Assembly (NCBI GenBank): GCA_964466945.1
Contig: CAYXPA010000009.1
Location: 37 to 64,036 of the forward strand
Origin: an uncultured Verrucomicrobiota bacterium
GTDB lineage: Bacteria; Verrucomicrobiota; Verrucomicrobiia; Limisphaerales; J093
Direction: 5' to 3'
Length of the DNA stretch: 64,000 nucleotides
Shown here: one piece after another, positions 1 to 64,000 of the stretch
How positions within the stretch are numbered: the first letter of the stretch is position 1
Layout of the letters: each line of letters opens with the position of its first letter
Notes under the pieces: model-generated
Databases searched by the model: none
Seen by the model: the letters and a program-made list of their open reading frames with translations, nothing else
What the model was told of the DNA's origin: nothing
Made by a program: the position numbers and the translations under genes

Positions 1-62
1 CTGCGGAGATTAGGTTCAAGCTTGGTCGCGTTTCGCGTGAGGAGGAAATTTGGGGCCAAGAG

Positions 63-104
63 TTTGGCGCGAGGGCGCGCCAAACCGCACGCGGGGCGCG
101 TGCG
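63..104 (-). terminator. Two adjacent perfect GC-rich hairpins just downstream of nuoD (possible terminator or REP-like structure)
   Basis: TTTGGCGCG-AGGG-CGCGCCAAA (63-84, 9-bp stem) is followed directly by CGCACGCG-GGG-CGCGTGCG (86-104, 8-bp stem). They lie 28 nt past the nuoD stop on the minus strand. There is no U-tract, so intrinsic-terminator status is uncertain. Confidence 0.3.
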
Positions 105-131
105 CTCCCCCGCCAATTCAGTTCTGCGGTC

Positions 132-1391
132 TCAGCGGTCCACTTCGCCCATGACAATGTCCACGCTGCCGAGGATGACCACGGCGTCGGCCAGCGTGTG
201 GCCCAAGCAAAGGTCTTCGAGGATGGTGAGGTTGACGAAGCTGGGCGGGCGCACGCGGTAGCGGTACGGGTTGGGGCCGCCGTCGCTGATGAGGTAAAAG
301 CCCAGTTCGCCCTTGGGGGCCTCGATGCGACCGTAGGCCTCGCCCGGTTTGGGCCGCAGGCCGCGCAACTTGACCTGGGGGTTGCTAACCGGCCCGGCCG
401 GGATGTCGCGCAGGGCCTGGCGGAGGATTTCGCACGACTCGCGGATTTCCAGCAGCCGGACCAGGTACCGGTCGTAGATGTCGCCGTGCTCGCCGAGCGG
501 GACGCGGAAGTGGAAGCGGTCGTAGAAGCCGTAGCGGTCCACCTTGCGCACGTCGTAGTTCACGCCGCTGGCGCGGAGCATGGGGCCGGTGACGCCGGCA
601 TTGATCGCCAGCGCCGGTGGCAGCACGCCGATGCCCACGGTGCGGGCGAGCAGGATTTCGTTCGCGCTGAGGAGGGCCTCGAATTCATCGAGAAACCGCG
701 GCAGGCCGTCCACAAACCGCGCCACGCCCTCGAGCCAGCCGGGCGGCAGGTCGCACCGGCAGCCGCCGAAGCGGAAGTAATTGCACATCATCCGGGCCCC
801 GGTGAGCGCCTCGAACAGGTCGAGCACCTTCTCGCGCTCGCGGAAGGCGTACATCAGGGGCGTGCCCATCGTGCCCATGTCGTGGGTCAAAAAGCCGATC
901 AGGCACAGGTGATTGAGGATGCGGGTCAGCTCGGCGGTGATGACACGGATGTACTCGGCGCGCTCGGGCACGGTGATGCCGGCGAGCTTTTCCACCGTGA
1001 GCACGTAGGCCCAGTTGTTGGTCAGCGAGCAAAAGTAGTCCAGCCGGTCCGTGTACGGGATCGAGCCCAGGTAGCTGGTCTGCTCGCCGATCTTCTCGTG
1101 ATTGCGGTGCAGGTAGCCGAAGACCGGCTTGAGCCGGCGCACCCGCTCGCCCTCGAGCACCACGTCCATTCGGAAGACGCCGTGCGTCGAGGGGTGGTGC
1201 GGCCCCACCGAGACCTCGAGCCATTCGTCGGTCTCGCCGGGCAGGGGCGCGCGCGCGCAGGGTTTGACCTCGTAACCGGGCGCGGCAGGTGGAGCCAGGA
1301 AAGCCGCCGCGGCGAATGGCGCTTCGGGCCCGGGCCCGCCCGCCACCGCGCCGCTGGCCGTCGCGGGCGCGTCCGTTTCGCGGGAGGTCAT
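132..1391 (-). CDS. nuoD: NADH-quinone oxidoreductase subunit D (49-kDa subunit)
   Basis: 419-aa ORF with typical NuoD blocks ([35 protein letters not shown]). ATGA overlap with nuoC. Gene order is nuoA-B-C-D. Confidence 0.95.
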
Positions 1392-2041
1392 GCGGCACCT
1401 CCCGGGGGGTAATGCCGGCGCGCCTTGGTCAGGACCTCGTCATGCGGCGTGGGCTCGTACTCGTAGTCGTCGGGTTCGACGTAGTCCTTGCGCATCGGGA
1501 AATCGGCGAACTCATCCCACATCAGGATGCGGCGCAGGTCGGGATGGCCGGTGAACCCGATGCCGAAGAGGTCGTAGGCCTCGCGCTCCTGGAACTCGGC
1601 GCTGCGCCAGACCGGCGTGAGCGAGGTCACCCGGGCGTCCTCGGCCCGGTTGGCGGTGCGCTGGCGCAGGATCAACGGGCCGTGGCGCAAACGCATCGAG
1701 TACAGGTGGTACACCGCCTCGAGTTGGCCGGGCCGCCGCCGCTCGACGCTTTCCTCGAACTCCTGCTCGACGCCGTCCACGACGCGCCGGACCTTGACCT
1801 TCTCTTGGAAGACCGTTTCCGGCCAGTCCACGCCGGTGACATTCGAGCAGTAATCGAAGGCCAGGTCCGGGGCGTCGCGCAGGTAGCGCGCTACAGCAAG
1901 GGCATGGTCGCGATCCACCACCAGCGAGGCCTGGGCGGGCACGGCCGGGTTGGGCTCCAGGCGCACGTCGGCGCCGGGCACGGCGGCCCGCAGTCGGTCG
2001 CGGATGGATTCGAGGCTTTCCACGGGCGCGGGTACGGGCAT
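1388..2041 (-). CDS. nuoC: NADH-quinone oxidoreductase subunit C (30-kDa subunit)
   Basis: The ORF track starts at 2257, but its first 72 residues are Arg/Pro/Ala-rich and overlap nuoB. The internal ATG at 2039-2041 overlaps the nuoB stop as TGATG and gives a 217-aa protein with NuoC-like blocks ([20 protein letters not shown]). Confidence 0.88.
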
Positions 2042-2661
2042 CAACCGGCTTCGTCCCGCACCACCACGGGCGGGCGCCACACCTCGGGATTGTGCGGGGG
2101 CTGCAGGTCGTACGGCCCGTAAGCCGGCACGGGGAACTCGGCCGGCGCATCTTCCCGCAGGTGGCGGGGGCGGTCCTCGCCGACGAGGGGCTGGGCCGCG
2201 ATCTTTTGCTGGAGCTGGATGAGGCCGTGCAGCAGCGCCTCCGGCTTTGGCGGACAACCGGGGATGTGGATGTCCACCGGCAGGTAGCGGTCAATGCCCT
2301 TGAGCACATTGTAACCCTGCTTGAACGGACCGCCGGAGATGGCGCAGGCGCCCATGGCGATGACGTATTTGGGCTCGGGCATCTGGTTGTAGAGCCGCAC
2401 CACCAGCGGCGCCATTTTTTTGGTGACGGTGCCGGCCACGATCATCAGATCGGCCTGGCGAGGCGAGGGGCGGAAGACCTCGGCGCCGAAGCGGGCGATG
2501 TCGAAGCGGGCCATCGAGGCGGCGATCATTTCGATGGCGCAACAGGCCAGGCCGAAGTTCAGCGGCCACATCGAATTGCGCCGACTCCAGTTGTACAGGT
2601 CCTGCAAGGTGGTGGTGAACACCCCCTGCTTGCTCAACTCGCTGCGCAGGCCCTCGTCCAT
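2041..2661 (-). CDS. nuoB: NADH-quinone oxidoreductase subunit B (20-kDa, N2 cluster)
   Basis: 206 aa with the conserved Cys-containing blocks [18 protein letters not shown] and IPGCPPKPE. Confidence 0.95.
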
Positions 2662-2706
2662 GCGTGCATCATAGCCCGGCGCCCGCGCACCGCCACTGCC
2701 CCGGCG

Positions 2707-3081
2707 TCACTGCCATTCCAGAACCCCCTTGCGCCAGGCCCACACCAGCCCTTCGACCAGCAGCAACACAAACCCCAACATGGCCAGCACCGCCCCCGCG
2801 GGCAGCCCGGCGTACGCCACGGCAAAGGGCAGCAGGAAGAGCATCTCCACGTCAAAAATCAGAAACGCCAGCGCGTACAGGTAATAGCCGGAGTGGAATC
2901 GTACCCCGGTCTCGCCCGGCGAGGGCAGCCCGCACTCGTAGGGGGCGGTTTTCTCCGGACCGGGCTTGGGCGGGGCAAACCAACGCGCCCACAGCCGCGC
3001 CAGCGCCAGCGGGGTCACGCAAAAGACCGTGGCCACGGCGGCCAGGACCGCCAGAAACAGGTACGACGGTGCGCCGGTCAT
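2707..3081 (-). CDS. nuoA: NADH-quinone oxidoreductase subunit A
   Basis: 124 aa, three hydrophobic segments, PYECG motif, first position in the nuo cluster. Confidence 0.9.
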   Translation of the reverse strand: MTGAPSYLFLAVLAAVATVFCVTPLALARLWARWFAPPKPGPEKTAPYECGLPSPGETGVRFHSGYYLYALAFLIFDVEMLFLLPFAVAYAGLPAGAVLAMLGFVLLLVEGLVWAWRKGVLEWQ

Positions 3082-3083
3082 GG

Positions 3084-3350
3084 TCAGGAAGCCTCCGGCC
3101 GGTGCGGTCGCAGGCCCACCGAGCGGGCGATGTCCTCGAACTCCTCGCGGCTGACCGTCTCGAGCCGCTGGCCGCGGGCGGCGAGCTTCTCGTTGATCTT
3201 GATGGCCTTCTCGGTCATCTCCGCGTGCGTGGCCTCGGTGCCGCCCACCAGGGCGAAGTTCGGGCCGGTGGTAACACGCTTGTGCCCGTCGGAGTCCAGC
3301 CCGACCCCCAGCAGGAGCGCCTTGCGGTGTTGCGGCGAGCGTCGCGACAT
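3084..3350 (-). CDS. Small hypothetical protein (88 aa) directly upstream of nuoA
   Basis: Strong GC3 codon bias and a balanced charged/hydrophobic composition. Its stop lies 2 nt before the nuoA ATG. I recognise no domain. Confidence 0.65.
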   Translation of the reverse strand: MSRRSPQHRKALLLGVGLDSDGHKRVTTGPNFALVGGTEATHAEMTEKAIKINEKLAARGQRLETVSREEFEDIARSVGLRPHRPEAS

Positions 3351-3479
3351 GCCGACAAACTAGGCGCGCCCGGGCCCGGTTCCAAGCGCAAAGGTGCCGC
3401 CATCGGCGGGACGTCCGGCGGCCGGGCGCGCGCGTGTTTCAACTCGCCAACCTTGGCACGCCCGGCTACGTTGCCTGTC

Positions 3480-4658
3480 ATGAAGCTGGTCCACCGGTTG
3501 AGGCCATCGCCCCTGCTGCTGGCCGGTCTGTTGGCCGTGCCCTCTGCCGCGTTTGCCGCGGAGACTCCACCGCTGCCGCCACTGCCGCCGGACCCGCCGC
3601 CGGTGCAACGCCGCACCAACCGGGTCACCTTTGTCCGCCCGCAAAGCAACTTCGTCACCGTACGAACCAACCTCCCCACGGCCGCCCCGCCCATACCCAG
3701 CGCACCCGCGTTTCGCCCCGCCCAGCGCAGTCCGTTGCCCCCGAACCGTCCCCCGCCGCTGTTGGCCCGGCCGCCCGAGCAATTGCCGCCGCTGACCCTC
3801 CCGCCGTCCGACCCGACCGTCGTGCCGGGTCTGGTGCCCGCCCCGGCGCACAACCCGGCCGTGGCGGTCGTGCCCGCACCGGGCACGGTGCCGAACATTC
3901 GCGCGGCCGTGGTCACGCCGCCCAAACAAGAAACCGTGCTGGCCTGGGACGGGTTGGTGAAGGAAGAGACGCTCAAGCCCGGCGCCACCAGCGGGCACTT
4001 TACCTTCAGCTTCACCAACACGGCGCCCGAGGAAGTGGTGATCCATTTCGTGCGCACCTCCTGCGGTTGCACCACCGCCAAACTGCCGCCCCTGCCCTGG
4101 CGCATCCCGCCCGGCGGTACCGGGTCGTTCGACGTGGAGCTGGACGCCCGCGGCAAGAGCGGCGTGGTCACCAAGACCGTGACCGTGGAATCCTCGGCCG
4201 GCTACCGCTACCTGACCGTGCGCGTGGCCCTCCCGGCGGCCGGCGGCAGCGTCATGGCCGCCGCCGACCGCTCGCGCAACCTGCAAATTGCCCTGGCCGA
4301 CCGCCAGGCCGTGCTCAAGGGCGATTGCGCCGTGTGCCACGTGACCCCCGGCATCGGGAAAATGGGGGCCGAGCTTTACACGGCGGTCTGCGGCGTCTGT
4401 CACGAGGCCGAGCACCGCGCCTCGATGGTGCCCAATTTGCGCGCGTTGAGCCGCCCGCTCTCGGCCGACCAGTGGCGCAGCATCATTCGCTCCGGCAAAG
4501 CCGACAGTCTCATGCCCGCCTTCGCCGCCAGCGAAAACGGCTTCATGACCGATGCCCAAATCGAGTCGCTGGTCCAGTACCTTACCGGGCCCTTCCGCAC
4601 CAGCGCCCCACCCGGCGCCGTACCGTCTGCTCCACGGCCGGTGCTACCCACCGAGTAA
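3480..4658 (+). CDS. Exported DUF1573-domain / c-type cytochrome fusion protein with a proline-rich linker
   Basis: In-frame ATG at 3480 followed by a signal peptide (MKLVHRLRPSPLLLAGLLAVPSAAFA). About 130 aa of Pro-rich low complexity. DUF1573-like block (FTFSFTNT..VVIHFVRTSCGCTTAKL). The C-terminus has CAVCH and CGVCH plus LMPAF, a class-I cytochrome c pattern. The upstream part of track ORF 2664-4658 overlaps nuoA and is rejected. Confidence 0.8.
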   Translation: MKLVHRLRPSPLLLAGLLAVPSAAFAAETPPLPPLPPDPPPVQRRTNRVTFVRPQSNFVTVRTNLPTAAPPIPSAPAFRPAQRSPLPPNRPPPLLARPPEQLPPLTLPPSDPTVVPGLVPAPAHNPAVAVVPAPGTVPNIRAAVVTPPKQETVLAWDGLVKEETLKPGATSGHFTFSFTNTAPEEVVIHFVRTSCGCTTAKLPPLPWRIPPGGTGSFDVELDARGKSGVVTKTVTVESSAGYRYLTVRVALPAAGGSVMAAADRSRNLQIALADRQAVLKGDCAVCHVTPGIGKMGAELYTAVCGVCHEAEHRASMVPNLRALSRPLSADQWRSIIRSGKADSLMPAFAASENGFMTDAQIESLVQYLTGPFRTSAPPGAVPSAPRPVLPTE

Positions 4659-5492
4659 GTGGTGAACCCCGCCGCCGCAGCGCCCGAACCCGGAGCGTCT
4701 CCCTCTGGCGCCTTGCCCGCGGGCGCGGCCGGCATGGGTAAGCCGCCGGCAGGCGACTCACCGAACCCGCCGCTCAACCCGCCGTCGCCTCGCCGCCCGC
4801 CGCCCGAGAATCTCTGGCTCAATCTCGGCTTCAACGCGGCCGCGCCGGCGTTGATCCTCACCTTCCTCAGCGCCCCGAACCGGCTGGGCCCGGCCGGCGC
4901 GCTGGTCACGGCGCTTCTGTTCCCGCTGGGCTACGGGGCTTGGGACTTGTGGCGGCGGCGGACGTGGAACCTTTTGTCCGCGCTGGGGCTCGCCGGAACG
5001 CTGGTGACCGGCGGGCTGGGCTTGCTGGAAATGAGCGGCTTTTGGTTCGCCGTGAAGGAAGCCGCCCTGCCGGTGCTGCTGGGCCTGGCCATCCCGCTTT
5101 CGTTGCGCACGCGCCAGCCACTGGTGAAAACTCTCCTCTACAACGACCAGGTCCTGGACACCACCCGCATTGGAGCAGCCCTGGCCGCGCGCGGCCAGCA
5201 GGCCCGCTTCGAGGCACTCCTGGCGTGGGCCTCGTGGGTGCTGGCGGCCACGCTGCTGGTCAGCGCCGCCATCAACTTCGCGCTGGCCTGGTGGCTCCTG
5301 CCCGCGACCTCCGGCACCGATGAATTCAACCGCCAGCTCGCCAAGCTCCAGCTCTGGAGCTGGCCGGGCACGTTTCTGCCCATGGCCGCCGGGATGTTCT
5401 ATGCGCTGTCCCGACTGCTCAAAGGCCTCGAGGCCCTCACCGGCCTGCGCGGCGAGGAGCTGTTTCACCCCCGCGCGCGCCGCGGCGCGTAA
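4659..5492 (+). CDS. Multi-pass inner-membrane protein (resembles the VC0807 / septation-protein-A-like family)
   Basis: 277-aa ORF with about 5-6 hydrophobic helices after a Pro/Ala-rich N-terminus. The start is uncertain: GTG at 4659, or a downstream ATG at the AAGMGKPP position. Confidence 0.65.
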   Translation: MVNPAAAAPEPGASPSGALPAGAAGMGKPPAGDSPNPPLNPPSPRRPPPENLWLNLGFNAAAPALILTFLSAPNRLGPAGALVTALLFPLGYGAWDLWRRRTWNLLSALGLAGTLVTGGLGLLEMSGFWFAVKEAALPVLLGLAIPLSLRTRQPLVKTLLYNDQVLDTTRIGAALAARGQQARFEALLAWASWVLAATLLVSAAINFALAWWLLPATSGTDEFNRQLAKLQLWSWPGTFLPMAAGMFYALSRLLKGLEALTGLRGEELFHPRARRGA

Positions 5493-5598
5493 GCCGGCGG
5501 CCACAGGGCCCGATACCCCGAGAGTGGCGCGCAAAATTTGCTCGCCGCCCAAGGGTACGCTTCCACAATGCGCACGGACTTCACCGAGCGAATCCGCC

Positions 5599-6393
5599 AT
5601 GCAAACGCCTTTCCACTCCGTCGTTTCCCAAATCCTCCGAGCCGGCCTGGCTGCCGGCCTGATCACGGTGCTCTTGACCGCCTGCACCGCGTCGCGCGAA
5701 ACCGCACCCGCGAGCGCCGCGCCGGCCCCGACCGCGCCAACCCAGCCCGGCGCCGCGTCCACCACCCTACCGAGGCCCGCGCCGGTTCCGCCGCGTGCCG
5801 AGTATCCGTTCCAGGAATTGCCCGAGTGGCCGGCGGGGAACTGGATTTCCCTTTTCGACGGCCGTTCCCTCGCGGGCTGGCGGGTCACGGAGTTCGCCGG
5901 CGCGGGCGAAGTGCGCGTCGAAGAGGGCCGGATGATCCTGGGCATGGGCGCGATGCTCACCGGGGTGAACCTGGTCCGGACCAATGACCTGGCCACGCAG
6001 AATTACGAGATCGGCCTGGACGCGATGCGGGTCGAGGGGAGCGACTTTTTCTGCGCGCTGACCTTCCCGGTGGGGGACAGTTGCTGCACCTTCCTGCTGG
6101 GCGGCTGGGGCGGCGGGGTGGTGGGCATCTCGAGCATCAACGGCAACGACGCCTCGCTCAACGAGACCACCAAATACCTCAACTTCGAGTCCGGCCGCTG
6201 GTACCGCGTGCGGGTGCGGGTGACCCCGCAAAAACTCGAGGCCTGGATCGGCGCCCAGCAAATGGTGGACGTCGAACTCGAAGGCAAGCGCATCAGCGTG
6301 CGCCCGGGAGAAATCGAACTGAGCCAGCCCTGGGGCATCGCCACCTGGCAGACCACCGGCGCCATTCGCGACGTGCGCTACCGCAGGCTTTGA
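5599..6393 (+). CDS. DUF1080 (3-keto-disaccharide hydrolase-like) domain lipoprotein
   Basis: ATG at 5599 with a lipoprotein-type signal (LLTAC). DUF1080 hallmarks: WISLFDGRSLAGWRV, WYRVRVRV, and a terminal IRDVRYRRL. Confidence 0.8.
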   Translation: MQTPFHSVVSQILRAGLAAGLITVLLTACTASRETAPASAAPAPTAPTQPGAASTTLPRPAPVPPRAEYPFQELPEWPAGNWISLFDGRSLAGWRVTEFAGAGEVRVEEGRMILGMGAMLTGVNLVRTNDLATQNYEIGLDAMRVEGSDFFCALTFPVGDSCCTFLLGGWGGGVVGISSINGNDASLNETTKYLNFESGRWYRVRVRVTPQKLEAWIGAQQMVDVELEGKRISVRPGEIELSQPWGIATWQTTGAIRDVRYRRL

Positions 6394-6483
6394 AGCCCCG
6401 GTCCGCCGGCGGCGGGAAGCTTCACAGGGGCGACGGCAAACCGCCTTTTACGCGCGCGTCCCGGAGCTCGCGCGCCACCCCGC

Positions 6484-7248
6484 TCACAGAGTGGGGGGGC
6501 TCCGCAGCGCCCCTGCTTCCAACTCCGGCACCAGGTCAAACTGGTCGCGCTGCGCGCAAAACGCGACATCCGCCCGTAGCTCCGGCCGTTCCAGCAGCCG
6601 CCGACCGTTGCGCGACAACGCCAACGCGCCCGCCAAATCGCCCGCGAACGGCCGGTAAAGCTGCCGCGCCATCAGGGCCGCGTCGCTGACCCGTTCCGCC
6701 GGGTAAACCCCGTCCAGTGCCTCTACCAGCGCGCCGGCGGCCAGCGTGTCCTCGAACGCGGCCTCCTCGCCCGTGCCGCTGCCCACCAGAAGCAGCCGCG
6801 CGGGCCGGACTTGTCCGATCCGGCGCGCCAGCGCGGACAAATTGAGCAACGCTCCGGCCCACACGAAGCGCGCGCCCGCGCAGGCCCGCAACGCCCGCGT
6901 GCCGTTGGTCGTGGTCATCACCAACGTGCGGCCCTGCACGCGTTCGGCGACAAACTCCCGCGGGGAATTGCCCAGATCGAACTCCACTCCGCCGCTGAGC
7001 GCCGCTCCGATGCGGACCCCGTCCCGTTCTCCGGCCAGCAACACGTCGGGCCGCGCCCGCCGCACGGCCAACGCCTCGGGAATGTCGGCCACGGGCACGA
7101 CGGCCGCCGCGCCACGAGCCAGCGCCGTCACGATGCTGCTGGTGGCGCGCAGCACGTCGAACACCACGCAGGCCGTGGCGCTCAGGTCCCGTCGCGCCAG
7201 GGCTGCGAACTCGGCAGGAGTAAAAATCACGTCCACCGCGCTATCCAT
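6484..7248 (-). CDS. comB: 2-phosphosulfolactate phosphatase family protein
   Basis: 254 aa with ComB-type blocks (VVFDVLRATSSIVTAL, GERDG, LGNSPREF, TTTNGTRAL). Confidence 0.82.
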   Translation of the reverse strand: MDSAVDVIFTPAEFAALARRDLSATACVVFDVLRATSSIVTALARGAAAVVPVADIPEALAVRRARPDVLLAGERDGVRIGAALSGGVEFDLGNSPREFVAERVQGRTLVMTTTNGTRALRACAGARFVWAGALLNLSALARRIGQVRPARLLLVGSGTGEEAAFEDTLAAGALVEALDGVYPAERVSDAALMARQLYRPFAGDLAGALALSRNGRRLLERPELRADVAFCAQRDQFDLVPELEAGALRSPPTL

Positions 7249-7349
7249 CCCCGCTGAGCTTGTGCCGCCCGCCCGCGCCTGCCAAATCCGAATTCCCGTC
7301 GGCCGCGGCGCATTTCATTTTCTGACAGCGGGTCGCCGGGGGCGAGGCC

Positions 7350-7495
7350 GTAGCGCAGACTTCCAAGTCTGCCGTACCGCGGATTTCCAATCCGCCGACG
7401 CGGCAAACTTCCGGACAGTAACGAACGGTCTTGGGACCGGTCTTGGCCGGCCGACTGGAAGTCAGCGATACAGCAGGTTGGGAAACCTGCGCTAC
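7350..7495 (+). repeat. Palindromic MITE/REP-like element, copy A
   Basis: Starts GTAGCGCAGACTTCCAAGTCTGC and ends GCAGGTTGGGAAACCTGCGCTAC, with 9-bp terminal inverted repeats GTAGCGCAG/CTGCGCTAC. The two 45-nt arms are 34/45 identical as an inverted repeat. Same family as 43191-43323, 43368-43501 and 51378-51511. Confidence 0.75.
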
Positions 7496-7695
7496 GCCAG
7501 AGATCCCCGCCTGCGATAAACTGAGATGCGCCGTGTCGGTTAGCCGCCCGACCCCGGCCGGTCTCTAACGGGGAGGTCGGCGTGGCGCGGCCAGGGGGCA
7601 GCGTTGCGAACTTGCCACGGCCCGCGGACGGGCGTAGGCATGGCCCTGGCAATTACCCCGTTGAAGTTTGAACCCACGATGCCTGAGTTGAACGT

Positions 7696-9270
7696 ATGAA
7701 AACCGATTCCTTCCCCGCCCGTTGCGCCGGTTGTCCCCTCAACCGCCGCCAATTTCTCACCCGTGGCAGCGCCGCCGCGCTTGGCGTTGTGGGAGCGTGG
7801 ACAACGCCCGCCTCGTTGCTGGCCGCCCGCCCGAAAGCCACGCCTCCCGCGCGCATCCGCATCGTGTACGCGCTCCACGCGCCGGTCCAACCCGGCGCGG
7901 ACTGGCCGAACAAGGGCTTTGATTTCCGGCCGGTGATGGCGCGGGTCGAGCGCGAGCTGCGCCGCCGCTGTCCGGGTTTCGAGTTCGTGACCGCACAGGC
8001 CAGCGGCCCGGAGCAGGCCCGGCAAATCCTCGAGGCCGACCGGGCCGCCAGGAATGTGGACGGCTACCTGGTGTACCAGTTGAATTGCTGGAACCAGGTG
8101 GTGCAAACCTTCGCCGCGTCCGGCCAGCCGGTGCTGTACGCGGACTTCCAGTTTGGAGGCAGCGGAGGTTTCCTGGTGTACAACGCGGCCTTCCTGCGCC
8201 ACGGCGCCTCGAACGTGGGCTTCGTGGCCTCTTCGGACTTGAAAGACCTGGCGGAGGCGGTGCGGTGCTTCGCCCTGGTCAAGCAGGGCGGGTCGGTGGC
8301 GGACTTCGTGGCGGCCACGGCACAGGTCCGCGCCCGCAACACGCCCCCGGCGCGCCGCTTGGCGGTCCGGCCGGACCGCCTGCAATGCCTTTCCGCGGAG
8401 GAATGCCTGCGTGAGATGCGGCAGACCCGCATCTTGGCCGTGCGCGACCAAAACGCCGGCGAGGAACCGGCCATCGCCGGCATCCCGGTGCAAAAAGTGC
8501 CGTTTGCCGAATTGAACGACGCCTGGAAGACCGCGGACCGCGACGAGGCGCGGGCCGTGGCGGACCGCTGGCAACGGGCGGCCCGCAAGGTCGTGGGCGT
8601 CTCGCGCCAGACTCTCGAGGATTCCGCGGCGATGTACCTGGCCGAGCGAGCCTTGCTGGACAGGTACGGCGCGCGCGCGATTACCATCAACTGTCTGGGC
8701 GGGTTCTACGGTGGCCATATCCACGCCTACCCCTGCCTGGGCTTTGCGGAGCTGAACAACCAGGGCCTGGTGGGCGGGTGCGAGTGCGACGTGCGCTCCA
8801 CGGCCACGATGCTCATCGGCACGCTGCTCACGCGCGGCCGGCCGGGCTACATCTCCGACCCGGTGCTGGACACGGCGCGGCGTCAGATCATTTACGCCCA
8901 TTGCGTGGCGGCCACGCGGGTCTTCGGCCCGCAAGGTCCGGCCAATCCGTTCGAGATTCTGACCCATTCGGAAGACCGCCAGGGCGCCTCGCTGCGGTCG
9001 CTCCTGCCCGCCGGGTACCTCACCACGACCCTCGAGTTTGATTCCCACCGGAAGCAGATTCTTTTCCACCAGGCCCGGGCCGTGGGCAACGACCCGGATG
9101 ACCGGGCCTGTCGCACCAAGTTGTGCGCCGAGCCGGTGGGCGACCTCGAGAAGCTCTTCCGCGAGTGGGACCAGTGGGGCTGGCATCGGGTCACCTTTTA
9201 CGGGGACCTCAAGGAACCGGTGTACGCCCTGGCCGATGCCCTGGGTTGGAAGGTTTTGGCCGAGGCCTGA
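7696..9270 (+). CDS. Twin-arginine-signal protein with an L-fucose/L-arabinose-isomerase-like C-terminal region
   Basis: N-terminal NRRQFLTRGSAAALGVVGAW is a Tat motif. The block YPCLGFAELNNQGLVGGCECDVRSTATMLIG resembles the FucI/AraA-superfamily catalytic region. The antisense 580-aa ORF is Arg/Gly-rich and rejected. Confidence 0.68.
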   Translation: MKTDSFPARCAGCPLNRRQFLTRGSAAALGVVGAWTTPASLLAARPKATPPARIRIVYALHAPVQPGADWPNKGFDFRPVMARVERELRRRCPGFEFVTAQASGPEQARQILEADRAARNVDGYLVYQLNCWNQVVQTFAASGQPVLYADFQFGGSGGFLVYNAAFLRHGASNVGFVASSDLKDLAEAVRCFALVKQGGSVADFVAATAQVRARNTPPARRLAVRPDRLQCLSAEECLREMRQTRILAVRDQNAGEEPAIAGIPVQKVPFAELNDAWKTADRDEARAVADRWQRAARKVVGVSRQTLEDSAAMYLAERALLDRYGARAITINCLGGFYGGHIHAYPCLGFAELNNQGLVGGCECDVRSTATMLIGTLLTRGRPGYISDPVLDTARRQIIYAHCVAATRVFGPQGPANPFEILTHSEDRQGASLRSLLPAGYLTTTLEFDSHRKQILFHQARAVGNDPDDRACRTKLCAEPVGDLEKLFREWDQWGWHRVTFYGDLKEPVYALADALGWKVLAEA

Positions 9271-9381
9271 TCCGGAGAACAAGCGGCGGATGCAGTCGGG
9301 CCGCGTCCCGGCTGCCGCCGCGCGCGTTACGTTTGGGGTTGAAGGCGGCGCTGGAGGGTCGGCAATATCTCCCCATCACAC

Positions 9382-10257
9382 GTGGCCGCACCGAGCACCA
9401 GCGCCGCCGCGGGCGGGTTGACCGACGCCCTGAAGTCCGCGCTGCTCACCCTGCTGGCGGATGACGACCCGGCCGTGTCCGGCGCGGCCCGGGCGCGCAT
9501 CCTTTCCGAAGGCTTGGAGGCCCAGACCTGGCTGCGGCCGCACCTGCACAGCAGCGAACCAGCCCTTCGACGGCGCGTCGCCGAAATCCTCGACACCCTC
9601 GAGCGCCAGCGGGCGGACACCGAGTTTCTGGCCTTTTGCCTGCGGCACGGCGAGGAATGCGACCTCGAGACGGGCGTGTGGTTGCTGGCGCGCACCCAAT
9701 ACCCGGACATCAATGTCGCCGGTTACCAGGCCTGGCTGGACAGCATCGCCGCGGACATCCGCGAGCGCCTGGGCGACACCGGCCCTTCGCTCCGGTGTCT
9801 GGCGGTGCTCAACGACCATCTCTTCAACGAGCTGGGGTTCCGGGGCAACGAACGGGAGTTTTACGACCCGCAGAACAGCTACCTCAACCGGGTGCTGGAC
9901 CGGCGCACCGGCAATCCCATCTGCCTGTGCATTCTGTACTGGCTGCTGGCCCGCCGCCTCCGCCTGCCGGTGGTGGGGGTGGCCTTGCCGCGGCACTTTG
10001 TCTGCCGCTTCCAAACGCCCACAGACACGGTCTTCGTGGACGTGTTCCGGCGCGGCAAGCTGCTGACCCGTGCGGACTGCATCCGCTTCTTGCAACAGAT
10101 CGGCCAGGGGTTCCAAGAGAGTTACCTGGCGCCCACCACGGCCGGCCGCACGCTGCTGCGCCTGTGCGCGAACCTGCACCAGATTTACCACGAGCTGCAC
10201 CGGCGCGAGGACGAGGCGCGCTTTCAGCGGTACGTGGTGGCGCTGGCCCGGCACTGA
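9382..10257 (+). CDS. SirB1/YchA-like transglutaminase-fold plus TPR protein
   Basis: 291 aa with a GTG start. Blocks FYDPQNSYLNRVLDRRTGNPICLCILY and LPRHFVCRF are typical of the UPF0162/SirB1 family. Confidence 0.72.
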   Translation: MAAPSTSAAAGGLTDALKSALLTLLADDDPAVSGAARARILSEGLEAQTWLRPHLHSSEPALRRRVAEILDTLERQRADTEFLAFCLRHGEECDLETGVWLLARTQYPDINVAGYQAWLDSIAADIRERLGDTGPSLRCLAVLNDHLFNELGFRGNEREFYDPQNSYLNRVLDRRTGNPICLCILYWLLARRLRLPVVGVALPRHFVCRFQTPTDTVFVDVFRRGKLLTRADCIRFLQQIGQGFQESYLAPTTAGRTLLRLCANLHQIYHELHRREDEARFQRYVVALARH

Positions 10258-10307
10258 AGGGCCCTCCCGCCGTCCCGGCGGCCCGAGCGTTCCGAGCAGC
10301 CGCGGCC

Positions 10308-10348
10308 CCAAAGCAAAGCGCCGGCCGCCACGACGAAGCAGCCGGCCC
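10308..10348 (-). terminator. Putative intrinsic terminator of tsf
   Basis: Read on the minus strand: GCCGGCTGC-ttcgtcgtg-GCGGCCGGC (9-bp stem with one mismatch) followed by the T-rich GCTTTGCTTTGG. It lies about 25 nt after the tsf stop. Confidence 0.4.
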
Positions 10349-10370
10349 AGCTCCGGGAAAAATCCTCCGT

Positions 10371-11225
10371 TCAGGCGGCCCCGGGCAGGCTTTCGCCCAC
10401 CTGGAAGCGGACGAAGCGCCGCACGGTGATTTCGTCGCCGAGCTGCCGGCCCATGTTGGCCAGGTGCTCGCGCACGGTGATCTCGGCATTGCGCTTCACG
10501 TAGCCCTGATCCAGCAGGCAGACGGTCTGGTAAAACTTCTCGAGCTTGCCCTCGATGATCTTGGCCAGGGCCTGGGGCGGCTTGTTTTTGAGCGCGTCCG
10601 AGTTGGCCACCACGTCCCGCTCGCGCGCGACCAGCGCCGGGTCGAGCTGCTCGCGGCTGACGGCCAGCGGGCTGGCGGCGGCGATCTGCAGGGTGATGTC
10701 CTTGACCAGCTGCTTGAAGTCCTCCGTGGCCACGGTGGCCTCCCGGCCGGCCCCCACTTCCACCAGCACGCCCACCTTGGCCCCGGTGTGGATGTAGGCG
10801 GCGATGAGGCCGTTGCCGCTCAACTCGTAGCGCTGGTGCCGGGCGATGCGGATGTTTTCGCGGATGCGGCTGACGGCGTCGGTGCGCAACGGCTCGAGGT
10901 CCGCGGTCGGGTTCTCCGCCAGCGTGCGAGCCACCTGGTCGCAAAAGGCGCGGAACAGGTCGTTCTTGGCCACGAAGTCGGTTTCGCAGTTGACCTCGAC
11001 CAGCACGCCCACACGCGAGCCGGGCAGGATGTGCTGGGCGATGACGCCCTCGCGGGCTTCGCGGGCAGACTTTTTGGCGGCGGTGGCCACGCCGCGTTTG
11101 CGCAAGAGGTCCACGGCGGCCTCGAGGTTGCCGGCGGTTTCGACCAGCGCCTTTTTGCAATCCATCATGCCGGCGTTGGTCATCTCGCGCAGCTTGGCGA
11201 CGAGTTGGGGGGTGATGTCAGGCAT
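10371..11225 (-). CDS. tsf: Translation elongation factor Ts
   Basis: 284 aa. The N-terminal UBA-like block LVAKLREMTNAGMMDCKKAL is diagnostic. It lies downstream of rpsB as usual. Confidence 0.96.
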   Translation of the reverse strand: MPDITPQLVAKLREMTNAGMMDCKKALVETAGNLEAAVDLLRKRGVATAAKKSAREAREGVIAQHILPGSRVGVLVEVNCETDFVAKNDLFRAFCDQVARTLAENPTADLEPLRTDAVSRIRENIRIARHQRYELSGNGLIAAYIHTGAKVGVLVEVGAGREATVATEDFKQLVKDITLQIAAASPLAVSREQLDPALVARERDVVANSDALKNKPPQALAKIIEGKLEKFYQTVCLLDQGYVKRNAEITVREHLANMGRQLGDEITVRRFVRFQVGESLPGAA

Positions 11226-11298
11226 AGCGATTCAGCAGTGGTTTGTTTACGGGTCCCGGCGGGGCGGTACGGAAAGTGTCCGGCGGTGCGCGACGCGC

Positions 11299-12105
11299 TC
11301 AGGCGACCGGCACCGGGGGCGGTTCCACCACGGCCAGGGGCGCGGCAGCGGGCGGCGTCTCCAGGGCGGGCGCCGGCGGGGCGGGGGCCTCCGCGGCCGG
11401 CGGCCGGGCAAAGCGCGCCTCGTGCTCGGCGCGGGCCTGGTTGATGGTCTGCACGACCACGCTGAGGATCAGGCGCACCGAGCGGATGGCGTCGTCGTTG
11501 CCGGCGATGGGGTAATCCACTTGGTTCGGGTCGCAGTTGGTGTCCACGATGGCCACGATGGGAATTTTCAGGCGGCGCGCCTCGGCGACGGCGTTTTTTT
11601 CGCGCTTGATGTCCACCACGAACAGGGCGGCGGGCAGCTTGTCCATGGTGCGGATGCCCTCGAGGTTTTTGAGCAAGCGGGCCATTTCGCGGCGCAGGAC
11701 GGACTGCTCCTGTTTGACGTACTGGTTGATGGAGCCGTCGGCCTCCATTTTTTCGATTTCCTTCAAGCGGGCCAGGGAGCGCTTGAGGGTTTTCATGTTG
11801 GTGAGCGTGCCGCCGAGCCAGCGCTGGATGACGTAAGGCTGGCCGCAGGCCAGCGCCGCCTCCTTCACCGCGGCCTGGGCCTGCTTTTTGGTGCCCACGA
11901 ACAGAATCTGGCCGCCGTCCGCCGCGGCGCCGCGCAGGAAGGCACACGCCGCCTCGAGCTGGGCCAGCGTCTGGCTCAGGTCAATGATGTGGATGCCGTT
12001 GCGGGCGTCGAAGATGAACGGCTTCATTGCCGGATTCCACCGGCGCGTCTGGTGGCCGAAATGAACCCCCGCCTCGAGCAGCTCTTTGATACCGATGTTG
12101 ATCAC
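11299..12105 (-). CDS. rpsB: 30S ribosomal protein S2
   Basis: 268 aa with [17 protein letters not shown] and DTNCDP blocks and an Ala/Pro-rich C-terminal tail. Confidence 0.96.
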
Positions 12106-12340
12106 GATTTCCTTTGGTGGTCAGCGCGCCCGTCGCCGGGCCCGCCATCCCGCGGAACACGGGATTGCTGTTGTTGTTGTTGTGGCCGGCCGCCTCCACC
12201 CGGAGGCCGCACTGTTGAAGGCCGTTGCACTGCCGCGTTGCGCGCACCGCGCGAAACGCGAACGCCCACGCTAGCAAACGCAGGCCACCCCGCAACCGCA
12301 AATTGTCGCGCCCGGACCCGGGCTCCGGGGCGGTTAAAGT

Positions 12341-15300
12341 TTAGAAATTCAGCCGCAGGCTCACGGCCAGGGTGCGTTCGCGGGGAATCCAGGTCCAGGG
12401 ATTCAACGGATTGAGGCGGTAGTCGCGGTCGGTGAGGTTCAGCAGCGCCAGACTCAGTTCGGCGCGGCGGCGCGGGAAACGCCAACCGACCCGGACGTGG
12501 TGCTGCCAGAAATCGGCGTCGGCGGGGTCCGGGGTGTAACCCGTGTTTTCCTGGCGGCGCCAAACCGATTCCCATCCCGCAAACAAGCCCGCGGGGTGCT
12601 GGTAGTTCAGGGTCAGGCCCACTTCGTGGAGCTGGGCCGCCACGTCTTGCTCCAGGGCGTCCAGGTGGAGGGCGGTGCGGGGCAGGTCCGGGAAACGGGA
12701 GGTCAGGGCGTCCCGGGTTAGCCGGTAGCGCGCGCCGAGCGCGAGCCCGTCGCCCAGCAGGTGCACCGCGTAAGCGCCCAGGTTTGCCTCGTCCAGGTCC
12801 AGCGACTGGGGCGTGGACGTGGCCGTGTCCGGCACGGGCAGAAACCCGGAGTGGGTCAGCGCGCCCGCCACGCGCTCGCCCGCCGAGCGTCGCCATTCCG
12901 CCGAAAGCCCCACCCAGGTGCGATGCCGCCAAGACTGATCAAAGGCCAGGCCGGCCACTTCGAACTCGGCCCCGGGCACCAGTCCCACCACCGACTCGGG
13001 CAAGAGGCTGCGCCAGGCCTGCACGAAGCCCACCACCTGGGTTGGCTCCAGCCGCACGCTCTGGTCGAAAAACAACCCGCCCAGCGAGCGCGTATAGGCC
13101 GCCCGGAACACCCCCTCCCGCCACGGAGTCCACACCAGGCCGGCCTTGGGCGCCCAAAGGTCGCGCGTCGTTTCCCCGGCAGTCAGCGGGACCAGTTCCG
13201 TGTTACGCGGAAAGGTCACGCGGTCGTAGCTCACGCCGGCCGTCACGCGCAACGGGTCGGCCACGCGCCACTGGCCGTAGGCGTAAGCCGTGGCGCGCGC
13301 GAGGTCGGCGTCCAGGTGCTGATCACTCACCACGCCGGTGAGGGCGCGTTCGAGCGTGGCCGCGGTGGCCACTTCGCCGGCCTGGAAGCGGCCGCCGACC
13401 ACTCCGCTCAGGGGTTCGCCCTGCCAGAGCTGCTGCAGTTCACCCGAGTAGAGCGTGAAGTCGCTTTGTTGGCGCCGGGCAAAGCCCGGTTCGTCAGTGG
13501 ACACCTGGACAATCTCGTCGCCGCGCCGGCGCAGAAAAAGGACCTGTTGCTGTTCGTTGGCCAGTTCCAGGGAATCGTCGAGGCGTGAAAACAGGGCCAG
13601 CGTGTGGCTGGACGCCGACCAGCTTCGGTGCCAGCCGACCCAAAGGTTCGGCGATTGCGTCTCGGTCAGGTGCAGGGTGGGATTGGCCCGGGCGGGGTCG
13701 TCATACCGTGCAACATCGCCGGCGCGGCCCTCACTGAAGGCCACTTGGAGGTAAAGTTCGTCCCCGGCCGTGACGCGTTGTTTGATTTGGGTCGAGACGT
13801 CCGTGCGCTCGCGCCAGGCGTTGGGGGCCTCGCCGTTCAAGCGGTCATGGGCGAAGTCCACCGCGTAACTGAAGCCGTCCAGCGTCCCGAAGACCGCGGC
13901 ACGGTGCCGCCAGTCACCCCGGGTGCGGTACTCCGTGACGCTGCCCAGCCCGAAAGGGCGTGGTTCCAGGAATTGCAGGAACTCCTGCTGGGCGAGCCCC
14001 TGGGAGAGGTTGCCCGCGCCGGCGGGGGCGAGCAGGTTGGCCAGCAACAGCTCGCTCTGGCGCGCGGCTTCGTAGCGCAGGTCGAGGCGGTTCGGGTCTT
14101 CGAGGGCGCGGAAACTATCCGCCAACATCAGGTGGGCGGCGGCGTTGGCGTAGTCCTCTCCCACGGCGCGGGCGGCGGCGCGCCGGGCGGCCTCGGGCAG
14201 GCCGGCCTCTTGGTAAAGGGCGGCCTGGTGGGCGCTGCGCACCGCGCGGTCGCGGTCCAGCGCGGCGCGCGCGCGGAAGAGTTGCCGGTGGTCGTTGCGG
14301 GCGGCGGACTCTTCCAGGTCGCGGACCGCCGCGTTCGGGCGAAAGGTTTGGTGATGGTGAAGGGCCGAGTACAACCACGGGGTGGGATCGTTGGGGTCCA
14401 GGCGACGGGCCAGGTCCAGTTCCTTTTCGGCGAGGCGGAATTCACCGCGCTGGCTCCAAAGTTTGCCCAGGTAGGCGCGGTAGAGGGCGCGTTGCGGTTC
14501 GAGGGCGGCGGCGGTTTGCAGGGCCTGGCGGGCGGCTTCGGGTTGGCCCAGCCGCCACAAGGCCAGGCCGCGCCCCAGCCAGGCACTACCCAGCGCGGCG
14601 TCCGTGGCCAGGGCGGCGTCGAAGGCCGCGAGCGCCTCGCGCACGCGGTGCTCGTCCAGCCGGAGAAATCCCTCGAGGGCGCGCGCCGGGGCCAGGCGGG
14701 GCGCCAAGGCAAGGGCGCGGTCCAGGGCGGCGCGGGCTTCGCGGCGGTGTTCGAGCATCCACTCCAACTCGGCCACGCGGGCATGGGCGTAACCCAGGTC
14801 GGGGGCAAGCCGCGCCGCCTGCCGGGCTGCGGTCAAGGCTTCCTCCAGCGCCAGGCGTGCCTGGGCGGTGTAGGAACGAGCCAGCCATTCCGAGGCGGTG
14901 CGGGGCGGCCGGGCTCCAGCCGGGGGCGCGGGGGAGAAGGGGCGGCAGACCACGTCGAGCAGTTCTTGCAACGCGCGGGCGGCCGCCGTGTCTGGCGGGG
15001 TATGTTGGAGGGTTGTTTCGGCCGTTTGGATTTGCCCCGCCGCCACGGCGACCGCCGCGCGAAAGAGTTCCCGGGCCGGCCCGCCGGGGGGGATTTGCTG
15101 CATTAAAGCGTGCGCGCCCAGCGGGTCCCCGGCCCGATAGGTGTCCAGAGCTTCCCGGAGGACGGCCAGGTCGGAGGCTTCCCAGGCCAGGTCTTCGGGG
15201 GCCAGGACTGCCGGATAATAGAGCGCCCATTGGATGTCCCGGCGCGTCGAGATCAGCGCGCACTTGCGCGGGGGTTGACCGGGCTCGACCAGGGCTTCTT

Positions 15301-15907
15301 CGCCGCTTTCCAGTTCGATGGCGCCGGTGCGCGCGCTCAGGTGGACCCGTCCGTCCAGCAGTGCCAGGCGAGTGATCGGAGGCGCGGTGGTGGATTCGAG
15401 CACGAACTCGGTGCCGCGAATGGCGCCGGAGGTCAACGGCGTCTGGAATTCGGTGGTGGCGGGCCGCTCGCGGTTGAAGAAGAAGAGCCGGCCGCCGGGC
15501 AGGCCAAAGCGCCGCGCGTCCGTGCCGGCCGGGGGCAAAATCTCCAAGGTGGTCTCGGCATCCAGCCGCAGGATGCTGCGGTCGGAGAACTGCACGGCGG
15601 CGCGGCTGGCCGGGCCGGTGCGGAGTCGGCTTCCCGGCCGCAGCAAGGCGCCCACGGTGGCGGGCTGCCAGGGGGCGGCTTCGGAAGGCATCCAGGTTAC
15701 TTGTCCGGCCGCTTCGATCAGCGTGCTGACCGCGGAAGCCGAGGGGTCCGGTTCGGCCGCCAGGGCGAGTGCGCCCAGGCAGATGCCGAGCCAGAGGCCT
15801 GCGGGCCCCGCCCTTCGGGCCGCCCGAAGCGCGCGCCGTCCCGCAGACACTGGTCCACCGGGAGCCGGACAGGGCGACTGAAGGTCAGGGCGGGCCCAGG
15901 GAATCAT
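12341..15907 (-). CDS. Exported FecR-like domain / TPR-repeat / C-terminal outer-membrane beta-barrel fusion protein (1188 aa)
   Basis: ATG at 15905-15907 precedes a signal peptide (LWLGICLGALALAAEP). FecR-like block (AVQFSDRSILRLDAETTLEI...IRGTEFVL). About 350 aa of TPR-type Ala/Leu/Arg repeats. The last roughly 550 aa have alternating beta-strand character, a LNLTDRDYRLNP block like TonB-dependent receptors, and a terminal LRLNF (aromatic C-terminal residue typical of OM barrels). Confidence 0.8.
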   Translation of the reverse strand: MIPWARPDLQSPCPAPGGPVSAGRRALRAARRAGPAGLWLGICLGALALAAEPDPSASAVSTLIEAAGQVTWMPSEAAPWQPATVGALLRPGSRLRTGPASRAAVQFSDRSILRLDAETTLEILPPAGTDARRFGLPGGRLFFFNRERPATTEFQTPLTSGAIRGTEFVLESTTAPPITRLALLDGRVHLSARTGAIELESGEEALVEPGQPPRKCALISTRRDIQWALYYPAVLAPEDLAWEASDLAVLREALDTYRAGDPLGAHALMQQIPPGGPARELFRAAVAVAAGQIQTAETTLQHTPPDTAAARALQELLDVVCRPFSPAPPAGARPPRTASEWLARSYTAQARLALEEALTAARQAARLAPDLGYAHARVAELEWMLEHRREARAALDRALALAPRLAPARALEGFLRLDEHRVREALAAFDAALATDAALGSAWLGRGLALWRLGQPEAARQALQTAAALEPQRALYRAYLGKLWSQRGEFRLAEKELDLARRLDPNDPTPWLYSALHHHQTFRPNAAVRDLEESAARNDHRQLFRARAALDRDRAVRSAHQAALYQEAGLPEAARRAAARAVGEDYANAAAHLMLADSFRALEDPNRLDLRYEAARQSELLLANLLAPAGAGNLSQGLAQQEFLQFLEPRPFGLGSVTEYRTRGDWRHRAAVFGTLDGFSYAVDFAHDRLNGEAPNAWRERTDVSTQIKQRVTAGDELYLQVAFSEGRAGDVARYDDPARANPTLHLTETQSPNLWVGWHRSWSASSHTLALFSRLDDSLELANEQQQVLFLRRRGDEIVQVSTDEPGFARRQQSDFTLYSGELQQLWQGEPLSGVVGGRFQAGEVATAATLERALTGVVSDQHLDADLARATAYAYGQWRVADPLRVTAGVSYDRVTFPRNTELVPLTAGETTRDLWAPKAGLVWTPWREGVFRAAYTRSLGGLFFDQSVRLEPTQVVGFVQAWRSLLPESVVGLVPGAEFEVAGLAFDQSWRHRTWVGLSAEWRRSAGERVAGALTHSGFLPVPDTATSTPQSLDLDEANLGAYAVHLLGDGLALGARYRLTRDALTSRFPDLPRTALHLDALEQDVAAQLHEVGLTLNYQHPAGLFAGWESVWRRQENTGYTPDPADADFWQHHVRVGWRFPRRRAELSLALLNLTDRDYRLNPLNPWTWIPRERTLAVSLRLNF

Positions 15908-16231
15908 GTGGGAGCCGGGGTTGTCCCACCCGCGGGAGCATTGCCTCCGAGCGGGCGTGCCCGCGGATGTTCGCCGTTTCTTCCAGGTCGGCAAGTCCGC
16001 GGCGGGATTCCGCCCCGGAACCGGCCATCCGGCAACTTGGAAGATGAGGCCCAGCATGTGAGTTTGGAGGCGGAAGGTTTCGCTCCGGCGGGTCCCGGCC
16101 GGGGACAACCCGAACCCGGACCGGGAACACCGCCGGAGCCACCGTTTTACGGTGCAGGGCGGGCTAGCAGCCCAAAACCGTACCCTTTATTTTGCACGAG
16201 GTTCATGGTCGTCTCTGGGCTGGACTGCTCA

Positions 16232-17716
16232 TCAATCAGGGTCCCCGTTGTGACCCGAGTGGTCCGCGCTGCGGCCGGACTCATCGTGGTCACCGTCGTC
16301 ATCGGAGCCGCTGTCCTGACTGCTGCGGTCGTCACCGTCGGGGTCGCTGTCCTGGCCCGAGGGATCGTCGCTTTCACCGTCGTGGCCGGAGGCGTCGTCG
16401 CCATCGGAGTCACCGTCGTGACCGGGTTGGTCGTCACCGTCGTTGTCGCTGTCCTGGCCTGAGGGATCGTCGCTGTCGCCGTCGTGACCAGAGGCGTCGT
16501 CGCCGTCGGAGTCACTGTCGTGGCCGGATTGATCGTCACCGTCGTTGTCGCTGTCCTGGCCCGAGGGATCGTCGCTTTCACCGTCGTGGCCGGAGGCGTC
16601 GTCGCCATCGGAGTCACTGTCGTGGCCGGATTGGTCGTCACCGTCGTTGTCTCTGTCGTGACCGGATTGGTCGTCGCTGTCGCCGTCATCTGACGGGTTA
16701 TCGTCGGGTGCTGCGCCGCCGGGCTGAAGCCCCACGGCGCTAAATCCGCCGCGGTCAACATCCTTGAGGACGTTGTTTTTGAATTCCCGCCGCACGAAGG
16801 TGCCCTGGGCGCCGTTGGCAAAGGTCAGATCGTACTCGTCCCATTGGCCAACCTTGAAGCCGACCACCAACCGCGCGGTGTTGGTGCCGGTGAGGGTGTA
16901 TTCGTAGGTGAAGCGATGGCTGTCGTCCCCGGGTTCGTTGTCTTCGTACTCGATTCCCTCGGTGGCGGTGGTGAAGTGGAGTCGCTCGGGATCGTCCCCG
17001 GCTTGGAAGGCATAGGCCAGGCCGGTAAGCGCGGTGGGGACCGGGAGGTCCGCGCCCGGTGTGGTGCTGCCATCACCGCCGCCCGGATTGCCGGGCGAGC
17101 CGCCGTTCACCACGTGGAAGGTCCCGGTGTCCCGGTCGGTCACCTGACCCTTGCGGATTTCCTCCCGGGCCCAGGTGCCCAGCCCGGGCGAGGTAAAGGA
17201 CAGGGTCAGCACCTGGGACTCGTGGTCGGCGAAATTCAGCTCCAAGCGCACCTGGTTCAATCCCGGCCGGCTGAAGGTGTAGGTGAAGGGGTCCGGGGTG
17301 GGACCGCTTTCCTCACCGGTCGAGTCGGTCAGGAAACGCAGCAGGTCATGGCCCGGGGTGTCGTCCAGTTGGAGCGTCAGCCCGGTCATGGTCCAGGGCG
17401 CCAGGTCGTTGGTGGGCGCGGTTTGGATTTGCAGGCGGTAGTTGCCGTAGCTGACCTCGCCGCCATTGCGGGTGGAGAAGACCTGCGTGACCTTGTTTCC
17501 CAGGGCAAACACCGGTTGCCCGATGTTGACCCAGTCCACCAGGTTCGAGGAGCCCTGCAGGAGGTAAACCTGCCCGGGCACGGTGTCGAATTCCACCTCA
17601 ATGGCGGTGTAGATTTTCAGCGCCGAAGGTTGTTGCGCCTGTCCGATCGGGATCGGTCCAAGGAGCAGTCCCAATCCCAGCGGCAGGAGGTGATGAGTGA
17701 GGGTTTGGAGTTTCAT
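16232..17716 (-). CDS. Secreted protein of unknown function with a C-terminal Asp/Ser/Gly/His-rich tandem-repeat tail (494 aa)
   Basis: ATG at 17714-17716 gives the signal peptide MKLQTLTHHLLPLGLGLLLGPIPIGQAQQ. Beta-rich N-terminal domains. The last roughly 150 aa are repeats of DQSGHDSDSDGDDASGHDGESDDPSGQDSDNDGD. Confidence 0.75.
   Translation of the reverse strand: MKLQTLTHHLLPLGLGLLLGPIPIGQAQQPSALKIYTAIEVEFDTVPGQVYLLQGSSNLVDWVNIGQPVFALGNKVTQVFSTRNGGEVSYGNYRLQIQTAPTNDLAPWTMTGLTLQLDDTPGHDLLRFLTDSTGEESGPTPDPFTYTFSRPGLNQVRLELNFADHESQVLTLSFTSPGLGTWAREEIRKGQVTDRDTGTFHVVNGGSPGNPGGGDGSTTPGADLPVPTALTGLAYAFQAGDDPERLHFTTATEGIEYEDNEPGDDSHRFTYEYTLTGTNTARLVVGFKVGQWDEYDLTFANGAQGTFVRREFKNNVLKDVDRGGFSAVGLQPGGAAPDDNPSDDGDSDDQSGHDRDNDGDDQSGHDSDSDGDDASGHDGESDDPSGQDSDNDGDDQSGHDSDSDGDDASGHDGDSDDPSGQDSDNDGDDQPGHDGDSDGDDASGHDGESDDPSGQDSDPDGDDRSSQDSGSDDDGDHDESGRSADHSGHNGDPD
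16343..16648 (-). repeat. Three exact-period 102-bp tandem repeats (coding) with partial copies on both flanks
   Basis: Units start at 16343, 16445 and 16547, each beginning GTCGCTGTCCTGGCC. Units 1 and 3 are nearly identical and unit 2 differs at several positions. Degenerate copies extend to about 16290 and 16690. Confidence 0.9.
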
Positions 17717-17784
17717 GGTGCGTTGTGCTTCTCTGTGGTTTGTTCGATTCATTCTGTCGTTGTGCACGAACGTAACCAGGCCTG

Positions 17785-17800
17785 AGCAGCCGGCCTGCCA
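17785..17800 (-). promoter_or_regulatory. Sigma-54-type -24/-12 promoter upstream of the acidic-repeat protein gene
   Basis: The minus strand reads TGGCAG-GCCGG-CTGCT, with GG and GC at consensus spacing. It sits about 70 nt upstream of the ATG at 17716. Confidence 0.5.
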
Positions 17801-17884
17801 AGGCGAAAAAGTGCTGAATTGGCGAGGTTTTTTCCCGCTTGGGCGCCTCGTTTCCACGCGGTCCGTGCCGGAGGCGGAACACCC

Positions 17885-17902
17885 GGTTCCACAGACGGAA
17901 CA
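17885..17902 (-). promoter_or_regulatory. Candidate enhancer (UAS) dyad GGTTCC-N6-GGAACA
   Basis: Imperfect inverted repeat of the same type as the two dyads at 20234-20281. Its centre is about 95 nt upstream of the -24 element at 17785-17800. An overlapping GGAAC-N5-GTTCC lies at 17876-17890. Confidence 0.45.
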
Positions 17903-18041
17903 CCGACGGGGTCTCTCAACGGGATTGGACCGAACACCTCGGGGCGGGCACCGGTAGAACGGCCCGAGGGTACGTCGCCATCGGGCCAGCGGGGTTTCCA
18001 TTCCCGGGGGCAGGGCGGCGCACACCGACCCGGCCGGCCGC

Positions 18042-20024
18042 CTACTCGACGCGCAGCCGGTAAATCTGCACGCCGTTGGTCAGCGGCGGCACGTAGGGGA
18101 AAAACGTGTTGGTCCCGGTCACAAAAGGTGTGAGCAAGCGCCACGGTCCCAACGGGGATTCCGTGCCCTCGAGGGCATGATACTGGGCGGGCGGCAACTC
18201 CGCATCAAGTACGTGGGCGCCCGGCCGGATTGGTTGCCATTTGAGCGTTGGCGGCACCAAGACCCGTACCTCGAACGGAACTTCAAGCGGCCCGCCGAAC
18301 GCGTTGGACACGGTGAGGATGTAGGTCCCGCTGATCTCCGGAGCCACGGCCCGCAGGCGGAGTTGTGCGTTGGTTTCCCCCGGCAAGGGTTCCCCGCCGC
18401 GCAGCCAAGAGTAAAACAGAGGCTCGGCGCCACGCACGTCGGCCTGGAGCACGCATTCCTGCCCCAGCGCCACCCGTTGGACCGCGGGCAGCGCGGCCAG
18501 TCGGGGCGCCTGGGCCGGCGCCGCCGGCTGCAAGACGTAGTTCAACCGCGCGATGCCGGTCTCCCCGCGCACCCCGGCGATCCGGACCAAGTACGGCCGG
18601 CCGGGCTCAACGGGGAGGCTCACCTGATCAGCTCCGCCGGCTTGCAAACGGTCGTTGTCACAGCCCAGCAAGACCAGGTCCGCGTAGCTCGCCGGCGGAT
18701 TGGTGTAAGTGAAGACGGCCAGGACCGTGTCGAAATCGCTCCCGCGGGTATCCAGCGTAAGCAGGCCGTTGGTGGCGGGTTCGTAGGCGAACCAGTGAGA
18801 GCCGCCACTCACCACCCCGCAGGGTTGGGGTTCGTCGGGGTCGCTCGTGGCTCGCACCGTGCTGAAGACCTGACTGCCGTTGTACCCGCGCGCCACACCC
18901 AGACCGGCCAGAGCAGGTCCGGCGCGCGCCGCGCCGGCGCGCTTGAGCGTAACCCGCCCGGCGCGCAGCGGCAGTCCCGGGCGGCTTGTCGCGGACAGGC
19001 CTGTCGGCTGCGGTTCCTCGGGAGGGTCTTCCTCGTCCGCCCCGTCCTCGTCTTCGTCCTCGTCCTCCTCGCTCTCTCCGTCATCCCCCACCAGGGGTGT
19101 ATCCAGCGCGTCGAACAACTTGTCGCGGGCCAGGCTGTTGGTCAGGCCATCCGAGTTGATTTGCAACTCCACCGGCGCGGTCTCGAATTGCACGTCCCCA
19201 ATTCGGATGCGCAGGGTGTAACGGCCCAGGTCGTTGGTCCGCAAGCCGGGGATTTCCAGCGTCGGCCCGCGCACCCCCAACGATTCCCCGTTACGCCGCC
19301 AGCGTAATTCCACGTCGTCCGCCTCCCCCGCATACCCGGTCAAGAGCACACTCAGCACCACCGGGTCGCCCTGGCGCGCGGCGCGGTCCCGGGGCAACCC
19401 CACCACCAACGGCGGCGTTTGCGGAGTCACTTCCAGCGTCCAGCTCAACCGCAGGCTGCCTGTGGCCCCGCGATATCCGTCCACGGCGATGTGGTACACC
19501 TCGCCCGCGCGCACGCCCACCTCGACGCGACTGGTCCTCCGGCCCGTGAGTTCGTCCTCCTCGTCGTCGTCTTCCCCCGCCTCGCGGAGCCGGTCGAGCG
19601 AGGTGTCCGTGGATCGCGCGAAGGTGTAAACGCCCAGCAAAGTGTCCAGCTCGCTACCCTCGGTGCTGAACCGCACCACCCCATTCGCCGGTGCCTGCCA
19701 CGCAATCCACACCGAGGCGCCTCCGCGCTTGCCACCGTGCCGCGGCTCGCCCGGCTCCACCGTCGCGCCCACGTTGCTGCCCACCACCTCGCCGGCCGGG
19801 CCGCTGAGCAGTTCCCGCGCGGCGAACGCATCGCGGAACTCCGCGGCCCCCGCGATCGGCGCGGCGCACAGGAGCCCCAGGCCCAGACCGTAGAACCATC
19901 CCGCGGCCACTCCCCACCGACGCCCGGCGCCGGGGCGCTCCCGGACCTCCCCCAGTGCCGCCTCGTGTCGCCGCCCAGCATCGCCAAACTGGCTCAAAGC
20001 GCGGCGCAGAACGAGGAAGCTCAC
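18042..20024 (-). CDS. Exported protein with a duplicated [PPC-like beta-sandwich + Ig-like] architecture and poly-acidic linkers
   Basis: Signal/TM segment WGVAAGWFYGLGLGLLCAAPIAGAAE. Two copies of a GEP..GG.S.W....A...G....T.GS.(L/F)DT.L.V(Y/F)-type domain, each followed by an Ig-like module (RWRRNGESL...LGRYTLRI and YSWLRGGEPL...SGTYILTVSN). Acidic runs EDDDEEDE and SEEDEDEDEDGADEED. The start is uncertain. GTG at 20022-20024 is chosen because it lies downstream of the sigma-54 promoter at 20154-20169. The track ORF extends to 20315 and would overlap the regulator gene. Confidence 0.7.
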   Translation of the reverse strand: MSFLVLRRALSQFGDAGRRHEAALGEVRERPGAGRRWGVAAGWFYGLGLGLLCAAPIAGAAEFRDAFAARELLSGPAGEVVGSNVGATVEPGEPRHGGKRGGASVWIAWQAPANGVVRFSTEGSELDTLLGVYTFARSTDTSLDRLREAGEDDDEEDELTGRRTSRVEVGVRAGEVYHIAVDGYRGATGSLRLSWTLEVTPQTPPLVVGLPRDRAARQGDPVVLSVLLTGYAGEADDVELRWRRNGESLGVRGPTLEIPGLRTNDLGRYTLRIRIGDVQFETAPVELQINSDGLTNSLARDKLFDALDTPLVGDDGESEEDEDEDEDGADEEDPPEEPQPTGLSATSRPGLPLRAGRVTLKRAGAARAGPALAGLGVARGYNGSQVFSTVRATSDPDEPQPCGVVSGGSHWFAYEPATNGLLTLDTRGSDFDTVLAVFTYTNPPASYADLVLLGCDNDRLQAGGADQVSLPVEPGRPYLVRIAGVRGETGIARLNYVLQPAAPAQAPRLAALPAVQRVALGQECVLQADVRGAEPLFYSWLRGGEPLPGETNAQLRLRAVAPEISGTYILTVSNAFGGPLEVPFEVRVLVPPTLKWQPIRPGAHVLDAELPPAQYHALEGTESPLGPWRLLTPFVTGTNTFFPYVPPLTNGVQIYRLRVE

Positions 20025-20153
20025 GCCCTCATTTCGCCTGAGTCCAAGGTGCCGATTCACGGCAGTGCGATGTAAAATTCCGAGGTTGTTTGTGGTGGGC
20101 CGCCACGGCTCGGGAATCACCCCGGCCGTTGCCCACCCGGCACACTTCGGCCA

Positions 20154-20169
20154 AGCAACACGAATGCCA
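20154..20169 (-). promoter_or_regulatory. Near-consensus sigma-54 -24/-12 promoter
   Basis: The minus strand reads TGGCAT-TCGTG-TTGCT, against the consensus TGGCAC-N5-TTGCW. It is intergenic, 113 nt downstream of the activator gene stop, and oriented toward the 18042-20024 gene. Confidence 0.6.
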
Positions 20170-20233
20170 GCATCGCGCCCGGTGCAGCCGTCCCCTACGC
20201 ACGAGCTTTCCCGGTGAGCCGCGTTCCGAAGGG

Positions 20234-20281
20234 TGTTCCCGCGCCGGAACAACCCCGGCCGCGTGTTCGCCTTCCGGAACA
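20234..20281 (-). promoter_or_regulatory. Two candidate enhancer dyads TGTTCC-N6-GGAACA
   Basis: 20234-20251 is TGTTCC-CGCGCC-GGAACA, a perfect 6-bp inverted repeat. 20264-20281 is TGTTCG-CCTTCC-GGAACA. The centres are 30 bp apart and lie about 75 and 105 nt upstream of the -24 element. Confidence 0.5.
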
Positions 20282-21748
<1,467 letters not shown>

Positions 21749-21772
21749 GCGCCTGCCAAGCGCGCGGCTTTC

Positions 21773-24466
21773 TCAGCGGCCCAGGGCCCGGGCCACGCGC
21801 GCCAGCAGCTCCGACAGTTCGATGGGCTTGCCCAGGCATTCCACCCCGGTCGGGAGCGCGGTCGTTTCCGCCGCGCCGCTGAGCAGCAAAACGGGCAAAT
21901 CCGGGCGGCGCCGCCGCATGGCGGCCACCGCTCCCGGACCGTCCAGGAACGGCATCGTGGTGTCCGTCACGACCACGGCCACCGCGTCCGCCTCTTGCTC
22001 AAAAAGGGCCACCGCTTCCGCGCCGTGCGCGGCCGTCAGCACGCGGTAGCCGTGGTCCTCGAGGCCGCGTCGGAGCAGCTCCCGCACGGCCTGTTCATCG
22101 TCCGCCACCAGGATGAGCTCGCCCCGGCCGCGCGGCGGGCCGGCCTCGGCGGGTCGGGCGGGGGCCGTAGGTGCGCCGACCCACCGGGGCAGGAGGATTT
22201 CAAACGTGGCGCCGCCCTCTTCGCCGGACCTGGCGCTGATGAAGCCGCCGTGGGCGCGCACGATCCGGCTGGCGGTGGACAGTCCCAGCCCCGTGCCCTG
22301 ACCTGGGGGCTTGGTGGTGAAAAACGGCTCGAAGAGGCGCGGCAACACTTCCGGCGGGATGCCCGGGCCGGTGTCACTGACCATCAAGACCACATAGGCG
22401 CCGGGGGAGGCCTCCGGGTAAGCGGCGAGGTCCGCCGGGCCGGCCTCGAGGTTGTCCGCCACCAACGTGAGGGTGCCGCCCGCGGGCATGGCATCGCGCG
22501 CGTTGACGCACAGGTTGAGCAGCACCTGGTGCAGCTCGGTGGCGTTGCCCAGCACGGGCCACAGGTCGTCCGCCACGTGCGCGCACACGCGAAGGTTGGG
22601 GGGAAAGGTGTCGCGGATGAGCTTTTCGAGTTCCTTGATCAGCGGACCCGGGCGCAACGGCTGGCGGTCGCCACCCCGCCCGCGGGCGAAAAGCAGGACC
22701 TGGCGGACCATTTCCGCGCCCCGCCGGGCGCTCGCTTCCATGAGGGTCAACACGCGCCGGGTCTCGGCGTCGGCGGCGGTGCGGCGCAACAATTGGGCGC
22801 CCAGCAACACGGGCGCCAGGGCGTTGTTGAGGTCGTGCGCCATGCCCGCGGCCAGGGCGCCGATGCCTTCCATGCGCTGCAGGCGCAGGGTTTCGGCCTG
22901 GAGCTGGCGCTGCTCGGTCACGTCGGTGTTCAGCAGCAGCAGCGCCTGCGGCTGCCCGGCGTCGTCGCGGATCAACGTCCAGCGACTTTCCACGACCCGC
23001 CGCCGACCGGCGGCGTCGTGGTGCTCGAGGGACCCGTCCCACTCCCCGCGTTCGAGCGTGCGGGCGCGCGCCTCCGCCAGCGTGGCCGCCGCGGCCGGGT
23101 CCGGCAAAAAGCGCACGGGGTTTTCTCCGGCGCCCGGGTCGAGGGAGTACAACGCGCGGGCGGCCGGGTTCGCATACTGCACGCGCCCGTCGAGGTCGAG
23201 CACCAGAATCGCGTCGCGGGCCTTGTCAAGGAGCGCGGCCTGCTGGCGGATGCGGGCGTCGGCGGCGCGTTGGGCCGCCTCGAGCCGGCGCCGGGTGCGG
23301 TACCAATCGACCGAGTGAAACAACACCGTGGCCGCCCAGGCCAGGGGCGCCTGCACCCCGGCCGGGATGAGCCACGGAAACCAATACCCGCCGCCGACAA
23401 ACGCCCCCAGGGCCGCGGCCGCCCACGCCAACCACCCGCCCAGGACCACGCCCGTGGCCGCCAGCGGCCGCAGCCAGAGCAGCCCGGCGCTCGCCAACGC
23501 CATCCCCCACAAGCCCGCCCGCTCGCGGGCGGCGCCCGGGCGGCGCAGGCCGTCGTCGCGCAGCAAATTCAGCAACTGGGTGGCGTGGACCTCGACCCCG
23601 GGCATGAACAGGTCTCGGTCCCGCCAGGAGCGGTACGGGCTGCGCAACTCATCCCGGCGGGCTTGAAACGTGCCCGCCAGCGGCCGCGCGCCGATCAACA
23701 CCACCTTGTCCCGAAAGCGCGCGTCCGCCACGGCGCCCGGCTCGAGCGCCTCCCGGTAACTCACATGCGGCAGCGCAAACGGCCGGCCATAGTAGCGCAG
23801 CCAGCGGGGTTCCGGGTCCGCGCTCCGGGCCGCCGGCAGGTCCAGCAACCGGGCCGCGGTCCAACTCAGGCTCGGCCACGCCTCGGGACCATTCCGCAAC
23901 ACCAGGAAATGCCGGCGCGCGATGAAGTCCTCGTCCACGCTCAATTCCCCCAGGCCCCAGCCCGCGGCCGCCGCGCGTAACGGCGCCACCGGCAGGGCCA
24001 GGCGGGTCAGCCGCGTGGCCACGGGGCCGGTTTGCCGGCTCGACACGCCGGCCTCCGCCGCCAACACCACCCGGCCGTGTCCCCGGAACGCCGCCGCCAG
24101 CGCGGCATCCGCCGCCGGGTCCGGGCCCGGGCGGTCAAACACGATGTCGAACACCACCGCGCGCGCCCCGGCGCGGGTGAGCCGTTCCACCAGTTGCGCG
24201 TGCAAGGCGCGCGGCCAGGGTTGGGCCGGATTGAGGCCGTACGCGGCGAAGGACTCGGCATCCAGGTACACCAGGAGCACCGGCGCCGTGTCATCCAGGC
24301 GCGTCCCCAAACCAAACCAGGCGTAGTAACTGTCGTAGCTGGCCCGGAGCAGCGACCGGCTGGCCGCGGAGCCGGACCCGAGCAGGTACTCGCCCAGCAC
24401 AGCCAGCGCGAGGGCCAGCCCCCCGGCCAGGAGCGCTCGAGGACGGGCAAACCACCGTCGCCACAT
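21773..24466 (-). CDS. Hybrid sensor histidine kinase with a periplasmic CHASE2 domain, PAS, HisKA/HATPase and a C-terminal receiver
   Basis: ATG at 24464-24466 (MWRRWFARPRALLAGGLALALAVL). CHASE2-like block (VLLVYLDAESF...RAVVFDIVFD...VVLAAE). A cluster of TM helices, then a PAS-like region. H-box AAGMAHDLNNALAPV, G2 box GTGLGLS, and REC (ILVADDE...VVTDTTMP). It ends 24 nt before the regulator gene. Confidence 0.9.
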   Translation of the reverse strand: MWRRWFARPRALLAGGLALALAVLGEYLLGSGSAASRSLLRASYDSYYAWFGLGTRLDDTAPVLLVYLDAESFAAYGLNPAQPWPRALHAQLVERLTRAGARAVVFDIVFDRPGPDPAADAALAAAFRGHGRVVLAAEAGVSSRQTGPVATRLTRLALPVAPLRAAAAGWGLGELSVDEDFIARRHFLVLRNGPEAWPSLSWTAARLLDLPAARSADPEPRWLRYYGRPFALPHVSYREALEPGAVADARFRDKVVLIGARPLAGTFQARRDELRSPYRSWRDRDLFMPGVEVHATQLLNLLRDDGLRRPGAARERAGLWGMALASAGLLWLRPLAATGVVLGGWLAWAAAALGAFVGGGYWFPWLIPAGVQAPLAWAATVLFHSVDWYRTRRRLEAAQRAADARIRQQAALLDKARDAILVLDLDGRVQYANPAARALYSLDPGAGENPVRFLPDPAAAATLAEARARTLERGEWDGSLEHHDAAGRRRVVESRWTLIRDDAGQPQALLLLNTDVTEQRQLQAETLRLQRMEGIGALAAGMAHDLNNALAPVLLGAQLLRRTAADAETRRVLTLMEASARRGAEMVRQVLLFARGRGGDRQPLRPGPLIKELEKLIRDTFPPNLRVCAHVADDLWPVLGNATELHQVLLNLCVNARDAMPAGGTLTLVADNLEAGPADLAAYPEASPGAYVVLMVSDTGPGIPPEVLPRLFEPFFTTKPPGQGTGLGLSTASRIVRAHGGFISARSGEEGGATFEILLPRWVGAPTAPARPAEAGPPRGRGELILVADDEQAVRELLRRGLEDHGYRVLTAAHGAEAVALFEQEADAVAVVVTDTTMPFLDGPGAVAAMRRRRPDLPVLLLSGAAETTALPTGVECLGKPIELSELLARVARALGR

Positions 24467-24627
24467 GCCGGGAAGATTATCGCACGCCGCCCCGTGCGGC
24501 GAGCGGTGAGCCGGCGCCCCGTCGGGTCCGGACTTCAAACCAAGGGTGCTCCGCGGCCGGCCGGGCTGGCCGGGCCTCAGCAAAACCCGCAGTTGCCGCT
24601 GGACCCCCAAACCGTCACCCTGCGGCC

Positions 24628-25002
24628 ATGACCACGCTCGAACGCGCCGTCAGCATCCACCCGTACTTCAAGCTCCAACCTGGCAAGTGGGACGAGGTCC
24701 GCGCCCTGCTCGGCGAGTTCATCGCCCGCACCGCGCGCGAACCGAAGGTCCTGTACTACGAGTTCACCCGCAGCGACGACCTGCTTTACTGCCGCGAGGC
24801 GTACGCGGACGCCGCGGGTTTGCTCGACCACCTGGCCAACGTGGCCGCGCCGCTCGAACAATTCCTCACCCTGGCCGAGCTGGTGCGGGTCGAGGTCCAC
24901 GGCCCGGCGGAGGAACTGGCGAAGCTCCGGGAGCCGCTGGGCCATCTTAAGCCGGTCTGGTTCGAGTACGCATGCGGCGTGGGCCGCGCCCGAACCGAGT
25001 GA
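24628..25002 (+). CDS. ABM-like (dimeric alpha/beta-barrel, putative monooxygenase) protein
   Basis: 124 aa. The pattern SIHPYFKL...VLYYEF...EAYADAAGLLDHL is typical of antibiotic-biosynthesis-monooxygenase-fold proteins. It is divergent from the kinase gene. Confidence 0.6.
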   Translation: MTTLERAVSIHPYFKLQPGKWDEVRALLGEFIARTAREPKVLYYEFTRSDDLLYCREAYADAAGLLDHLANVAAPLEQFLTLAELVRVEVHGPAEELAKLREPLGHLKPVWFEYACGVGRARTE

Positions 25003-25100
25003 CGCCTCGCGGGGTGTTTTCAAACGCCGCGCCGCCCGGGGGGCAAGGTGTCGGGCAGGACCGTCCGATTCGTTGGCCCGCCCGGCAGCGATTGGGGCGA

Positions 25101-25147
25101 AGCCAAAACAAAACCCCGAAGCTCGCGGGCGGAGCTTCGGGGTTGTG
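25101..25147 (-). terminator. Intrinsic terminator of the PEP-CTERM gene (structure usable from either strand)
   Basis: Perfect 11-bp stem CCCCGAAGCTC/GAGCTTCGGGG (25114-25142). On the minus strand it is followed by TTTTGTTTTGG. It lies about 25 nt past the stop at 25168. Confidence 0.65.
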
Positions 25148-25167
25148 CCGGGCCGAGCTTGGTTGGC

Positions 25168-26310
25168 TTAAAGGCGGCTGTTGCCAGACCGCCGGCGATG
25201 CCACGCCAGGGCTCCGCCGCCCAAGAGAATGAGCGCCAGCGAGCCGGGCTCGGGTACGGGGGTGAAGTCCACCCCGCGGAAGATGGTGTTGGCCCCGGCG
25301 GTGGCCAGGGTGACGGGCACCGCGCCGGCGCCGGTGTCTTCGATGCGGATGAGGCGGTTGGCGCTGGTTTCACCCGTGATGGCAAAGAGGACGGGCGTCG
25401 CACCGGACCAGTCCACGGTGAGGCCCCGGGCGCCCACGTTGGCCGCGCCCGTGCCCAGGGTGTAGCTCAGGTTCCAAACGCTGCCGTCGAACTCCCACCG
25501 TTGAATGCCCCCGGCGGCGCTGCTCCGGTCATCGGCCACGTAAATCAAGGACCCGCTCGGGCTGACGGCGAAGTCGTATGGGGAAGACGAACTGCCCGCG
25601 TCGAACAACTGCGTGGCCGTGGCGCCACTGGTGGTGGGCAGCCCGGTGAAGGCGTGGACGCCGTGCGTGGTCGTGCCCGAACTGGTCGAGAAGTACAGGT
25701 CGCCACCAAAGATGTTCGGCACCCGCAGATTGTTGATCGTGTTGTACACCTGCGTGTCGGTGGTGCCTTGCACGTACCAGATGCCGCCCGCGGTGCCGCT
25801 GGCGTTGCCGGACATCCAGAAGCCGCTCCCGTCCACCGTCACCGCTCCGCGGACGTTGTTGCCCGTGTAGCCCTCATCGGTGCGCGCCGCCAGGACGTAG
25901 TTGCCGAAAGCGTCCACCCGGCCTACGCCCCGGTTCACGGAGGCCGACGCCGTGCTGGCGATGCTGGCCGTGCCGGCGGCGGCGTTGTAGCCCGCGAACG
26001 TCAGAAACCGCCCGTCCGCCGAGAGGCTCAGGGCGCCTTCCGAGGTCGCGCTGCCGCTTAACGTAAGCGCGTCCGCGCCGGTGCTGGGGATGGCCAGCGT
26101 GTACGAGGGCGATTGACCGACGCCGGTGAGGTCGAATTGGTCCAAGAAAAACGGTTGGGCGGCGCTGGAGAGCGCGCCGGAGCCGTCGCCCACCCGCAAG
26201 ACGGCCAGTTTGCCGGGGTTAAATGCCAGAACTTGGGGGTCGAGTTGGGCCTGAAGGGAGCCGGCCGCCAGAGTCACGGCGACCGCCAAGGAGGAGCCGG
26301 TGTATTTCAT
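25168..26310 (-). CDS. PEP-CTERM-anchored secreted protein (beta-rich, Gly/Ser/Thr-rich)
   Basis: ATG at 26308-26310 with the signal peptide MKYTGSSLAVAVTLAAGSLQAQ. The C-terminus VPEPGSLALILLGGGALAWHRRRS is a canonical PEP-CTERM sorting signal. Confidence 0.82.
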   Translation of the reverse strand: MKYTGSSLAVAVTLAAGSLQAQLDPQVLAFNPGKLAVLRVGDGSGALSSAAQPFFLDQFDLTGVGQSPSYTLAIPSTGADALTLSGSATSEGALSLSADGRFLTFAGYNAAAGTASIASTASASVNRGVGRVDAFGNYVLAARTDEGYTGNNVRGAVTVDGSGFWMSGNASGTAGGIWYVQGTTDTQVYNTINNLRVPNIFGGDLYFSTSSGTTTHGVHAFTGLPTTSGATATQLFDAGSSSSPYDFAVSPSGSLIYVADDRSSAAGGIQRWEFDGSVWNLSYTLGTGAANVGARGLTVDWSGATPVLFAITGETSANRLIRIEDTGAGAVPVTLATAGANTIFRGVDFTPVPEPGSLALILLGGGALAWHRRRSGNSRL

Positions 26311-26447
26311 GGTTGCAGGAGCCGTTCGTTGTCGCGGCCATGTGCTACCCTCCCGCCTGGCGTTCGTCCAGTGACAAAACCGTGACGTCCGGCCGGGCGC
26401 GAACACGAGCCGGGTCACGCCCGGCGCTTATGCGGCCGGGTCCACCT

Positions 26448-27773
26448 TCACCGGAACAGCAGGTGCAGCAGGAACAGCCCGCCCAGCACGGCCGCCGTGG
26501 GGGAGAGTTCCCGCCAACGGCCGGTGCCGAGCTTCAACGCCACGTAGCACAAGAAGCCGAGCGACAGCCCCTCGCTGATGCTCGAGGTCAGCGGCATCAG
26601 CAGCATCGTCAACACCGCCGGCGCGGCCACCGCGAAGTCGCCCAGGTCCAGCCGCGTGACGCCCTGCATCATGAAAATGCCCACCACCACCAGCGCCGGC
26701 GCCGTGGCCACGGCCGGGATGGCCAGGATCACAGGGCTGAAAAACAGCGCCAGCAGGAAGCACGCGGCGACCACCAGCGAGGTCAGCCCCGTGCGGCCGC
26801 CTTCCTCGACTCCCGCGGCCGATTCGATGTAGCTGGTGACGGTGGAGGTGCCCAGGAGCGACCCCACCATCGCCGCGCCGGCGTCCGCCGCCAACGCCCG
26901 GCCGATGCGCGGCAGGTTGCCCTGTTCATCGAGCAGGCCCGCCCGCTGGCAGACGCCGATGAGCGTGCCCATGTTGTCGAACAGGTCCACAAACAGCAGC
27001 GCCAGCAACGCCGGCAGCAGCTCCCAGAAGTGCCGCGCCACGTGGCCCAGGTCCAGTTTCAGAAAGGTCGGCGCCAGCGACGCGGGCAGCGAGACCACCG
27101 CGGCGGGCGGTTGGGTGACCGTGCCCCGGCCGTCGGCCGCCGGCACCAGCAGTCCCGCGGCGGTCACGGCCAGGATGGCCAGGATCACCGCACCCCGCAC
27201 CCGCCGCCAGACCAGCACGGCGGTGAGGACAATGCCCGCCAGCGCCAGCAGGACCGGCGGCGCGGCCAGGTGGCCGGCCTTCACGAAGGTGACCGGGTCC
27301 GGCGCGACGATGCCGGCGTTTTTGAGGCCGATGAAGGCGATGAACAGGCCGATGCCGCAACTGATGGCGGTTTTGAGCTCGCGCGGGATGGCCTCGAGGA
27401 TGCGGCGTCGCAGCCCGGTGACCGTGAGCCCCAGAAAGAGCAGGCCACTCAGGAACGTGAGCGCCAGCGCGGCCGGCCACGGCACTTTCAGGCCCAGGCA
27501 AAGCGTGTAGGCGAAGAACGCGTTCATGCCCATGCCCGGGGCCAGGGCGAGGGGGTAGTTTGTGGCCAGGCCAAACACTGCGGTCATCAACGCCGAGGCC
27601 AGGGCCGTGGCGGTGAGCAACGCGCCGCGGTCCATGCCGGTCACGGACAGGATGTTCGGGTTCACCGCCAGGATGTAGGCCATGGCCGCGAAGGTGGTCA
27701 GGCCGGCGGTGACCTCGGTCCGCACCGTGGTGCCCAACGCGGCGAGTTGAAAGTGCCGTTCCAAAAAGCGCAT
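26448..27773 (-). CDS. NCS2-family purine permease (AzgA / adenine-guanine-hypoxanthine type)
   Basis: 441 aa from the ATG at 27771-27773. The N-terminal block FQLAALGTTVRTEVTAGLTTFAAMAYILAVNP is characteristic. It has at least 12 hydrophobic segments. Confidence 0.9.
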   Translation of the reverse strand: MRFLERHFQLAALGTTVRTEVTAGLTTFAAMAYILAVNPNILSVTGMDRGALLTATALASALMTAVFGLATNYPLALAPGMGMNAFFAYTLCLGLKVPWPAALALTFLSGLLFLGLTVTGLRRRILEAIPRELKTAISCGIGLFIAFIGLKNAGIVAPDPVTFVKAGHLAAPPVLLALAGIVLTAVLVWRRVRGAVILAILAVTAAGLLVPAADGRGTVTQPPAAVVSLPASLAPTFLKLDLGHVARHFWELLPALLALLFVDLFDNMGTLIGVCQRAGLLDEQGNLPRIGRALAADAGAAMVGSLLGTSTVTSYIESAAGVEEGGRTGLTSLVVAACFLLALFFSPVILAIPAVATAPALVVVGIFMMQGVTRLDLGDFAVAAPAVLTMLLMPLTSSISEGLSLGFLCYVALKLGTGRWRELSPTAAVLGGLFLLHLLFR

Positions 27774-27892
27774 GAGGCGGCGAAACGCTGGCCGGTTCAG
27801 CTTGGGGCAAGCGCGGGCGCGCTTCAAGGCGCCAACGGGTGGGCGCGCCTTCCCGCTTGCCGCCGCCGGGAGCTTCGCCAAGGCTCGCCGCC

Positions 27893-29809
27893 ATGTCATT
27901 CCACGGCTTTTCCAAACGGGGCCGGCGGTTGCTGATCCTCGGCTTGGCGCCGGTGTTGGCCGGAGTTTTTCCGGCCCGGGCGGAGGACTTGTCCGCCGCC
28001 TGGCTGGCCGAGCATTACACCAAGTTCGAGTATCGCGTCCCGATGCGCGACGGGGTGCGGCTCTTCACGCGGGTGTACGTGCCCAAGGAGGATTCGCAGC
28101 CCTGGCCCATCTTGCTCACCCGCACGCCCTACGCCTGCAAGCCCTACGGCCCGGACAATTACACCGACCCGGCCGGCTCGTTCGCGACGCTGGCGCGGGA
28201 CCGGTTCATCCTGGTCACCCAGGACGTGCGCGGACGCTTCGGCTCGGAGGGCGAATTTGTGCACGTGCGCCCCTACCGGCCGGACAAGGGCCCGCGCGAC
28301 ACTGACGAGAGCACGGATGCCTGGGACACGATTGACTGGCTGGTGAAGCATGTGCCGGGGAACAACGGCTGCGTGGGCCTGTTCGGCATCTCCTACCCGG
28401 GCTTCTACACGGCGATGGGCATGATTGACAGTCACCCGGCCCTGAAGGCCGCCTCGCCCCAGGCACCCATCGCCGACTGGTTCATGGGCGATGACCTCCA
28501 CCACCACGGCGCGTTCTTCCTGGCGCAGAACTTTGCGTTCTTTTACTGGTTCGCCCAGCGCCCCGAGGACCCGTTGCACGAGGAAATCAAGGGCTTCCAC
28601 TTCGGCACGCCCGACGGATACGACTTTTTCCTGCGCATGGGACCGCTGGGCAACTCGGACGCCCTCCTGCTCAAAGGACGCGCGCCCGCCTGGACCGAAT
28701 TTCTCCAACACCCCACCTACGACGCCTACTGGCAGGCGCGGAACCTCCGCCCCCACCTCAAGAACATCCGTTGCGCGGTCATGACCGTGGGCGGTTGGTA
28801 CGACGCCGAGGACCTTTTCGGTCCGTTGGAGACCTACCGCTGGACCGAGCGGCAAAACCCCGGTATCACCAACCTGTTGGTCATGGGCCCCTGGGCGCAC
28901 GGCGAATGGGGCCGTGGCACCGGCGAGCAGCTCGGACCCGTCCACTTCCGCGCGAAAACCGCCGAATTCTACCGCGAGAAAATCGAACTGCCCTTCTTCC
29001 GCTGCTTTCTCAAGGGCGACACCAACTTCACCCCGGTCGAGGCCCACATCTTCGAGACCGGCACCTGCTGCTGGCGCCGCTTCGATGCCTGGCCGCCCGC
29101 CGACGCGGTCCCGCGCACGCTTTTCTTCCGGGCCGGCGGCGCGCTGGCCTTCGCCCCGCCGGGCGAAGCGGACGGAGCGTTCGATGAATTCATAAGCGAC
29201 CCCGCCAAACCCGTGCCCTACTCGAACACGCCCTCCACTGACTATCCGCGTCACTACCCGCTCGAGGACCAGCGGTTCGTGGCTACGCGTCCGGACGTGC
29301 TCGTGTACGAAACCGACCCCTTGGCTGAAGACCTCACCCTGGCGGGCCCGCTCCGCGCCACGCTCTGGGTTGCCACCACCGGCACCGACGCGGACTGGGT
29401 CGTGAAACTCGTGGACGTGTACCCCGGCAATTACCCTGATCCGGCCCCGAACCCGGCCGGGTTGCGTCTGGGCGGCTACCAGCAACTGGTCCGCGGCGAG
29501 GTCTTCCGCGGGAAGTTTCGGAACAGCTTCGAGCGCCCCGAGCCGTTCACGCCGGGCCAGGTGACGAAAATCGAATTCACCCTCCAGGACATCTGCCACA
29601 CCTTCCGCGCCGGACACCGCGTCATGGTCCAGGTGCAAAGCTCGTGGTTCCCGCTGGTGGACCGCAACCCGCAAAGCTTCGTGAACATCCCCACCGCCCG
29701 GCCGGAAGACTTCCAGAAAGCCACTCACCGCGTGTACCGTAGCACGACGCAAGCTTCTGCCCTCTCGGTCCTCGTCCTGCCCGGCCCCACCGCCCGCGAC
29801 GCCCCCTGA
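27893..29809 (+). CDS. CocE/NonD-family (X-Pro dipeptidyl-peptidase S15-like) serine hydrolase, exported
   Basis: Signal peptide after the ATG at 27893. Blocks ILLTRTPY and GLFGISYPGF (nucleophile elbow), and a C-terminal beta-sandwich block VMVQVQSSWFPLVDRNP. Confidence 0.9.
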   Translation: MSFHGFSKRGRRLLILGLAPVLAGVFPARAEDLSAAWLAEHYTKFEYRVPMRDGVRLFTRVYVPKEDSQPWPILLTRTPYACKPYGPDNYTDPAGSFATLARDRFILVTQDVRGRFGSEGEFVHVRPYRPDKGPRDTDESTDAWDTIDWLVKHVPGNNGCVGLFGISYPGFYTAMGMIDSHPALKAASPQAPIADWFMGDDLHHHGAFFLAQNFAFFYWFAQRPEDPLHEEIKGFHFGTPDGYDFFLRMGPLGNSDALLLKGRAPAWTEFLQHPTYDAYWQARNLRPHLKNIRCAVMTVGGWYDAEDLFGPLETYRWTERQNPGITNLLVMGPWAHGEWGRGTGEQLGPVHFRAKTAEFYREKIELPFFRCFLKGDTNFTPVEAHIFETGTCCWRRFDAWPPADAVPRTLFFRAGGALAFAPPGEADGAFDEFISDPAKPVPYSNTPSTDYPRHYPLEDQRFVATRPDVLVYETDPLAEDLTLAGPLRATLWVATTGTDADWVVKLVDVYPGNYPDPAPNPAGLRLGGYQQLVRGEVFRGKFRNSFERPEPFTPGQVTKIEFTLQDICHTFRAGHRVMVQVQSSWFPLVDRNPQSFVNIPTARPEDFQKATHRVYRSTTQASALSVLVLPGPTARDAP

Positions 29810-30007
29810 CCGGGGCGGCCATCTCCCCGGTCATGACCTTGCAACGCTCCTTCGACCCGCTACGCTGCACCCGTTGCCACACCCGCTGCACCGGGATGCG
29901 CGCCGTGCGCCGCCGGCGCGCGCGCCGGTCGCGGTGAGGGTGATGAACAACTGCGGCTACGAGCGGCGAGAGGTGAGGAAATTGAGCGAGGCGGAGAAGG
30001 GAGAACC

Positions 30008-31501
30008 ATGAAAGAAACGCCGCTGTTTCGGCTGCTCTCCAGAGGCTTGGAGCGGGACCTGCGCAATGCGAATCCGTGGTGGCGCGGGGAGCGCCTTTTC
30101 GGCGTGCCGCCGGTCCGGCGCTGGGCCTTCGGCCCTGTGCTCTCGAACCTGAAAGGCGGGTTGACCCCCGCCACCGTGCTGCGCGGGCCGCGGCAGGTGG
30201 GGAAGACCACGTTGCTCAATCAATGCATCCAGACGCTGCTGGACGAAGGCGTGGAGCCGCGCCGCATTTTCCGTGTCCAGTTTGACGAGCTGCCCGAACT
30301 GAAGCGGGTTTCCCAACCGATTTTGGACCTCAGCTATTGGTTTGCCGAGGCGATTCTGGGCAAGTCGTTCAATCAGGCGGCCAACGACGGTCAACCCGCC
30401 ATCATTTTGTTCGACGAAATCCAAAACCTGCCGGACTGGGCGCCGCAACTGAAACATCTGGTGGATCTCAATCCCGTGCGGGTGCTGGTCACGGGCAGTT
30501 CGGCCCTGCGCATCGAGGCCGGTCGGGACAGCTTGGCGGGGCGGGTGACCACCCTGGAGATGGGGCCGCTCTTGTTGCGGGAAATCGGGGCGTTGCGGCG
30601 GATGGGCGAGATTCGCCCCCTGCTGCCGGCCAACGGGTTGGCCCCGCTCAAGGACAAAGCGTTCTGGCTGGAGGCCCGGAAACACGGGGAAGAACACGCC
30701 CAAATCCGCCACCAGGCCTTTCAGGCTTTTTCCGAGCGGGGCGCCTATCCGGTGGCCCAGGCCCATCCCGAAACCTCGTGGGAACAGGTGGCCGACCTGT
30801 TGAACGAGACGGTCATTCGCCGCGCGTTGCAACACGACCTGCGCATGGGGCCGCGCGGGCAGAAGCGGGATGAACATTTGCTGGAGGAGGTTTTTCGTTT
30901 GGCCTGCCGATACGTGGGGCAGTCCCCTTCACAAACGCTCTATCTGGACGAAATTCGGCGGGCCATGCACGCCAACATCGGCTGGCAGCGAGTGTTGAAC
31001 TACCTGAAGTTCCTCGACGGCACGCTCTTGATTCGCCTCATCGAACCGATGGAACTCCGGCTGAAGCGTCCTCGCGGCGCGTTCAAGCTCTGCCTCTGCG
31101 ACCATGCCCTTCGGGCGGCCTGGCTCCAGGAGGTGGTGCCGCTGGAGCCCGCGGCGCTGGACGCCGCGCCGCATCTGAGGGATCTGGCCGGGCGGATTGC
31201 GGAGAGTGTCACGGGCTACTTCTTCCGCTCCATCACCCATCTCGACGTGGCCCATTTGCCGGAACGGGCGACGGAACCGGAAGTGGATTTCGTTCTCACC
31301 GTCGGGTTGCAGCGGATTCCGGTGGAGGTGAAATATCGGCGTCGCATTGCCTTCGAGGACACGAAGGGGCTTCGGTCGTTCATCGAGAAGGCGCACTACA
31401 ATGCCCCGTTTGGAGTGTTGGTGACCTTGGAAGAACACGTGGTTGTGGACGATCCGCGCATCGTGGCGCTGCCCTTGTCCTCGCTGTTGCTGATCAGATA
31501 A
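30008..31501 (+). CDS. AAA-family ATPase with a DUF4143-type C-terminal region
   Basis: 497 aa. NPWW motif, Walker A GPRQVGKTT, Walker B ILFDEIQ, and a C-terminal PD-(D/E)xK-like block EVDFVL...IPVEVKY, as in AAA_14/DUF4143 proteins. Confidence 0.85.
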   Translation: MKETPLFRLLSRGLERDLRNANPWWRGERLFGVPPVRRWAFGPVLSNLKGGLTPATVLRGPRQVGKTTLLNQCIQTLLDEGVEPRRIFRVQFDELPELKRVSQPILDLSYWFAEAILGKSFNQAANDGQPAIILFDEIQNLPDWAPQLKHLVDLNPVRVLVTGSSALRIEAGRDSLAGRVTTLEMGPLLLREIGALRRMGEIRPLLPANGLAPLKDKAFWLEARKHGEEHAQIRHQAFQAFSERGAYPVAQAHPETSWEQVADLLNETVIRRALQHDLRMGPRGQKRDEHLLEEVFRLACRYVGQSPSQTLYLDEIRRAMHANIGWQRVLNYLKFLDGTLLIRLIEPMELRLKRPRGAFKLCLCDHALRAAWLQEVVPLEPAALDAAPHLRDLAGRIAESVTGYFFRSITHLDVAHLPERATEPEVDFVLTVGLQRIPVEVKYRRRIAFEDTKGLRSFIEKAHYNAPFGVLVTLEEHVVVDDPRIVALPLSSLLLIR

Positions 31502-31506
31502 GAGGC

Positions 31507-31605
31507 ATGACCTACGAAGTCCCGCAACCGATTCTGAACTCGCCCTACGCCGTGCCGCGCTGGCATTGGTGGGTCGAGCAAGGCCGGCCGGAAAAGAGGC
31601 GTGAT
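31507..31605 (+). pseudogene. 5-prime stump of a restriction-type (type III Res-like) helicase gene
   Basis: The first roughly 32 codons, MTYEVPQPILNSPYAVPRWHWWVEQGRPEKRR, resemble the conserved N-terminus (NPILNSP(F/Y)xxPxRH(F/W)) of Res/DEAD-helicase restriction subunits. The frame then loses protein-like character and runs into the convergent gene ending at 31755. Confidence 0.4.
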
Positions 31606-31754
31606 GAACTTTCGCTGGTGTGCGTTACCTCCGGCTGCCGAGTGCGGCGTCCTTCGGGATTTCCGCCCGCCCGCCGGTCCAAAAGCCCTGAAGAAAATGC
31701 CCGGTCTGCCGGCGTGATCCGAGGCGCAGCGCCGGCCGGCCTCGCGCCGGGGGG

Positions 31755-34406
31755 TCACTTGGCCGGTACCAGGTCGGCGAAGCCCACGTCAATGTACTGG
31801 CCGCCGCCGGTTTGGCGGCAGTGGACGGCAATGACGTTTTTGCCCGGCTTGAGGGCGGTTTTGGCGGCGGCGCTCAGGGGCACGGTTTCGTAATCGGTCA
31901 CGTAACCGCCGAAGGTGGCCGCCAGCACGCCGTTGAGATAAATCTCGGCGTCTTCGTCGTGGTGAATGCTCCAGTGCAGGTCGGTGAACCGGGTGTCCGG
32001 CAGGGCGAAGTCGCGCCGGAGCCAGATGTCGGAGGTGTTCCACTCGGTGCGGACGCGCGCGCCGGGGGTGCCGCGGGTGCCGAAGCCGGCCGGGCCTTCC
32101 TTCCAGGAGCTGTCGTCGAAGTCGGGCTTGAACCAGTCGGCCGGCGGTTTGGCGGTGGTGTAGCGCCAGCGCGGGCGCTCGTCGAGGGCGGTGGGCAGCA
32201 CGTTCATCAGCGCGGGTGGTTTGGGCATGGGCGCCCAACCTGAGGCCCTGGTTTTGTCGCGGCCGGCCCATTTCTGCCAGACGGCCTGGTCGTAGAGCAT
32301 CTGGGCAAACACCCCGCCGACCACGGGCCGGGCGGTGAACCCGCGTTTGCGGGCGGTGTCGGTGAAATACCAGTCGGTCATGGGGGACCGATCCGGCGTC
32401 TCGTTCAGGAAGGCAAACACCGGGTTCACCAACGCCTCGAAGTCGGCCCGATCCTGCGTGAGCGTGGCGGTCCACAGAATCCAATCCAGCTTGGTGTAGG
32501 TCGAGCGATTGTCCAACGGCAGGCCGTAGCGGTTTTGGATTTTCCGGTAGAAGGCCATCTCTTTGCGGGCGACCTCGGGCGGGAACAGGTTCAGGCCCAG
32601 GATGCGGTCCCAGATGAGGTTGTATTTCTGGCTCCAGGTGCCGGGACGGTCGAAGGCGAGCCGGAAATGGTCGCCGTCATCGGCTTCCTTGACCCAACGC
32701 GCGGCGAACTCGCGGGCCAGCCGGGAATACTCGTCCGCTTTGGCCTGCTCGCCGCGCAGGGCGCAAAGTTTGCCAAAGGCGCCCAGGCCGATGATGGCTT
32801 TGGCGCTGAGGTTCACGTTGTGGGCGAGATGGCCGGCAAAGTCGTCGGTGCAAAGCTGGTTTTCCGGGTCGAACCCCTTGGCCTTGAGGTATTCGGCCCA
32901 TTGCTCCAGTTGCTTCCAGTAAAGGCCGGCGAAGCTGGCGTTGCCCTCCATGTGCGCGATGGCGGCCATGAGGATGAGCAGGTTGCCCGATTCCTCCACC
33001 GGCATCTGGTTTTCCTCGGAACGTTCACCGCCGCCATAGACCTGGCCGTTGGCCTTCGGGTAGGTGCCCAGGTCGTGCGGGGCGAAGGGGAACTTCCAGC
33101 GGTCGCTCGCGGCGTAATTCATGAAGGGCACGAGGAAGGACTTGGCCAGCGACGGCCCAAAGAGCAGGAACTGCGGGGCCATCGGATAGAACACGTCCGA
33201 GGTGCCGATGCAGCCGTTGGAATGGTTCTCCTTGCAGAACTGGAGCGGCTGGCCGTGGTCGTCAGCGACAAACTTGCCCGCGGCGAAGCACTGGCGATAG
33301 GCCAGCGCGCAGAGCTTGGCGTATTTCTCGCCGCCGATGCGTGAGAGGTCGGCCATCAACTCGTCGTCGAAAGCGGCGCAGCGCTGTTTGAGCACCTCGT
33401 AATCCCTGGCGGCGGCCTTGAGGAGATCGGCGGCTTCCCAGCCATTGCGGCGCCAGTAGGGCCGGAGGTTCTTGCGCATGTATTGAATCGAGTAGAGATC
33501 GTCGTACGCGAGCATCAGCCAGCGGGAGACGGGCGTGCGGCTGACCTGGAACGGCGCAAAGACCAGGCTGGCGCGGGCCGTGTCGGCAGCCACGGCGTTT
33601 TCGAGCCGGGACCGGACTTCGGCCTTCTTGCCCTGCGTGAATGCGCGGCGCGCCTCCGTGTCGGCTGAGACGCTGGCGGAAGCGGCCGAGCCGTCCGCGG
33701 CCAGGTAGAGGTAGCCCCAATCAATGCGCAGGTCATCGCCTTTCTTGGCCAGGATGGGCTGGTCTTTGGAGCCCAGGCGCACCGCGGCCAGAGGCGGGAG
33801 CTGCAAGGTTTCGCCGAGCACTTCCTGGCGCGGTTCGTTAACGGTCAATTCGCCGTTGGCGTCGAAGGAGAGCGCCACTTCATGCGAGCGGCCGTCAGTC
33901 GCGACAAAGTCCCAAGACAGGTAGGTCACCGGCCGTGACAGCAGGTCAATGTCCTCCGGCAGGGCCGGGGTCATGAAGGTCAGCGTGAGCGCCACGCCCG
34001 CGCCTTCGAAAGTGTAAATCGTCCGCGTGGGCAGCACTGCTAGGCTCTTCTGCTCCAGGGCCGGCACGGTGGCCGGGCTGGCGCCGATGACGCGATACGG
34101 CTTGCCATCAATGCGCACCAGGCTGGTGAGCCGATGCGGGCGACCGGTCCAATGCGTGGTGTCGGCGTCGGTCAGGATGTCGGCCTGCGACCAGATGCTA
34201 AAATAGGGGTCATGCGCAACCAAGGGCGTGGCAGGCGGGACGAGTCTGGCGCCCTCGCTGCGGCGGGACGGGGGCGGTGTATAGACGGTCTGGTTGGCGG
34301 CAGCGATGGCGGCTTGGTCCATCTTGACCAGCGTCAGGGCGGCAACGCAGGTGGTCATTCCACGGAAGTGCAGCAGTTTGCGGCCGAAAAGGGCGGGCGA
34401 ATTCAT
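31755..34406 (-). CDS. Glutaminase-A-like (DUF4965/DUF5127/DUF1793) glycoside-hydrolase-type protein with a C-terminal galactose-binding-like domain
   Basis: 883 aa. N-terminal block PLVAHDPYFSIWS...THWTGRPHRLTSLVRIDGKPYRV is typical of this family, with an (alpha/alpha)6-type middle region. The C-terminal WRYTT..P..W..PDFDDSSW...IYLNG block resembles sugar-binding jelly-roll domains. Confidence 0.85.
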   Translation of the reverse strand: MNSPALFGRKLLHFRGMTTCVAALTLVKMDQAAIAAANQTVYTPPPSRRSEGARLVPPATPLVAHDPYFSIWSQADILTDADTTHWTGRPHRLTSLVRIDGKPYRVIGASPATVPALEQKSLAVLPTRTIYTFEGAGVALTLTFMTPALPEDIDLLSRPVTYLSWDFVATDGRSHEVALSFDANGELTVNEPRQEVLGETLQLPPLAAVRLGSKDQPILAKKGDDLRIDWGYLYLAADGSAASASVSADTEARRAFTQGKKAEVRSRLENAVAADTARASLVFAPFQVSRTPVSRWLMLAYDDLYSIQYMRKNLRPYWRRNGWEAADLLKAAARDYEVLKQRCAAFDDELMADLSRIGGEKYAKLCALAYRQCFAAGKFVADDHGQPLQFCKENHSNGCIGTSDVFYPMAPQFLLFGPSLAKSFLVPFMNYAASDRWKFPFAPHDLGTYPKANGQVYGGGERSEENQMPVEESGNLLILMAAIAHMEGNASFAGLYWKQLEQWAEYLKAKGFDPENQLCTDDFAGHLAHNVNLSAKAIIGLGAFGKLCALRGEQAKADEYSRLAREFAARWVKEADDGDHFRLAFDRPGTWSQKYNLIWDRILGLNLFPPEVARKEMAFYRKIQNRYGLPLDNRSTYTKLDWILWTATLTQDRADFEALVNPVFAFLNETPDRSPMTDWYFTDTARKRGFTARPVVGGVFAQMLYDQAVWQKWAGRDKTRASGWAPMPKPPALMNVLPTALDERPRWRYTTAKPPADWFKPDFDDSSWKEGPAGFGTRGTPGARVRTEWNTSDIWLRRDFALPDTRFTDLHWSIHHDEDAEIYLNGVLAATFGGYVTDYETVPLSAAAKTALKPGKNVIAVHCRQTGGGQYIDVGFADLVPAK

Positions 34407-34498
34407 GCCGCGAGTTTAAACAACGGCTAGCAGCCGACAACCGCTTGTTTCTCTGCCAAGCGGAACAGCTTGGATGCCTTGCGCCGCGGCGCTACAGG

Positions 34499-34530
34499 AA
34501 AAAACCGCCGCCCGAACGGCGGCGGTTTTT
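34499..34530 (-). terminator. Intrinsic terminator downstream of the S8 peptidase gene (bidirectional architecture)
   Basis: AAAAAA-CCGCCGCC-cgaac-GGCGGCGG-TTTTT. The 8-bp GC stem is flanked by A and T runs. It lies 25 nt after the stop at 34555. Confidence 0.72.
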
Positions 34531-34554
34531 GAGGGCGAACAAGTTCGTGTCCGC

Positions 34555-36861
34555 CTACTGCCAGGCGGGCAACATGCGGCCGGTGCGTTGTTGGACAAGG
34601 TACACGTCCGCGGTGTTGATCGCGCCGGAGAGATTGAGATCGCGGGTGAAATTGCCGGCGTTCACATAGGAGCCGGCCACCAGGCGGACGAGGTACAGGT
34701 CGGTAGTGTTTACCGCCGGCGTGTTGTTCACGTCCCCACCCAGCACCCCCACACTGACCTCGGCCCGGTCAAGCGCGGACCCGTCGGTGGCCAGAATGTC
34801 CTTCAACCCGACGGTGACCCACTGGCGGTCGGCGACGCGGTCCAATTGCACCAAGACTGTGGCGCCCTCCACGACCGGCGCGGCGCTCAGGCTGGCCGAA
34901 CCGCGCAGCAACACCGGTGTGGCACTGAGGATCGGCTTGTCGAAAGTGAACACCACGCGGAGCGTGGATTCAATGCGCCCTTCAATGGTGGGCCGACCCG
35001 ACAACACCAGAGGTTGGTCGTAGTTAACCTTGGCATCGACAGGACCGTGGGCCTTGCGGGACGCGGCAGCCACCAACATGGGCGGCGGCGTGGTGAGCAC
35101 GGTCAGAGCCGCCTGAGCATCCACCAAACCGTAGCCGGAGTCGAAGTCAAACCCCGACTTCTGCATGTCCATGGCCGTGGCTTGCAGAATCCAGCGGATT
35201 CTTTCCGGCGGGGTTTGCGGGTTGACCTCCAACATCAAGGCCGCGATGCCGGCGGCATGAGGCGCCGAGGCCGAGGTGCCGTGGAAGTTGGGGAAGCTGT
35301 CCACGACTCCGCAGGTGTCACCGCTGCCAAAGAAGGAGGTGTTGACCCCGGAAGGCGCACAGAAATCCGGCTTGGGCCTGGTTTCAACCCGGTATGAACC
35401 GTCCGCCAATTGCCGGTAGATGGGCGTGCCGCCGGCGGAGGAATAACTCTCCAATTGGGGCGGGTTCACTCCGTAGGCCGGCGTGTGGCAGTAACGCACC
35501 GCGCCAACGGCCATGGCTCCGGCCGCGTTGGCGTGTCCGTAAATGGTGCCGCTGCTGGTGACCCATTCCTCCTGCACCGGCGGTTGGAAGAGCGGATACC
35601 ACACAATTTTGATCCACGCCGGGGCGGGTCCGGCCACGCGCTTGACCCGCAGGGCGCGTTTCTGGTTGAGGGCGGTGACACTGATGGCAAAGACCTCGAC
35701 CGGGTCCTGGCCGAGGTTCGCGCAAAACCCGCCCACCGGCACGGTTTGCCCGGAGGTGGTGGTCGTGGTGACCGGGGTGCCGTCCAGGTTGACCAGCTCC
35801 AGGTCCAGGTCGGTGGCCGCGCCGGGGTTGCCCGGGGCTGCGCTGGCGTAGTTGTCCACCCACTGAAGCATGAAGTACGTGGTGCCGTAGCCCAGGGTGA
35901 GGTTCAGCAGCGTGTCCGTCCCCGGGCCGGGATCAAAGTCGTGAGAGCCGTCAGCCTCGCGGTACGGGGCCTCGTAGGAATTGCGGGCAGCGTTGGCCGC
36001 GGCGGAAAAATAGGCCACGCCTTGCGCCGCCACTTCGTCCACGGCCTGCGCGATGACGCCGTCGGTGAACATCGGTTCCTCGGGGTACAGAATATCGTCC
36101 ACGATGACCTTGCAGCCGGCGTTGGCCAGGGCGCGGATGCCGTTGGCAAAATCCGCCACGCCGTACCACGCCGTGTGGAAGGCCAGGGCCGCACCAGGGG
36201 CGACGTCGTGGACGATTTCGCCCATCGCCCGGCCTTCATCGGTCAGCTTGTAACCGCCGGGTGGTGGGACGTAATCCTTGAGGACGAGAATGTCCGTGGG
36301 CAAATCACCGTAAAGGATCCCGTTGTTCATCCCGCCCTTGTTGTTGAAGGAGTCGGACAGAATGCCCACCCGCACCCCGGCCCCGGTTGCTCCCAGTGCC
36401 GTCCGAGCAGCATCGGAATACTGGGCGGTGTCGCCCTGGGTGACGGTGCGGCCATCCATGGCAAAGGCAATGGCTGGCCGCGCAAAACGCAGGCTGGCCA
36501 GCGCCGGCAAATGGGGAATGGCCGCCAACGGTAACTGGGCAGAGACCACCCGACCCGCCGTGGCGACGTGAGTGGCGCCCAAATTACGCAACTGCTGAGC
36601 GAGGGTGTCGGCGGAATCCTCGGCGATGGCGTTGATCACCACAAATTGTCCCTGGGTGGGAACCCGGGCCGATTGAATTTCCGGCATCGCTGCCGGGGTG
36701 AGCATCCCTTTTGGCGCCACAGCTCGACCTCCGCCCGGGCTGGCTGCCGCAGGCGCCAAATCCCAGAGCAAAGGTGAGACTTTTTCGGGACGAGGTATCT
36801 GGGCGTTAAGGTGGACCGGTGCGGCCGTGAGGCAGACCGCACACACGAGCAGTCTTTTCAT
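34555..36861 (-). CDS. Secreted S8 (subtilisin-family) serine peptidase with a C-terminal dockerin-like repeat pair
   Basis: ATG at 36859-36861 with the signal MKRLLVCAVCLTAAPVHLNAQ. Catalytic blocks VGILSDSF (Asp), GEIVHDVAPGA (His) and HGTSASAPHAAG (Ser). The tail contains GDVNNTPAVNTTDLYLV and DLNLSGAINTADVYLV. Confidence 0.88.
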   Translation of the reverse strand: MKRLLVCAVCLTAAPVHLNAQIPRPEKVSPLLWDLAPAAASPGGGRAVAPKGMLTPAAMPEIQSARVPTQGQFVVINAIAEDSADTLAQQLRNLGATHVATAGRVVSAQLPLAAIPHLPALASLRFARPAIAFAMDGRTVTQGDTAQYSDAARTALGATGAGVRVGILSDSFNNKGGMNNGILYGDLPTDILVLKDYVPPPGGYKLTDEGRAMGEIVHDVAPGAALAFHTAWYGVADFANGIRALANAGCKVIVDDILYPEEPMFTDGVIAQAVDEVAAQGVAYFSAAANAARNSYEAPYREADGSHDFDPGPGTDTLLNLTLGYGTTYFMLQWVDNYASAAPGNPGAATDLDLELVNLDGTPVTTTTTSGQTVPVGGFCANLGQDPVEVFAISVTALNQKRALRVKRVAGPAPAWIKIVWYPLFQPPVQEEWVTSSGTIYGHANAAGAMAVGAVRYCHTPAYGVNPPQLESYSSAGGTPIYRQLADGSYRVETRPKPDFCAPSGVNTSFFGSGDTCGVVDSFPNFHGTSASAPHAAGIAALMLEVNPQTPPERIRWILQATAMDMQKSGFDFDSGYGLVDAQAALTVLTTPPPMLVAAASRKAHGPVDAKVNYDQPLVLSGRPTIEGRIESTLRVVFTFDKPILSATPVLLRGSASLSAAPVVEGATVLVQLDRVADRQWVTVGLKDILATDGSALDRAEVSVGVLGGDVNNTPAVNTTDLYLVRLVAGSYVNAGNFTRDLNLSGAINTADVYLVQQRTGRMLPAWQ

Positions 36862-37393
36862 GTGATGAGGTGTTGAGGGTTGCCATTGTTTGTGAGCAAA
36901 CGGGCTTCCCAGACGCACCCGTGGTGATGAGGTCACGGTTGCATCCGCAGGTGAAGCAGTATCCCCAGAAGATGCCCGACATGCGGGGACACTTTTCCGC
37001 ACTCCTTGGTTTGTGTCAAGCAGCAAGTTTACAAAAAAATGTGTGCGACGTATCTGATTGTGCCGGAAGGCTTCAGAATTGGAAACTGATCTCGCTTCGA
37101 GGGCGCCTACTGGCGGTTTACCGTAAGCAGGGCGCCTCAACCGTCCTGCTCCCGGGTTTAACGGCGCCTACGCATCACTGCGCGTAAGCGGCAGCGCAGG
37201 CGGCCTGCCGTCCGCTTCACCCGAGGAGGGGGCGAGACGAATGCTGATAGGCTGCAAATCCGGTGTCTCCCAGGTCGCGGTGCGGCGCATTCCGGGCTTG
37301 CCCAACCAAGTCCACGCGTTAAGGTGTGGCCCGTTCCCCTTGGAACACCTGAAGCTGTGATTGTCCGAATCAAACGCAAACCACGTTGAACCT

Positions 37394-38425
37394 ATGCCCA
37401 CTCCCGTTTACCACGCCTCGATCGAGGGCGCCCAACATGGCGCCAAGTCCCTGGCCGAGTTTCTGGCCTACGCCAAACGCTCCGGCGCCAGCGGCGCCCA
37501 GCCGTCCAACTACATGCTCCAGTCTGGCGACGGCTTCAAAAGCGCCCAGGAAATCAAAGACACCTTCGCCCGGGCCGGCCTGAGCCTGGACGGGATTTCG
37601 TGTCACTGCCCGCTGTGGGTCCACACCACGGCGTGGACCGGCAGCCCGAGCATCCGCCCGTTCATCCCTGCCGACGTGGCCAAGAAATCGCCCGCTGAAA
37701 TCGAGCAGTGGGCGGAGACTTACCTGATCAAACTCTTCGACCTGGCTGTCGAGCTGGGCGTCAAGATTCTGCCCACCTTCTGGGGAGTGGCCTTCGGTTG
37801 GGAAGTGGCCAGCGGCTACCCGTGGGGCTTTTGGTCCGGCGCCGACTTCGACCTGATCAAGGAAGGCCAGGAACGCTTCGTGAAGAAGACCGCCCGCATT
37901 CGCAAGGAGGCCAACGACCGCGGCCTCATCCTCTGCCACGAAATCCATCCCGGCACCGCCGCGATGTGCGCGGAGGACTTCAACATGCTGGTCGAAATCT
38001 GCGACGGCGACAAATGCCTGGGCGTCAACGCCGACCCGAGCCACTGCTGGGAAGGCGAAAGCTGGGAAACCCGCTTCCTCAAGGTCGGCCCGCGCGTGTA
38101 CGCCGCCCACATCAAGAACTTCGTCATCCGCCCCGGTATGCCGTTGCGCATGATGGAACCGGCCTGGCCCAAGCGCGCCATGCAGTTCGTGGACCTGCCC
38201 AGCGGCGAGATCAACATGCAACGCTACGCCGAGCTGCTCATCCACATCGGCTACCCCGCCCGCTACAAGCAGGTCATGGGCACCCAGACCGCCCCGCTGG
38301 TCGTCGAGGCCGAAAGCGCCCACAAGGACCTGGACTGGACCAGCGCCAACGGCATCGCCTACGTACGCGACCACCTCACCTGGCCGCCTGCCGCCGGTTC
38401 CTTCGAAGACGGCATGGGGGCCTGA
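37394..38425 (+). CDS. Sugar phosphate isomerase/epimerase (xylose-isomerase-like TIM barrel)
   Basis: 343 aa from the ATG at 37394 (the track ORF starts at an upstream TTG). Blocks ILCHEIHPGT, GVNADPSH and YAAHIKN fit the AP-endonuclease-2/xylose-isomerase-like fold. Confidence 0.83.
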   Translation: MPTPVYHASIEGAQHGAKSLAEFLAYAKRSGASGAQPSNYMLQSGDGFKSAQEIKDTFARAGLSLDGISCHCPLWVHTTAWTGSPSIRPFIPADVAKKSPAEIEQWAETYLIKLFDLAVELGVKILPTFWGVAFGWEVASGYPWGFWSGADFDLIKEGQERFVKKTARIRKEANDRGLILCHEIHPGTAAMCAEDFNMLVEICDGDKCLGVNADPSHCWEGESWETRFLKVGPRVYAAHIKNFVIRPGMPLRMMEPAWPKRAMQFVDLPSGEINMQRYAELLIHIGYPARYKQVMGTQTAPLVVEAESAHKDLDWTSANGIAYVRDHLTWPPAAGSFEDGMGA

Positions 38426-38451
38426 GCCTCGGCCGATTTTACTCCTCCCTT

Positions 38452-38493
38452 AAAAACCAACGGGGCGCCACGCGGCGCCCCGTTTTCTTTTTC
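38452..38493. terminator. Bidirectional intrinsic terminator between convergent genes
   Basis: AAAAACC-AACGGGGCGCC-acgc-GGCGCCCCGTT-TTCTTTTTC. The perfect 11-bp stem has an A-run upstream and a T-run downstream. Confidence 0.7.
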
Positions 38494-38544
38494 GGACGGC
38501 GACGTCTCTGCCACGCGGCAGGCCGAAGCGGCGACCACCAGCGA

Positions 38545-40077
38545 TCAACCGGTGATGAACTTCCGGTGCCGGCCGAATGCCCCGCGCAGCGCGCGCGACA
38601 GCTCATCCTGGAGCGCCTGCAACTCGGCGTACACCGCCACGTGGGCCTTCTTGGGCCGGGTGGTCTGGGCGGGATTCAGCGCCACAAACTCATCCGTGAT
38701 GGTCTCGATGCTGATCTTTTCGCCCTGCTGGTTGCGCCAACACCAGAGCGCCTGCAGGGCCGCCCCGTAGGCCGCGCCTTCGCTCACCTTGAGCGTGACC
38801 ACCTCGGCGTTGAACACGTCGGCCATGATCTGGCGCCACAGCTTCGAGTGGGCGCCGCCACCCGTGGCGCGAATCTGCGTGGCCCGCACGCCCAGTTCGG
38901 CCAGCCGGCGCAGGCCGTAATTCATGCCCAGGGTCACGCCTTCCATCGCCGCCCGGGCGAAGTGCGCCGCGGTGAACGTGGCCGGGCGCACCCCGAAGAA
39001 CACCCCCGTGCCGTCGGGCACGTTGGGCGTGCGCTCGCCCTCGAGGTAGGGCAGCAGCACCAAGCCGTCCGCGCCGGCGGGCGCCCGGGCCGCGGTGCGC
39101 TCGAACTGCGCGTGGTCCATCTCAAAATCCCGCCGCACCATCTCCGTGGCCACGGTCACGTTCATCGTGCACAACAGCGGCAGCCAGCGGTTGGTCGAGT
39201 CGCAAAACGCGGCGATCTCCCCCTGCGGGTCCACCACCGGCCGCTCGCTGCACGCGTAAATGGTGCCGCTGGTGCCGAAGCTGGCGGTCACGAGGCCCGG
39301 CCGGGTGTTGCCGGTGCCGATGGCGCCCATCATGTTGTCGCCCCCCCCGGCGCTCACCAGCACGTCGGGGTTCAACCCCAGCGCCCGGGCCGCGGCCGGT
39401 TGGAGCGTGCCCACCGGTTGGTCGCTGGGAATGAGCGGGGGCAACTTGGCCTCCAAGTCCGGATCAATGGCCTGCAGCACCGCCTTGCACCAGGTGCGCG
39501 TGCGCACTTCGAGCAACGCCGTGCCGCTGGCGTCACCGTACTCCATGACCGCGCGGCCGGTCAGCCACCAGTTCAGGTAGTCGTGCGGCAAGAGCACCGT
39601 GGCCAGGCGGGCGAAATTTTCGGGCTCGTGGTTTTTGAGCCAGAGAATCTTCGAGGCGGTGAAGCCGGGCAAAATGGCGTTGCCCAGCGCGGCGATGGTC
39701 GCCTCAGGGCCGCCCAGGGCGGCGGTCAACTGCGCGCACTCCGCCGCCGTGGAAGTGTCGCACCAGAGCTTGGCGGGGCGGATGACCTGGCCGTCTTTGT
39801 CCAGCGGCACAAAGCCGTGTTGCTGGCCGCTGACGCCGATGGCCCGGACCTCGCCCGCGGTGGCTCGGGCCTCGCGCAGGGCGGCTTTGACGGCCCGTAC
39901 CGTGGCGTCGCGCCAGGTGTGCGGGTGTTGCTCCTTGGCGCCGGGCGGCAGTTTGGGAATGAGGCCGTAAGCGACCGAGCCGGTGCCGACGACCTTCTTT
40001 TTCGCCACGTCCAGGACGAGGGCCTTGGTGGACTGGGTCCCGCTGTCAATGCCGATGACGAGTGTGCGTGTGCGCAT
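38545..40077 (-). CDS. xylB: Xylulokinase (FGGY carbohydrate kinase)
   Basis: 510 aa. Blocks IGIDSGTQSTKALV, GVSGQQHG, LWCDTS and GGGA fit the FGGY/XylB pattern. Confidence 0.88.
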   Translation of the reverse strand: MRTRTLVIGIDSGTQSTKALVLDVAKKKVVGTGSVAYGLIPKLPPGAKEQHPHTWRDATVRAVKAALREARATAGEVRAIGVSGQQHGFVPLDKDGQVIRPAKLWCDTSTAAECAQLTAALGGPEATIAALGNAILPGFTASKILWLKNHEPENFARLATVLLPHDYLNWWLTGRAVMEYGDASGTALLEVRTRTWCKAVLQAIDPDLEAKLPPLIPSDQPVGTLQPAAARALGLNPDVLVSAGGGDNMMGAIGTGNTRPGLVTASFGTSGTIYACSERPVVDPQGEIAAFCDSTNRWLPLLCTMNVTVATEMVRRDFEMDHAQFERTAARAPAGADGLVLLPYLEGERTPNVPDGTGVFFGVRPATFTAAHFARAAMEGVTLGMNYGLRRLAELGVRATQIRATGGGAHSKLWRQIMADVFNAEVVTLKVSEGAAYGAALQALWCWRNQQGEKISIETITDEFVALNPAQTTRPKKAHVAVYAELQALQDELSRALRGAFGRHRKFITG

Positions 40078-40226
40078 GGCTCAGCAAAGGTTGCGTTGAA
40101 GTGCCCGCAGCTTGCGTCGCGCCGCGGGCAAAGTCCAATCGGAAAGGGCCTCTGGCCCGCCGCGGAGCCTCGGCCGCCGGGAAATTCGCGTTTCCCAATT
40201 CTTTCCCGCCCTGCCAGACTGGGCAC

Positions 40227-41669
40227 GTGCAATCGCTTCACGTCTCCCTGATGGCGGGCCTGACCTTCTTGGTGCTCGACACCGGCCGGGCCGGGTCGGC
40301 CGAGCCCGCTGGCGCCTGGCAGCATCTCTTTGATGGCCGCACGCTGACCGGCTGGCGCGCGGCGGAAAATCCCGGGTCTTTCCGGGTGGAAGACGGCGCG
40401 ATGGTGGCCGACGGCCCGCGCGCGCACCTCTTTTACACGGGGCCGGCCGGCGACGCCGCCTTCGGCAGCTTCGAGTTCGAGGCCGAGGTACTCACCCGCC
40501 CCGGCGCCAATTCCGGCATTTACTTTCACACCGCCTGGCAGGAGCGCGATTGGCCCGCGCGCGGGTACGAGGTGCAGATCAACAACTCGGCCACGGGCGA
40601 AGGCGGTTACCGCGAGCAGAAACGCACCGGCAGCCTTTACGGCGTGCGCAATGTGCACAAGCCATTTGTCCCGGACAACGAGTGGTTCCGCGTGCGCGTG
40701 GTGGTGCGGGGGCCGGCCATTCAGGTCTGGGTCAACGAGGTCCAGACCGTGGACTACGTAGCGCCGTCGCCCGGCCGCGGCACCTTCGCCCTCCAATGCC
40801 ACGACCCCGCCAGCCGGGTGCATTTCCGCAACCTGCGGGTGCGGCCCCTGCCCGAGCCCGCCAGCGCGCCGCCCCCCACGCCGGCCCTGGACGAGAACCT
40901 GGCCTGGCTGCACGCGAACAATTACCCGGTCATTGACCTGCACACCCACCTCAAAGGCGGGCTCACGCTGGCGGACGTGCTTCAACGCCAGTACCGCACC
41001 GGCATCAACGCCGGCGTGGCGGTCAACGGCGGCCTGGGCTTCGCCCTCACCAACGACGCCGGCCTGGACCGCGCGCTCGAGGAGTTGCGCCACCCGCTGA
41101 CCTGGGCGGCGCTGCAGGCCGAAGGCCGCGAGTGGCTGCGCCTGTTCAGCCTCCCGGCCATCGCCCGGTTCGACTACGTGTTCACCGATGCCATGACCTT
41201 CAGCGACGACCGCGGCCGGCGCATGCGCCTGTGGATTCCGAGCGAAGTGTTCGTGGACGATCCCCAGGCCTTTATGGACCTGCTGGTCGCGCGCATCGTG
41301 ACCATTCTCGAAACCGAGCCCATTGACCTGTGGGCCAACCCCACCTACCTGCCCGAGGTGCTGGCCGCGGACTACGACCGGCTCTGGACCCCGGAACGGC
41401 GGGCGCGCGTCATCGCCGCCGCGGTGCGGCACGGCGTGGCCATCGAGATCAACGACCGCTTCCGCCTGCCTTCGGCGGCGTTCATTCGCCAGGCCAAGGC
41501 CGCCGGGGCCAGGTTCACTTTCGGCACCAACAATGGCGGGCGCGAGGACTTGGGCGCGCTGCGACACAGCGCCCGCATGGTGCGCGAATGCGGCCTGGAG
41601 TGGTCGGACTTCTGGGTGCCCGGTCAGCAACCCAGTCGGGCCCGACGCGCCCTGGCCGGGGCGCGTTGA
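40227..41669 (+). CDS. Exported DUF1080-domain / PHP-like (metal-dependent phosphoesterase fold) fusion protein
   Basis: N-terminal DUF1080 block (WQHLFDGRTLTGWRA...GIYFH...YEVQI...VHFRNLRVRPL). The C-terminal half begins VIDLHTHLKGG and carries PHP/amidohydrolase-type blocks. The start is either GTG at 40227, which gives a better signal peptide, or ATG at 40251. Confidence 0.72.
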   Translation: MQSLHVSLMAGLTFLVLDTGRAGSAEPAGAWQHLFDGRTLTGWRAAENPGSFRVEDGAMVADGPRAHLFYTGPAGDAAFGSFEFEAEVLTRPGANSGIYFHTAWQERDWPARGYEVQINNSATGEGGYREQKRTGSLYGVRNVHKPFVPDNEWFRVRVVVRGPAIQVWVNEVQTVDYVAPSPGRGTFALQCHDPASRVHFRNLRVRPLPEPASAPPPTPALDENLAWLHANNYPVIDLHTHLKGGLTLADVLQRQYRTGINAGVAVNGGLGFALTNDAGLDRALEELRHPLTWAALQAEGREWLRLFSLPAIARFDYVFTDAMTFSDDRGRRMRLWIPSEVFVDDPQAFMDLLVARIVTILETEPIDLWANPTYLPEVLAADYDRLWTPERRARVIAAAVRHGVAIEINDRFRLPSAAFIRQAKAAGARFTFGTNNGGREDLGALRHSARMVRECGLEWSDFWVPGQQPSRARRALAGAR

Positions 41670-41743
41670 GCGCGCGCCCGCCGACGCTGCGTCCGCGCTT
41701 CCCCGTTGCCGCCCGGGCGGGCTTCTGGCTCACTCGCCCCGCC

Positions 41744-42856
41744 ATGTCGTCCGCCGCGTTCGCCGTCCCGCTCAACCCCGGCCTCGCCCGCCTGCCGGTG
41801 TATCAACCCGGCCGGCCCATCGAAGAAGTGGCCCGCGAACTGGGCCTGCCGCCGGGAGACATCATCAAGCTCGCCTCGAACGAAAACCCCCTCGGCCCTT
41901 CCCCGAAGGCCCTCGCGGCCCTGCGCGCGGCGCTGGACCGCCTCCACCTCTACCCCGACGGCAGCGCCTACTACCTCAAGCGCCGCCTGGCCGAAAAACT
42001 CGGGCTCACCCCCGCGCATCTGATCCTGGGCAACGGCTCGAACGAAGTGCTCGAACTGGTTGGCCACGCCGTGATTGCGCCCGGCACGGAGGTCGTGGTG
42101 TCGCAGTATTGCTTTGCCGTTTATCCCATCGTCACCCACCTCTTCGGCGGCACGCTGGTGGAAGTGCCCGCGCGGGGCCTGGCCCACGACCTGGAGGCCA
42201 TGCGGCGCACCGTCACGACCCGCACGCGCGCGGTCTTTGTGGCCAACCCGAACAACCCCACCGGCACCCTGGCGCCCGCCGAAACCGTGCTCGAACTGGT
42301 CCACCGCCTCCCGCCCGAGGTGCTGCTGGTGCTCGATGAAGCCTACCTCGAATACCTCGAACAACCGCTGGACCTCTTGCCCCTGATCCGCTCCGGTGAG
42401 TGCCCCAATCTGTTGCTCACCCGCACCTTCTCGAAGATACACGGCCTGGCCGGGCTGCGGATCGGCTACGGCATCGGGCACCCGGACTTCGTGGCCGCGC
42501 TCGAAAAAATCCGCGAGCCCTTCAACGTCAACGGCCCGGCCCAGGTCGCGGCCCTGGCGGCGCTGGACGACGCGGAGCACCTCGAACGCACCCGCGCCAA
42601 CAACGCCGCGGGCCTGCGCCAGCTCGAGGCGGGCTGCCGCGCGCTGGGACTCGAGTTCGTTCCCTCGGCCGCGAACTTCCTGCTCGTGCGCGTGGGCGAC
42701 GGCCAGCGGGTCTTTGCCGCGCTGCAACGCCGCGGCGTGATCGTGCGGCCGATGGGCGGCTACCGCCTGCCCGAGTGGGTGCGCATCTCCGTGGGCACGC
42801 CGGCGGAAAACGAGGAATGCCTGGCGGCCTTGCGGGAAGTGCTGGCCGCGTCGTGA
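41744..42856 (+). CDS. hisC: Histidinol-phosphate aminotransferase
   Basis: 370 aa from the ATG at 41744. Blocks KLASNENPLGPSP, NPNNPTG and TRTFSKIHGLAGLRIGY (PLP-lysine region). Confidence 0.92.
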   Translation: MSSAAFAVPLNPGLARLPVYQPGRPIEEVARELGLPPGDIIKLASNENPLGPSPKALAALRAALDRLHLYPDGSAYYLKRRLAEKLGLTPAHLILGNGSNEVLELVGHAVIAPGTEVVVSQYCFAVYPIVTHLFGGTLVEVPARGLAHDLEAMRRTVTTRTRAVFVANPNNPTGTLAPAETVLELVHRLPPEVLLVLDEAYLEYLEQPLDLLPLIRSGECPNLLLTRTFSKIHGLAGLRIGYGIGHPDFVAALEKIREPFNVNGPAQVAALAALDDAEHLERTRANNAAGLRQLEAGCRALGLEFVPSAANFLLVRVGDGQRVFAALQRRGVIVRPMGGYRLPEWVRISVGTPAENEECLAALREVLAAS

Positions 42857-42890
42857 CGCTGAGGCCCGCGACTTGACGACACCGGGCGAC

Positions 42891-43020
42891 CCCCGGTGGG
42901 GCGTCGAGCCCAGCTATCACTCCCCGGTGGGGCGAGACTCTGTCGAGCCCAGCTTTAGACCCTTGGTGGGACGAGACTCCGTCGAGCCGAGCTCTATCGA
43001 GCCCGGCTCCGTCGCACCCT
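42891..43020 (+). repeat. Degenerate tandem repeat (about 39-nt unit, 3-4 copies)
   Basis: The core GGTGGG(G/A)CGAGACTC(T/C)GTCGAGCC(C/G)AGCT recurs at about 42895, 42926 and 42965, with a further partial ATCGAGCCCGGCT. It is intergenic after hisC. Confidence 0.5.
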
Positions 43021-43190
43021 GCTTGCCTCGCGGCCGGACGCCGCCTTCCGCTTCCGTCTGCCTCTGGCAGTTTGTCCGGCGCCACGGCCCGAGCCGCGCA
43101 CACCGGCCGCTCAAGCTCCCATCCGCGGCAACCCGGGAGCCGCCCGGGATCGCATCCCAGTTTCTGGCAACGGGTCGCCGAACCGATGCC

Positions 43191-43323
43191 GTAGCTCAGA
43201 CTTCCGAGTCTGCTGTATCGCGGATTTCCAATCCGCCAACGCGGCGAACTTACGGACGGTAGCGACCGGTCTGGGCCTGCCGACTGGAAGTCGGCGATAC
43301 GGCAGGTTGGAAATCTGCGCTAC
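43191..43323 (+). repeat. Palindromic MITE/REP-like element, copy B1
   Basis: GTAGCTCAGACTTCCGAGTCTGC...GGCAGGTTGGAAATCTGCGCTAC. It has the same architecture as copy A. Confidence 0.75.
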
Positions 43324-43367
43324 AACAGCGCGGCGCGCATGAGCGATTGGCGGGACGAGATTGCGCC

Positions 43368-43501
43368 GTAGCGCAGACTTCCGAGTCTGCTGTATCGCGG
43401 ATTTCCAATCCGCAAATGCCGCGCCCTGCCGGACGGCTACATCTGGCCTTGGCCCAGCGACTGGAGGTCGGCGATATGGCAGGTTGAGAAACCCGGGCTA
43501 C
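43368..43501 (+). repeat. Palindromic MITE/REP-like element, copy B2 (tandem with B1, 44-nt spacer)
   Basis: GTAGCGCAGACTTCCGAGTCTGCTGTATCGCGGATTTCCAATCCGC...GGCAGGTTGAGAAACCCGGGCTAC. The right terminus is slightly degenerate. Confidence 0.72.
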
Positions 43502-43602
43502 GCCCGGAATCCCAACCCGCTGTAAATCAAGAGGCGCCCGCCGCCCGGTTCGCCCCCTTTTGCCTTCACCGCCGGCCCGGCCCGGCGCACAGTATCAGGC
43601 CG

Positions 43603-45009
43603 ATGCGTAACCGTGGTTTGTTCCTCGTGGCTCCCCGCCTCACGCCGGTCCTGGACCCCGCGTTCCGACCGCCGGTGTTGACCCACCGCGCCTTTCAGGC
43701 GCTGGTGCAGACCAGTGGCGCGCCGGTGCCGGTGGCCGTGGCGCTCGAACAGGCGGACGGCTCGGTCTTCCGCTTCGCCACGCAGGTGTTGCCGGCCAGC
43801 CACCCCGAGGCGGCGGGCAATTTCTTCTACCTCGAACGCTGGGTGAAGTTCCTGCTCTGGTCGCGCGGCGGCTGGCGCCTGCACGTGGCCGGGCCGCCCG
43901 AGTTGGTCGAGGCCCTCCAGCGCCACTACCGCGAGAGCCCCGCCGGCCGGTTCGACGCGGAGATGATGGGCGCGCGCATCTACGAACGCCCCTTCACCGT
44001 GCAGGTGTGCCGGCCGGAGGAGCTGCCCCCCGAGCGCACCACCTCGCGCCCGCTGGGCCGGCACCTCCAGGGCTGCCGTATCGGCTTCGACCTGGGCGGC
44101 AGCGACCGCAAAGTGGCCGCCGTGCAAGACGGCCGCGTGGTATTTAGCGAAGAGGTCGTTTGGGACCCCATCCGGCAAAGCGACCCCCAGTACCACTTCG
44201 ACGGCATCATGGACTCGTTGCGCACCGCGGCCGCCCACCTGCCGCGCGTGGACGCCATCGGCGGCAGCGCCGCCGGGGTGTACGTGAACAACCGGGTGAA
44301 GGTGGCCTCGCTCTTTCGCGGCGTGCCCGGCGAGTTGTTCGACCGTCGCGTCAAGGACCTGTTTCTCGAAATCCGCCGCGCCTGGAACAACGTGCCCTTC
44401 GAGGTGGTCAACGACGGCGAGGTCACCGCCCTGGCCGGCGCGATGGCGCTGGGCGACAACGCCGTGCTCGGCCTGGCCCTGGGCACCAGCACCGCCGGCG
44501 GCTACGTCACCCCGGAGGGCAACATCACCACCTGGCTCAATGAACTGGCCTTCGTGCCCGTGGATTACCAGCCGCACGCTCCGGTGGACGAGTGGTCGCA
44601 GGACGCCGGCACGGGCGCGAAGTATTTCTCCCAGCAGGCGGTGGGGCGGCTCTTGGACGTGGCCGGCATCGAGGCGCCCCCGGGCCTCGGCCTACCGGAA
44701 ATCCTCAAGCACGTGCAGGCGCTCCTGGCGGCGGAGGATTACCGCGCCCGCAAGATTTTTGAAACCATTGGCACCTGGCTTGGCTACACCGTGGCCCACT
44801 TCGCGGATTTCTACGACTTCCGCCACCTGCTGGTGCTGGGCCGGGTGACCAGCGGCGAGGCCGGCGAGATGCTCCTGCGCGGCGCGCGGGCGGTGCTCGA
44901 GGCGGAATTCCCCGAGCTGGCGGCGCGCCTGACCCTGCACCTGCCCGGCGAAACCGAGAAACGCCACGGCCAGGCCATCGCCGCCGCCAGCCTGCCCGCG
45001 CTGGATTAA
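43603..45009 (+). CDS. ROK-family sugar kinase-like protein with an N-terminal extension of about 150 aa
   Basis: 468 aa. The core is GFDLGGSDRKVA...VNDGEVTALAG...GLALGTSTAGGYV, matching ROK/glucokinase-type ATPase motifs. Confidence 0.82.
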   Translation: MRNRGLFLVAPRLTPVLDPAFRPPVLTHRAFQALVQTSGAPVPVAVALEQADGSVFRFATQVLPASHPEAAGNFFYLERWVKFLLWSRGGWRLHVAGPPELVEALQRHYRESPAGRFDAEMMGARIYERPFTVQVCRPEELPPERTTSRPLGRHLQGCRIGFDLGGSDRKVAAVQDGRVVFSEEVVWDPIRQSDPQYHFDGIMDSLRTAAAHLPRVDAIGGSAAGVYVNNRVKVASLFRGVPGELFDRRVKDLFLEIRRAWNNVPFEVVNDGEVTALAGAMALGDNAVLGLALGTSTAGGYVTPEGNITTWLNELAFVPVDYQPHAPVDEWSQDAGTGAKYFSQQAVGRLLDVAGIEAPPGLGLPEILKHVQALLAAEDYRARKIFETIGTWLGYTVAHFADFYDFRHLLVLGRVTSGEAGEMLLRGARAVLEAEFPELAARLTLHLPGETEKRHGQAIAAASLPALD

Positions 45010-45302
45010 CCCCGGGAAACGGGATTGCACGGGAGAGCGCGCGCGCCCCGCGCGGACGCAGCGCTGGCACCTCCGCGCGAGGACTTCTTGGCCGGTGGCC
45101 GCCACCTTGGGGGTGTACCTGGCTCGGCACCCCCCGTTTTGGAGTCAATCGGCGCCGCCCGGCCGTCCCACTCCACCGCGCCGGCAACCGGGCCTTCGAG
45201 TCAAATCGCGGACCGGGCGCCCAACCTTCGGCGATTGCGACGCCATGGGGCGGGTGCTTGACTGAAGGGGTGCGCTTTCCCGCAGGCCAATCGGTTGAGC
45301 CC

Positions 45303-46940
45303 ATGACCGGGCGTGTGCCCGCCAGGGTCGGTCGGGCGAGCCGCCGCCCCGGCGCGCGGTTCGGTGGTGCGCGTCCCTGGCAGGTGGCGGTTGCGGGCGT
45401 TCGGGCGCCGGCAGTAGCAGCGGCTTGCAGCGTGCTGGCTGTGGCGACCGCGGCGGGGACCGAATGTGACAGGCTTTACCCGGCCGGAGCCCGGGTGGGC
45501 GAGACGGTGAGCGTGCAGTTGAGCGGGCGCTTGAGCGCCTGGCCGCTGGCGGTGTGGTGCGATGACCCGGGCCTGCAATTTCGCGCCGCCGCCGCGCCGG
45601 GCCATTTCGAGGTCACGCTGGCCACCAATACCGCGCCCGGGCCGCATCTGATCCGCTTTTTCGACTCCGCCGGGGCCAGCGCGCCCTGCCAGTTTGTGGC
45701 GGGGGAATTCCCGGAACTGCTCTGGCCCGAAACCGCGGACACCCACGCGCCGCCGGACGCGCGCCTCGCGCCGGTCGCGCCGCCGGTGACTCTGCAAGGC
45801 CGCCTCGAGGCCGACGCGCCGGGTCACGTTTGGCCGCTGGCCCTGCCTGGCCCGGTGACTTTGCACCTGGAGGCGGTGGCGAGCCGGCTCGATTCTCCCG
45901 GCACGGTGCGCCTGACGGTGCGCGATACGGGCGGGGTGGTGCTCGGCCGCTCCACCAACGCGCCGCCCGCCGATCCGGAATTCGAGTGCCTCGTGGCGGC
46001 ACCCGGGACCTGCGCCCTCGAGGTCCTCCCCGCGGTTGCGTCAGGCGCACCCGATTCGCCGACCCACCGCGCCAGTGCGCCGATCCTCTATCGGATCACC
46101 GTCACGACGCGCGGCGCGGAACGCACGGCGGCGCTCATTCCGGCCGGCGCTTGGCTCGAGGGCGCGCCACAGCCGGACACGGCGGCGCGTGTGGTGATTC
46201 GCGAAGTACCGCCCCAGTCCGAGCCGGTGTTGCATCCGGAGACGCTCAGTCCCACCACCGAAATGGAAGGCACGTTTGGCGGGTTCATCAATCCGGCCGG
46301 CGACCAGGACCGGTTCGGCTTCCTGACCCGCCGCGAGCAAACCCACCGCTTCCGCGCCCGCGCGGTGAACCCGGACTCGGCGTTCGTACCGGTGCTGCGC
46401 GTGCTGGACGCCGCCGGTGTGGTCCTGGCGGAATCGGCGCCCGGGCTGGAAACGGCGCTCGAGTGGACGGCCCCGGCCGACGGCGCCTACGTGCTGGCTG
46501 TGGCGGATACCTTCGACGCGGGCGGACCGGATTACGGCTACGAACTCGAACTGGCGCCGCCGCAACCGCGCGTCACCGCCACCACGCCCGAACACACCTT
46601 CCACCTGGTGCCGGGGCAAAGCCGGGTCCTCCCGGTGCAAGTGCGCCGGCCGGACACTGCGCGCGTTCCGCTCACGGTCACCGCCTCCGGCCTGCCCGCG
46701 GACGTGCCGGCCGGCAGCGCCGTTCTCGCGCCGGACGCCGAGCGGGTGGGTCTCGAACTGCGCGCGCTCGATCGCGCCCGTCCGTTTAGCGGACCGTTCC
46801 GCGTGCTGGTGATGGACCCCGGGACGTTGCCGCCGCGGACGTTTCCCGTCACCGCGCCCGTCTGGGGCCGGCACGCGCCGCCGGGCGGCCTGCTAATCAA
46901 CGAAACGGACGTGTTTTGGCTGAGCGTGGGCGAGCCGTAA
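45303..46940 (+). CDS. Exported hypothetical protein with PPC-type (pre-peptidase C-terminal-like) beta-sandwich domain(s)
   Basis: ATG at 45303, an Arg-rich N-region and then a hydrophobic segment. The block GFINPAGDQDRFGF...YVLAVADTFDAGGPDYGYELEL is typical of PPC/collagenase-type domains. Confidence 0.62.
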   Translation: MTGRVPARVGRASRRPGARFGGARPWQVAVAGVRAPAVAAACSVLAVATAAGTECDRLYPAGARVGETVSVQLSGRLSAWPLAVWCDDPGLQFRAAAAPGHFEVTLATNTAPGPHLIRFFDSAGASAPCQFVAGEFPELLWPETADTHAPPDARLAPVAPPVTLQGRLEADAPGHVWPLALPGPVTLHLEAVASRLDSPGTVRLTVRDTGGVVLGRSTNAPPADPEFECLVAAPGTCALEVLPAVASGAPDSPTHRASAPILYRITVTTRGAERTAALIPAGAWLEGAPQPDTAARVVIREVPPQSEPVLHPETLSPTTEMEGTFGGFINPAGDQDRFGFLTRREQTHRFRARAVNPDSAFVPVLRVLDAAGVVLAESAPGLETALEWTAPADGAYVLAVADTFDAGGPDYGYELELAPPQPRVTATTPEHTFHLVPGQSRVLPVQVRRPDTARVPLTVTASGLPADVPAGSAVLAPDAERVGLELRALDRARPFSGPFRVLVMDPGTLPPRTFPVTAPVWGRHAPPGGLLINETDVFWLSVGEP

Positions 46941-46995
46941 GCGGTGTGGTGCCCGGGCGCGCCCCGGACTGAGCGGGCCGGGGGTTGACACCGGT

Positions 46996-48435
46996 TCAAC
47001 CCGGGGCCAGGTGGTCGGTCTCGGAGGCGGCCAGTTCGCTGACGCGTCGCGTGAACAGGTAGCGGTGAATCCCCTGCGCCGCGCGGCGGCCGTCGCGGAC
47101 TTCCCACACCACCGGGCCCGTCGCCCGCACCAATTCGCCGCCGGCAAACACCCCCGGCTCGCTCGTCATCAGGTGCTCGTCCACGCGCAACCGTCCGTCG
47201 CTGCCGCGGGCCAGCGAGGCCAGCTCGCACGCCAGCGGATGCGGCACGGGATCGAAGCCCAGCGCCAGGAGCACCACCTCCGCCGGCACCTCGAATTCGC
47301 TGCCCGGCACCGGCTCGGGCCGCGGGCGGCCGTCCGGGTCCGGCGGGCCGGGCCGGGTGCGGACGCAACGGACGCTCGTGACTTCGCCTCCGGGGTTGCC
47401 GAGCAACGCCACCGGCTGCGCCTGCCACTCGAACGTGGCGCCGGCGGCGAGCGCGGCGGCGTACTCGCGCCGCGCGGCCCGGAGATGCGCTTCATCCCGG
47501 CGGTACACGCCCACTGCCGCGGCGGCTCCCGCCGCCAGCGCCCGGCGCAGACAGTCCATGGCGGTGTCACCCCCGCCCACCACCACCACCCGGCGGCCGG
47601 CCACCTCGGGCAGGGTCAACGGCGGGGCCGGTTGGGTGAGATGCGGGAGCAGAAAACTGAGGGCCTGGCAAACGCCGCGAAGCTCCGCGCCGGGCACGGC
47701 CAGGGTGCGGGCCTGTTGCGCGCCGAAGTTCACAAACACCGCGTCGAACTGCTCCTGCAAACTGGCGAGCGTGACCTCTTCGCCCCAGCGTACCCCGTAC
47801 ACCAGTTCCACGCCGCGCTGCCGCAAATGCTCCAAGCGCCGTTGGATCAGGCATTCCTCCAGTGCCAGGGCCGGACCGCCGTTGGCCAGGAGTCCGGTCG
47901 GCACGGCCCAAGTGTCGTACACGGTCACCGCGTAACCGAGCCGGACCAGTTCTTCCGCGCAAGCCAGACCGCCGGGGCCGGACCCCAGGACCGCGACGCG
48001 CAAGCCGTTGGGCGGCGCCGCCGGCCGACGCGCAGCGGGGTGAAAGACGCGCTCGTGGAGAAACCGGGCAATGGCGGCGATGTTCACCGGCTCGCCGCGG
48101 TCGGCCAGCACGCAGGCGCTCTGGCAAAAGTCCTCGCTCGGGCAGGGGCCGGCGCAGATTTCCGGCAGGTCGTTGGCGCTTTGCAGCAGCGCGGCGGCCT
48201 CGAGGAACTGCCCTTCCGCGGTGCGCGCCAGCCATTCGGGGATGCGATTGCCCAGCGGACAACCCGCCACGCAGAACGCCTCCGGGCATTGCAGACAGCG
48301 CGCCGCCTCGGCCCGGGCCGACTCGGCGTCGAACGGGCCGTGGATTTCGAGCAGTTCGGCCAGGCGCTCGATGCTCGGGCGGGATGCCGGGTCACCGCCG
48401 CCGGGAGCGGTCGGTTCGGGGGCGGGCAGGTTCAT
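46996..48435 (-). CDS. Glutamate-synthase small-subunit-like NAD(P)H-dependent FAD/Fe-S oxidoreductase
   Basis: 479 aa from the ATG at 48433-48435. Cys clusters (CLQCPEAFCVAGCP, CAGPCP...C..AC). Dinucleotide folds VAVLGSGPGGLACA and VVVVGGGDTAMDC. GVFAGGE near the C-terminus. No gltB-like large subunit is adjacent. Confidence 0.86.
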   Translation of the reverse strand: MNLPAPEPTAPGGGDPASRPSIERLAELLEIHGPFDAESARAEAARCLQCPEAFCVAGCPLGNRIPEWLARTAEGQFLEAAALLQSANDLPEICAGPCPSEDFCQSACVLADRGEPVNIAAIARFLHERVFHPAARRPAAPPNGLRVAVLGSGPGGLACAEELVRLGYAVTVYDTWAVPTGLLANGGPALALEECLIQRRLEHLRQRGVELVYGVRWGEEVTLASLQEQFDAVFVNFGAQQARTLAVPGAELRGVCQALSFLLPHLTQPAPPLTLPEVAGRRVVVVGGGDTAMDCLRRALAAGAAAAVGVYRRDEAHLRAARREYAAALAAGATFEWQAQPVALLGNPGGEVTSVRCVRTRPGPPDPDGRPRPEPVPGSEFEVPAEVVLLALGFDPVPHPLACELASLARGSDGRLRVDEHLMTSEPGVFAGGELVRATGPVVWEVRDGRRAAQGIHRYLFTRRVSELAASETDHLAPG

Positions 48436-49036
48436 GGCCGGTGTGGTGTTTGCCCCAGTTGTAACGCCTCGCCGGCCCGCGACAAGCCCGCAGTGAACGG
48501 CGCGAGCCGTGGGCGCAGCGCAAGAACAACCCGGGGTGCGCGGGTGGAAGCCCCAGATTCCGGCGGCTGCGACGGATGGAGCTGCGGCGTGAAGATTACG
48601 CCCATTCCGCCGCGCAGGTCCCCCGGCTCCGCGGCAAGCAGGTACCGGTCGCCTACGTCGGCCGTGCTGGCCACCCCCATTGGGCGTCCGGCTTCTGGAC
48701 TCGCCCCGCAGCGCCGGCAAGCCGGCGCTGTTCTGTTCCGGGTGGCATGGTCAACCAGGCCGTGGTCGGCGGCAACCAGCCGCCCACTCTGGTTTCTTAA
48801 GCTGCTCCTCCAAAAGATGCGTTCGTACCGACCTCCCTGCAGCCGGCAGTTGGCCCGCCGCCACGGGCCAGCGGCCCGATTCGCCCCCGACTAAACTGCA
48901 TCGTTATGGCTAAGCGCGCCCGATACCCGCGTGGTTGGCTGGGAATTACCGGTCAGGGGACCGACGCCGAGGCAATTGTCCCCGAAGTCGTGCCGCATCC
49001 TTAACACAATTTGGTTTTTGTTTGCCTTGGGGTCGA

Positions 49037-50152
49037 ATGTTCTTAAAGCTTGCGATTAAATTTCAGGACGCAATTGTGAAAACTCGCAAAAAACAGCAGC
49101 AGTTTCTGATCGTGGCTGGGTTCGTCAGTGTGTTGAGCGTGACGGGTTGTTGGGCGGATGTGATCGGCAAGTTTCTGGCGCCGCAAGCGCCTTCACCGCC
49201 CGTGCCGTGGTTTCCCAGTGCCACCACGGCGGACATTCCTTACTGGTTCGCTCCCTGGCAGCCAGGTCCCGGAGGTAGCAGTCTTGCAAACCGCCAGAAG
49301 ACCACGACCGAGTTCTTCGTGCCCGGCGTGCCTTATCCTGGCAGCGGCTCGGTGAGGGCCCAATCCGACGCGCTGGACGTCTCGGTGATTTATGCCCTCA
49401 AGATCAACAGCGGCGGCAACAACAGCGACTATGAGGCGGCGCTTATCCGGCCGGCGAACCCCACCGGCAACGGGGGTGCCCTGGGCTCTCCCCCGAACCT
49501 CGGCAACTGGAGCGGCGGGACAGGGGGGTGGGGACCGAGCGGCACGGTCTGGGACTTCCGGTTCGAGTACAACTGGGACGATGTCAGCAGCACCGCCTCC
49601 GCGACGCTTTCGTTGTCGAGCACGCTGGGCAGTTTTGCCTATACGAGTCCGCTTGACGTCACCACCCGGGTTAACGATTTCGAAAATGCCACGCCGGGCT
49701 CGGGGTACATCGTCGAACACAGACAGCAGGATATCCTGATGCGCCTGGCCACCGACCGACCAACCGTGACCGGGGGAGAGTGGTCGCTGAGTGTGGACAA
49801 TCTGACCATCTCCTTGAATGGCGGAGCGGTCCAGTCGCTGGGATACTACGACGGGCCATTGTTTAAAGACGGGGCGACCGTGACGGGCAAGAACGGCGAC
49901 CCGTACCGCAGCGTGGGCTTCCTGTTTTTTGATGCGGTCATGGCCGACAAGACCACCGATGTGGTCGTGGAAGGCGACATCGTGTTCACGTGGAATACCT
50001 CGAGCCCTCCGAGCGGTACGCGCTTGATGTTCGAGCTGAAGCTGGGAGATTTCGTGGCTCCGGTACCCGAGCCGGGGACCTGCGCCCTCCTGGCCGGGGT
50101 TGGTTTGCTCGGCTACGGCGGTTATCAGCGATGGCGCCGGTCGCGCGGCTGA
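49037..50152 (+). CDS. PEP-CTERM-anchored secreted protein
   Basis: The C-terminus VPEPGTCALLAGVGLLGYGGYQRWRRSRG is a PEP-CTERM signal. The start is ATG at 49037, or GTG at 49076, which yields a classical signal peptide (KTRKKQQQFLIVAGFVSVLSVTGCWA). The 5-prime end is visibly less GC-rich than its surroundings. Confidence 0.8.
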   Translation: MFLKLAIKFQDAIVKTRKKQQQFLIVAGFVSVLSVTGCWADVIGKFLAPQAPSPPVPWFPSATTADIPYWFAPWQPGPGGSSLANRQKTTTEFFVPGVPYPGSGSVRAQSDALDVSVIYALKINSGGNNSDYEAALIRPANPTGNGGALGSPPNLGNWSGGTGGWGPSGTVWDFRFEYNWDDVSSTASATLSLSSTLGSFAYTSPLDVTTRVNDFENATPGSGYIVEHRQQDILMRLATDRPTVTGGEWSLSVDNLTISLNGGAVQSLGYYDGPLFKDGATVTGKNGDPYRSVGFLFFDAVMADKTTDVVVEGDIVFTWNTSSPPSGTRLMFELKLGDFVAPVPEPGTCALLAGVGLLGYGGYQRWRRSRG

Positions 50153-50185
50153 TCCGGATTTTCCTCGATTTCCCCTCACCACGCA

Positions 50186-50217
50186 CCCTGCCCGGCTCTG
50201 GGCGGGGTGTTCTGTTT
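50186..50217 (+). terminator. Putative intrinsic terminator of the PEP-CTERM gene
   Basis: CCTGCCC-ggctct-GGGCGGG (one mismatch) followed by the T-rich GTGTTCTGTTTTGG. It lies 35 nt after the stop. Confidence 0.4.
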
Positions 50218-50255
50218 TGGGGGGTGTGCGAGACCGGGATTGGGAAGGGCTGGTG

Positions 50256-51347
50256 TCAGCTCGAACGGACGCCCCGTTGATACCACGCCCGCGTGGTGTT
50301 GCAGACCTTGCAGACCGAGAGCATGACCGGCACCTCCACCAGCACGCCCACCACGCACGCCAGCGCCGCCGGCGAGCCGGGGCCGAACAGGGTGATGGCC
50401 ACGGCCACGGCCAGCTCGAAAAAATTGCTCGCCCCGATGAGTGCGCCTGGCGAGGCGACGTTGTGCGGCACGCGAAACAGCCGCATCAATCCGTAGGCCA
50501 GGCTCGAGTTGAAATAGACCTGCACCAGGATGGGCACGGCCAGCAGGAGGACCGCAAACCACTTCGTCGTCAGGTTCTCGGCCTGGAAGGCGAAGATCAG
50601 CACCAGCGTGGCCAGCAGGGCCATCACGGTGACCGGATGGAACTTCGGCAGGAAAACCTTCTCGAACCACTCCACGCCGTGCGACCGCAGCAGCAGCGTG
50701 CGCGTCAGCCAGCCTGCCGCTAGCGGGACGACGATGAAGACCACCACCGACGTGATCAGCACCTTGCTCGGCACGATCACGTTGGCCACGCCGCACAGGA
50801 ACATGACGATGGGCGCGAAGGCGAAGAGCATGATCAGGTCGTTGACCGCTACCTGCACCAGCGTGTAGGCCGGGTCGCCGTCGGTCAGGTAGCTCCACAC
50901 AAACACCATCGCCGTGCAGGGCGCGGCGGCCAGGATGATCAGGCCGGCGGTGTAGTTGCGGGCTGTTTCCGGGTCAATCCACGCGGCGAAGACATGCTGG
51001 AGAAAGAGCCACGCAAAGAACGCCATGCTGAAGGGCTTGACCAGCCAGTTGACGAACAGCGTCACCAGCAGGCCCTTGGGCCGACGGGTCACGCCCGCCA
51101 GCGAGCCGAAATCAATCTTCAGCATCATCGGGTAGATCATCAGCCAGATCAGGACCGCGATGGGGATGTTGACCTGCGAGCCTTGGCCGAATTCGAGCCG
51201 GCTCAGGGCGGCGACCGCGCCGGGCAGCAGTTTGCCCAGCGCCACGCCGACCGCCATGCAGACCAGCACCCAGAGCGAGAGGTAGCGCTCGAAGAAGTTC
51301 AGCCGCTTGGGCGGCGCGGTGGGGGTTGGAGTCGCGATGGGGCGCAT
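50256..51347 (-). CDS. acr3: ACR3-family arsenite efflux permease
   Basis: 363 aa. The N-terminal LNFFERYLSLWV and the IAVLIWLMIYPMMLKIDF block are diagnostic of ACR3. About 10 TM segments. Confidence 0.93.
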   Translation of the reverse strand: MRPIATPTPTAPPKRLNFFERYLSLWVLVCMAVGVALGKLLPGAVAALSRLEFGQGSQVNIPIAVLIWLMIYPMMLKIDFGSLAGVTRRPKGLLVTLFVNWLVKPFSMAFFAWLFLQHVFAAWIDPETARNYTAGLIILAAAPCTAMVFVWSYLTDGDPAYTLVQVAVNDLIMLFAFAPIVMFLCGVANVIVPSKVLITSVVVFIVVPLAAGWLTRTLLLRSHGVEWFEKVFLPKFHPVTVMALLATLVLIFAFQAENLTTKWFAVLLLAVPILVQVYFNSSLAYGLMRLFRVPHNVASPGALIGASNFFELAVAVAITLFGPGSPAALACVVGVLVEVPVMLSVCKVCNTTRAWYQRGVRSS

Positions 51348-51377
51348 CTGAGTCTATTGCAGGATGGGATTCCGGGC

Positions 51378-51511
51378 GTAGCGCAGGTTTCTCAACCTGC
51401 CGTATCGCCGACTTCCAGTTGGCAGGCCAGCGCCAAGCGTGGCCGTCCGGGAGCGCGCTGCGTTTGCGGGTTGGAAATCCGCGGTACGGCAGACTTGGAA
51501 GTCTGCGCTAC
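51378..51511 (-). repeat. Palindromic MITE/REP-like element, copy C (inverted orientation) inside the ars operon
   Basis: GTAGCGCAGGTTTCTCAACCTGCCGTATCGCCGACTTCCAGTTGG...GGTTGGAAATCCGCGGTACGGCAGACTTGGAAGTCTGCGCTAC. This is the reverse complement of the copy A/B arrangement. It lies between arsM and acr3. Confidence 0.75.
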
Positions 51512-51619
51512 GAACTCGCCTCGGCGGCACGCTGCCAGAAAATGGGGTGCACCCGTCGAAACGGCCGCGGCTACGCTTTCGCTCATGGCAATGACGGAGG
51601 AAACGGGGTGCGTGGGCGG

Positions 51620-52495
51620 TCAGGCTGCGCCGCCGCAACAGGCCGCGACTGCCGGCTTTCGCGCGGTGATTTCCAGGCTGGTGATGAAGTCGCCCGGCTT
51701 TGTGCCCGGCGGCAGGTGGGCCAGGATTTCGCGATAGAGCGGGTCTTGCCAGTCGGCCATGCCTTCCACGTAGTCCGGGCGTGAGTTGAGCCGGATGTCC
51801 ACCAGGCCGGCTTCGCGCGCCATGCGCTCGGTCTCGCTCACCAGCACCGCGCCGGCAATGCAGCCGACCAGCGCCCGCACGCTCTCGACGATGGCCGGCG
51901 GCAGCGGCCGCAACAGCGCCAGGTCGCTCACCGCCACGCGGCCGCCCGGCTTGAGCACGCGGGCGATCTCGCGCCAGACCCGCGGTTTGTCGGGCGAGAG
52001 GTTGATGACGCAGTTGGAGATGATCACATCCACGCTGGCATCAGCCACGGGCAGATGCTCGATTTCGCCCAGCCGAAACTCGACGTTGTCCAAACCGGTT
52101 TGCTGGCGGAACGTGGCGGCGTTGCGCCGGGCTTTGGCGATCATTTCCGGCGTCATGTCCACGCCGATAACGCGGCCGGTCGGGCCGACCTTGCGAGCGG
52201 CAATGAAGACGTCGAACCCGCCGCCGCTGCCCAGGTCGAGCACGACTTCGCCCGGCTTCAGCGCCGCGAGCGCATTCGGATTGCCGCAGGAGAGGCCCAT
52301 ATTCGCGCCCTCGGGCAGCGCGGCCAGTTCGTCCGCGGAGTAGCCGATGTGTTGGGCGAGCGTGTCGGCCGAAGCGCCCGCGCTGCTGCCACAGGACGCG
52401 CCCGGGCCGCAGCATGAGCCGCCTTCGCGCGCGATCGCGCCGTAGCCTTCACGGACTTTCTCGATGACGGTTTGAGCTTCGAGCTTTTGGTTCAT
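51620..52495 (-). CDS. arsM: Arsenite S-adenosylmethionine methyltransferase
   Basis: 291 aa from the ATG at 52493-52495. N-terminal Cys pair ([11 protein letters not shown]), SAM motif [11 protein letters not shown], conserved ISNCVINLS Cys, and a C-terminal CC. Confidence 0.9.
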
Positions 52496-52530
52496 GGCGG
52501 ATGGGTTCTGTTTGGGTGTGTTTGCGCGGG

Positions 52531-52980
52531 TCAGGCCGGCGTTCGGCTGGCGCGCCACTGGTCGCGGCGGCCGGCGGCGTAGGCCTCGAAGACGCGCCGG
52601 ATTTCATCGCGGACGCGTCGGAACACGGCGAGTTTTTCCTCGTCCGTGCCCGTGGCTTTGGCCGGGTCGTCGAACGGCCAGTGGTGGCGGTTGACCTGGC
52701 CGGGGAAAGTCGGGCAGGCCTGGTCCGCGTTGCCGCAGACGGTGATGACGGTCTCGACCGGCCGGCTCAGGAACTCGTTGAGGTGCTTCGAGCGGTGGCC
52801 GGAAAGATCCACCCCGATCTCCTCCATCACGCGGACGGCCAGGGGGTGCACGTAGCCCGCCGGGTTCGAGCCGGCGCTGGCGACCTCGAGAAAATCCCCG
52901 GCGGCGGCGCGCAGAATCCCCTCGGCCAGGTGGCTGCGGCAGGAGTTGCCGGTGCAGAGAATCAGGACGAGCGGTTTCAT
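52531..52980 (-). CDS. arsC: Arsenate reductase (LMW-PTPase / thioredoxin-coupled type)
   Basis: 149 aa from the ATG at 52978-52980. P-loop LCTGNSCRS (CX5R) and downstream Cys residues ([10 protein letters not shown]). Confidence 0.9.
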
Positions 52981-53375
52981 GCGCGGAGTTGTTTGCGACA
53001 CAGGTCGGAGGGATCGCAGCGGCAAATGGCCGCCAGGCGCTTGCGGTCGGCCAGCGCCTCGGTCGAGCGGCCCAGGGTTTTGATGACCCAGTCCAGCGCC
53101 TCGCGCACCGCCACGGGCGCATCACGGCCGGGCAGCGCGTAGTAAATCCAGCGCCCCTCCTTGCGCTGCGTGACCAGCCCGGCCTGGTGCAGCACGGCCA
53201 GGTGCTTGGAGATGGTGGACGGAGCCAATCCGACCAGCTCGGTGAGCTGGCAGACGCAGACTTCGCCCCCGCGCAGGGCGAGGAGGAGGCGAAGGCGGTT
53301 TTCATCCGCCAGGGCCTTGGTGAGGGACAGAAAGTCGCGCCACACGTGACGATATTTCGCCATACATCGAAACAT
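52977..53375 (-). CDS. arsR: ArsR/SmtB-family metalloregulator
   Basis: wHTH with the As(III)-binding-type motif EVCVCQL. ATGA overlap with arsC. The start may be the second Met (53363). Confidence 0.9.
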
Positions 53376-53613
53376 GTCAAGTGCCGCCGCGCGGCGCGTG
53401 CGCCGGGCCGCGAAATCTTTCTCGGCGGTCGCCCGCCACGACGAGCCGCCGGCCGCGGGGCCACTTCAGCCCGGAAAGCCGGATTGGGGAGCCAACCCGC
53501 CCTCGGCGTCGTGGGACGAGCCTCACGTCCGACACCAGTGGCGCGGCGTGCGACTCGCTTGGGGGAAAACCCGGTGTCGGGGTGTTTGGCGTGCGGCACG
53601 CCAAGCCCTGCGC

Positions 53614-53650
53614 GGGGACTGGGCGCGCCCCAGTCCGTCCCTTTTTTTTG
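53614..53650 (+). terminator. Orphan plus-strand intrinsic-terminator-like hairpin with a T8 run
   Basis: GGACTGGG-cgcgc-CCCAGTCC (8-bp stem, with an alternative outer GGGAC/GTCCC pairing) followed by TTTTTTTT at 53642-53649. No plus-strand CDS lies upstream of it. Confidence 0.45.
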
Positions 53651-53743
53651 GGGTCAAGTGGCTAAACGCGCGCCGGTGTCACGCCGAGTTTGTCCCGGGC
53701 GGCGGCACGAAGTAGCCTTGGCCCGGTGGCGTTTTTTCAAGCC

Positions 53744-54826
53744 ATGTTTGATGCCCGCGCCTTGAACACGCCGGCAGCGACGCCCGTGGCGACCCTGGAG
53801 GCCTTGCTGACCGGGCCGGAGCCGGTGCTGGCACTGGCGCCGATGCAGGATATCACCGACCTCGCCTTTTGGCGGCTGCTGCACCGCCACGGCGGGCCGG
53901 ACCTGTACTTCACGGAGTACTTTCGCGTCCATGCCGCGTCGGTGCCCGAGCGGTGGATTGTGGAGGCCATCACCGCCAACCCCACGGGGCGGCCGGTGAT
54001 CGCCCAGTTGATCGGCAACGACATCCCAGCGCTCGTGCGCACGGCGCGGTTCCTGCAACGGCTGCCCATCGCGGGCATTGACCTGAACCTGGGCTGCCCG
54101 GCGCCGGTGGTTTACCGCAAGTGCGCCGGCGGCGGGCTGCTGCGCGACCTGCCGCGCGTGGACGCCATCTTGCGGGCGCTGCGGGATGCTGTGGAGGTGA
54201 AGCTCAGCGTGAAGACCCGGCTGGGCTTTGACACGGCGGACGGCTTTGACGCGCTGCTCGACCTCTTGGCGGCGCACCCGCTGGACTGGGTCACCGTCCA
54301 CGGCCGCACGGTGAGCGAAATGTACCGCAGCCCGGTGCGCTACGATTTGATTGCCCGGGCGGCCTCGCGTCTGCCCTGCCCCGTTTTCGCCAACGGGAAT
54401 CTTTACTCGGCCGAGCAGGCGTTGACGGTGCAGCGCCAGACCGGCGTGCGTGGGCTAATGATCGGCCGCGGGGCCATTCGCAACCCCTGGTTGTTCGCGC
54501 AGATTCGCGCCTGCCGGCGCGGCGAACCGCCGCCCCGGCCCACCGGGCGCGACCTGTTGGCCTACCTGCACGCGCTCTGGGAAGCCACCGCGAGTCCGGA
54601 GTTGACCGAACGCCCGCACGTGCAGCGGATCAAGAAGCACCTGAACTTCATCGCGCTCGGGGTTGAGCCCACGGGAGCATTTCTCGACGGCTGCCGGCGC
54701 GCGACCACCCGCGCCGAGTTGTTCGCGCTCTGGGCGGTGCACTTGGACCACGAGCGCCCGTTGCCGCTCGAGCCCCTGACCCTGCCGCTGGGCGCGCGCG
54801 ACCTGCTGGCGGGTGCGCATCGTTGA
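53744..54826 (+). CDS. tRNA-dihydrouridine synthase (Dus family)
   Basis: 360 aa from the ATG at 53744. Blocks LAPMQDITDLAFW, IDLNLGCP (catalytic Cys region), VHGRT and IGRGAIRNPWLF. Confidence 0.9.
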   Translation: MFDARALNTPAATPVATLEALLTGPEPVLALAPMQDITDLAFWRLLHRHGGPDLYFTEYFRVHAASVPERWIVEAITANPTGRPVIAQLIGNDIPALVRTARFLQRLPIAGIDLNLGCPAPVVYRKCAGGGLLRDLPRVDAILRALRDAVEVKLSVKTRLGFDTADGFDALLDLLAAHPLDWVTVHGRTVSEMYRSPVRYDLIARAASRLPCPVFANGNLYSAEQALTVQRQTGVRGLMIGRGAIRNPWLFAQIRACRRGEPPPRPTGRDLLAYLHALWEATASPELTERPHVQRIKKHLNFIALGVEPTGAFLDGCRRATTRAELFALWAVHLDHERPLPLEPLTLPLGARDLLAGAHR

Positions 54827-55072
54827 AGCCCGCGGATGTACTTCCCGGCTCGGGGTCGGCGCGGCGAAGAAAAAATTTCCCAAGGCTCGGTCCAAATTAT
54901 CGGCTGGACAAACGCGTCTTGAGTTGCACTTTTTGAACGTGACATCGGCAGCGATGTCCAATCCGCTGTCATGACCTCGCCGAGTCAGCGCCAGTGGCCG
55001 GTGGCCGCGGGAGTGGGTCACCCGGGCGGGCGCGTTTCCCTTGGCGAGACCTCAACCCAAGGTGAAGTGGTT

Positions 55073-55237
55073 ATGCCGAAATCCCTCCAAAGCATCACCG
55101 ACGTCATCCGCAATCCCAAACACCCGTTCCGTCAAGTGGATGACCGGCCGGACAAACCCAAAAAGCACCGCTACGAGCGGCGGAAGATCCGCGAAATCCT
55201 CCGGTTCGGTGACTGGTCTCAGGAAACGGCGACTTGA
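55073..55237 (+). CDS. Small basic hypothetical protein (54 aa)
   Basis: ATG preceded by AAGGTGAAG. High GC3 codon usage. Lys/Arg-rich sequence MPKSLQSITDVIRNPKHPFRQVDDRPDKPKKHRYERRKIREILRF. I recognise no homology. Confidence 0.5.
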   Translation: MPKSLQSITDVIRNPKHPFRQVDDRPDKPKKHRYERRKIREILRFGDWSQETAT

Positions 55238-55730
55238 CCCCACTCATCCGGTAACCCACGCACTGTCCTGAATACGCCCGCTCGCGGTGCCCGGTTCTGG
55301 CGGGGGCGGTCAGAGTCAGAGTGTCGCCTCAATCGCCCGGGCCCTTGTACGCGATGATCCATCCAGGATGCCCGGGGTTTCCGCCGTCACAGCGTCTGTG
55401 AGTCGGCGATCCGGCTGGATCTGCTTGGTTCCAGCGGTGGGATGGCCGGCCAAGGCCAAAGACTGGCCGGTGGATTGCGTCATTGGTCCTCCCGACCTGA
55501 GGCGTGGATGGGTAGCAAGCCGGAGTTACTACCCCGGCATGGCGAAACATCCGACGAAGCGCCGATGGTAACCGGCTTTTTGAGCTTCTCTCGCGCCAAA
55601 CGCCGACGAGGAGCGCCAGCGGTCTCCGGGTGCCCGAGTCGCAGCACTGGCGGGCTCGGGGAGTGGCCGTGGCAGACGGACTAAAAGTCCGGGCTTGCTC
55701 CGACGGCGGTCTGGTGACATTCTTGCGACA

Positions 55731-58700
55731 GTGAAGGCGGCCCCACGTTTCACCCAAGCCTCTGGCGTCGAAGTTTTTACCGGGAATGAACTCCTGGTCA
55801 AAGGCTGTTTGGAGGTCGAAGGTGGCACCCACCTCTGGACCGGGTATCCCGGCTCACCGGTGGCGGGGTTCTTCGACACCGCCCACGAGATCGGCGACCT
55901 GCTCCAAGCGCATGGCATCCGCGCCACGATGGCCAACAACGAGGCCCTGGCCGCGGCGATGGTCAACGGCTCGCAGATGCACGGTTTGCGGGCGATCAGC
56001 GTGCAGAAAAGTGTGGGCGTGCATGTGGCGGCGGACGCCCTGGCGTTGGGCAATCTGGTGGGCGCCCACCCGGAAGGCGGTGCGGTGATCGTGCTGGGAG
56101 ACGACCCGTGGAGCGATTCGACCCAGGTGCCGGCGGATTCGCGTTACATCGCCAAGCACCTGATGCTCCCGGTGCTCGAGCCCAGCGACGCCCAGGAACT
56201 GAAGGACTGGATCAACCTGGCCTTCAAGCTTTCGCGCGAAAGCGAGTTGTACATCGGCTACCTGGTCACCACCAACCAGGCCGACGGCGGCGGCTCGGTC
56301 GAGGTGCGGCCCAACCAGTTCCCCGCGGTCAACACCCGCAACCAGTTCACGCTCGACACCGCGAGCATTGACCTCGAGCGCAACGTGCTCTTGCCGCCGC
56401 GCACCTGGCGCAAGGAGCAGCAAATCCACGAACGGTTCGAGCGGCTCTGGGCGAGCGCGCGCCGTCACGCCGCCCACCGCGTCGAACCGGCCCGCACGGA
56501 CACCAACGCACAGGCGCGCCTGGGTTTCGTGACCTCGGCGGCCGCGTATTGCTACCTGCGGCACGCCCTGGCCGAGCTGGGGCTGGATGGGCACTTTCCC
56601 ATCCTCAAAGTGGGTGTCACCTATCCGCTTGATCCGGCCTTGATCACCGAATTCGCCACCGGGCTGCGGAGCTTGTACGTCATCGAGGAGCGGCGCGGCT
56701 TCCTCGAAGAACAGGTGGTGGAAATCCTCCATCGCGCACGACAGACCGCCGACCACGAGTCGCGCCCGCTGCCGGCGGAGGTGTGGGGCAAGGTCTTTCC
56801 GCTGGGACTGCGGGGCATCCCCGAGGCCCGCGGCCTCAACCCCAGCAAATTGATCGGCCGGCTGGGGCCGCTGTTTTTGAGCCTGCCCGAGCTGCGCGGC
56901 CGTTTCGACGAACGCCGCGTGCGCGCCGAATTGGACCTGCTGGCGGAGGTCCGGTCGCGCAAAGTCCACCTGGCCCCGCGCACGCCCACCTTCTGTCCGG
57001 GTTGCCCGCACCGCGACTCGGCCAGCGTGCTGCTCGAGATCAAGCGGCAGTTCCGCAACCCCGAGTACATGCGCCGCGTGCACGGCGCCGAGCCGGTGGA
57101 TCTGGTCTTTCACGGGGACACCGGCTGCTACACGATGCTCATGTTCGAGCCCACCAAGGACCTCATGCACAACTACTCGGGCATGGGGCTGGGCGGCGGC
57201 ACCGGGGCGGGCATTGACCCGTTCATCCGCAACAAACAGGTCGTGTTCATGGGGGACTCGACCTTCTTCCACAGCGGGCTGATCGCCATTTCCAACTCGC
57301 TCAAAAACGGCCAGGACATCACCTACATCATCCTGGACAACAAGACCACCGCCATGACCGGGCACCAGACCACGCCCGCGCTGGAGGAAGGTCTGAGCGG
57401 CGAAAAGACCTTTGCGCAGAACATTGACGCCATTATCGCCGGGATCACCGACCAGGCGCGCACCGGCGCCACGGTCGTGCGGGTCAACCCCGCCGAGGTC
57501 GCCAGCTACCGCGCCCTATTGGAAAAGACGATCCTCCAGGACGGCGTGAAGGTGGTCGTGGCCGACAAGGAATGCGGCATCACCTTCCATCGGCGGGCGG
57601 CCCGGGAGGAGCGGCGGCAACTGCGCCAGCACGGCTTCCTGCCCCGCAAGCGCTTCATCAACATCACCGCCGAGGTCTGCGAAAACTGCCTCGAGTGCAC
57701 CCGGGCCACCGGCTGCCCGGGCCTGACCTTTCACGACACGCCCTACGGCCGCAAAGTCCAGACCGACCTGTCCTGGTGCGTGGCCGACGGTGCTTGCACC
57801 CGCTTCGAGGTGGCGCCCGACCCCGCCGGGCCCCGGGTCAAAGCCTGTCCGTCCTTCGAGGAAATCCTCATCACCCGCAAGCAACGTCCGCCCGCGCCAC
57901 TCGAGCAACTGGACTTCCGCCGCCTGCCCGTGCCGGAAGTGCCGCGCTTGGACCGCGTCTGGCGGGGTTACCTGGCCGGGGTCGGCGGCATGGGCATCGG
58001 CACGGCCACGGCCATCCTCGTCCTGGCCGGCCACCGCGAGGGTTACCGCATCCTGTACTGCGACAAGAAGGGGCTGGCGATTCGCAACGGCGGTGTCTAT
58101 TCGATGATCACCTACGCCCCGCCCGGCGCGCCGTACACCTCGAATTTGATCCCGTACGGCAAGGCGGATTTGCTGGTGGGCGTGGACGTGCTCGAGGCGG
58201 CGCGGGCGCTGGACCCCTCCACCAACCAGCGCGTGGGCAGCCGGCAGCACACGGCCGTGGTGGTCAACACCCACAAGACCCCCACCATCCTGACCCTGCT
58301 GGGCAAGGACGACTTCGAGGTGGCGCGCCTCGAGAGCTTCCTGCGCGAAAACACCCGCCGCGACGCCTACTTCAGCGCCGATGTCTCACGGCTGTCCGAG
58401 CGGTTCTTCGGCACCCAGCTCTACGCAAACATCATGATGCTCGGCGCGGCCTACCAACGCGGGCTCATCCCCCTGAGCCTGGCCAGCCTCGAATGGGCCA
58501 TCCAGTCCGGCCTGGGCGCGGCCGCCGGGGAAAACCTCAAGGCCTTTCAGCTCGGCCGTTACCTTGCCCACGACCCGGCCGCCGTCCAGGCCATCGCCGG
58601 AGAGTTCCGCGAACCCCGCACCCTGTCCGAAGTGCTGGCGGACAAGGTCGCCATCCTTGGCCGGCAACGCGGCGGGAGCTCCCTGGCCCGCGACTACGAG

Positions 58701-59387
58701 GAACTGGTGCGGCACAGCGTCGGCGACCTGCCCGAGGACGACGTGTTGCGTGGAGATTTTGCCCGACGAGTGTACGACCTTGTCCAATTTGAAGACCTGG
58801 CCTACGCCCGGCGCTACGTCGAACTGGTTCGCCGCGTGAGCCGGGCCGACCGCGCCGAACACCAGCACGCCGCGACCCGGGCCGTGATCTGGAACCTCCA
58901 CAAGGTGATGGCCATCAAGGACGAGGTCTATGTGGCCCACCTGCTCACCAGCGAGGAAAAACGCCGTGCCGACCGGGCCCGTTACCAAGTGGACCCCGCC
59001 CGCGGCGACCGCATCCGGTACCGGCACCTGAACCGCCCGCAGTTCACCCTGCTGGGCCGCGAAATCGCCTGGGACATGAAGACCCGCGACTGGATGCTGC
59101 ACCTGGTCAGGCGCATGAAATGGCTGCGCCGCGTCCTGCCCGACTGGCACCGGCCCGAGAAGGAATTTCGCGACTGGTACGCGGACGTCGTGGCCCGTTT
59201 CCCCGAGTGGGCCGGCGACCCGGCGCTGTACGCCCGGGCCGTGCGCGTGCTGCAACTGCCCGAGTCGGTCACCGGCTACCGCGAAATCCGCTATCCCAAA
59301 ATGGCCGCCGCCCGGGAGCAGGGCGAGCGTTGGCTGGCCGAGCTGGCCGCTCCCCGCCCTGCCGAGCCGGCCCTGGCGGCCGCTTGA
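55731..59387 (+). CDS. Indolepyruvate:ferredoxin oxidoreductase family protein (fused alpha/beta form)
   Basis: About 1218 aa. N-terminal FTGNELLVKGCLE...GYPGSP, a TPP-binding region (GDSTFFHSG), a ferredoxin-like Cys block (CENCLECTRATGCPG) and a C-terminal gamma-like domain. The start is uncertain: GTG at 55731 or TTG at 55695. Confidence 0.9.
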   Translation: MKAAPRFTQASGVEVFTGNELLVKGCLEVEGGTHLWTGYPGSPVAGFFDTAHEIGDLLQAHGIRATMANNEALAAAMVNGSQMHGLRAISVQKSVGVHVAADALALGNLVGAHPEGGAVIVLGDDPWSDSTQVPADSRYIAKHLMLPVLEPSDAQELKDWINLAFKLSRESELYIGYLVTTNQADGGGSVEVRPNQFPAVNTRNQFTLDTASIDLERNVLLPPRTWRKEQQIHERFERLWASARRHAAHRVEPARTDTNAQARLGFVTSAAAYCYLRHALAELGLDGHFPILKVGVTYPLDPALITEFATGLRSLYVIEERRGFLEEQVVEILHRARQTADHESRPLPAEVWGKVFPLGLRGIPEARGLNPSKLIGRLGPLFLSLPELRGRFDERRVRAELDLLAEVRSRKVHLAPRTPTFCPGCPHRDSASVLLEIKRQFRNPEYMRRVHGAEPVDLVFHGDTGCYTMLMFEPTKDLMHNYSGMGLGGGTGAGIDPFIRNKQVVFMGDSTFFHSGLIAISNSLKNGQDITYIILDNKTTAMTGHQTTPALEEGLSGEKTFAQNIDAIIAGITDQARTGATVVRVNPAEVASYRALLEKTILQDGVKVVVADKECGITFHRRAAREERRQLRQHGFLPRKRFINITAEVCENCLECTRATGCPGLTFHDTPYGRKVQTDLSWCVADGACTRFEVAPDPAGPRVKACPSFEEILITRKQRPPAPLEQLDFRRLPVPEVPRLDRVWRGYLAGVGGMGIGTATAILVLAGHREGYRILYCDKKGLAIRNGGVYSMITYAPPGAPYTSNLIPYGKADLLVGVDVLEAARALDPSTNQRVGSRQHTAVVVNTHKTPTILTLLGKDDFEVARLESFLRENTRRDAYFSADVSRLSERFFGTQLYANIMMLGAAYQRGLIPLSLASLEWAIQSGLGAAAGENLKAFQLGRYLAHDPAAVQAIAGEFREPRTLSEVLADKVAILGRQRGGSSLARDYEELVRHSVGDLPEDDVLRGDFARRVYDLVQFEDLAYARRYVELVRRVSRADRAEHQHAATRAVIWNLHKVMAIKDEVYVAHLLTSEEKRRADRARYQVDPARGDRIRYRHLNRPQFTLLGREIAWDMKTRDWMLHLVRRMKWLRRVLPDWHRPEKEFRDWYADVVARFPEWAGDPALYARAVRVLQLPESVTGYREIRYPKMAAAREQGERWLAELAAPRPAEPALAAA

Positions 59388-59470
59388 GCGGGAGGCAAGT
59401 TTCCCGGCCGCGCCACGGCCCGGCGAAAAAGTTGGGATGGACAAGTCGGCGCCGGGGACTAAAGTGGCCT

Positions 59471-59486
59471 TGGCGTTGAAGTTGCT
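59471..59486 (+). promoter_or_regulatory. Sigma-54-type -24/-12 promoter upstream of an orphan sigma-54 activator gene
   Basis: TGGCGT-TGAAG-TTGCT with consensus spacing. It is intergenic and lies about 168 nt upstream of the GTG start at 59654. Confidence 0.5.
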
Positions 59487-59653
59487 AGGCAAATCGCGCG
59501 CCCTGAACGAAGTCCGGGCGCAGGCGTCGCAGCGAGTGTAACTCCAACGGGGAACCCGTTCGCTCCGCCCACCGGGATGAAGGGACTTCACAACACGTTT
59601 TTCCAGGGAACGCCCGGCCAAGGGTTGGCCGGGACGGCGACCTGTCTGCTGCC

Positions 59654-61069
59654 GTGAAACATCGTGTCCTGATCATTGACGACGACGCGCAACTCCGGGA
59701 ACTGGTGCGCGACTACCTGGCCCCGGCCGGCCACGAGGTCCTTTTCGCCGGCAGCGCCCGGGACATCCGCCAGCAATCTGACCAGAGCGAGCCGGACGTC
59801 ATCCTGTTGGATTGGCGCCTGCCGGATGCCGACGGCTTGGAGTTGCTGCCCGAACTCAAGGACCGCTGGCCCACCAGCGAGGTGATCTTCGTCACCGGCT
59901 TCGCCTCCTTCGACACCGCGGTGGAGGCGGTCAAACGCGGGGCCTTTCACTTCCTGAGCAAACCTTTCGCGCTGGAATTGCTCGGCCCGTTGCTCGAGCG
60001 GGCCTGCGAACACCGCCTGCTCCACACCCGGGCCGACACCTTCGAGCGCGCCCTCCAAAACCTCCAGCAACGCCCGCCCCCGGTCTTCCGCAGCGCCACG
60101 TCCGTGGCCCTGCTGCACCTGGTCGAGCGCGTGGCCGCCAGCGATGCCCCGGTCCTCATCACCGGCGAAAGCGGCACCGGCAAAGAAGTCGTGGCCGACC
60201 TCATCCACGCCCTGAGTGCCCGCGCCGGGCAGCCGTTTGTGAAGGTCAACTGCGCCGCGCTGCCCCGCGAATTGTTCGAGAGCGAACTCTTCGGCGCCGT
60301 GCGCGGCGCCTACACCGGCGCCGAAACGGACCGGGACGGGCTCTTCAAGCAGGCCGCCGACGGCTCGATCCTGCTGGACGAGATCACCGAGATGCCCTTG
60401 GAAACCCAGGCCAAACTCCTGCGGGTCCTCCAGGAACGCCTCTACCGGCCGGTGGGCGGCCGGACCACTTACCCGCTGCGCTGCCGGGTCATGGCCACCA
60501 CCAACCGCCGCGTCGAGGACGCCCTGCGCGAGCGCCACCTGCGCGCGGACCTCTACTACCGGCTGAGCGTGCTCACCGTGCACCTGCCGCCGCTGCGCGA
60601 GCGCCGGGAGGACATCCTGCCCCTGGCCATGACCTTCCTGCGGCGCTTCGCCGCCCAGGCCGGTCGCGCCATCACCGGCTTCGACCCCGAGGCCACTCGC
60701 GCCCTCGTCGCGTCGGACTGGCCGGGCAACGTCCGCCAACTGGAAAATGAAATCCAGCGCGCGGTGCTGTTGTGCGACCGGAATCAAATCCGCCTCGAAG
60801 ACCTGCACTGTCCGGCGCCCTCGCCCGCCACCCCGCCGGCGCAACCCACCACCATCGAGGACATGGTGCGGCTGATGATCCTCCAAGCCCTGCAGCGCCA
60901 CCGGGGCAACCGCACCGCCGCGGCCCGCGAGCTGGGCATTGACCCCAGCACCCTCTTCCGCCGCCTCCGGGCCTACGGCCTCAGCGGCAAAAACGGTCGT
61001 TTCAAAATCCCGTCCGACCTCGACGGCCAGAACATTCAGAGCGACCCCGCCGGGCCCCGGCTCAATTGA
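59654..61069 (+). CDS. Sigma-54-dependent response regulator (NtrC family), with no adjacent kinase
   Basis: 471 aa. REC (VLIIDDD...VILLDWRLPDADG), Walker A GESGTGKE, the GAYTGA loop, WPGNVRQLEN, and a Fis-type HTH (GNRTAAARELGIDPSTLFRRL). Confidence 0.93.
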   Translation: MKHRVLIIDDDAQLRELVRDYLAPAGHEVLFAGSARDIRQQSDQSEPDVILLDWRLPDADGLELLPELKDRWPTSEVIFVTGFASFDTAVEAVKRGAFHFLSKPFALELLGPLLERACEHRLLHTRADTFERALQNLQQRPPPVFRSATSVALLHLVERVAASDAPVLITGESGTGKEVVADLIHALSARAGQPFVKVNCAALPRELFESELFGAVRGAYTGAETDRDGLFKQAADGSILLDEITEMPLETQAKLLRVLQERLYRPVGGRTTYPLRCRVMATTNRRVEDALRERHLRADLYYRLSVLTVHLPPLRERREDILPLAMTFLRRFAAQAGRAITGFDPEATRALVASDWPGNVRQLENEIQRAVLLCDRNQIRLEDLHCPAPSPATPPAQPTTIEDMVRLMILQALQRHRGNRTAAARELGIDPSTLFRRLRAYGLSGKNGRFKIPSDLDGQNIQSDPAGPRLN

Positions 61070-61098
61070 CCCCGGCCCGCCGCCGGCGTTGCCCGCCC

Positions 61099-64000
61099 TC
61101 AGGCGCCCGCCGCGGCATCCGCCGGCTGCCGGGACCAACGCCGCGCCGGCCGCGCCGGCAGGGACTGGTCCACCACCGGCAGGTAGGCCCCCGGCCCGCA
61201 AAGCGCGTCCACGGCCCGTTGCAATTCGAGCGAGGGCCGCACGTGGAATTCCGCGGCGGTCTGGATGTACACGCGCTCCCCACCGGGCAACACGGCGCAC
61301 AAGAACAACGGCGTGCGTCCGCGGTGGGCCAGCACCAGATCGCGCACCGCCAGCAACGTGTCGGCGGTGAGCCTGTCCGCGCGCAACCGCACGTGCACCT
61401 GGCTGGTCAACTGGCGGGGCGCTTCCTCCAGCGGCAGGACCTCGAGGGGGAAAATCTTCGGCCGTTCGTCGCTCAGGTTGACTTCCCCGGTCACCAGGAG
61501 CGCGGCGCCCACGTGAAGCAGCTCGCGGAAATTGTCAAACGTTTCGCCGGTCAACAGCACCTGCACGCTGCCTTCGAGGTCCTCGAGCGTGGCCAGGGCG
61601 TAAGGCCGGCCGGTCTTCTTGGCGACGCCCGTCTGGACCGCGGTCACCAGGCCGCCCAGGCGGGTGATGGTGCGGTTGGGCAGGGTGGCCAGTTTGGCCG
61701 TGTCGCTGTGCGCATAGCGGCGCAACACCGGCTCGAAGGGCGCCAGCGGATGGCCGGTCACGTAAAACCCCAGCAACTCGCGCTCGGCCGTCAGGCGCTC
61801 GGCAGCGGGCCACTCGGGCACGCGCACCGGCAATTCCGCGGGCGGCTCCGCCGAGCCCTGCAGGAGGTCCAGCAGTGAGGTCTGGCCGCTGGCCCGGTCC
61901 TGCGCGCGGCGGGCGGCGCGGGCCAGCACGCGTTCGAGCGCGGCCCAGAGCGTGGCGCGCGTTTCCCCGAAGCCATCGCAGGCGCCGGAGCGGATGAGCG
62001 CCTCGATAACCTTGCGGTTAACCGCCCGGGTGTCCACGCGCTCGCAAAAGTCCTGCAGCGAACGGAACGGGCCGCCCGCCTGCCGGGCGGCAAGGATGGC
62101 CTCGACCGCCACCTCGCCCACGCCCTTGATGGCGGCCAGCCCGAAGCGGATGGCGCCCGCGCCGTCCGGGCCGCCCGCCGCAGGCGCCGGGGCGAAGTAC
62201 AGGCCGCTCTCGTTCACGTCCGGACCGAGGACCGCGATGCCCAGGGCGCGGGCCTCGGCGATGTATTCGCCCAGTTTGTCCGTGTCCGCGCGGTCGTTGG
62301 TCATGATCGCGCAGAAGAACTCGACCGGGTAGTTGGCCTTGAGGTAGGCGGTCTGGTAGGCCACCACCGCGTAGGCGGCGGCGTGGGACTTGTTGAAGCC
62401 GTACTCGGCGAACTCCTCGAGCAAATCGAAAATGGCGTTGGCCTCGGGCTCGGGAATCCGGTTCACCGCCGCGCACCCGGCCACGAACACGGCGCGTTGC
62501 TTGGCCATTTCCTCCTTGTTCTTCTTGCCCATCGCCCGGCGCAAGAGGTCCGCGCCGCCCAGCGTGTAGCCGGCCAGCACCCGGGCGGCCTGCATGACCT
62601 GTTCCTGGTACACGAGGATGCCGTAGGTCTCCCGGCAGATCGGCTCCAGGAGCGGGTGCTTGTACTCGATGCGCACCTGACCGTGCCGCCGGGCGATGTA
62701 ATCGGGGATGAGCTTCATCGGGCCCGGCCGGAACAGGGCGATGAGCGCGGTGATGTGGTCCAGCGAACTGATCTGGAACTTGCGGCACAGGTCGCGCATG
62801 CCGCCGGATTCCAGTTGGAACACGCCCAGGGTTTGGGCCTGGTTGAGCAGGGCGTAGGTCCGGGGGTCATCGGCGGGCAGATGCTCGATGGGGACCTCGA
62901 TCCCGCGGGTCTGCCGCACCAGCGCGCAGGTGTTGCGGATGACCGTCAGGGTTTTGAGCCCCAGGAAGTCCATTTTCAGCAGTCCCAGGTCGCCCACCGG
63001 GCCCATGGCGTACTGGGTGACCACGCTGCCGTCTTCGGCCTGGCGCAGGGGCAGGAGGTTGGCCAAGGGCTCGGGGCCGATGACCACGCCGGCAGCGTGG
63101 ACCGAGGCGTTGCGGGCGCAGTCCTCGAGCACCAGCGCGTTGTCCACCAGCTCGCGGATTTGCTCGCTGGAGGTGTAGGCGTCCCGCAAATCAGGCGAGA
63201 CCTGGAGGGCCTTGGCCAGGTAGGAGGTTTCCCCCTCCTCGAGCCGGAGGTCGGCGGGGATGGCCCGGGCCAGCTTGTCGCACTCGCCGAAACTCAGGCC
63301 CATCACCCGGCCCACGTCGCGCACGACCGATTTGGCTCCCATCGTGCCGAAGGTGATGATCTGGGCCACGCACTCGCGGCCGTACTTCTGGCGCACGTAC
63401 TCGATGACCTCCGCCCGGCGGTCGTCCGCGAAGTCAATGTCAATGTCCGGCGGGTTCACCCGCTCCGGGTTCAGAAACCGCTCGAAGAGCAGGCCGAAGC
63501 GGATGGGGTCCACGTTGGAGATCTCGAGCAGGTAAGTGACCAGCGAGCCGGCCGCCGAGCCGCGCGCCACGCAGGCAATGCCGCGCTGGCGGCCGTAGCG
63601 CACGAAGTCGTCCACGATCAGGAAGTACGAGACAAACCCCGTTTTCTCGATGACCTGCAATTCGAGGTCCAGCCGCTCGAGCACGGTTCGGAGACGGGTG
63701 TCGGTGTCCGCGCCGCCGTTGCCCTCGGGTGGCACGGGCAGGCGGTCGGGTTCGTCCACGCCCTCGACCACGAACCGGTCGTCCTCGACCCGCGCCCGGA
63801 TGGTGTAACGCCGGTGCAGGCCCTCGGCGAGCAACTGCCGCAGGTACGTCCCGGCCGTCAGGCCCGCCGGCGGTTGGAAGACCGGGTAGTGCAGGCGGCC
63901 GAACCGGAGGTCCAACTGGCAACGCTCGGCGATCTCGAGCGTGGCGCGCAGCGCCTCCGGCACCTCGAGGAACAACGCCGCCATCTCCTCGGCCGAGCGC
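61099..64000 (-). CDS. dnaE: DNA polymerase III alpha subunit (3-prime partial; the N-terminus lies beyond the window)
   Basis: Continuous frame to the window edge. Blocks GLLKMDFLGLKTLT, FRPGPM, GFNKSHAAAY, an OB-fold region and a tail. The first Met in the track ORF is internal. Confidence 0.96.
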   Translation of the reverse strand, partial: RSAEEMAALFLEVPEALRATLEIAERCQLDLRFGRLHYPVFQPPAGLTAGTYLRQLLAEGLHRRYTIRARVEDDRFVVEGVDEPDRLPVPPEGNGGADTDTRLRTVLERLDLELQVIEKTGFVSYFLIVDDFVRYGRQRGIACVARGSAAGSLVTYLLEISNVDPIRFGLLFERFLNPERVNPPDIDIDFADDRRAEVIEYVRQKYGRECVAQIITFGTMGAKSVVRDVGRVMGLSFGECDKLARAIPADLRLEEGETSYLAKALQVSPDLRDAYTSSEQIRELVDNALVLEDCARNASVHAAGVVIGPEPLANLLPLRQAEDGSVVTQYAMGPVGDLGLLKMDFLGLKTLTVIRNTCALVRQTRGIEVPIEHLPADDPRTYALLNQAQTLGVFQLESGGMRDLCRKFQISSLDHITALIALFRPGPMKLIPDYIARRHGQVRIEYKHPLLEPICRETYGILVYQEQVMQAARVLAGYTLGGADLLRRAMGKKNKEEMAKQRAVFVAGCAAVNRIPEPEANAIFDLLEEFAEYGFNKSHAAAYAVVAYQTAYLKANYPVEFFCAIMTNDRADTDKLGEYIAEARALGIAVLGPDVNESGLYFAPAPAAGGPDGAGAIRFGLAAIKGVGEVAVEAILAARQAGGPFRSLQDFCERVDTRAVNRKVIEALIRSGACDGFGETRATLWAALERVLARAARRAQDRASGQTSLLDLLQGSAEPPAELPVRVPEWPAAERLTAERELLGFYVTGHPLAPFEPVLRRYAHSDTAKLATLPNRTITRLGGLVTAVQTGVAKKTGRPYALATLEDLEGSVQVLLTGETFDNFRELLHVGAALLVTGEVNLSDERPKIFPLEVLPLEEAPRQLTSQVHVRLRADRLTADTLLAVRDLVLAHRGRTPLFLCAVLPGGERVYIQTAAEFHVRPSLELQRAVDALCGPGAYLPVVDQSLPARPARRWSRQPADAAAGA

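Follow-up and report, generated by a model that had tools for sequence, protein, structure and literature searches.

In the glnAp2 control region of E. coli and Salmonella, a sigma-54 promoter is preceded by two strong NtrC dyad sites, separated from each other by about three turns of the helix. The NtrC consensus is TGCACC-N5-GGTGCA, and NtrC sites are found ~110-140 nt from the promoter. NifA acts from an upstream activating sequence (UAS) of the form TGT-N10-ACA, with a strict helical-phase requirement at short distance. To our knowledge, sigma-54 control has hardly been studied in the Verrucomicrobiota, and our literature search returned no description of the operator reported here or of a CHASE2/sigma-54 system in Verrucomicrobia. 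The distance range of UAS elements and the role of the GAFTGA loop in enhancer-binding proteins are described in PMC7057263.

We analyzed a 64-kb stretch of DNA (the window; G+C ~69%) from an uncultured, metagenome-assembled genome. It is most closely related to metagenome-assembled Verrucomicrobiota genomes, and freshwater DNA metagenome runs contain the stretch. On evidence that is all computational, positions 20154-20281 very probably form a sigma-54-dependent control region, made up of a promoter, P1, and dyads to which the neighboring activator would bind. Together with a second promoter, P2, we propose that this region controls a small regulon of exported/envelope proteins conserved in Verrucomicrobiota.

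A kinase-activator cluster with two candidate sigma-54 promoters

Five consecutive minus-strand genes (12341-24466) encode a hybrid sensor kinase, an activator, an Ig/PPC-like protein, a 494-aa protein and a FecR-TPR-beta-barrel fusion (Table 1). The activator matches the Pfam families Sigma54_activat (4e-59), Response_reg and HTH_8, and carries a Walker A motif (GESGTGKE), a GAYTGA loop, a Walker B motif (LFLDEI) and an arginine finger (RLPPLRER); its Fis-type HTH, LGLSPQALLRRLEKWPELR, is kept in orthologues. Tyr replaces Phe in the GAFTGA-type loop of a small number of activators (PMC7057263). With an AAA+ domain that has the GAYTGA loop and a DNA-binding HTH, the protein is predicted to be a complete sigma-54 activator. 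The CHASE2 hybrid kinase, presumed to be its partner, is found within the same cluster in six related loci (L004, L005, L083, L162, L166 and L167), and homologues of the Ig/PPC protein also sit in this cluster in other genomes. The 494-aa protein ends in an acidic Asp/Ser/Gly/His repeat tail and matched no family in the Pfam search. Its N-terminal ~330 aa are 34-47% identical to proteins encoded behind P2-type promoters in L162-L165 and L167, and 78% identical to the L161 counterpart.

Table 1. Coordinates of the cluster genes and predicted control elements in the window.
Feature	Position	Strand	Basis or remark
CHASE2-PAS-HisKA-HATPase-REC hybrid sensor kinase	21773-24466	-	Pfam domains; start MWRRWF...
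NtrC-type sigma-54 enhancer-binding protein, REC - AAA+ - HTH_8, 488 aa	20282-21748	-	Pfam
Distal P1 dyad, one mismatch: plus TGTTCGCCTTCCGGAACA, minus TGTTCCGGAAGGCGAACA	20264-20281		Centre 105 nt from -24 GG
Proximal P1 dyad, perfect: plus TGTTCCCGCGCCGGAACA, minus TGTTCCGGCGCGGGAACA	20234-20251		Centre 75 nt from -24 GG
Predicted sigma-54 promoter P1, TGGCAT-tcgtg-TTGCT, TGGCATTCGTGTTGCT / TGGCATtcgtgTTGCT	20169-20154	-	GG 20168-20167, GC 20156-20155
In-frame starts below the predicted P1 transcription start	20120, 20060 (GTG), 20024 (GTG), 19997 (TTG), 19910 (GTG)	-	Candidates
Exported Ig/PPC-like protein, first gene predicted as regulated	18042-19910, start uncertain	-	Pfam Ig_3/I-set
P2 dyads TGTTCCGTCTGTGGAACC (17902-17885) and TGTTCCGCCTCCGGCACG (17881-17864)	17864-17902	minus-strand reading	Centres 95 and 74 nt from P2 -24 GG
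Predicted sigma-54 promoter P2, TGGCAG-gccgg-CTGCT, TGGCAGgccggCTGCT	17800-17785	-	Composite scan; spacer before 494-aa gene
Exported 494-aa protein, second gene predicted as regulated	16232-17716	-	ORF, ATG 17716
FecR-TPR-beta-barrel fusion, last cluster gene	12341-15907	-	Pfam

A preliminary description of this DNA had read P1 as a match to TGGCAC-N5-TTGCW at the invariant GG and GC. The sequence confirms this: the two dinucleotides are 10 nt apart, and each of the seven flanking positions scored is a match if Y is permitted at position 6. That description had also placed two dyads, one of them perfect, against the activator stop codon, with centres 30 bp apart and about 75 and 105 nt from the -24 element. 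Both dyads are there, upstream of the -24 GG, and measurement gave 30 bp and exactly the two distances listed in Table 1. The distal dyad, which has one mismatch, begins on the first base after the activator's TGA stop (20284-20282). P1 lies between that stop and the start of the Ig/PPC gene (at or below 20060) and is co-oriented with this downstream gene; Pfam, motif and GC3 analyses agree with the earlier statement that the site is intergenic, correctly oriented and beside a sigma-54 activator gene. From the position of the -12 element, transcription is predicted to start at ~20143. P1 is kept as TGGCATttgtaTTGCT in L161 and as TGGCATaccagTTGCT in L005. The proximal dyad is identical in L161, where a counterpart of the distal dyad is also kept, and in L001 and L166 the distal dyad's counterpart lies directly 3´ of the activator stop. 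Inspected by eye, the G+C-rich stretch that separates the dyads from P1 showed no IHF-like site. An Rfam scan of 15800-20400 returned a sub-threshold chance miRNA as its sole match, and the fold of the predicted 239-nt P1 leader was as stable as those of shuffled sequences (z=0).

The preliminary description had further argued that the real start of the downstream gene lies below ~20140. Three observations agree with this claim. GC3 in the ORF frame is at the non-coding level (0.63-0.73) from ~20225 to 20000 and reaches 0.87-0.93 only below ~19955, for a gene average of 0.83; a public gene call (P0001, 622 aa, 100% identical) begins at GTG 19910; and homologues of the Ig protein are mostly 550-600 aa long, with a signal peptide 20-45 residues before a conserved AEF/DxFADRE motif. 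The accompanying objection to an ATG at 20315 held in substance, as the longest-ORF start there is wrong by 250-400 nt, and erred in the codon, which is GTG. The start of the Ig/PPC gene is uncertain among 20060, 20024, 19997 and 19910. The predicted P1 leader between 20110 and 20000 (minus strand) is ~93% conserved with L161 (790-900), more than the following segment, 20000-19940, which contains a 3-nt indel and is ~60% conserved. In almost every leader behind these promoters, an A/C-rich tract (such as ACAAACAAC and CAAAACCAA) is found 10-25 nt before the start codon; this tract may be a translation-initiation signal that works without a Shine-Dalgarno sequence.

P2 is located ~70 nt upstream of the 494-aa gene's ATG. 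Its predicted transcription start, ~17774, would give a leader of ~58 nt. Both P2 dyads are kept in L161, and orthologous P2-type promoters (TGGCAaaGCgGCTGCTaa) precede the orthologue of the 494-aa gene in L161-L165 and L167. We found no dyad or -24/-12 site before the FecR-TPR-barrel gene (16260-15850); it is probably co-transcribed from P2, since no such promoter serves it alone in the window. No autoregulatory dyad or promoter was found before the kinase gene in this window.

Elsewhere in the window, a -24/-12 match, TGGCGTtgaagTTGCT at 59471-59486 (plus strand), is intergenic and upstream of a second gene for a REC-AAA+(GAYTGA)-HTH_8 activator (59654-61069). This second gene has no adjacent kinase gene, and there are no TGTTCC dyads at its -24/-12 match. 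A search of the 64-kb window for an RpoN box returned none; that the genome has rpoN is inferred from the two GAYTGA activators encoded in the window.

Rarity, recurrence and helical phasing of the promoter-dyad units

The string TGGC-N7-TTGCW occurs four times in the window, compared with 1.21 expected matches, and at least four matches were obtained in 3 of 100 shuffles. Two of the four lie inside coding DNA, at 10091-10106 and, within the kinase gene, at 22803-22818. Given these matches, the -24/-12 string alone is weak evidence and is not statistically special. The preliminary description had written the motif as TGGC-N8-TTGC(A/T), with about one chance match in the window; the expectation for N7 is 1.21, and the spacing needs correcting, as N8 misses the site and the canonical N7 finds it. 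We also scanned for composites, defined as a dyad of at most two mismatches whose centre falls 55-135 nt upstream of a -24/-12 site that matches at least five of seven flanking positions. Exactly two composites were found in 64 kb, P1 and P2, each with two dyads, intergenic, on the minus strand and in this cluster. In 300 shuffles that preserved dinucleotides, composites averaged 0.06, and not one of them had two dyads. The combination of promoter and dyads is far beyond chance. Dyads with at most two mismatches number five in the 64 kb, four of which belong to P1 and P2.

Relatives of the locus were found through activator searches of genome and metagenome collections and through contigs encoding homologues of the Ig protein, and 167 loci were fetched. 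Nine further loci (L005, L083 and L161-L167) share the cluster genes, in varying order, and the promoter architecture. The dyad-plus-promoter layout recurs at orthologous loci with proteins only 37-60% identical, even with a different gene order, and the predicted target genes are orthologous across genomes. The window and these nine loci together yielded 23 promoters, with the consensus TGGCA(c/a)-N5-(c/t)TGCT and invariant GG and GC, and 32 dyads, with the consensus TGTTCCG-N4-CGGAACA. L161, a close relative whose Ig protein is 86% identical, retains all four dyads as well as both promoters, and has diverged from the window in the stretch that separates the proximal dyad from the -24 element. 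In L005 (activator 59% identical), three dyads and the P1 counterpart follow directly after the activator stop. The order in L083 is activator-kinase, and here dyads 75 and 105 nt from TGGCATcatgaGTGCT come after the kinase stop. Dyad-plus-promoter units in L162-L167 precede the orthologue of the 494-aa gene, the Ig gene, the FecR-barrel gene (L166) and other exported-protein genes (Calx-beta, Kelch, Flg_new_2). Dyads accompany target genes that have no adjacent activator gene in L083, L165 and L167. Six loci with related activators (L002, L003, L004, L006, L081 and L084) had no clear dyad within the sequence at hand.

The density of dyads with at most one mismatch is 12.6 per 100 kb in the ten cluster sequences and 0.15 per 100 kb in a comparison set of 1.29 Mb around 150 non-orthologous activator genes, a difference of ~80-fold. 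Perfect dyads number 13 in the orthologous set and 0 in the 1.29 Mb. Across these sequences, the dyad is specific to loci with this activator orthologue.

The distances between dyads and promoters are strongly patterned. The scan admitted any distance from 55 to 135 nt, and the 32 observed distances fall in six narrow classes, one helical turn apart (61-63, 72-75, 83, 93-95, 104-107 and 124-127 nt). At a 10.5-bp period, the Rayleigh R is 0.84 for the 32 dyads and 0.82 without the close relative L161, with p from ~2e-10 to ~1e-8, values that are optimistic because sites at orthologous positions are only partly independent of one another. In 100,000 uniform random draws, 0.82 was never reached. 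The pattern is plain, and it places the dyads on the same face of the helix relative to the promoter. Phased distances of this kind are needed if DNA is to loop over a short range unaided by a bending protein, since the activator ring has to be on the polymerase's face. The earlier claim of a classic enhancer-binding-protein geometry is consistent with this helical phasing and with dyad distances within the textbook UAS range (PMC7057263).

Several further features of the related loci were noted. The CHASE2 kinase, activator, Ig/PPC protein, a ~590-aa protein with no Pfam family and the FecR-TPR-barrel protein form a conserved Verrucomicrobiota cluster of variable gene order (window 12341-24466; L005, L161-L167). 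In some genomes, genes for Calx-beta, Kelch and Flg_new_2/He_PIG exported proteins are inserted in the cluster, bringing their own dyad-plus-promoter units. L083 has a 75/105-nt dyad pair and promoter (8267-8394) ahead of an ECF sigma factor gene (8421-9155), a predicted sigma-54 to ECF cascade. The same locus has a second consensus promoter, TTGGCACcgggcTTGCA at 3667 (minus strand), with a dyad at 107 nt, directed away from the activator and towards a CarboxypepD_reg/cupredoxin-like gene. A single perfect dyad in L163, TGTTCCGGTCCCGGAACA, is situated between divergent -24/-12-like sites 74 and 93 nt away (2186-2365), one of which faces the activator gene. This arrangement suggests positive autoregulation and one enhancer common to two promoters.

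Proposed mechanism and alternative readings

The analysis shows the sequence elements, how rare and how conserved they are, their phasing and their restriction to loci of this activator. Activation at P1 can be pictured as follows, with phosphorylation, binding, looping and the transcription start as the steps that we infer from established knowledge of enhancer-binding proteins (PMC7057263). Sigma-54 RNA polymerase would form a closed complex on TGGCAT-N5-TTGCT. The CHASE2 hybrid kinase would sense a periplasmic signal and phosphorylate the REC domain of the activator, dimers of which would bind the TGTTCC-N6-GGAACA dyads via the C-terminal Fis-type HTH. These dyad-bound dimers would form an AAA+ ring on the promoter's face of the helix, 75 and 105 nt upstream. 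Through a short DNA loop, the GAYTGA loops could then contact sigma-54, at P1 as at P2, and ATP hydrolysis would open the promoter. Transcription would run from ~20143 into the exported Ig/PPC-like gene, and P2 would drive the gene for the exported 494-aa protein and probably the FecR-TPR-barrel gene. Because the same arrangement recurs in related Verrucomicrobiota, we regard this as a well-supported but ordinary kind of gene switch.

This reading has to be weighed against one in which the -24/-12 element is a chance string and the dyads are operators of another dimeric regulator, for example a repressor, or serve only autoregulation of the activator operon, with read-through or an overlooked sigma-70 promoter accounting for expression of the downstream genes. 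The four TGGC-N7-TTGCW matches, two of them within genes, are in keeping with a chance string, and the perfect dyad upstream of the activator gene in L163 points to autoregulation in at least one relative. A chance promoter, however, cannot explain dyads that occur together with -24/-12 sites at 23 places in 10 loci with phased spacing, and the dyads track target genes even without an adjacent activator gene (L083, L165, L167). A consensus scan of 17900-20400 also found no sigma-70-like promoter. We therefore consider this explanation very unlikely. One part of it is compatible with sigma-54 control: as there is no terminator between the activator and Ig genes, transcripts reading through from the kinase-activator operon may contribute basal, sigma-54-independent expression.

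Each dyad could fold into a hairpin with a stem of 6 bp and a loop of 6 nt, and the distal dyad comes directly after a stop codon, as might be expected if the dyads were RNA hairpins that terminate or stabilize the 3´ end of the activator mRNA. Neither dyad has the T-run that, with a G+C-rich hairpin, marks an intrinsic terminator. The sequences that come after the dyads are CGCGG and CCCTTC, and no intrinsic terminator was found in 17900-20400. Moreover, each position of the TGTTCC half-site is kept in 28-32 of the 32 dyads, and most departures are one-sided and uncompensated, the pattern of a protein operator rather than of a stem. Many dyads are also upstream of genes with no gene end nearby, at phased distances from the promoter. 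With no T-run, and with the sequence of the half-site rather than mere complementarity conserved, we rejected the hairpin or terminator reading, to which we would give hardly any credence. Dispersed copies of a palindromic (REP-like) repeat could likewise place similar dyads at several sites, but the scarcity of dyads with at most two mismatches in the window, nearly all of them at P1 and P2, and the lack of a perfect copy in the unrelated loci make this origin very unlikely on the sequence at hand. Sigma-54-dependent control through activator-binding dyads is the reading that we retain.

A wider proposal can be made only tentatively, and we think it rather doubtful as a whole: the CHASE2 kinase, the activator and phased TGTTCCG-N4-CGGAACA dyads might constitute a Verrucomicrobiota-wide sigma-54 regulon for an envelope/exoprotein module (Ig/PPC, ~590-aa and FecR-TPR-barrel proteins), feeding an ECF sigma factor gene in some genomes (L083), with operator and recognition helix co-evolving. 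Upstream of the Ig homologue in L082, a perfect TGGTCC-N6-GGACCA dyad (1958-2075) lies 95 nt from CTGGCAGgctgcCTGCA. The C-terminus of the L082 activator (5288-5452) has LGLTHQALLRRLQKW (LGLTHQ) where TGTTCC-type loci have LGLSPQ or LGLTPQ. Operator and recognition helix may thus covary, as judged from L082 as a single case, since no TGGTCC-type dyads were found in the short contigs of the other H-variant loci (L003, L004 and L006). If true, such covariation would mean that the specificity of a Fis-type HTH has been switched in nature.

As the mechanism is a textbook one, the locus is of value for annotation and for defining a regulon rather than for new biology. It offers a testable operator consensus, two promoters and defined predicted targets for an orphan CHASE2 two-component system, and the spacings illustrate, in a clean comparative case, the face-of-helix constraint on short-range enhancer looping.

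Comparison with NtrC, NifA and other sigma-54 systems

Repeated dyads lie within ~60-150 bp upstream of the -24 element at both promoters (75/105 at P1; 74/95 at P2), as is typical of upstream activating sequences. The nearest likeness is the NtrC enhancer at glnAp2 of E. coli and Salmonella, which shares the REC-AAA+-Fis HTH activator, the -24/-12 promoter, the two dyad sites ~30 bp apart on the same helical face and, as predicted here, activation by oligomerisation and looping. The operator at this locus is TGTTCCG-N4-CGGAACA, in contrast to the NtrC consensus, and its sites are closer to the promoter, at 62-127 nt. The kinase is a CHASE2-PAS hybrid, not NtrB, and the predicted targets are Ig/PPC, acidic-repeat and FecR-TPR-barrel proteins rather than nitrogen assimilation genes, in a host from the phylum Verrucomicrobiota. 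As operator, kinase and target genes all differ, we rejected an assignment to NtrBC proper; the activator would work like NtrC and is not NtrC.

The NifA UAS is likewise a TGT...ACA-type dyad upstream of sigma-54 promoters, and the phasing over 32 sites is the comparative equivalent of the helical-phase requirement described for NifA. The outer TGT and ACA triplets are, however, 12 nt apart here and not 10, the activator has a REC domain and not a GAF sensory domain, and there are no nif genes. Comparative-genomic reconstructions of sigma-54 regulons, for example in Clostridiales (PMC6615313), draw on a similar inference from activator-specific upstream motifs taken together with -24/-12 promoters beside the activator gene, whereas, so far as our literature search showed, this activator family, operator and phylum are not covered there. 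Collectively, these comparisons indicate that the predicted P1 unit resembles both the NtrC/glnAp2 enhancer and the NifA UAS and is a member of neither system.
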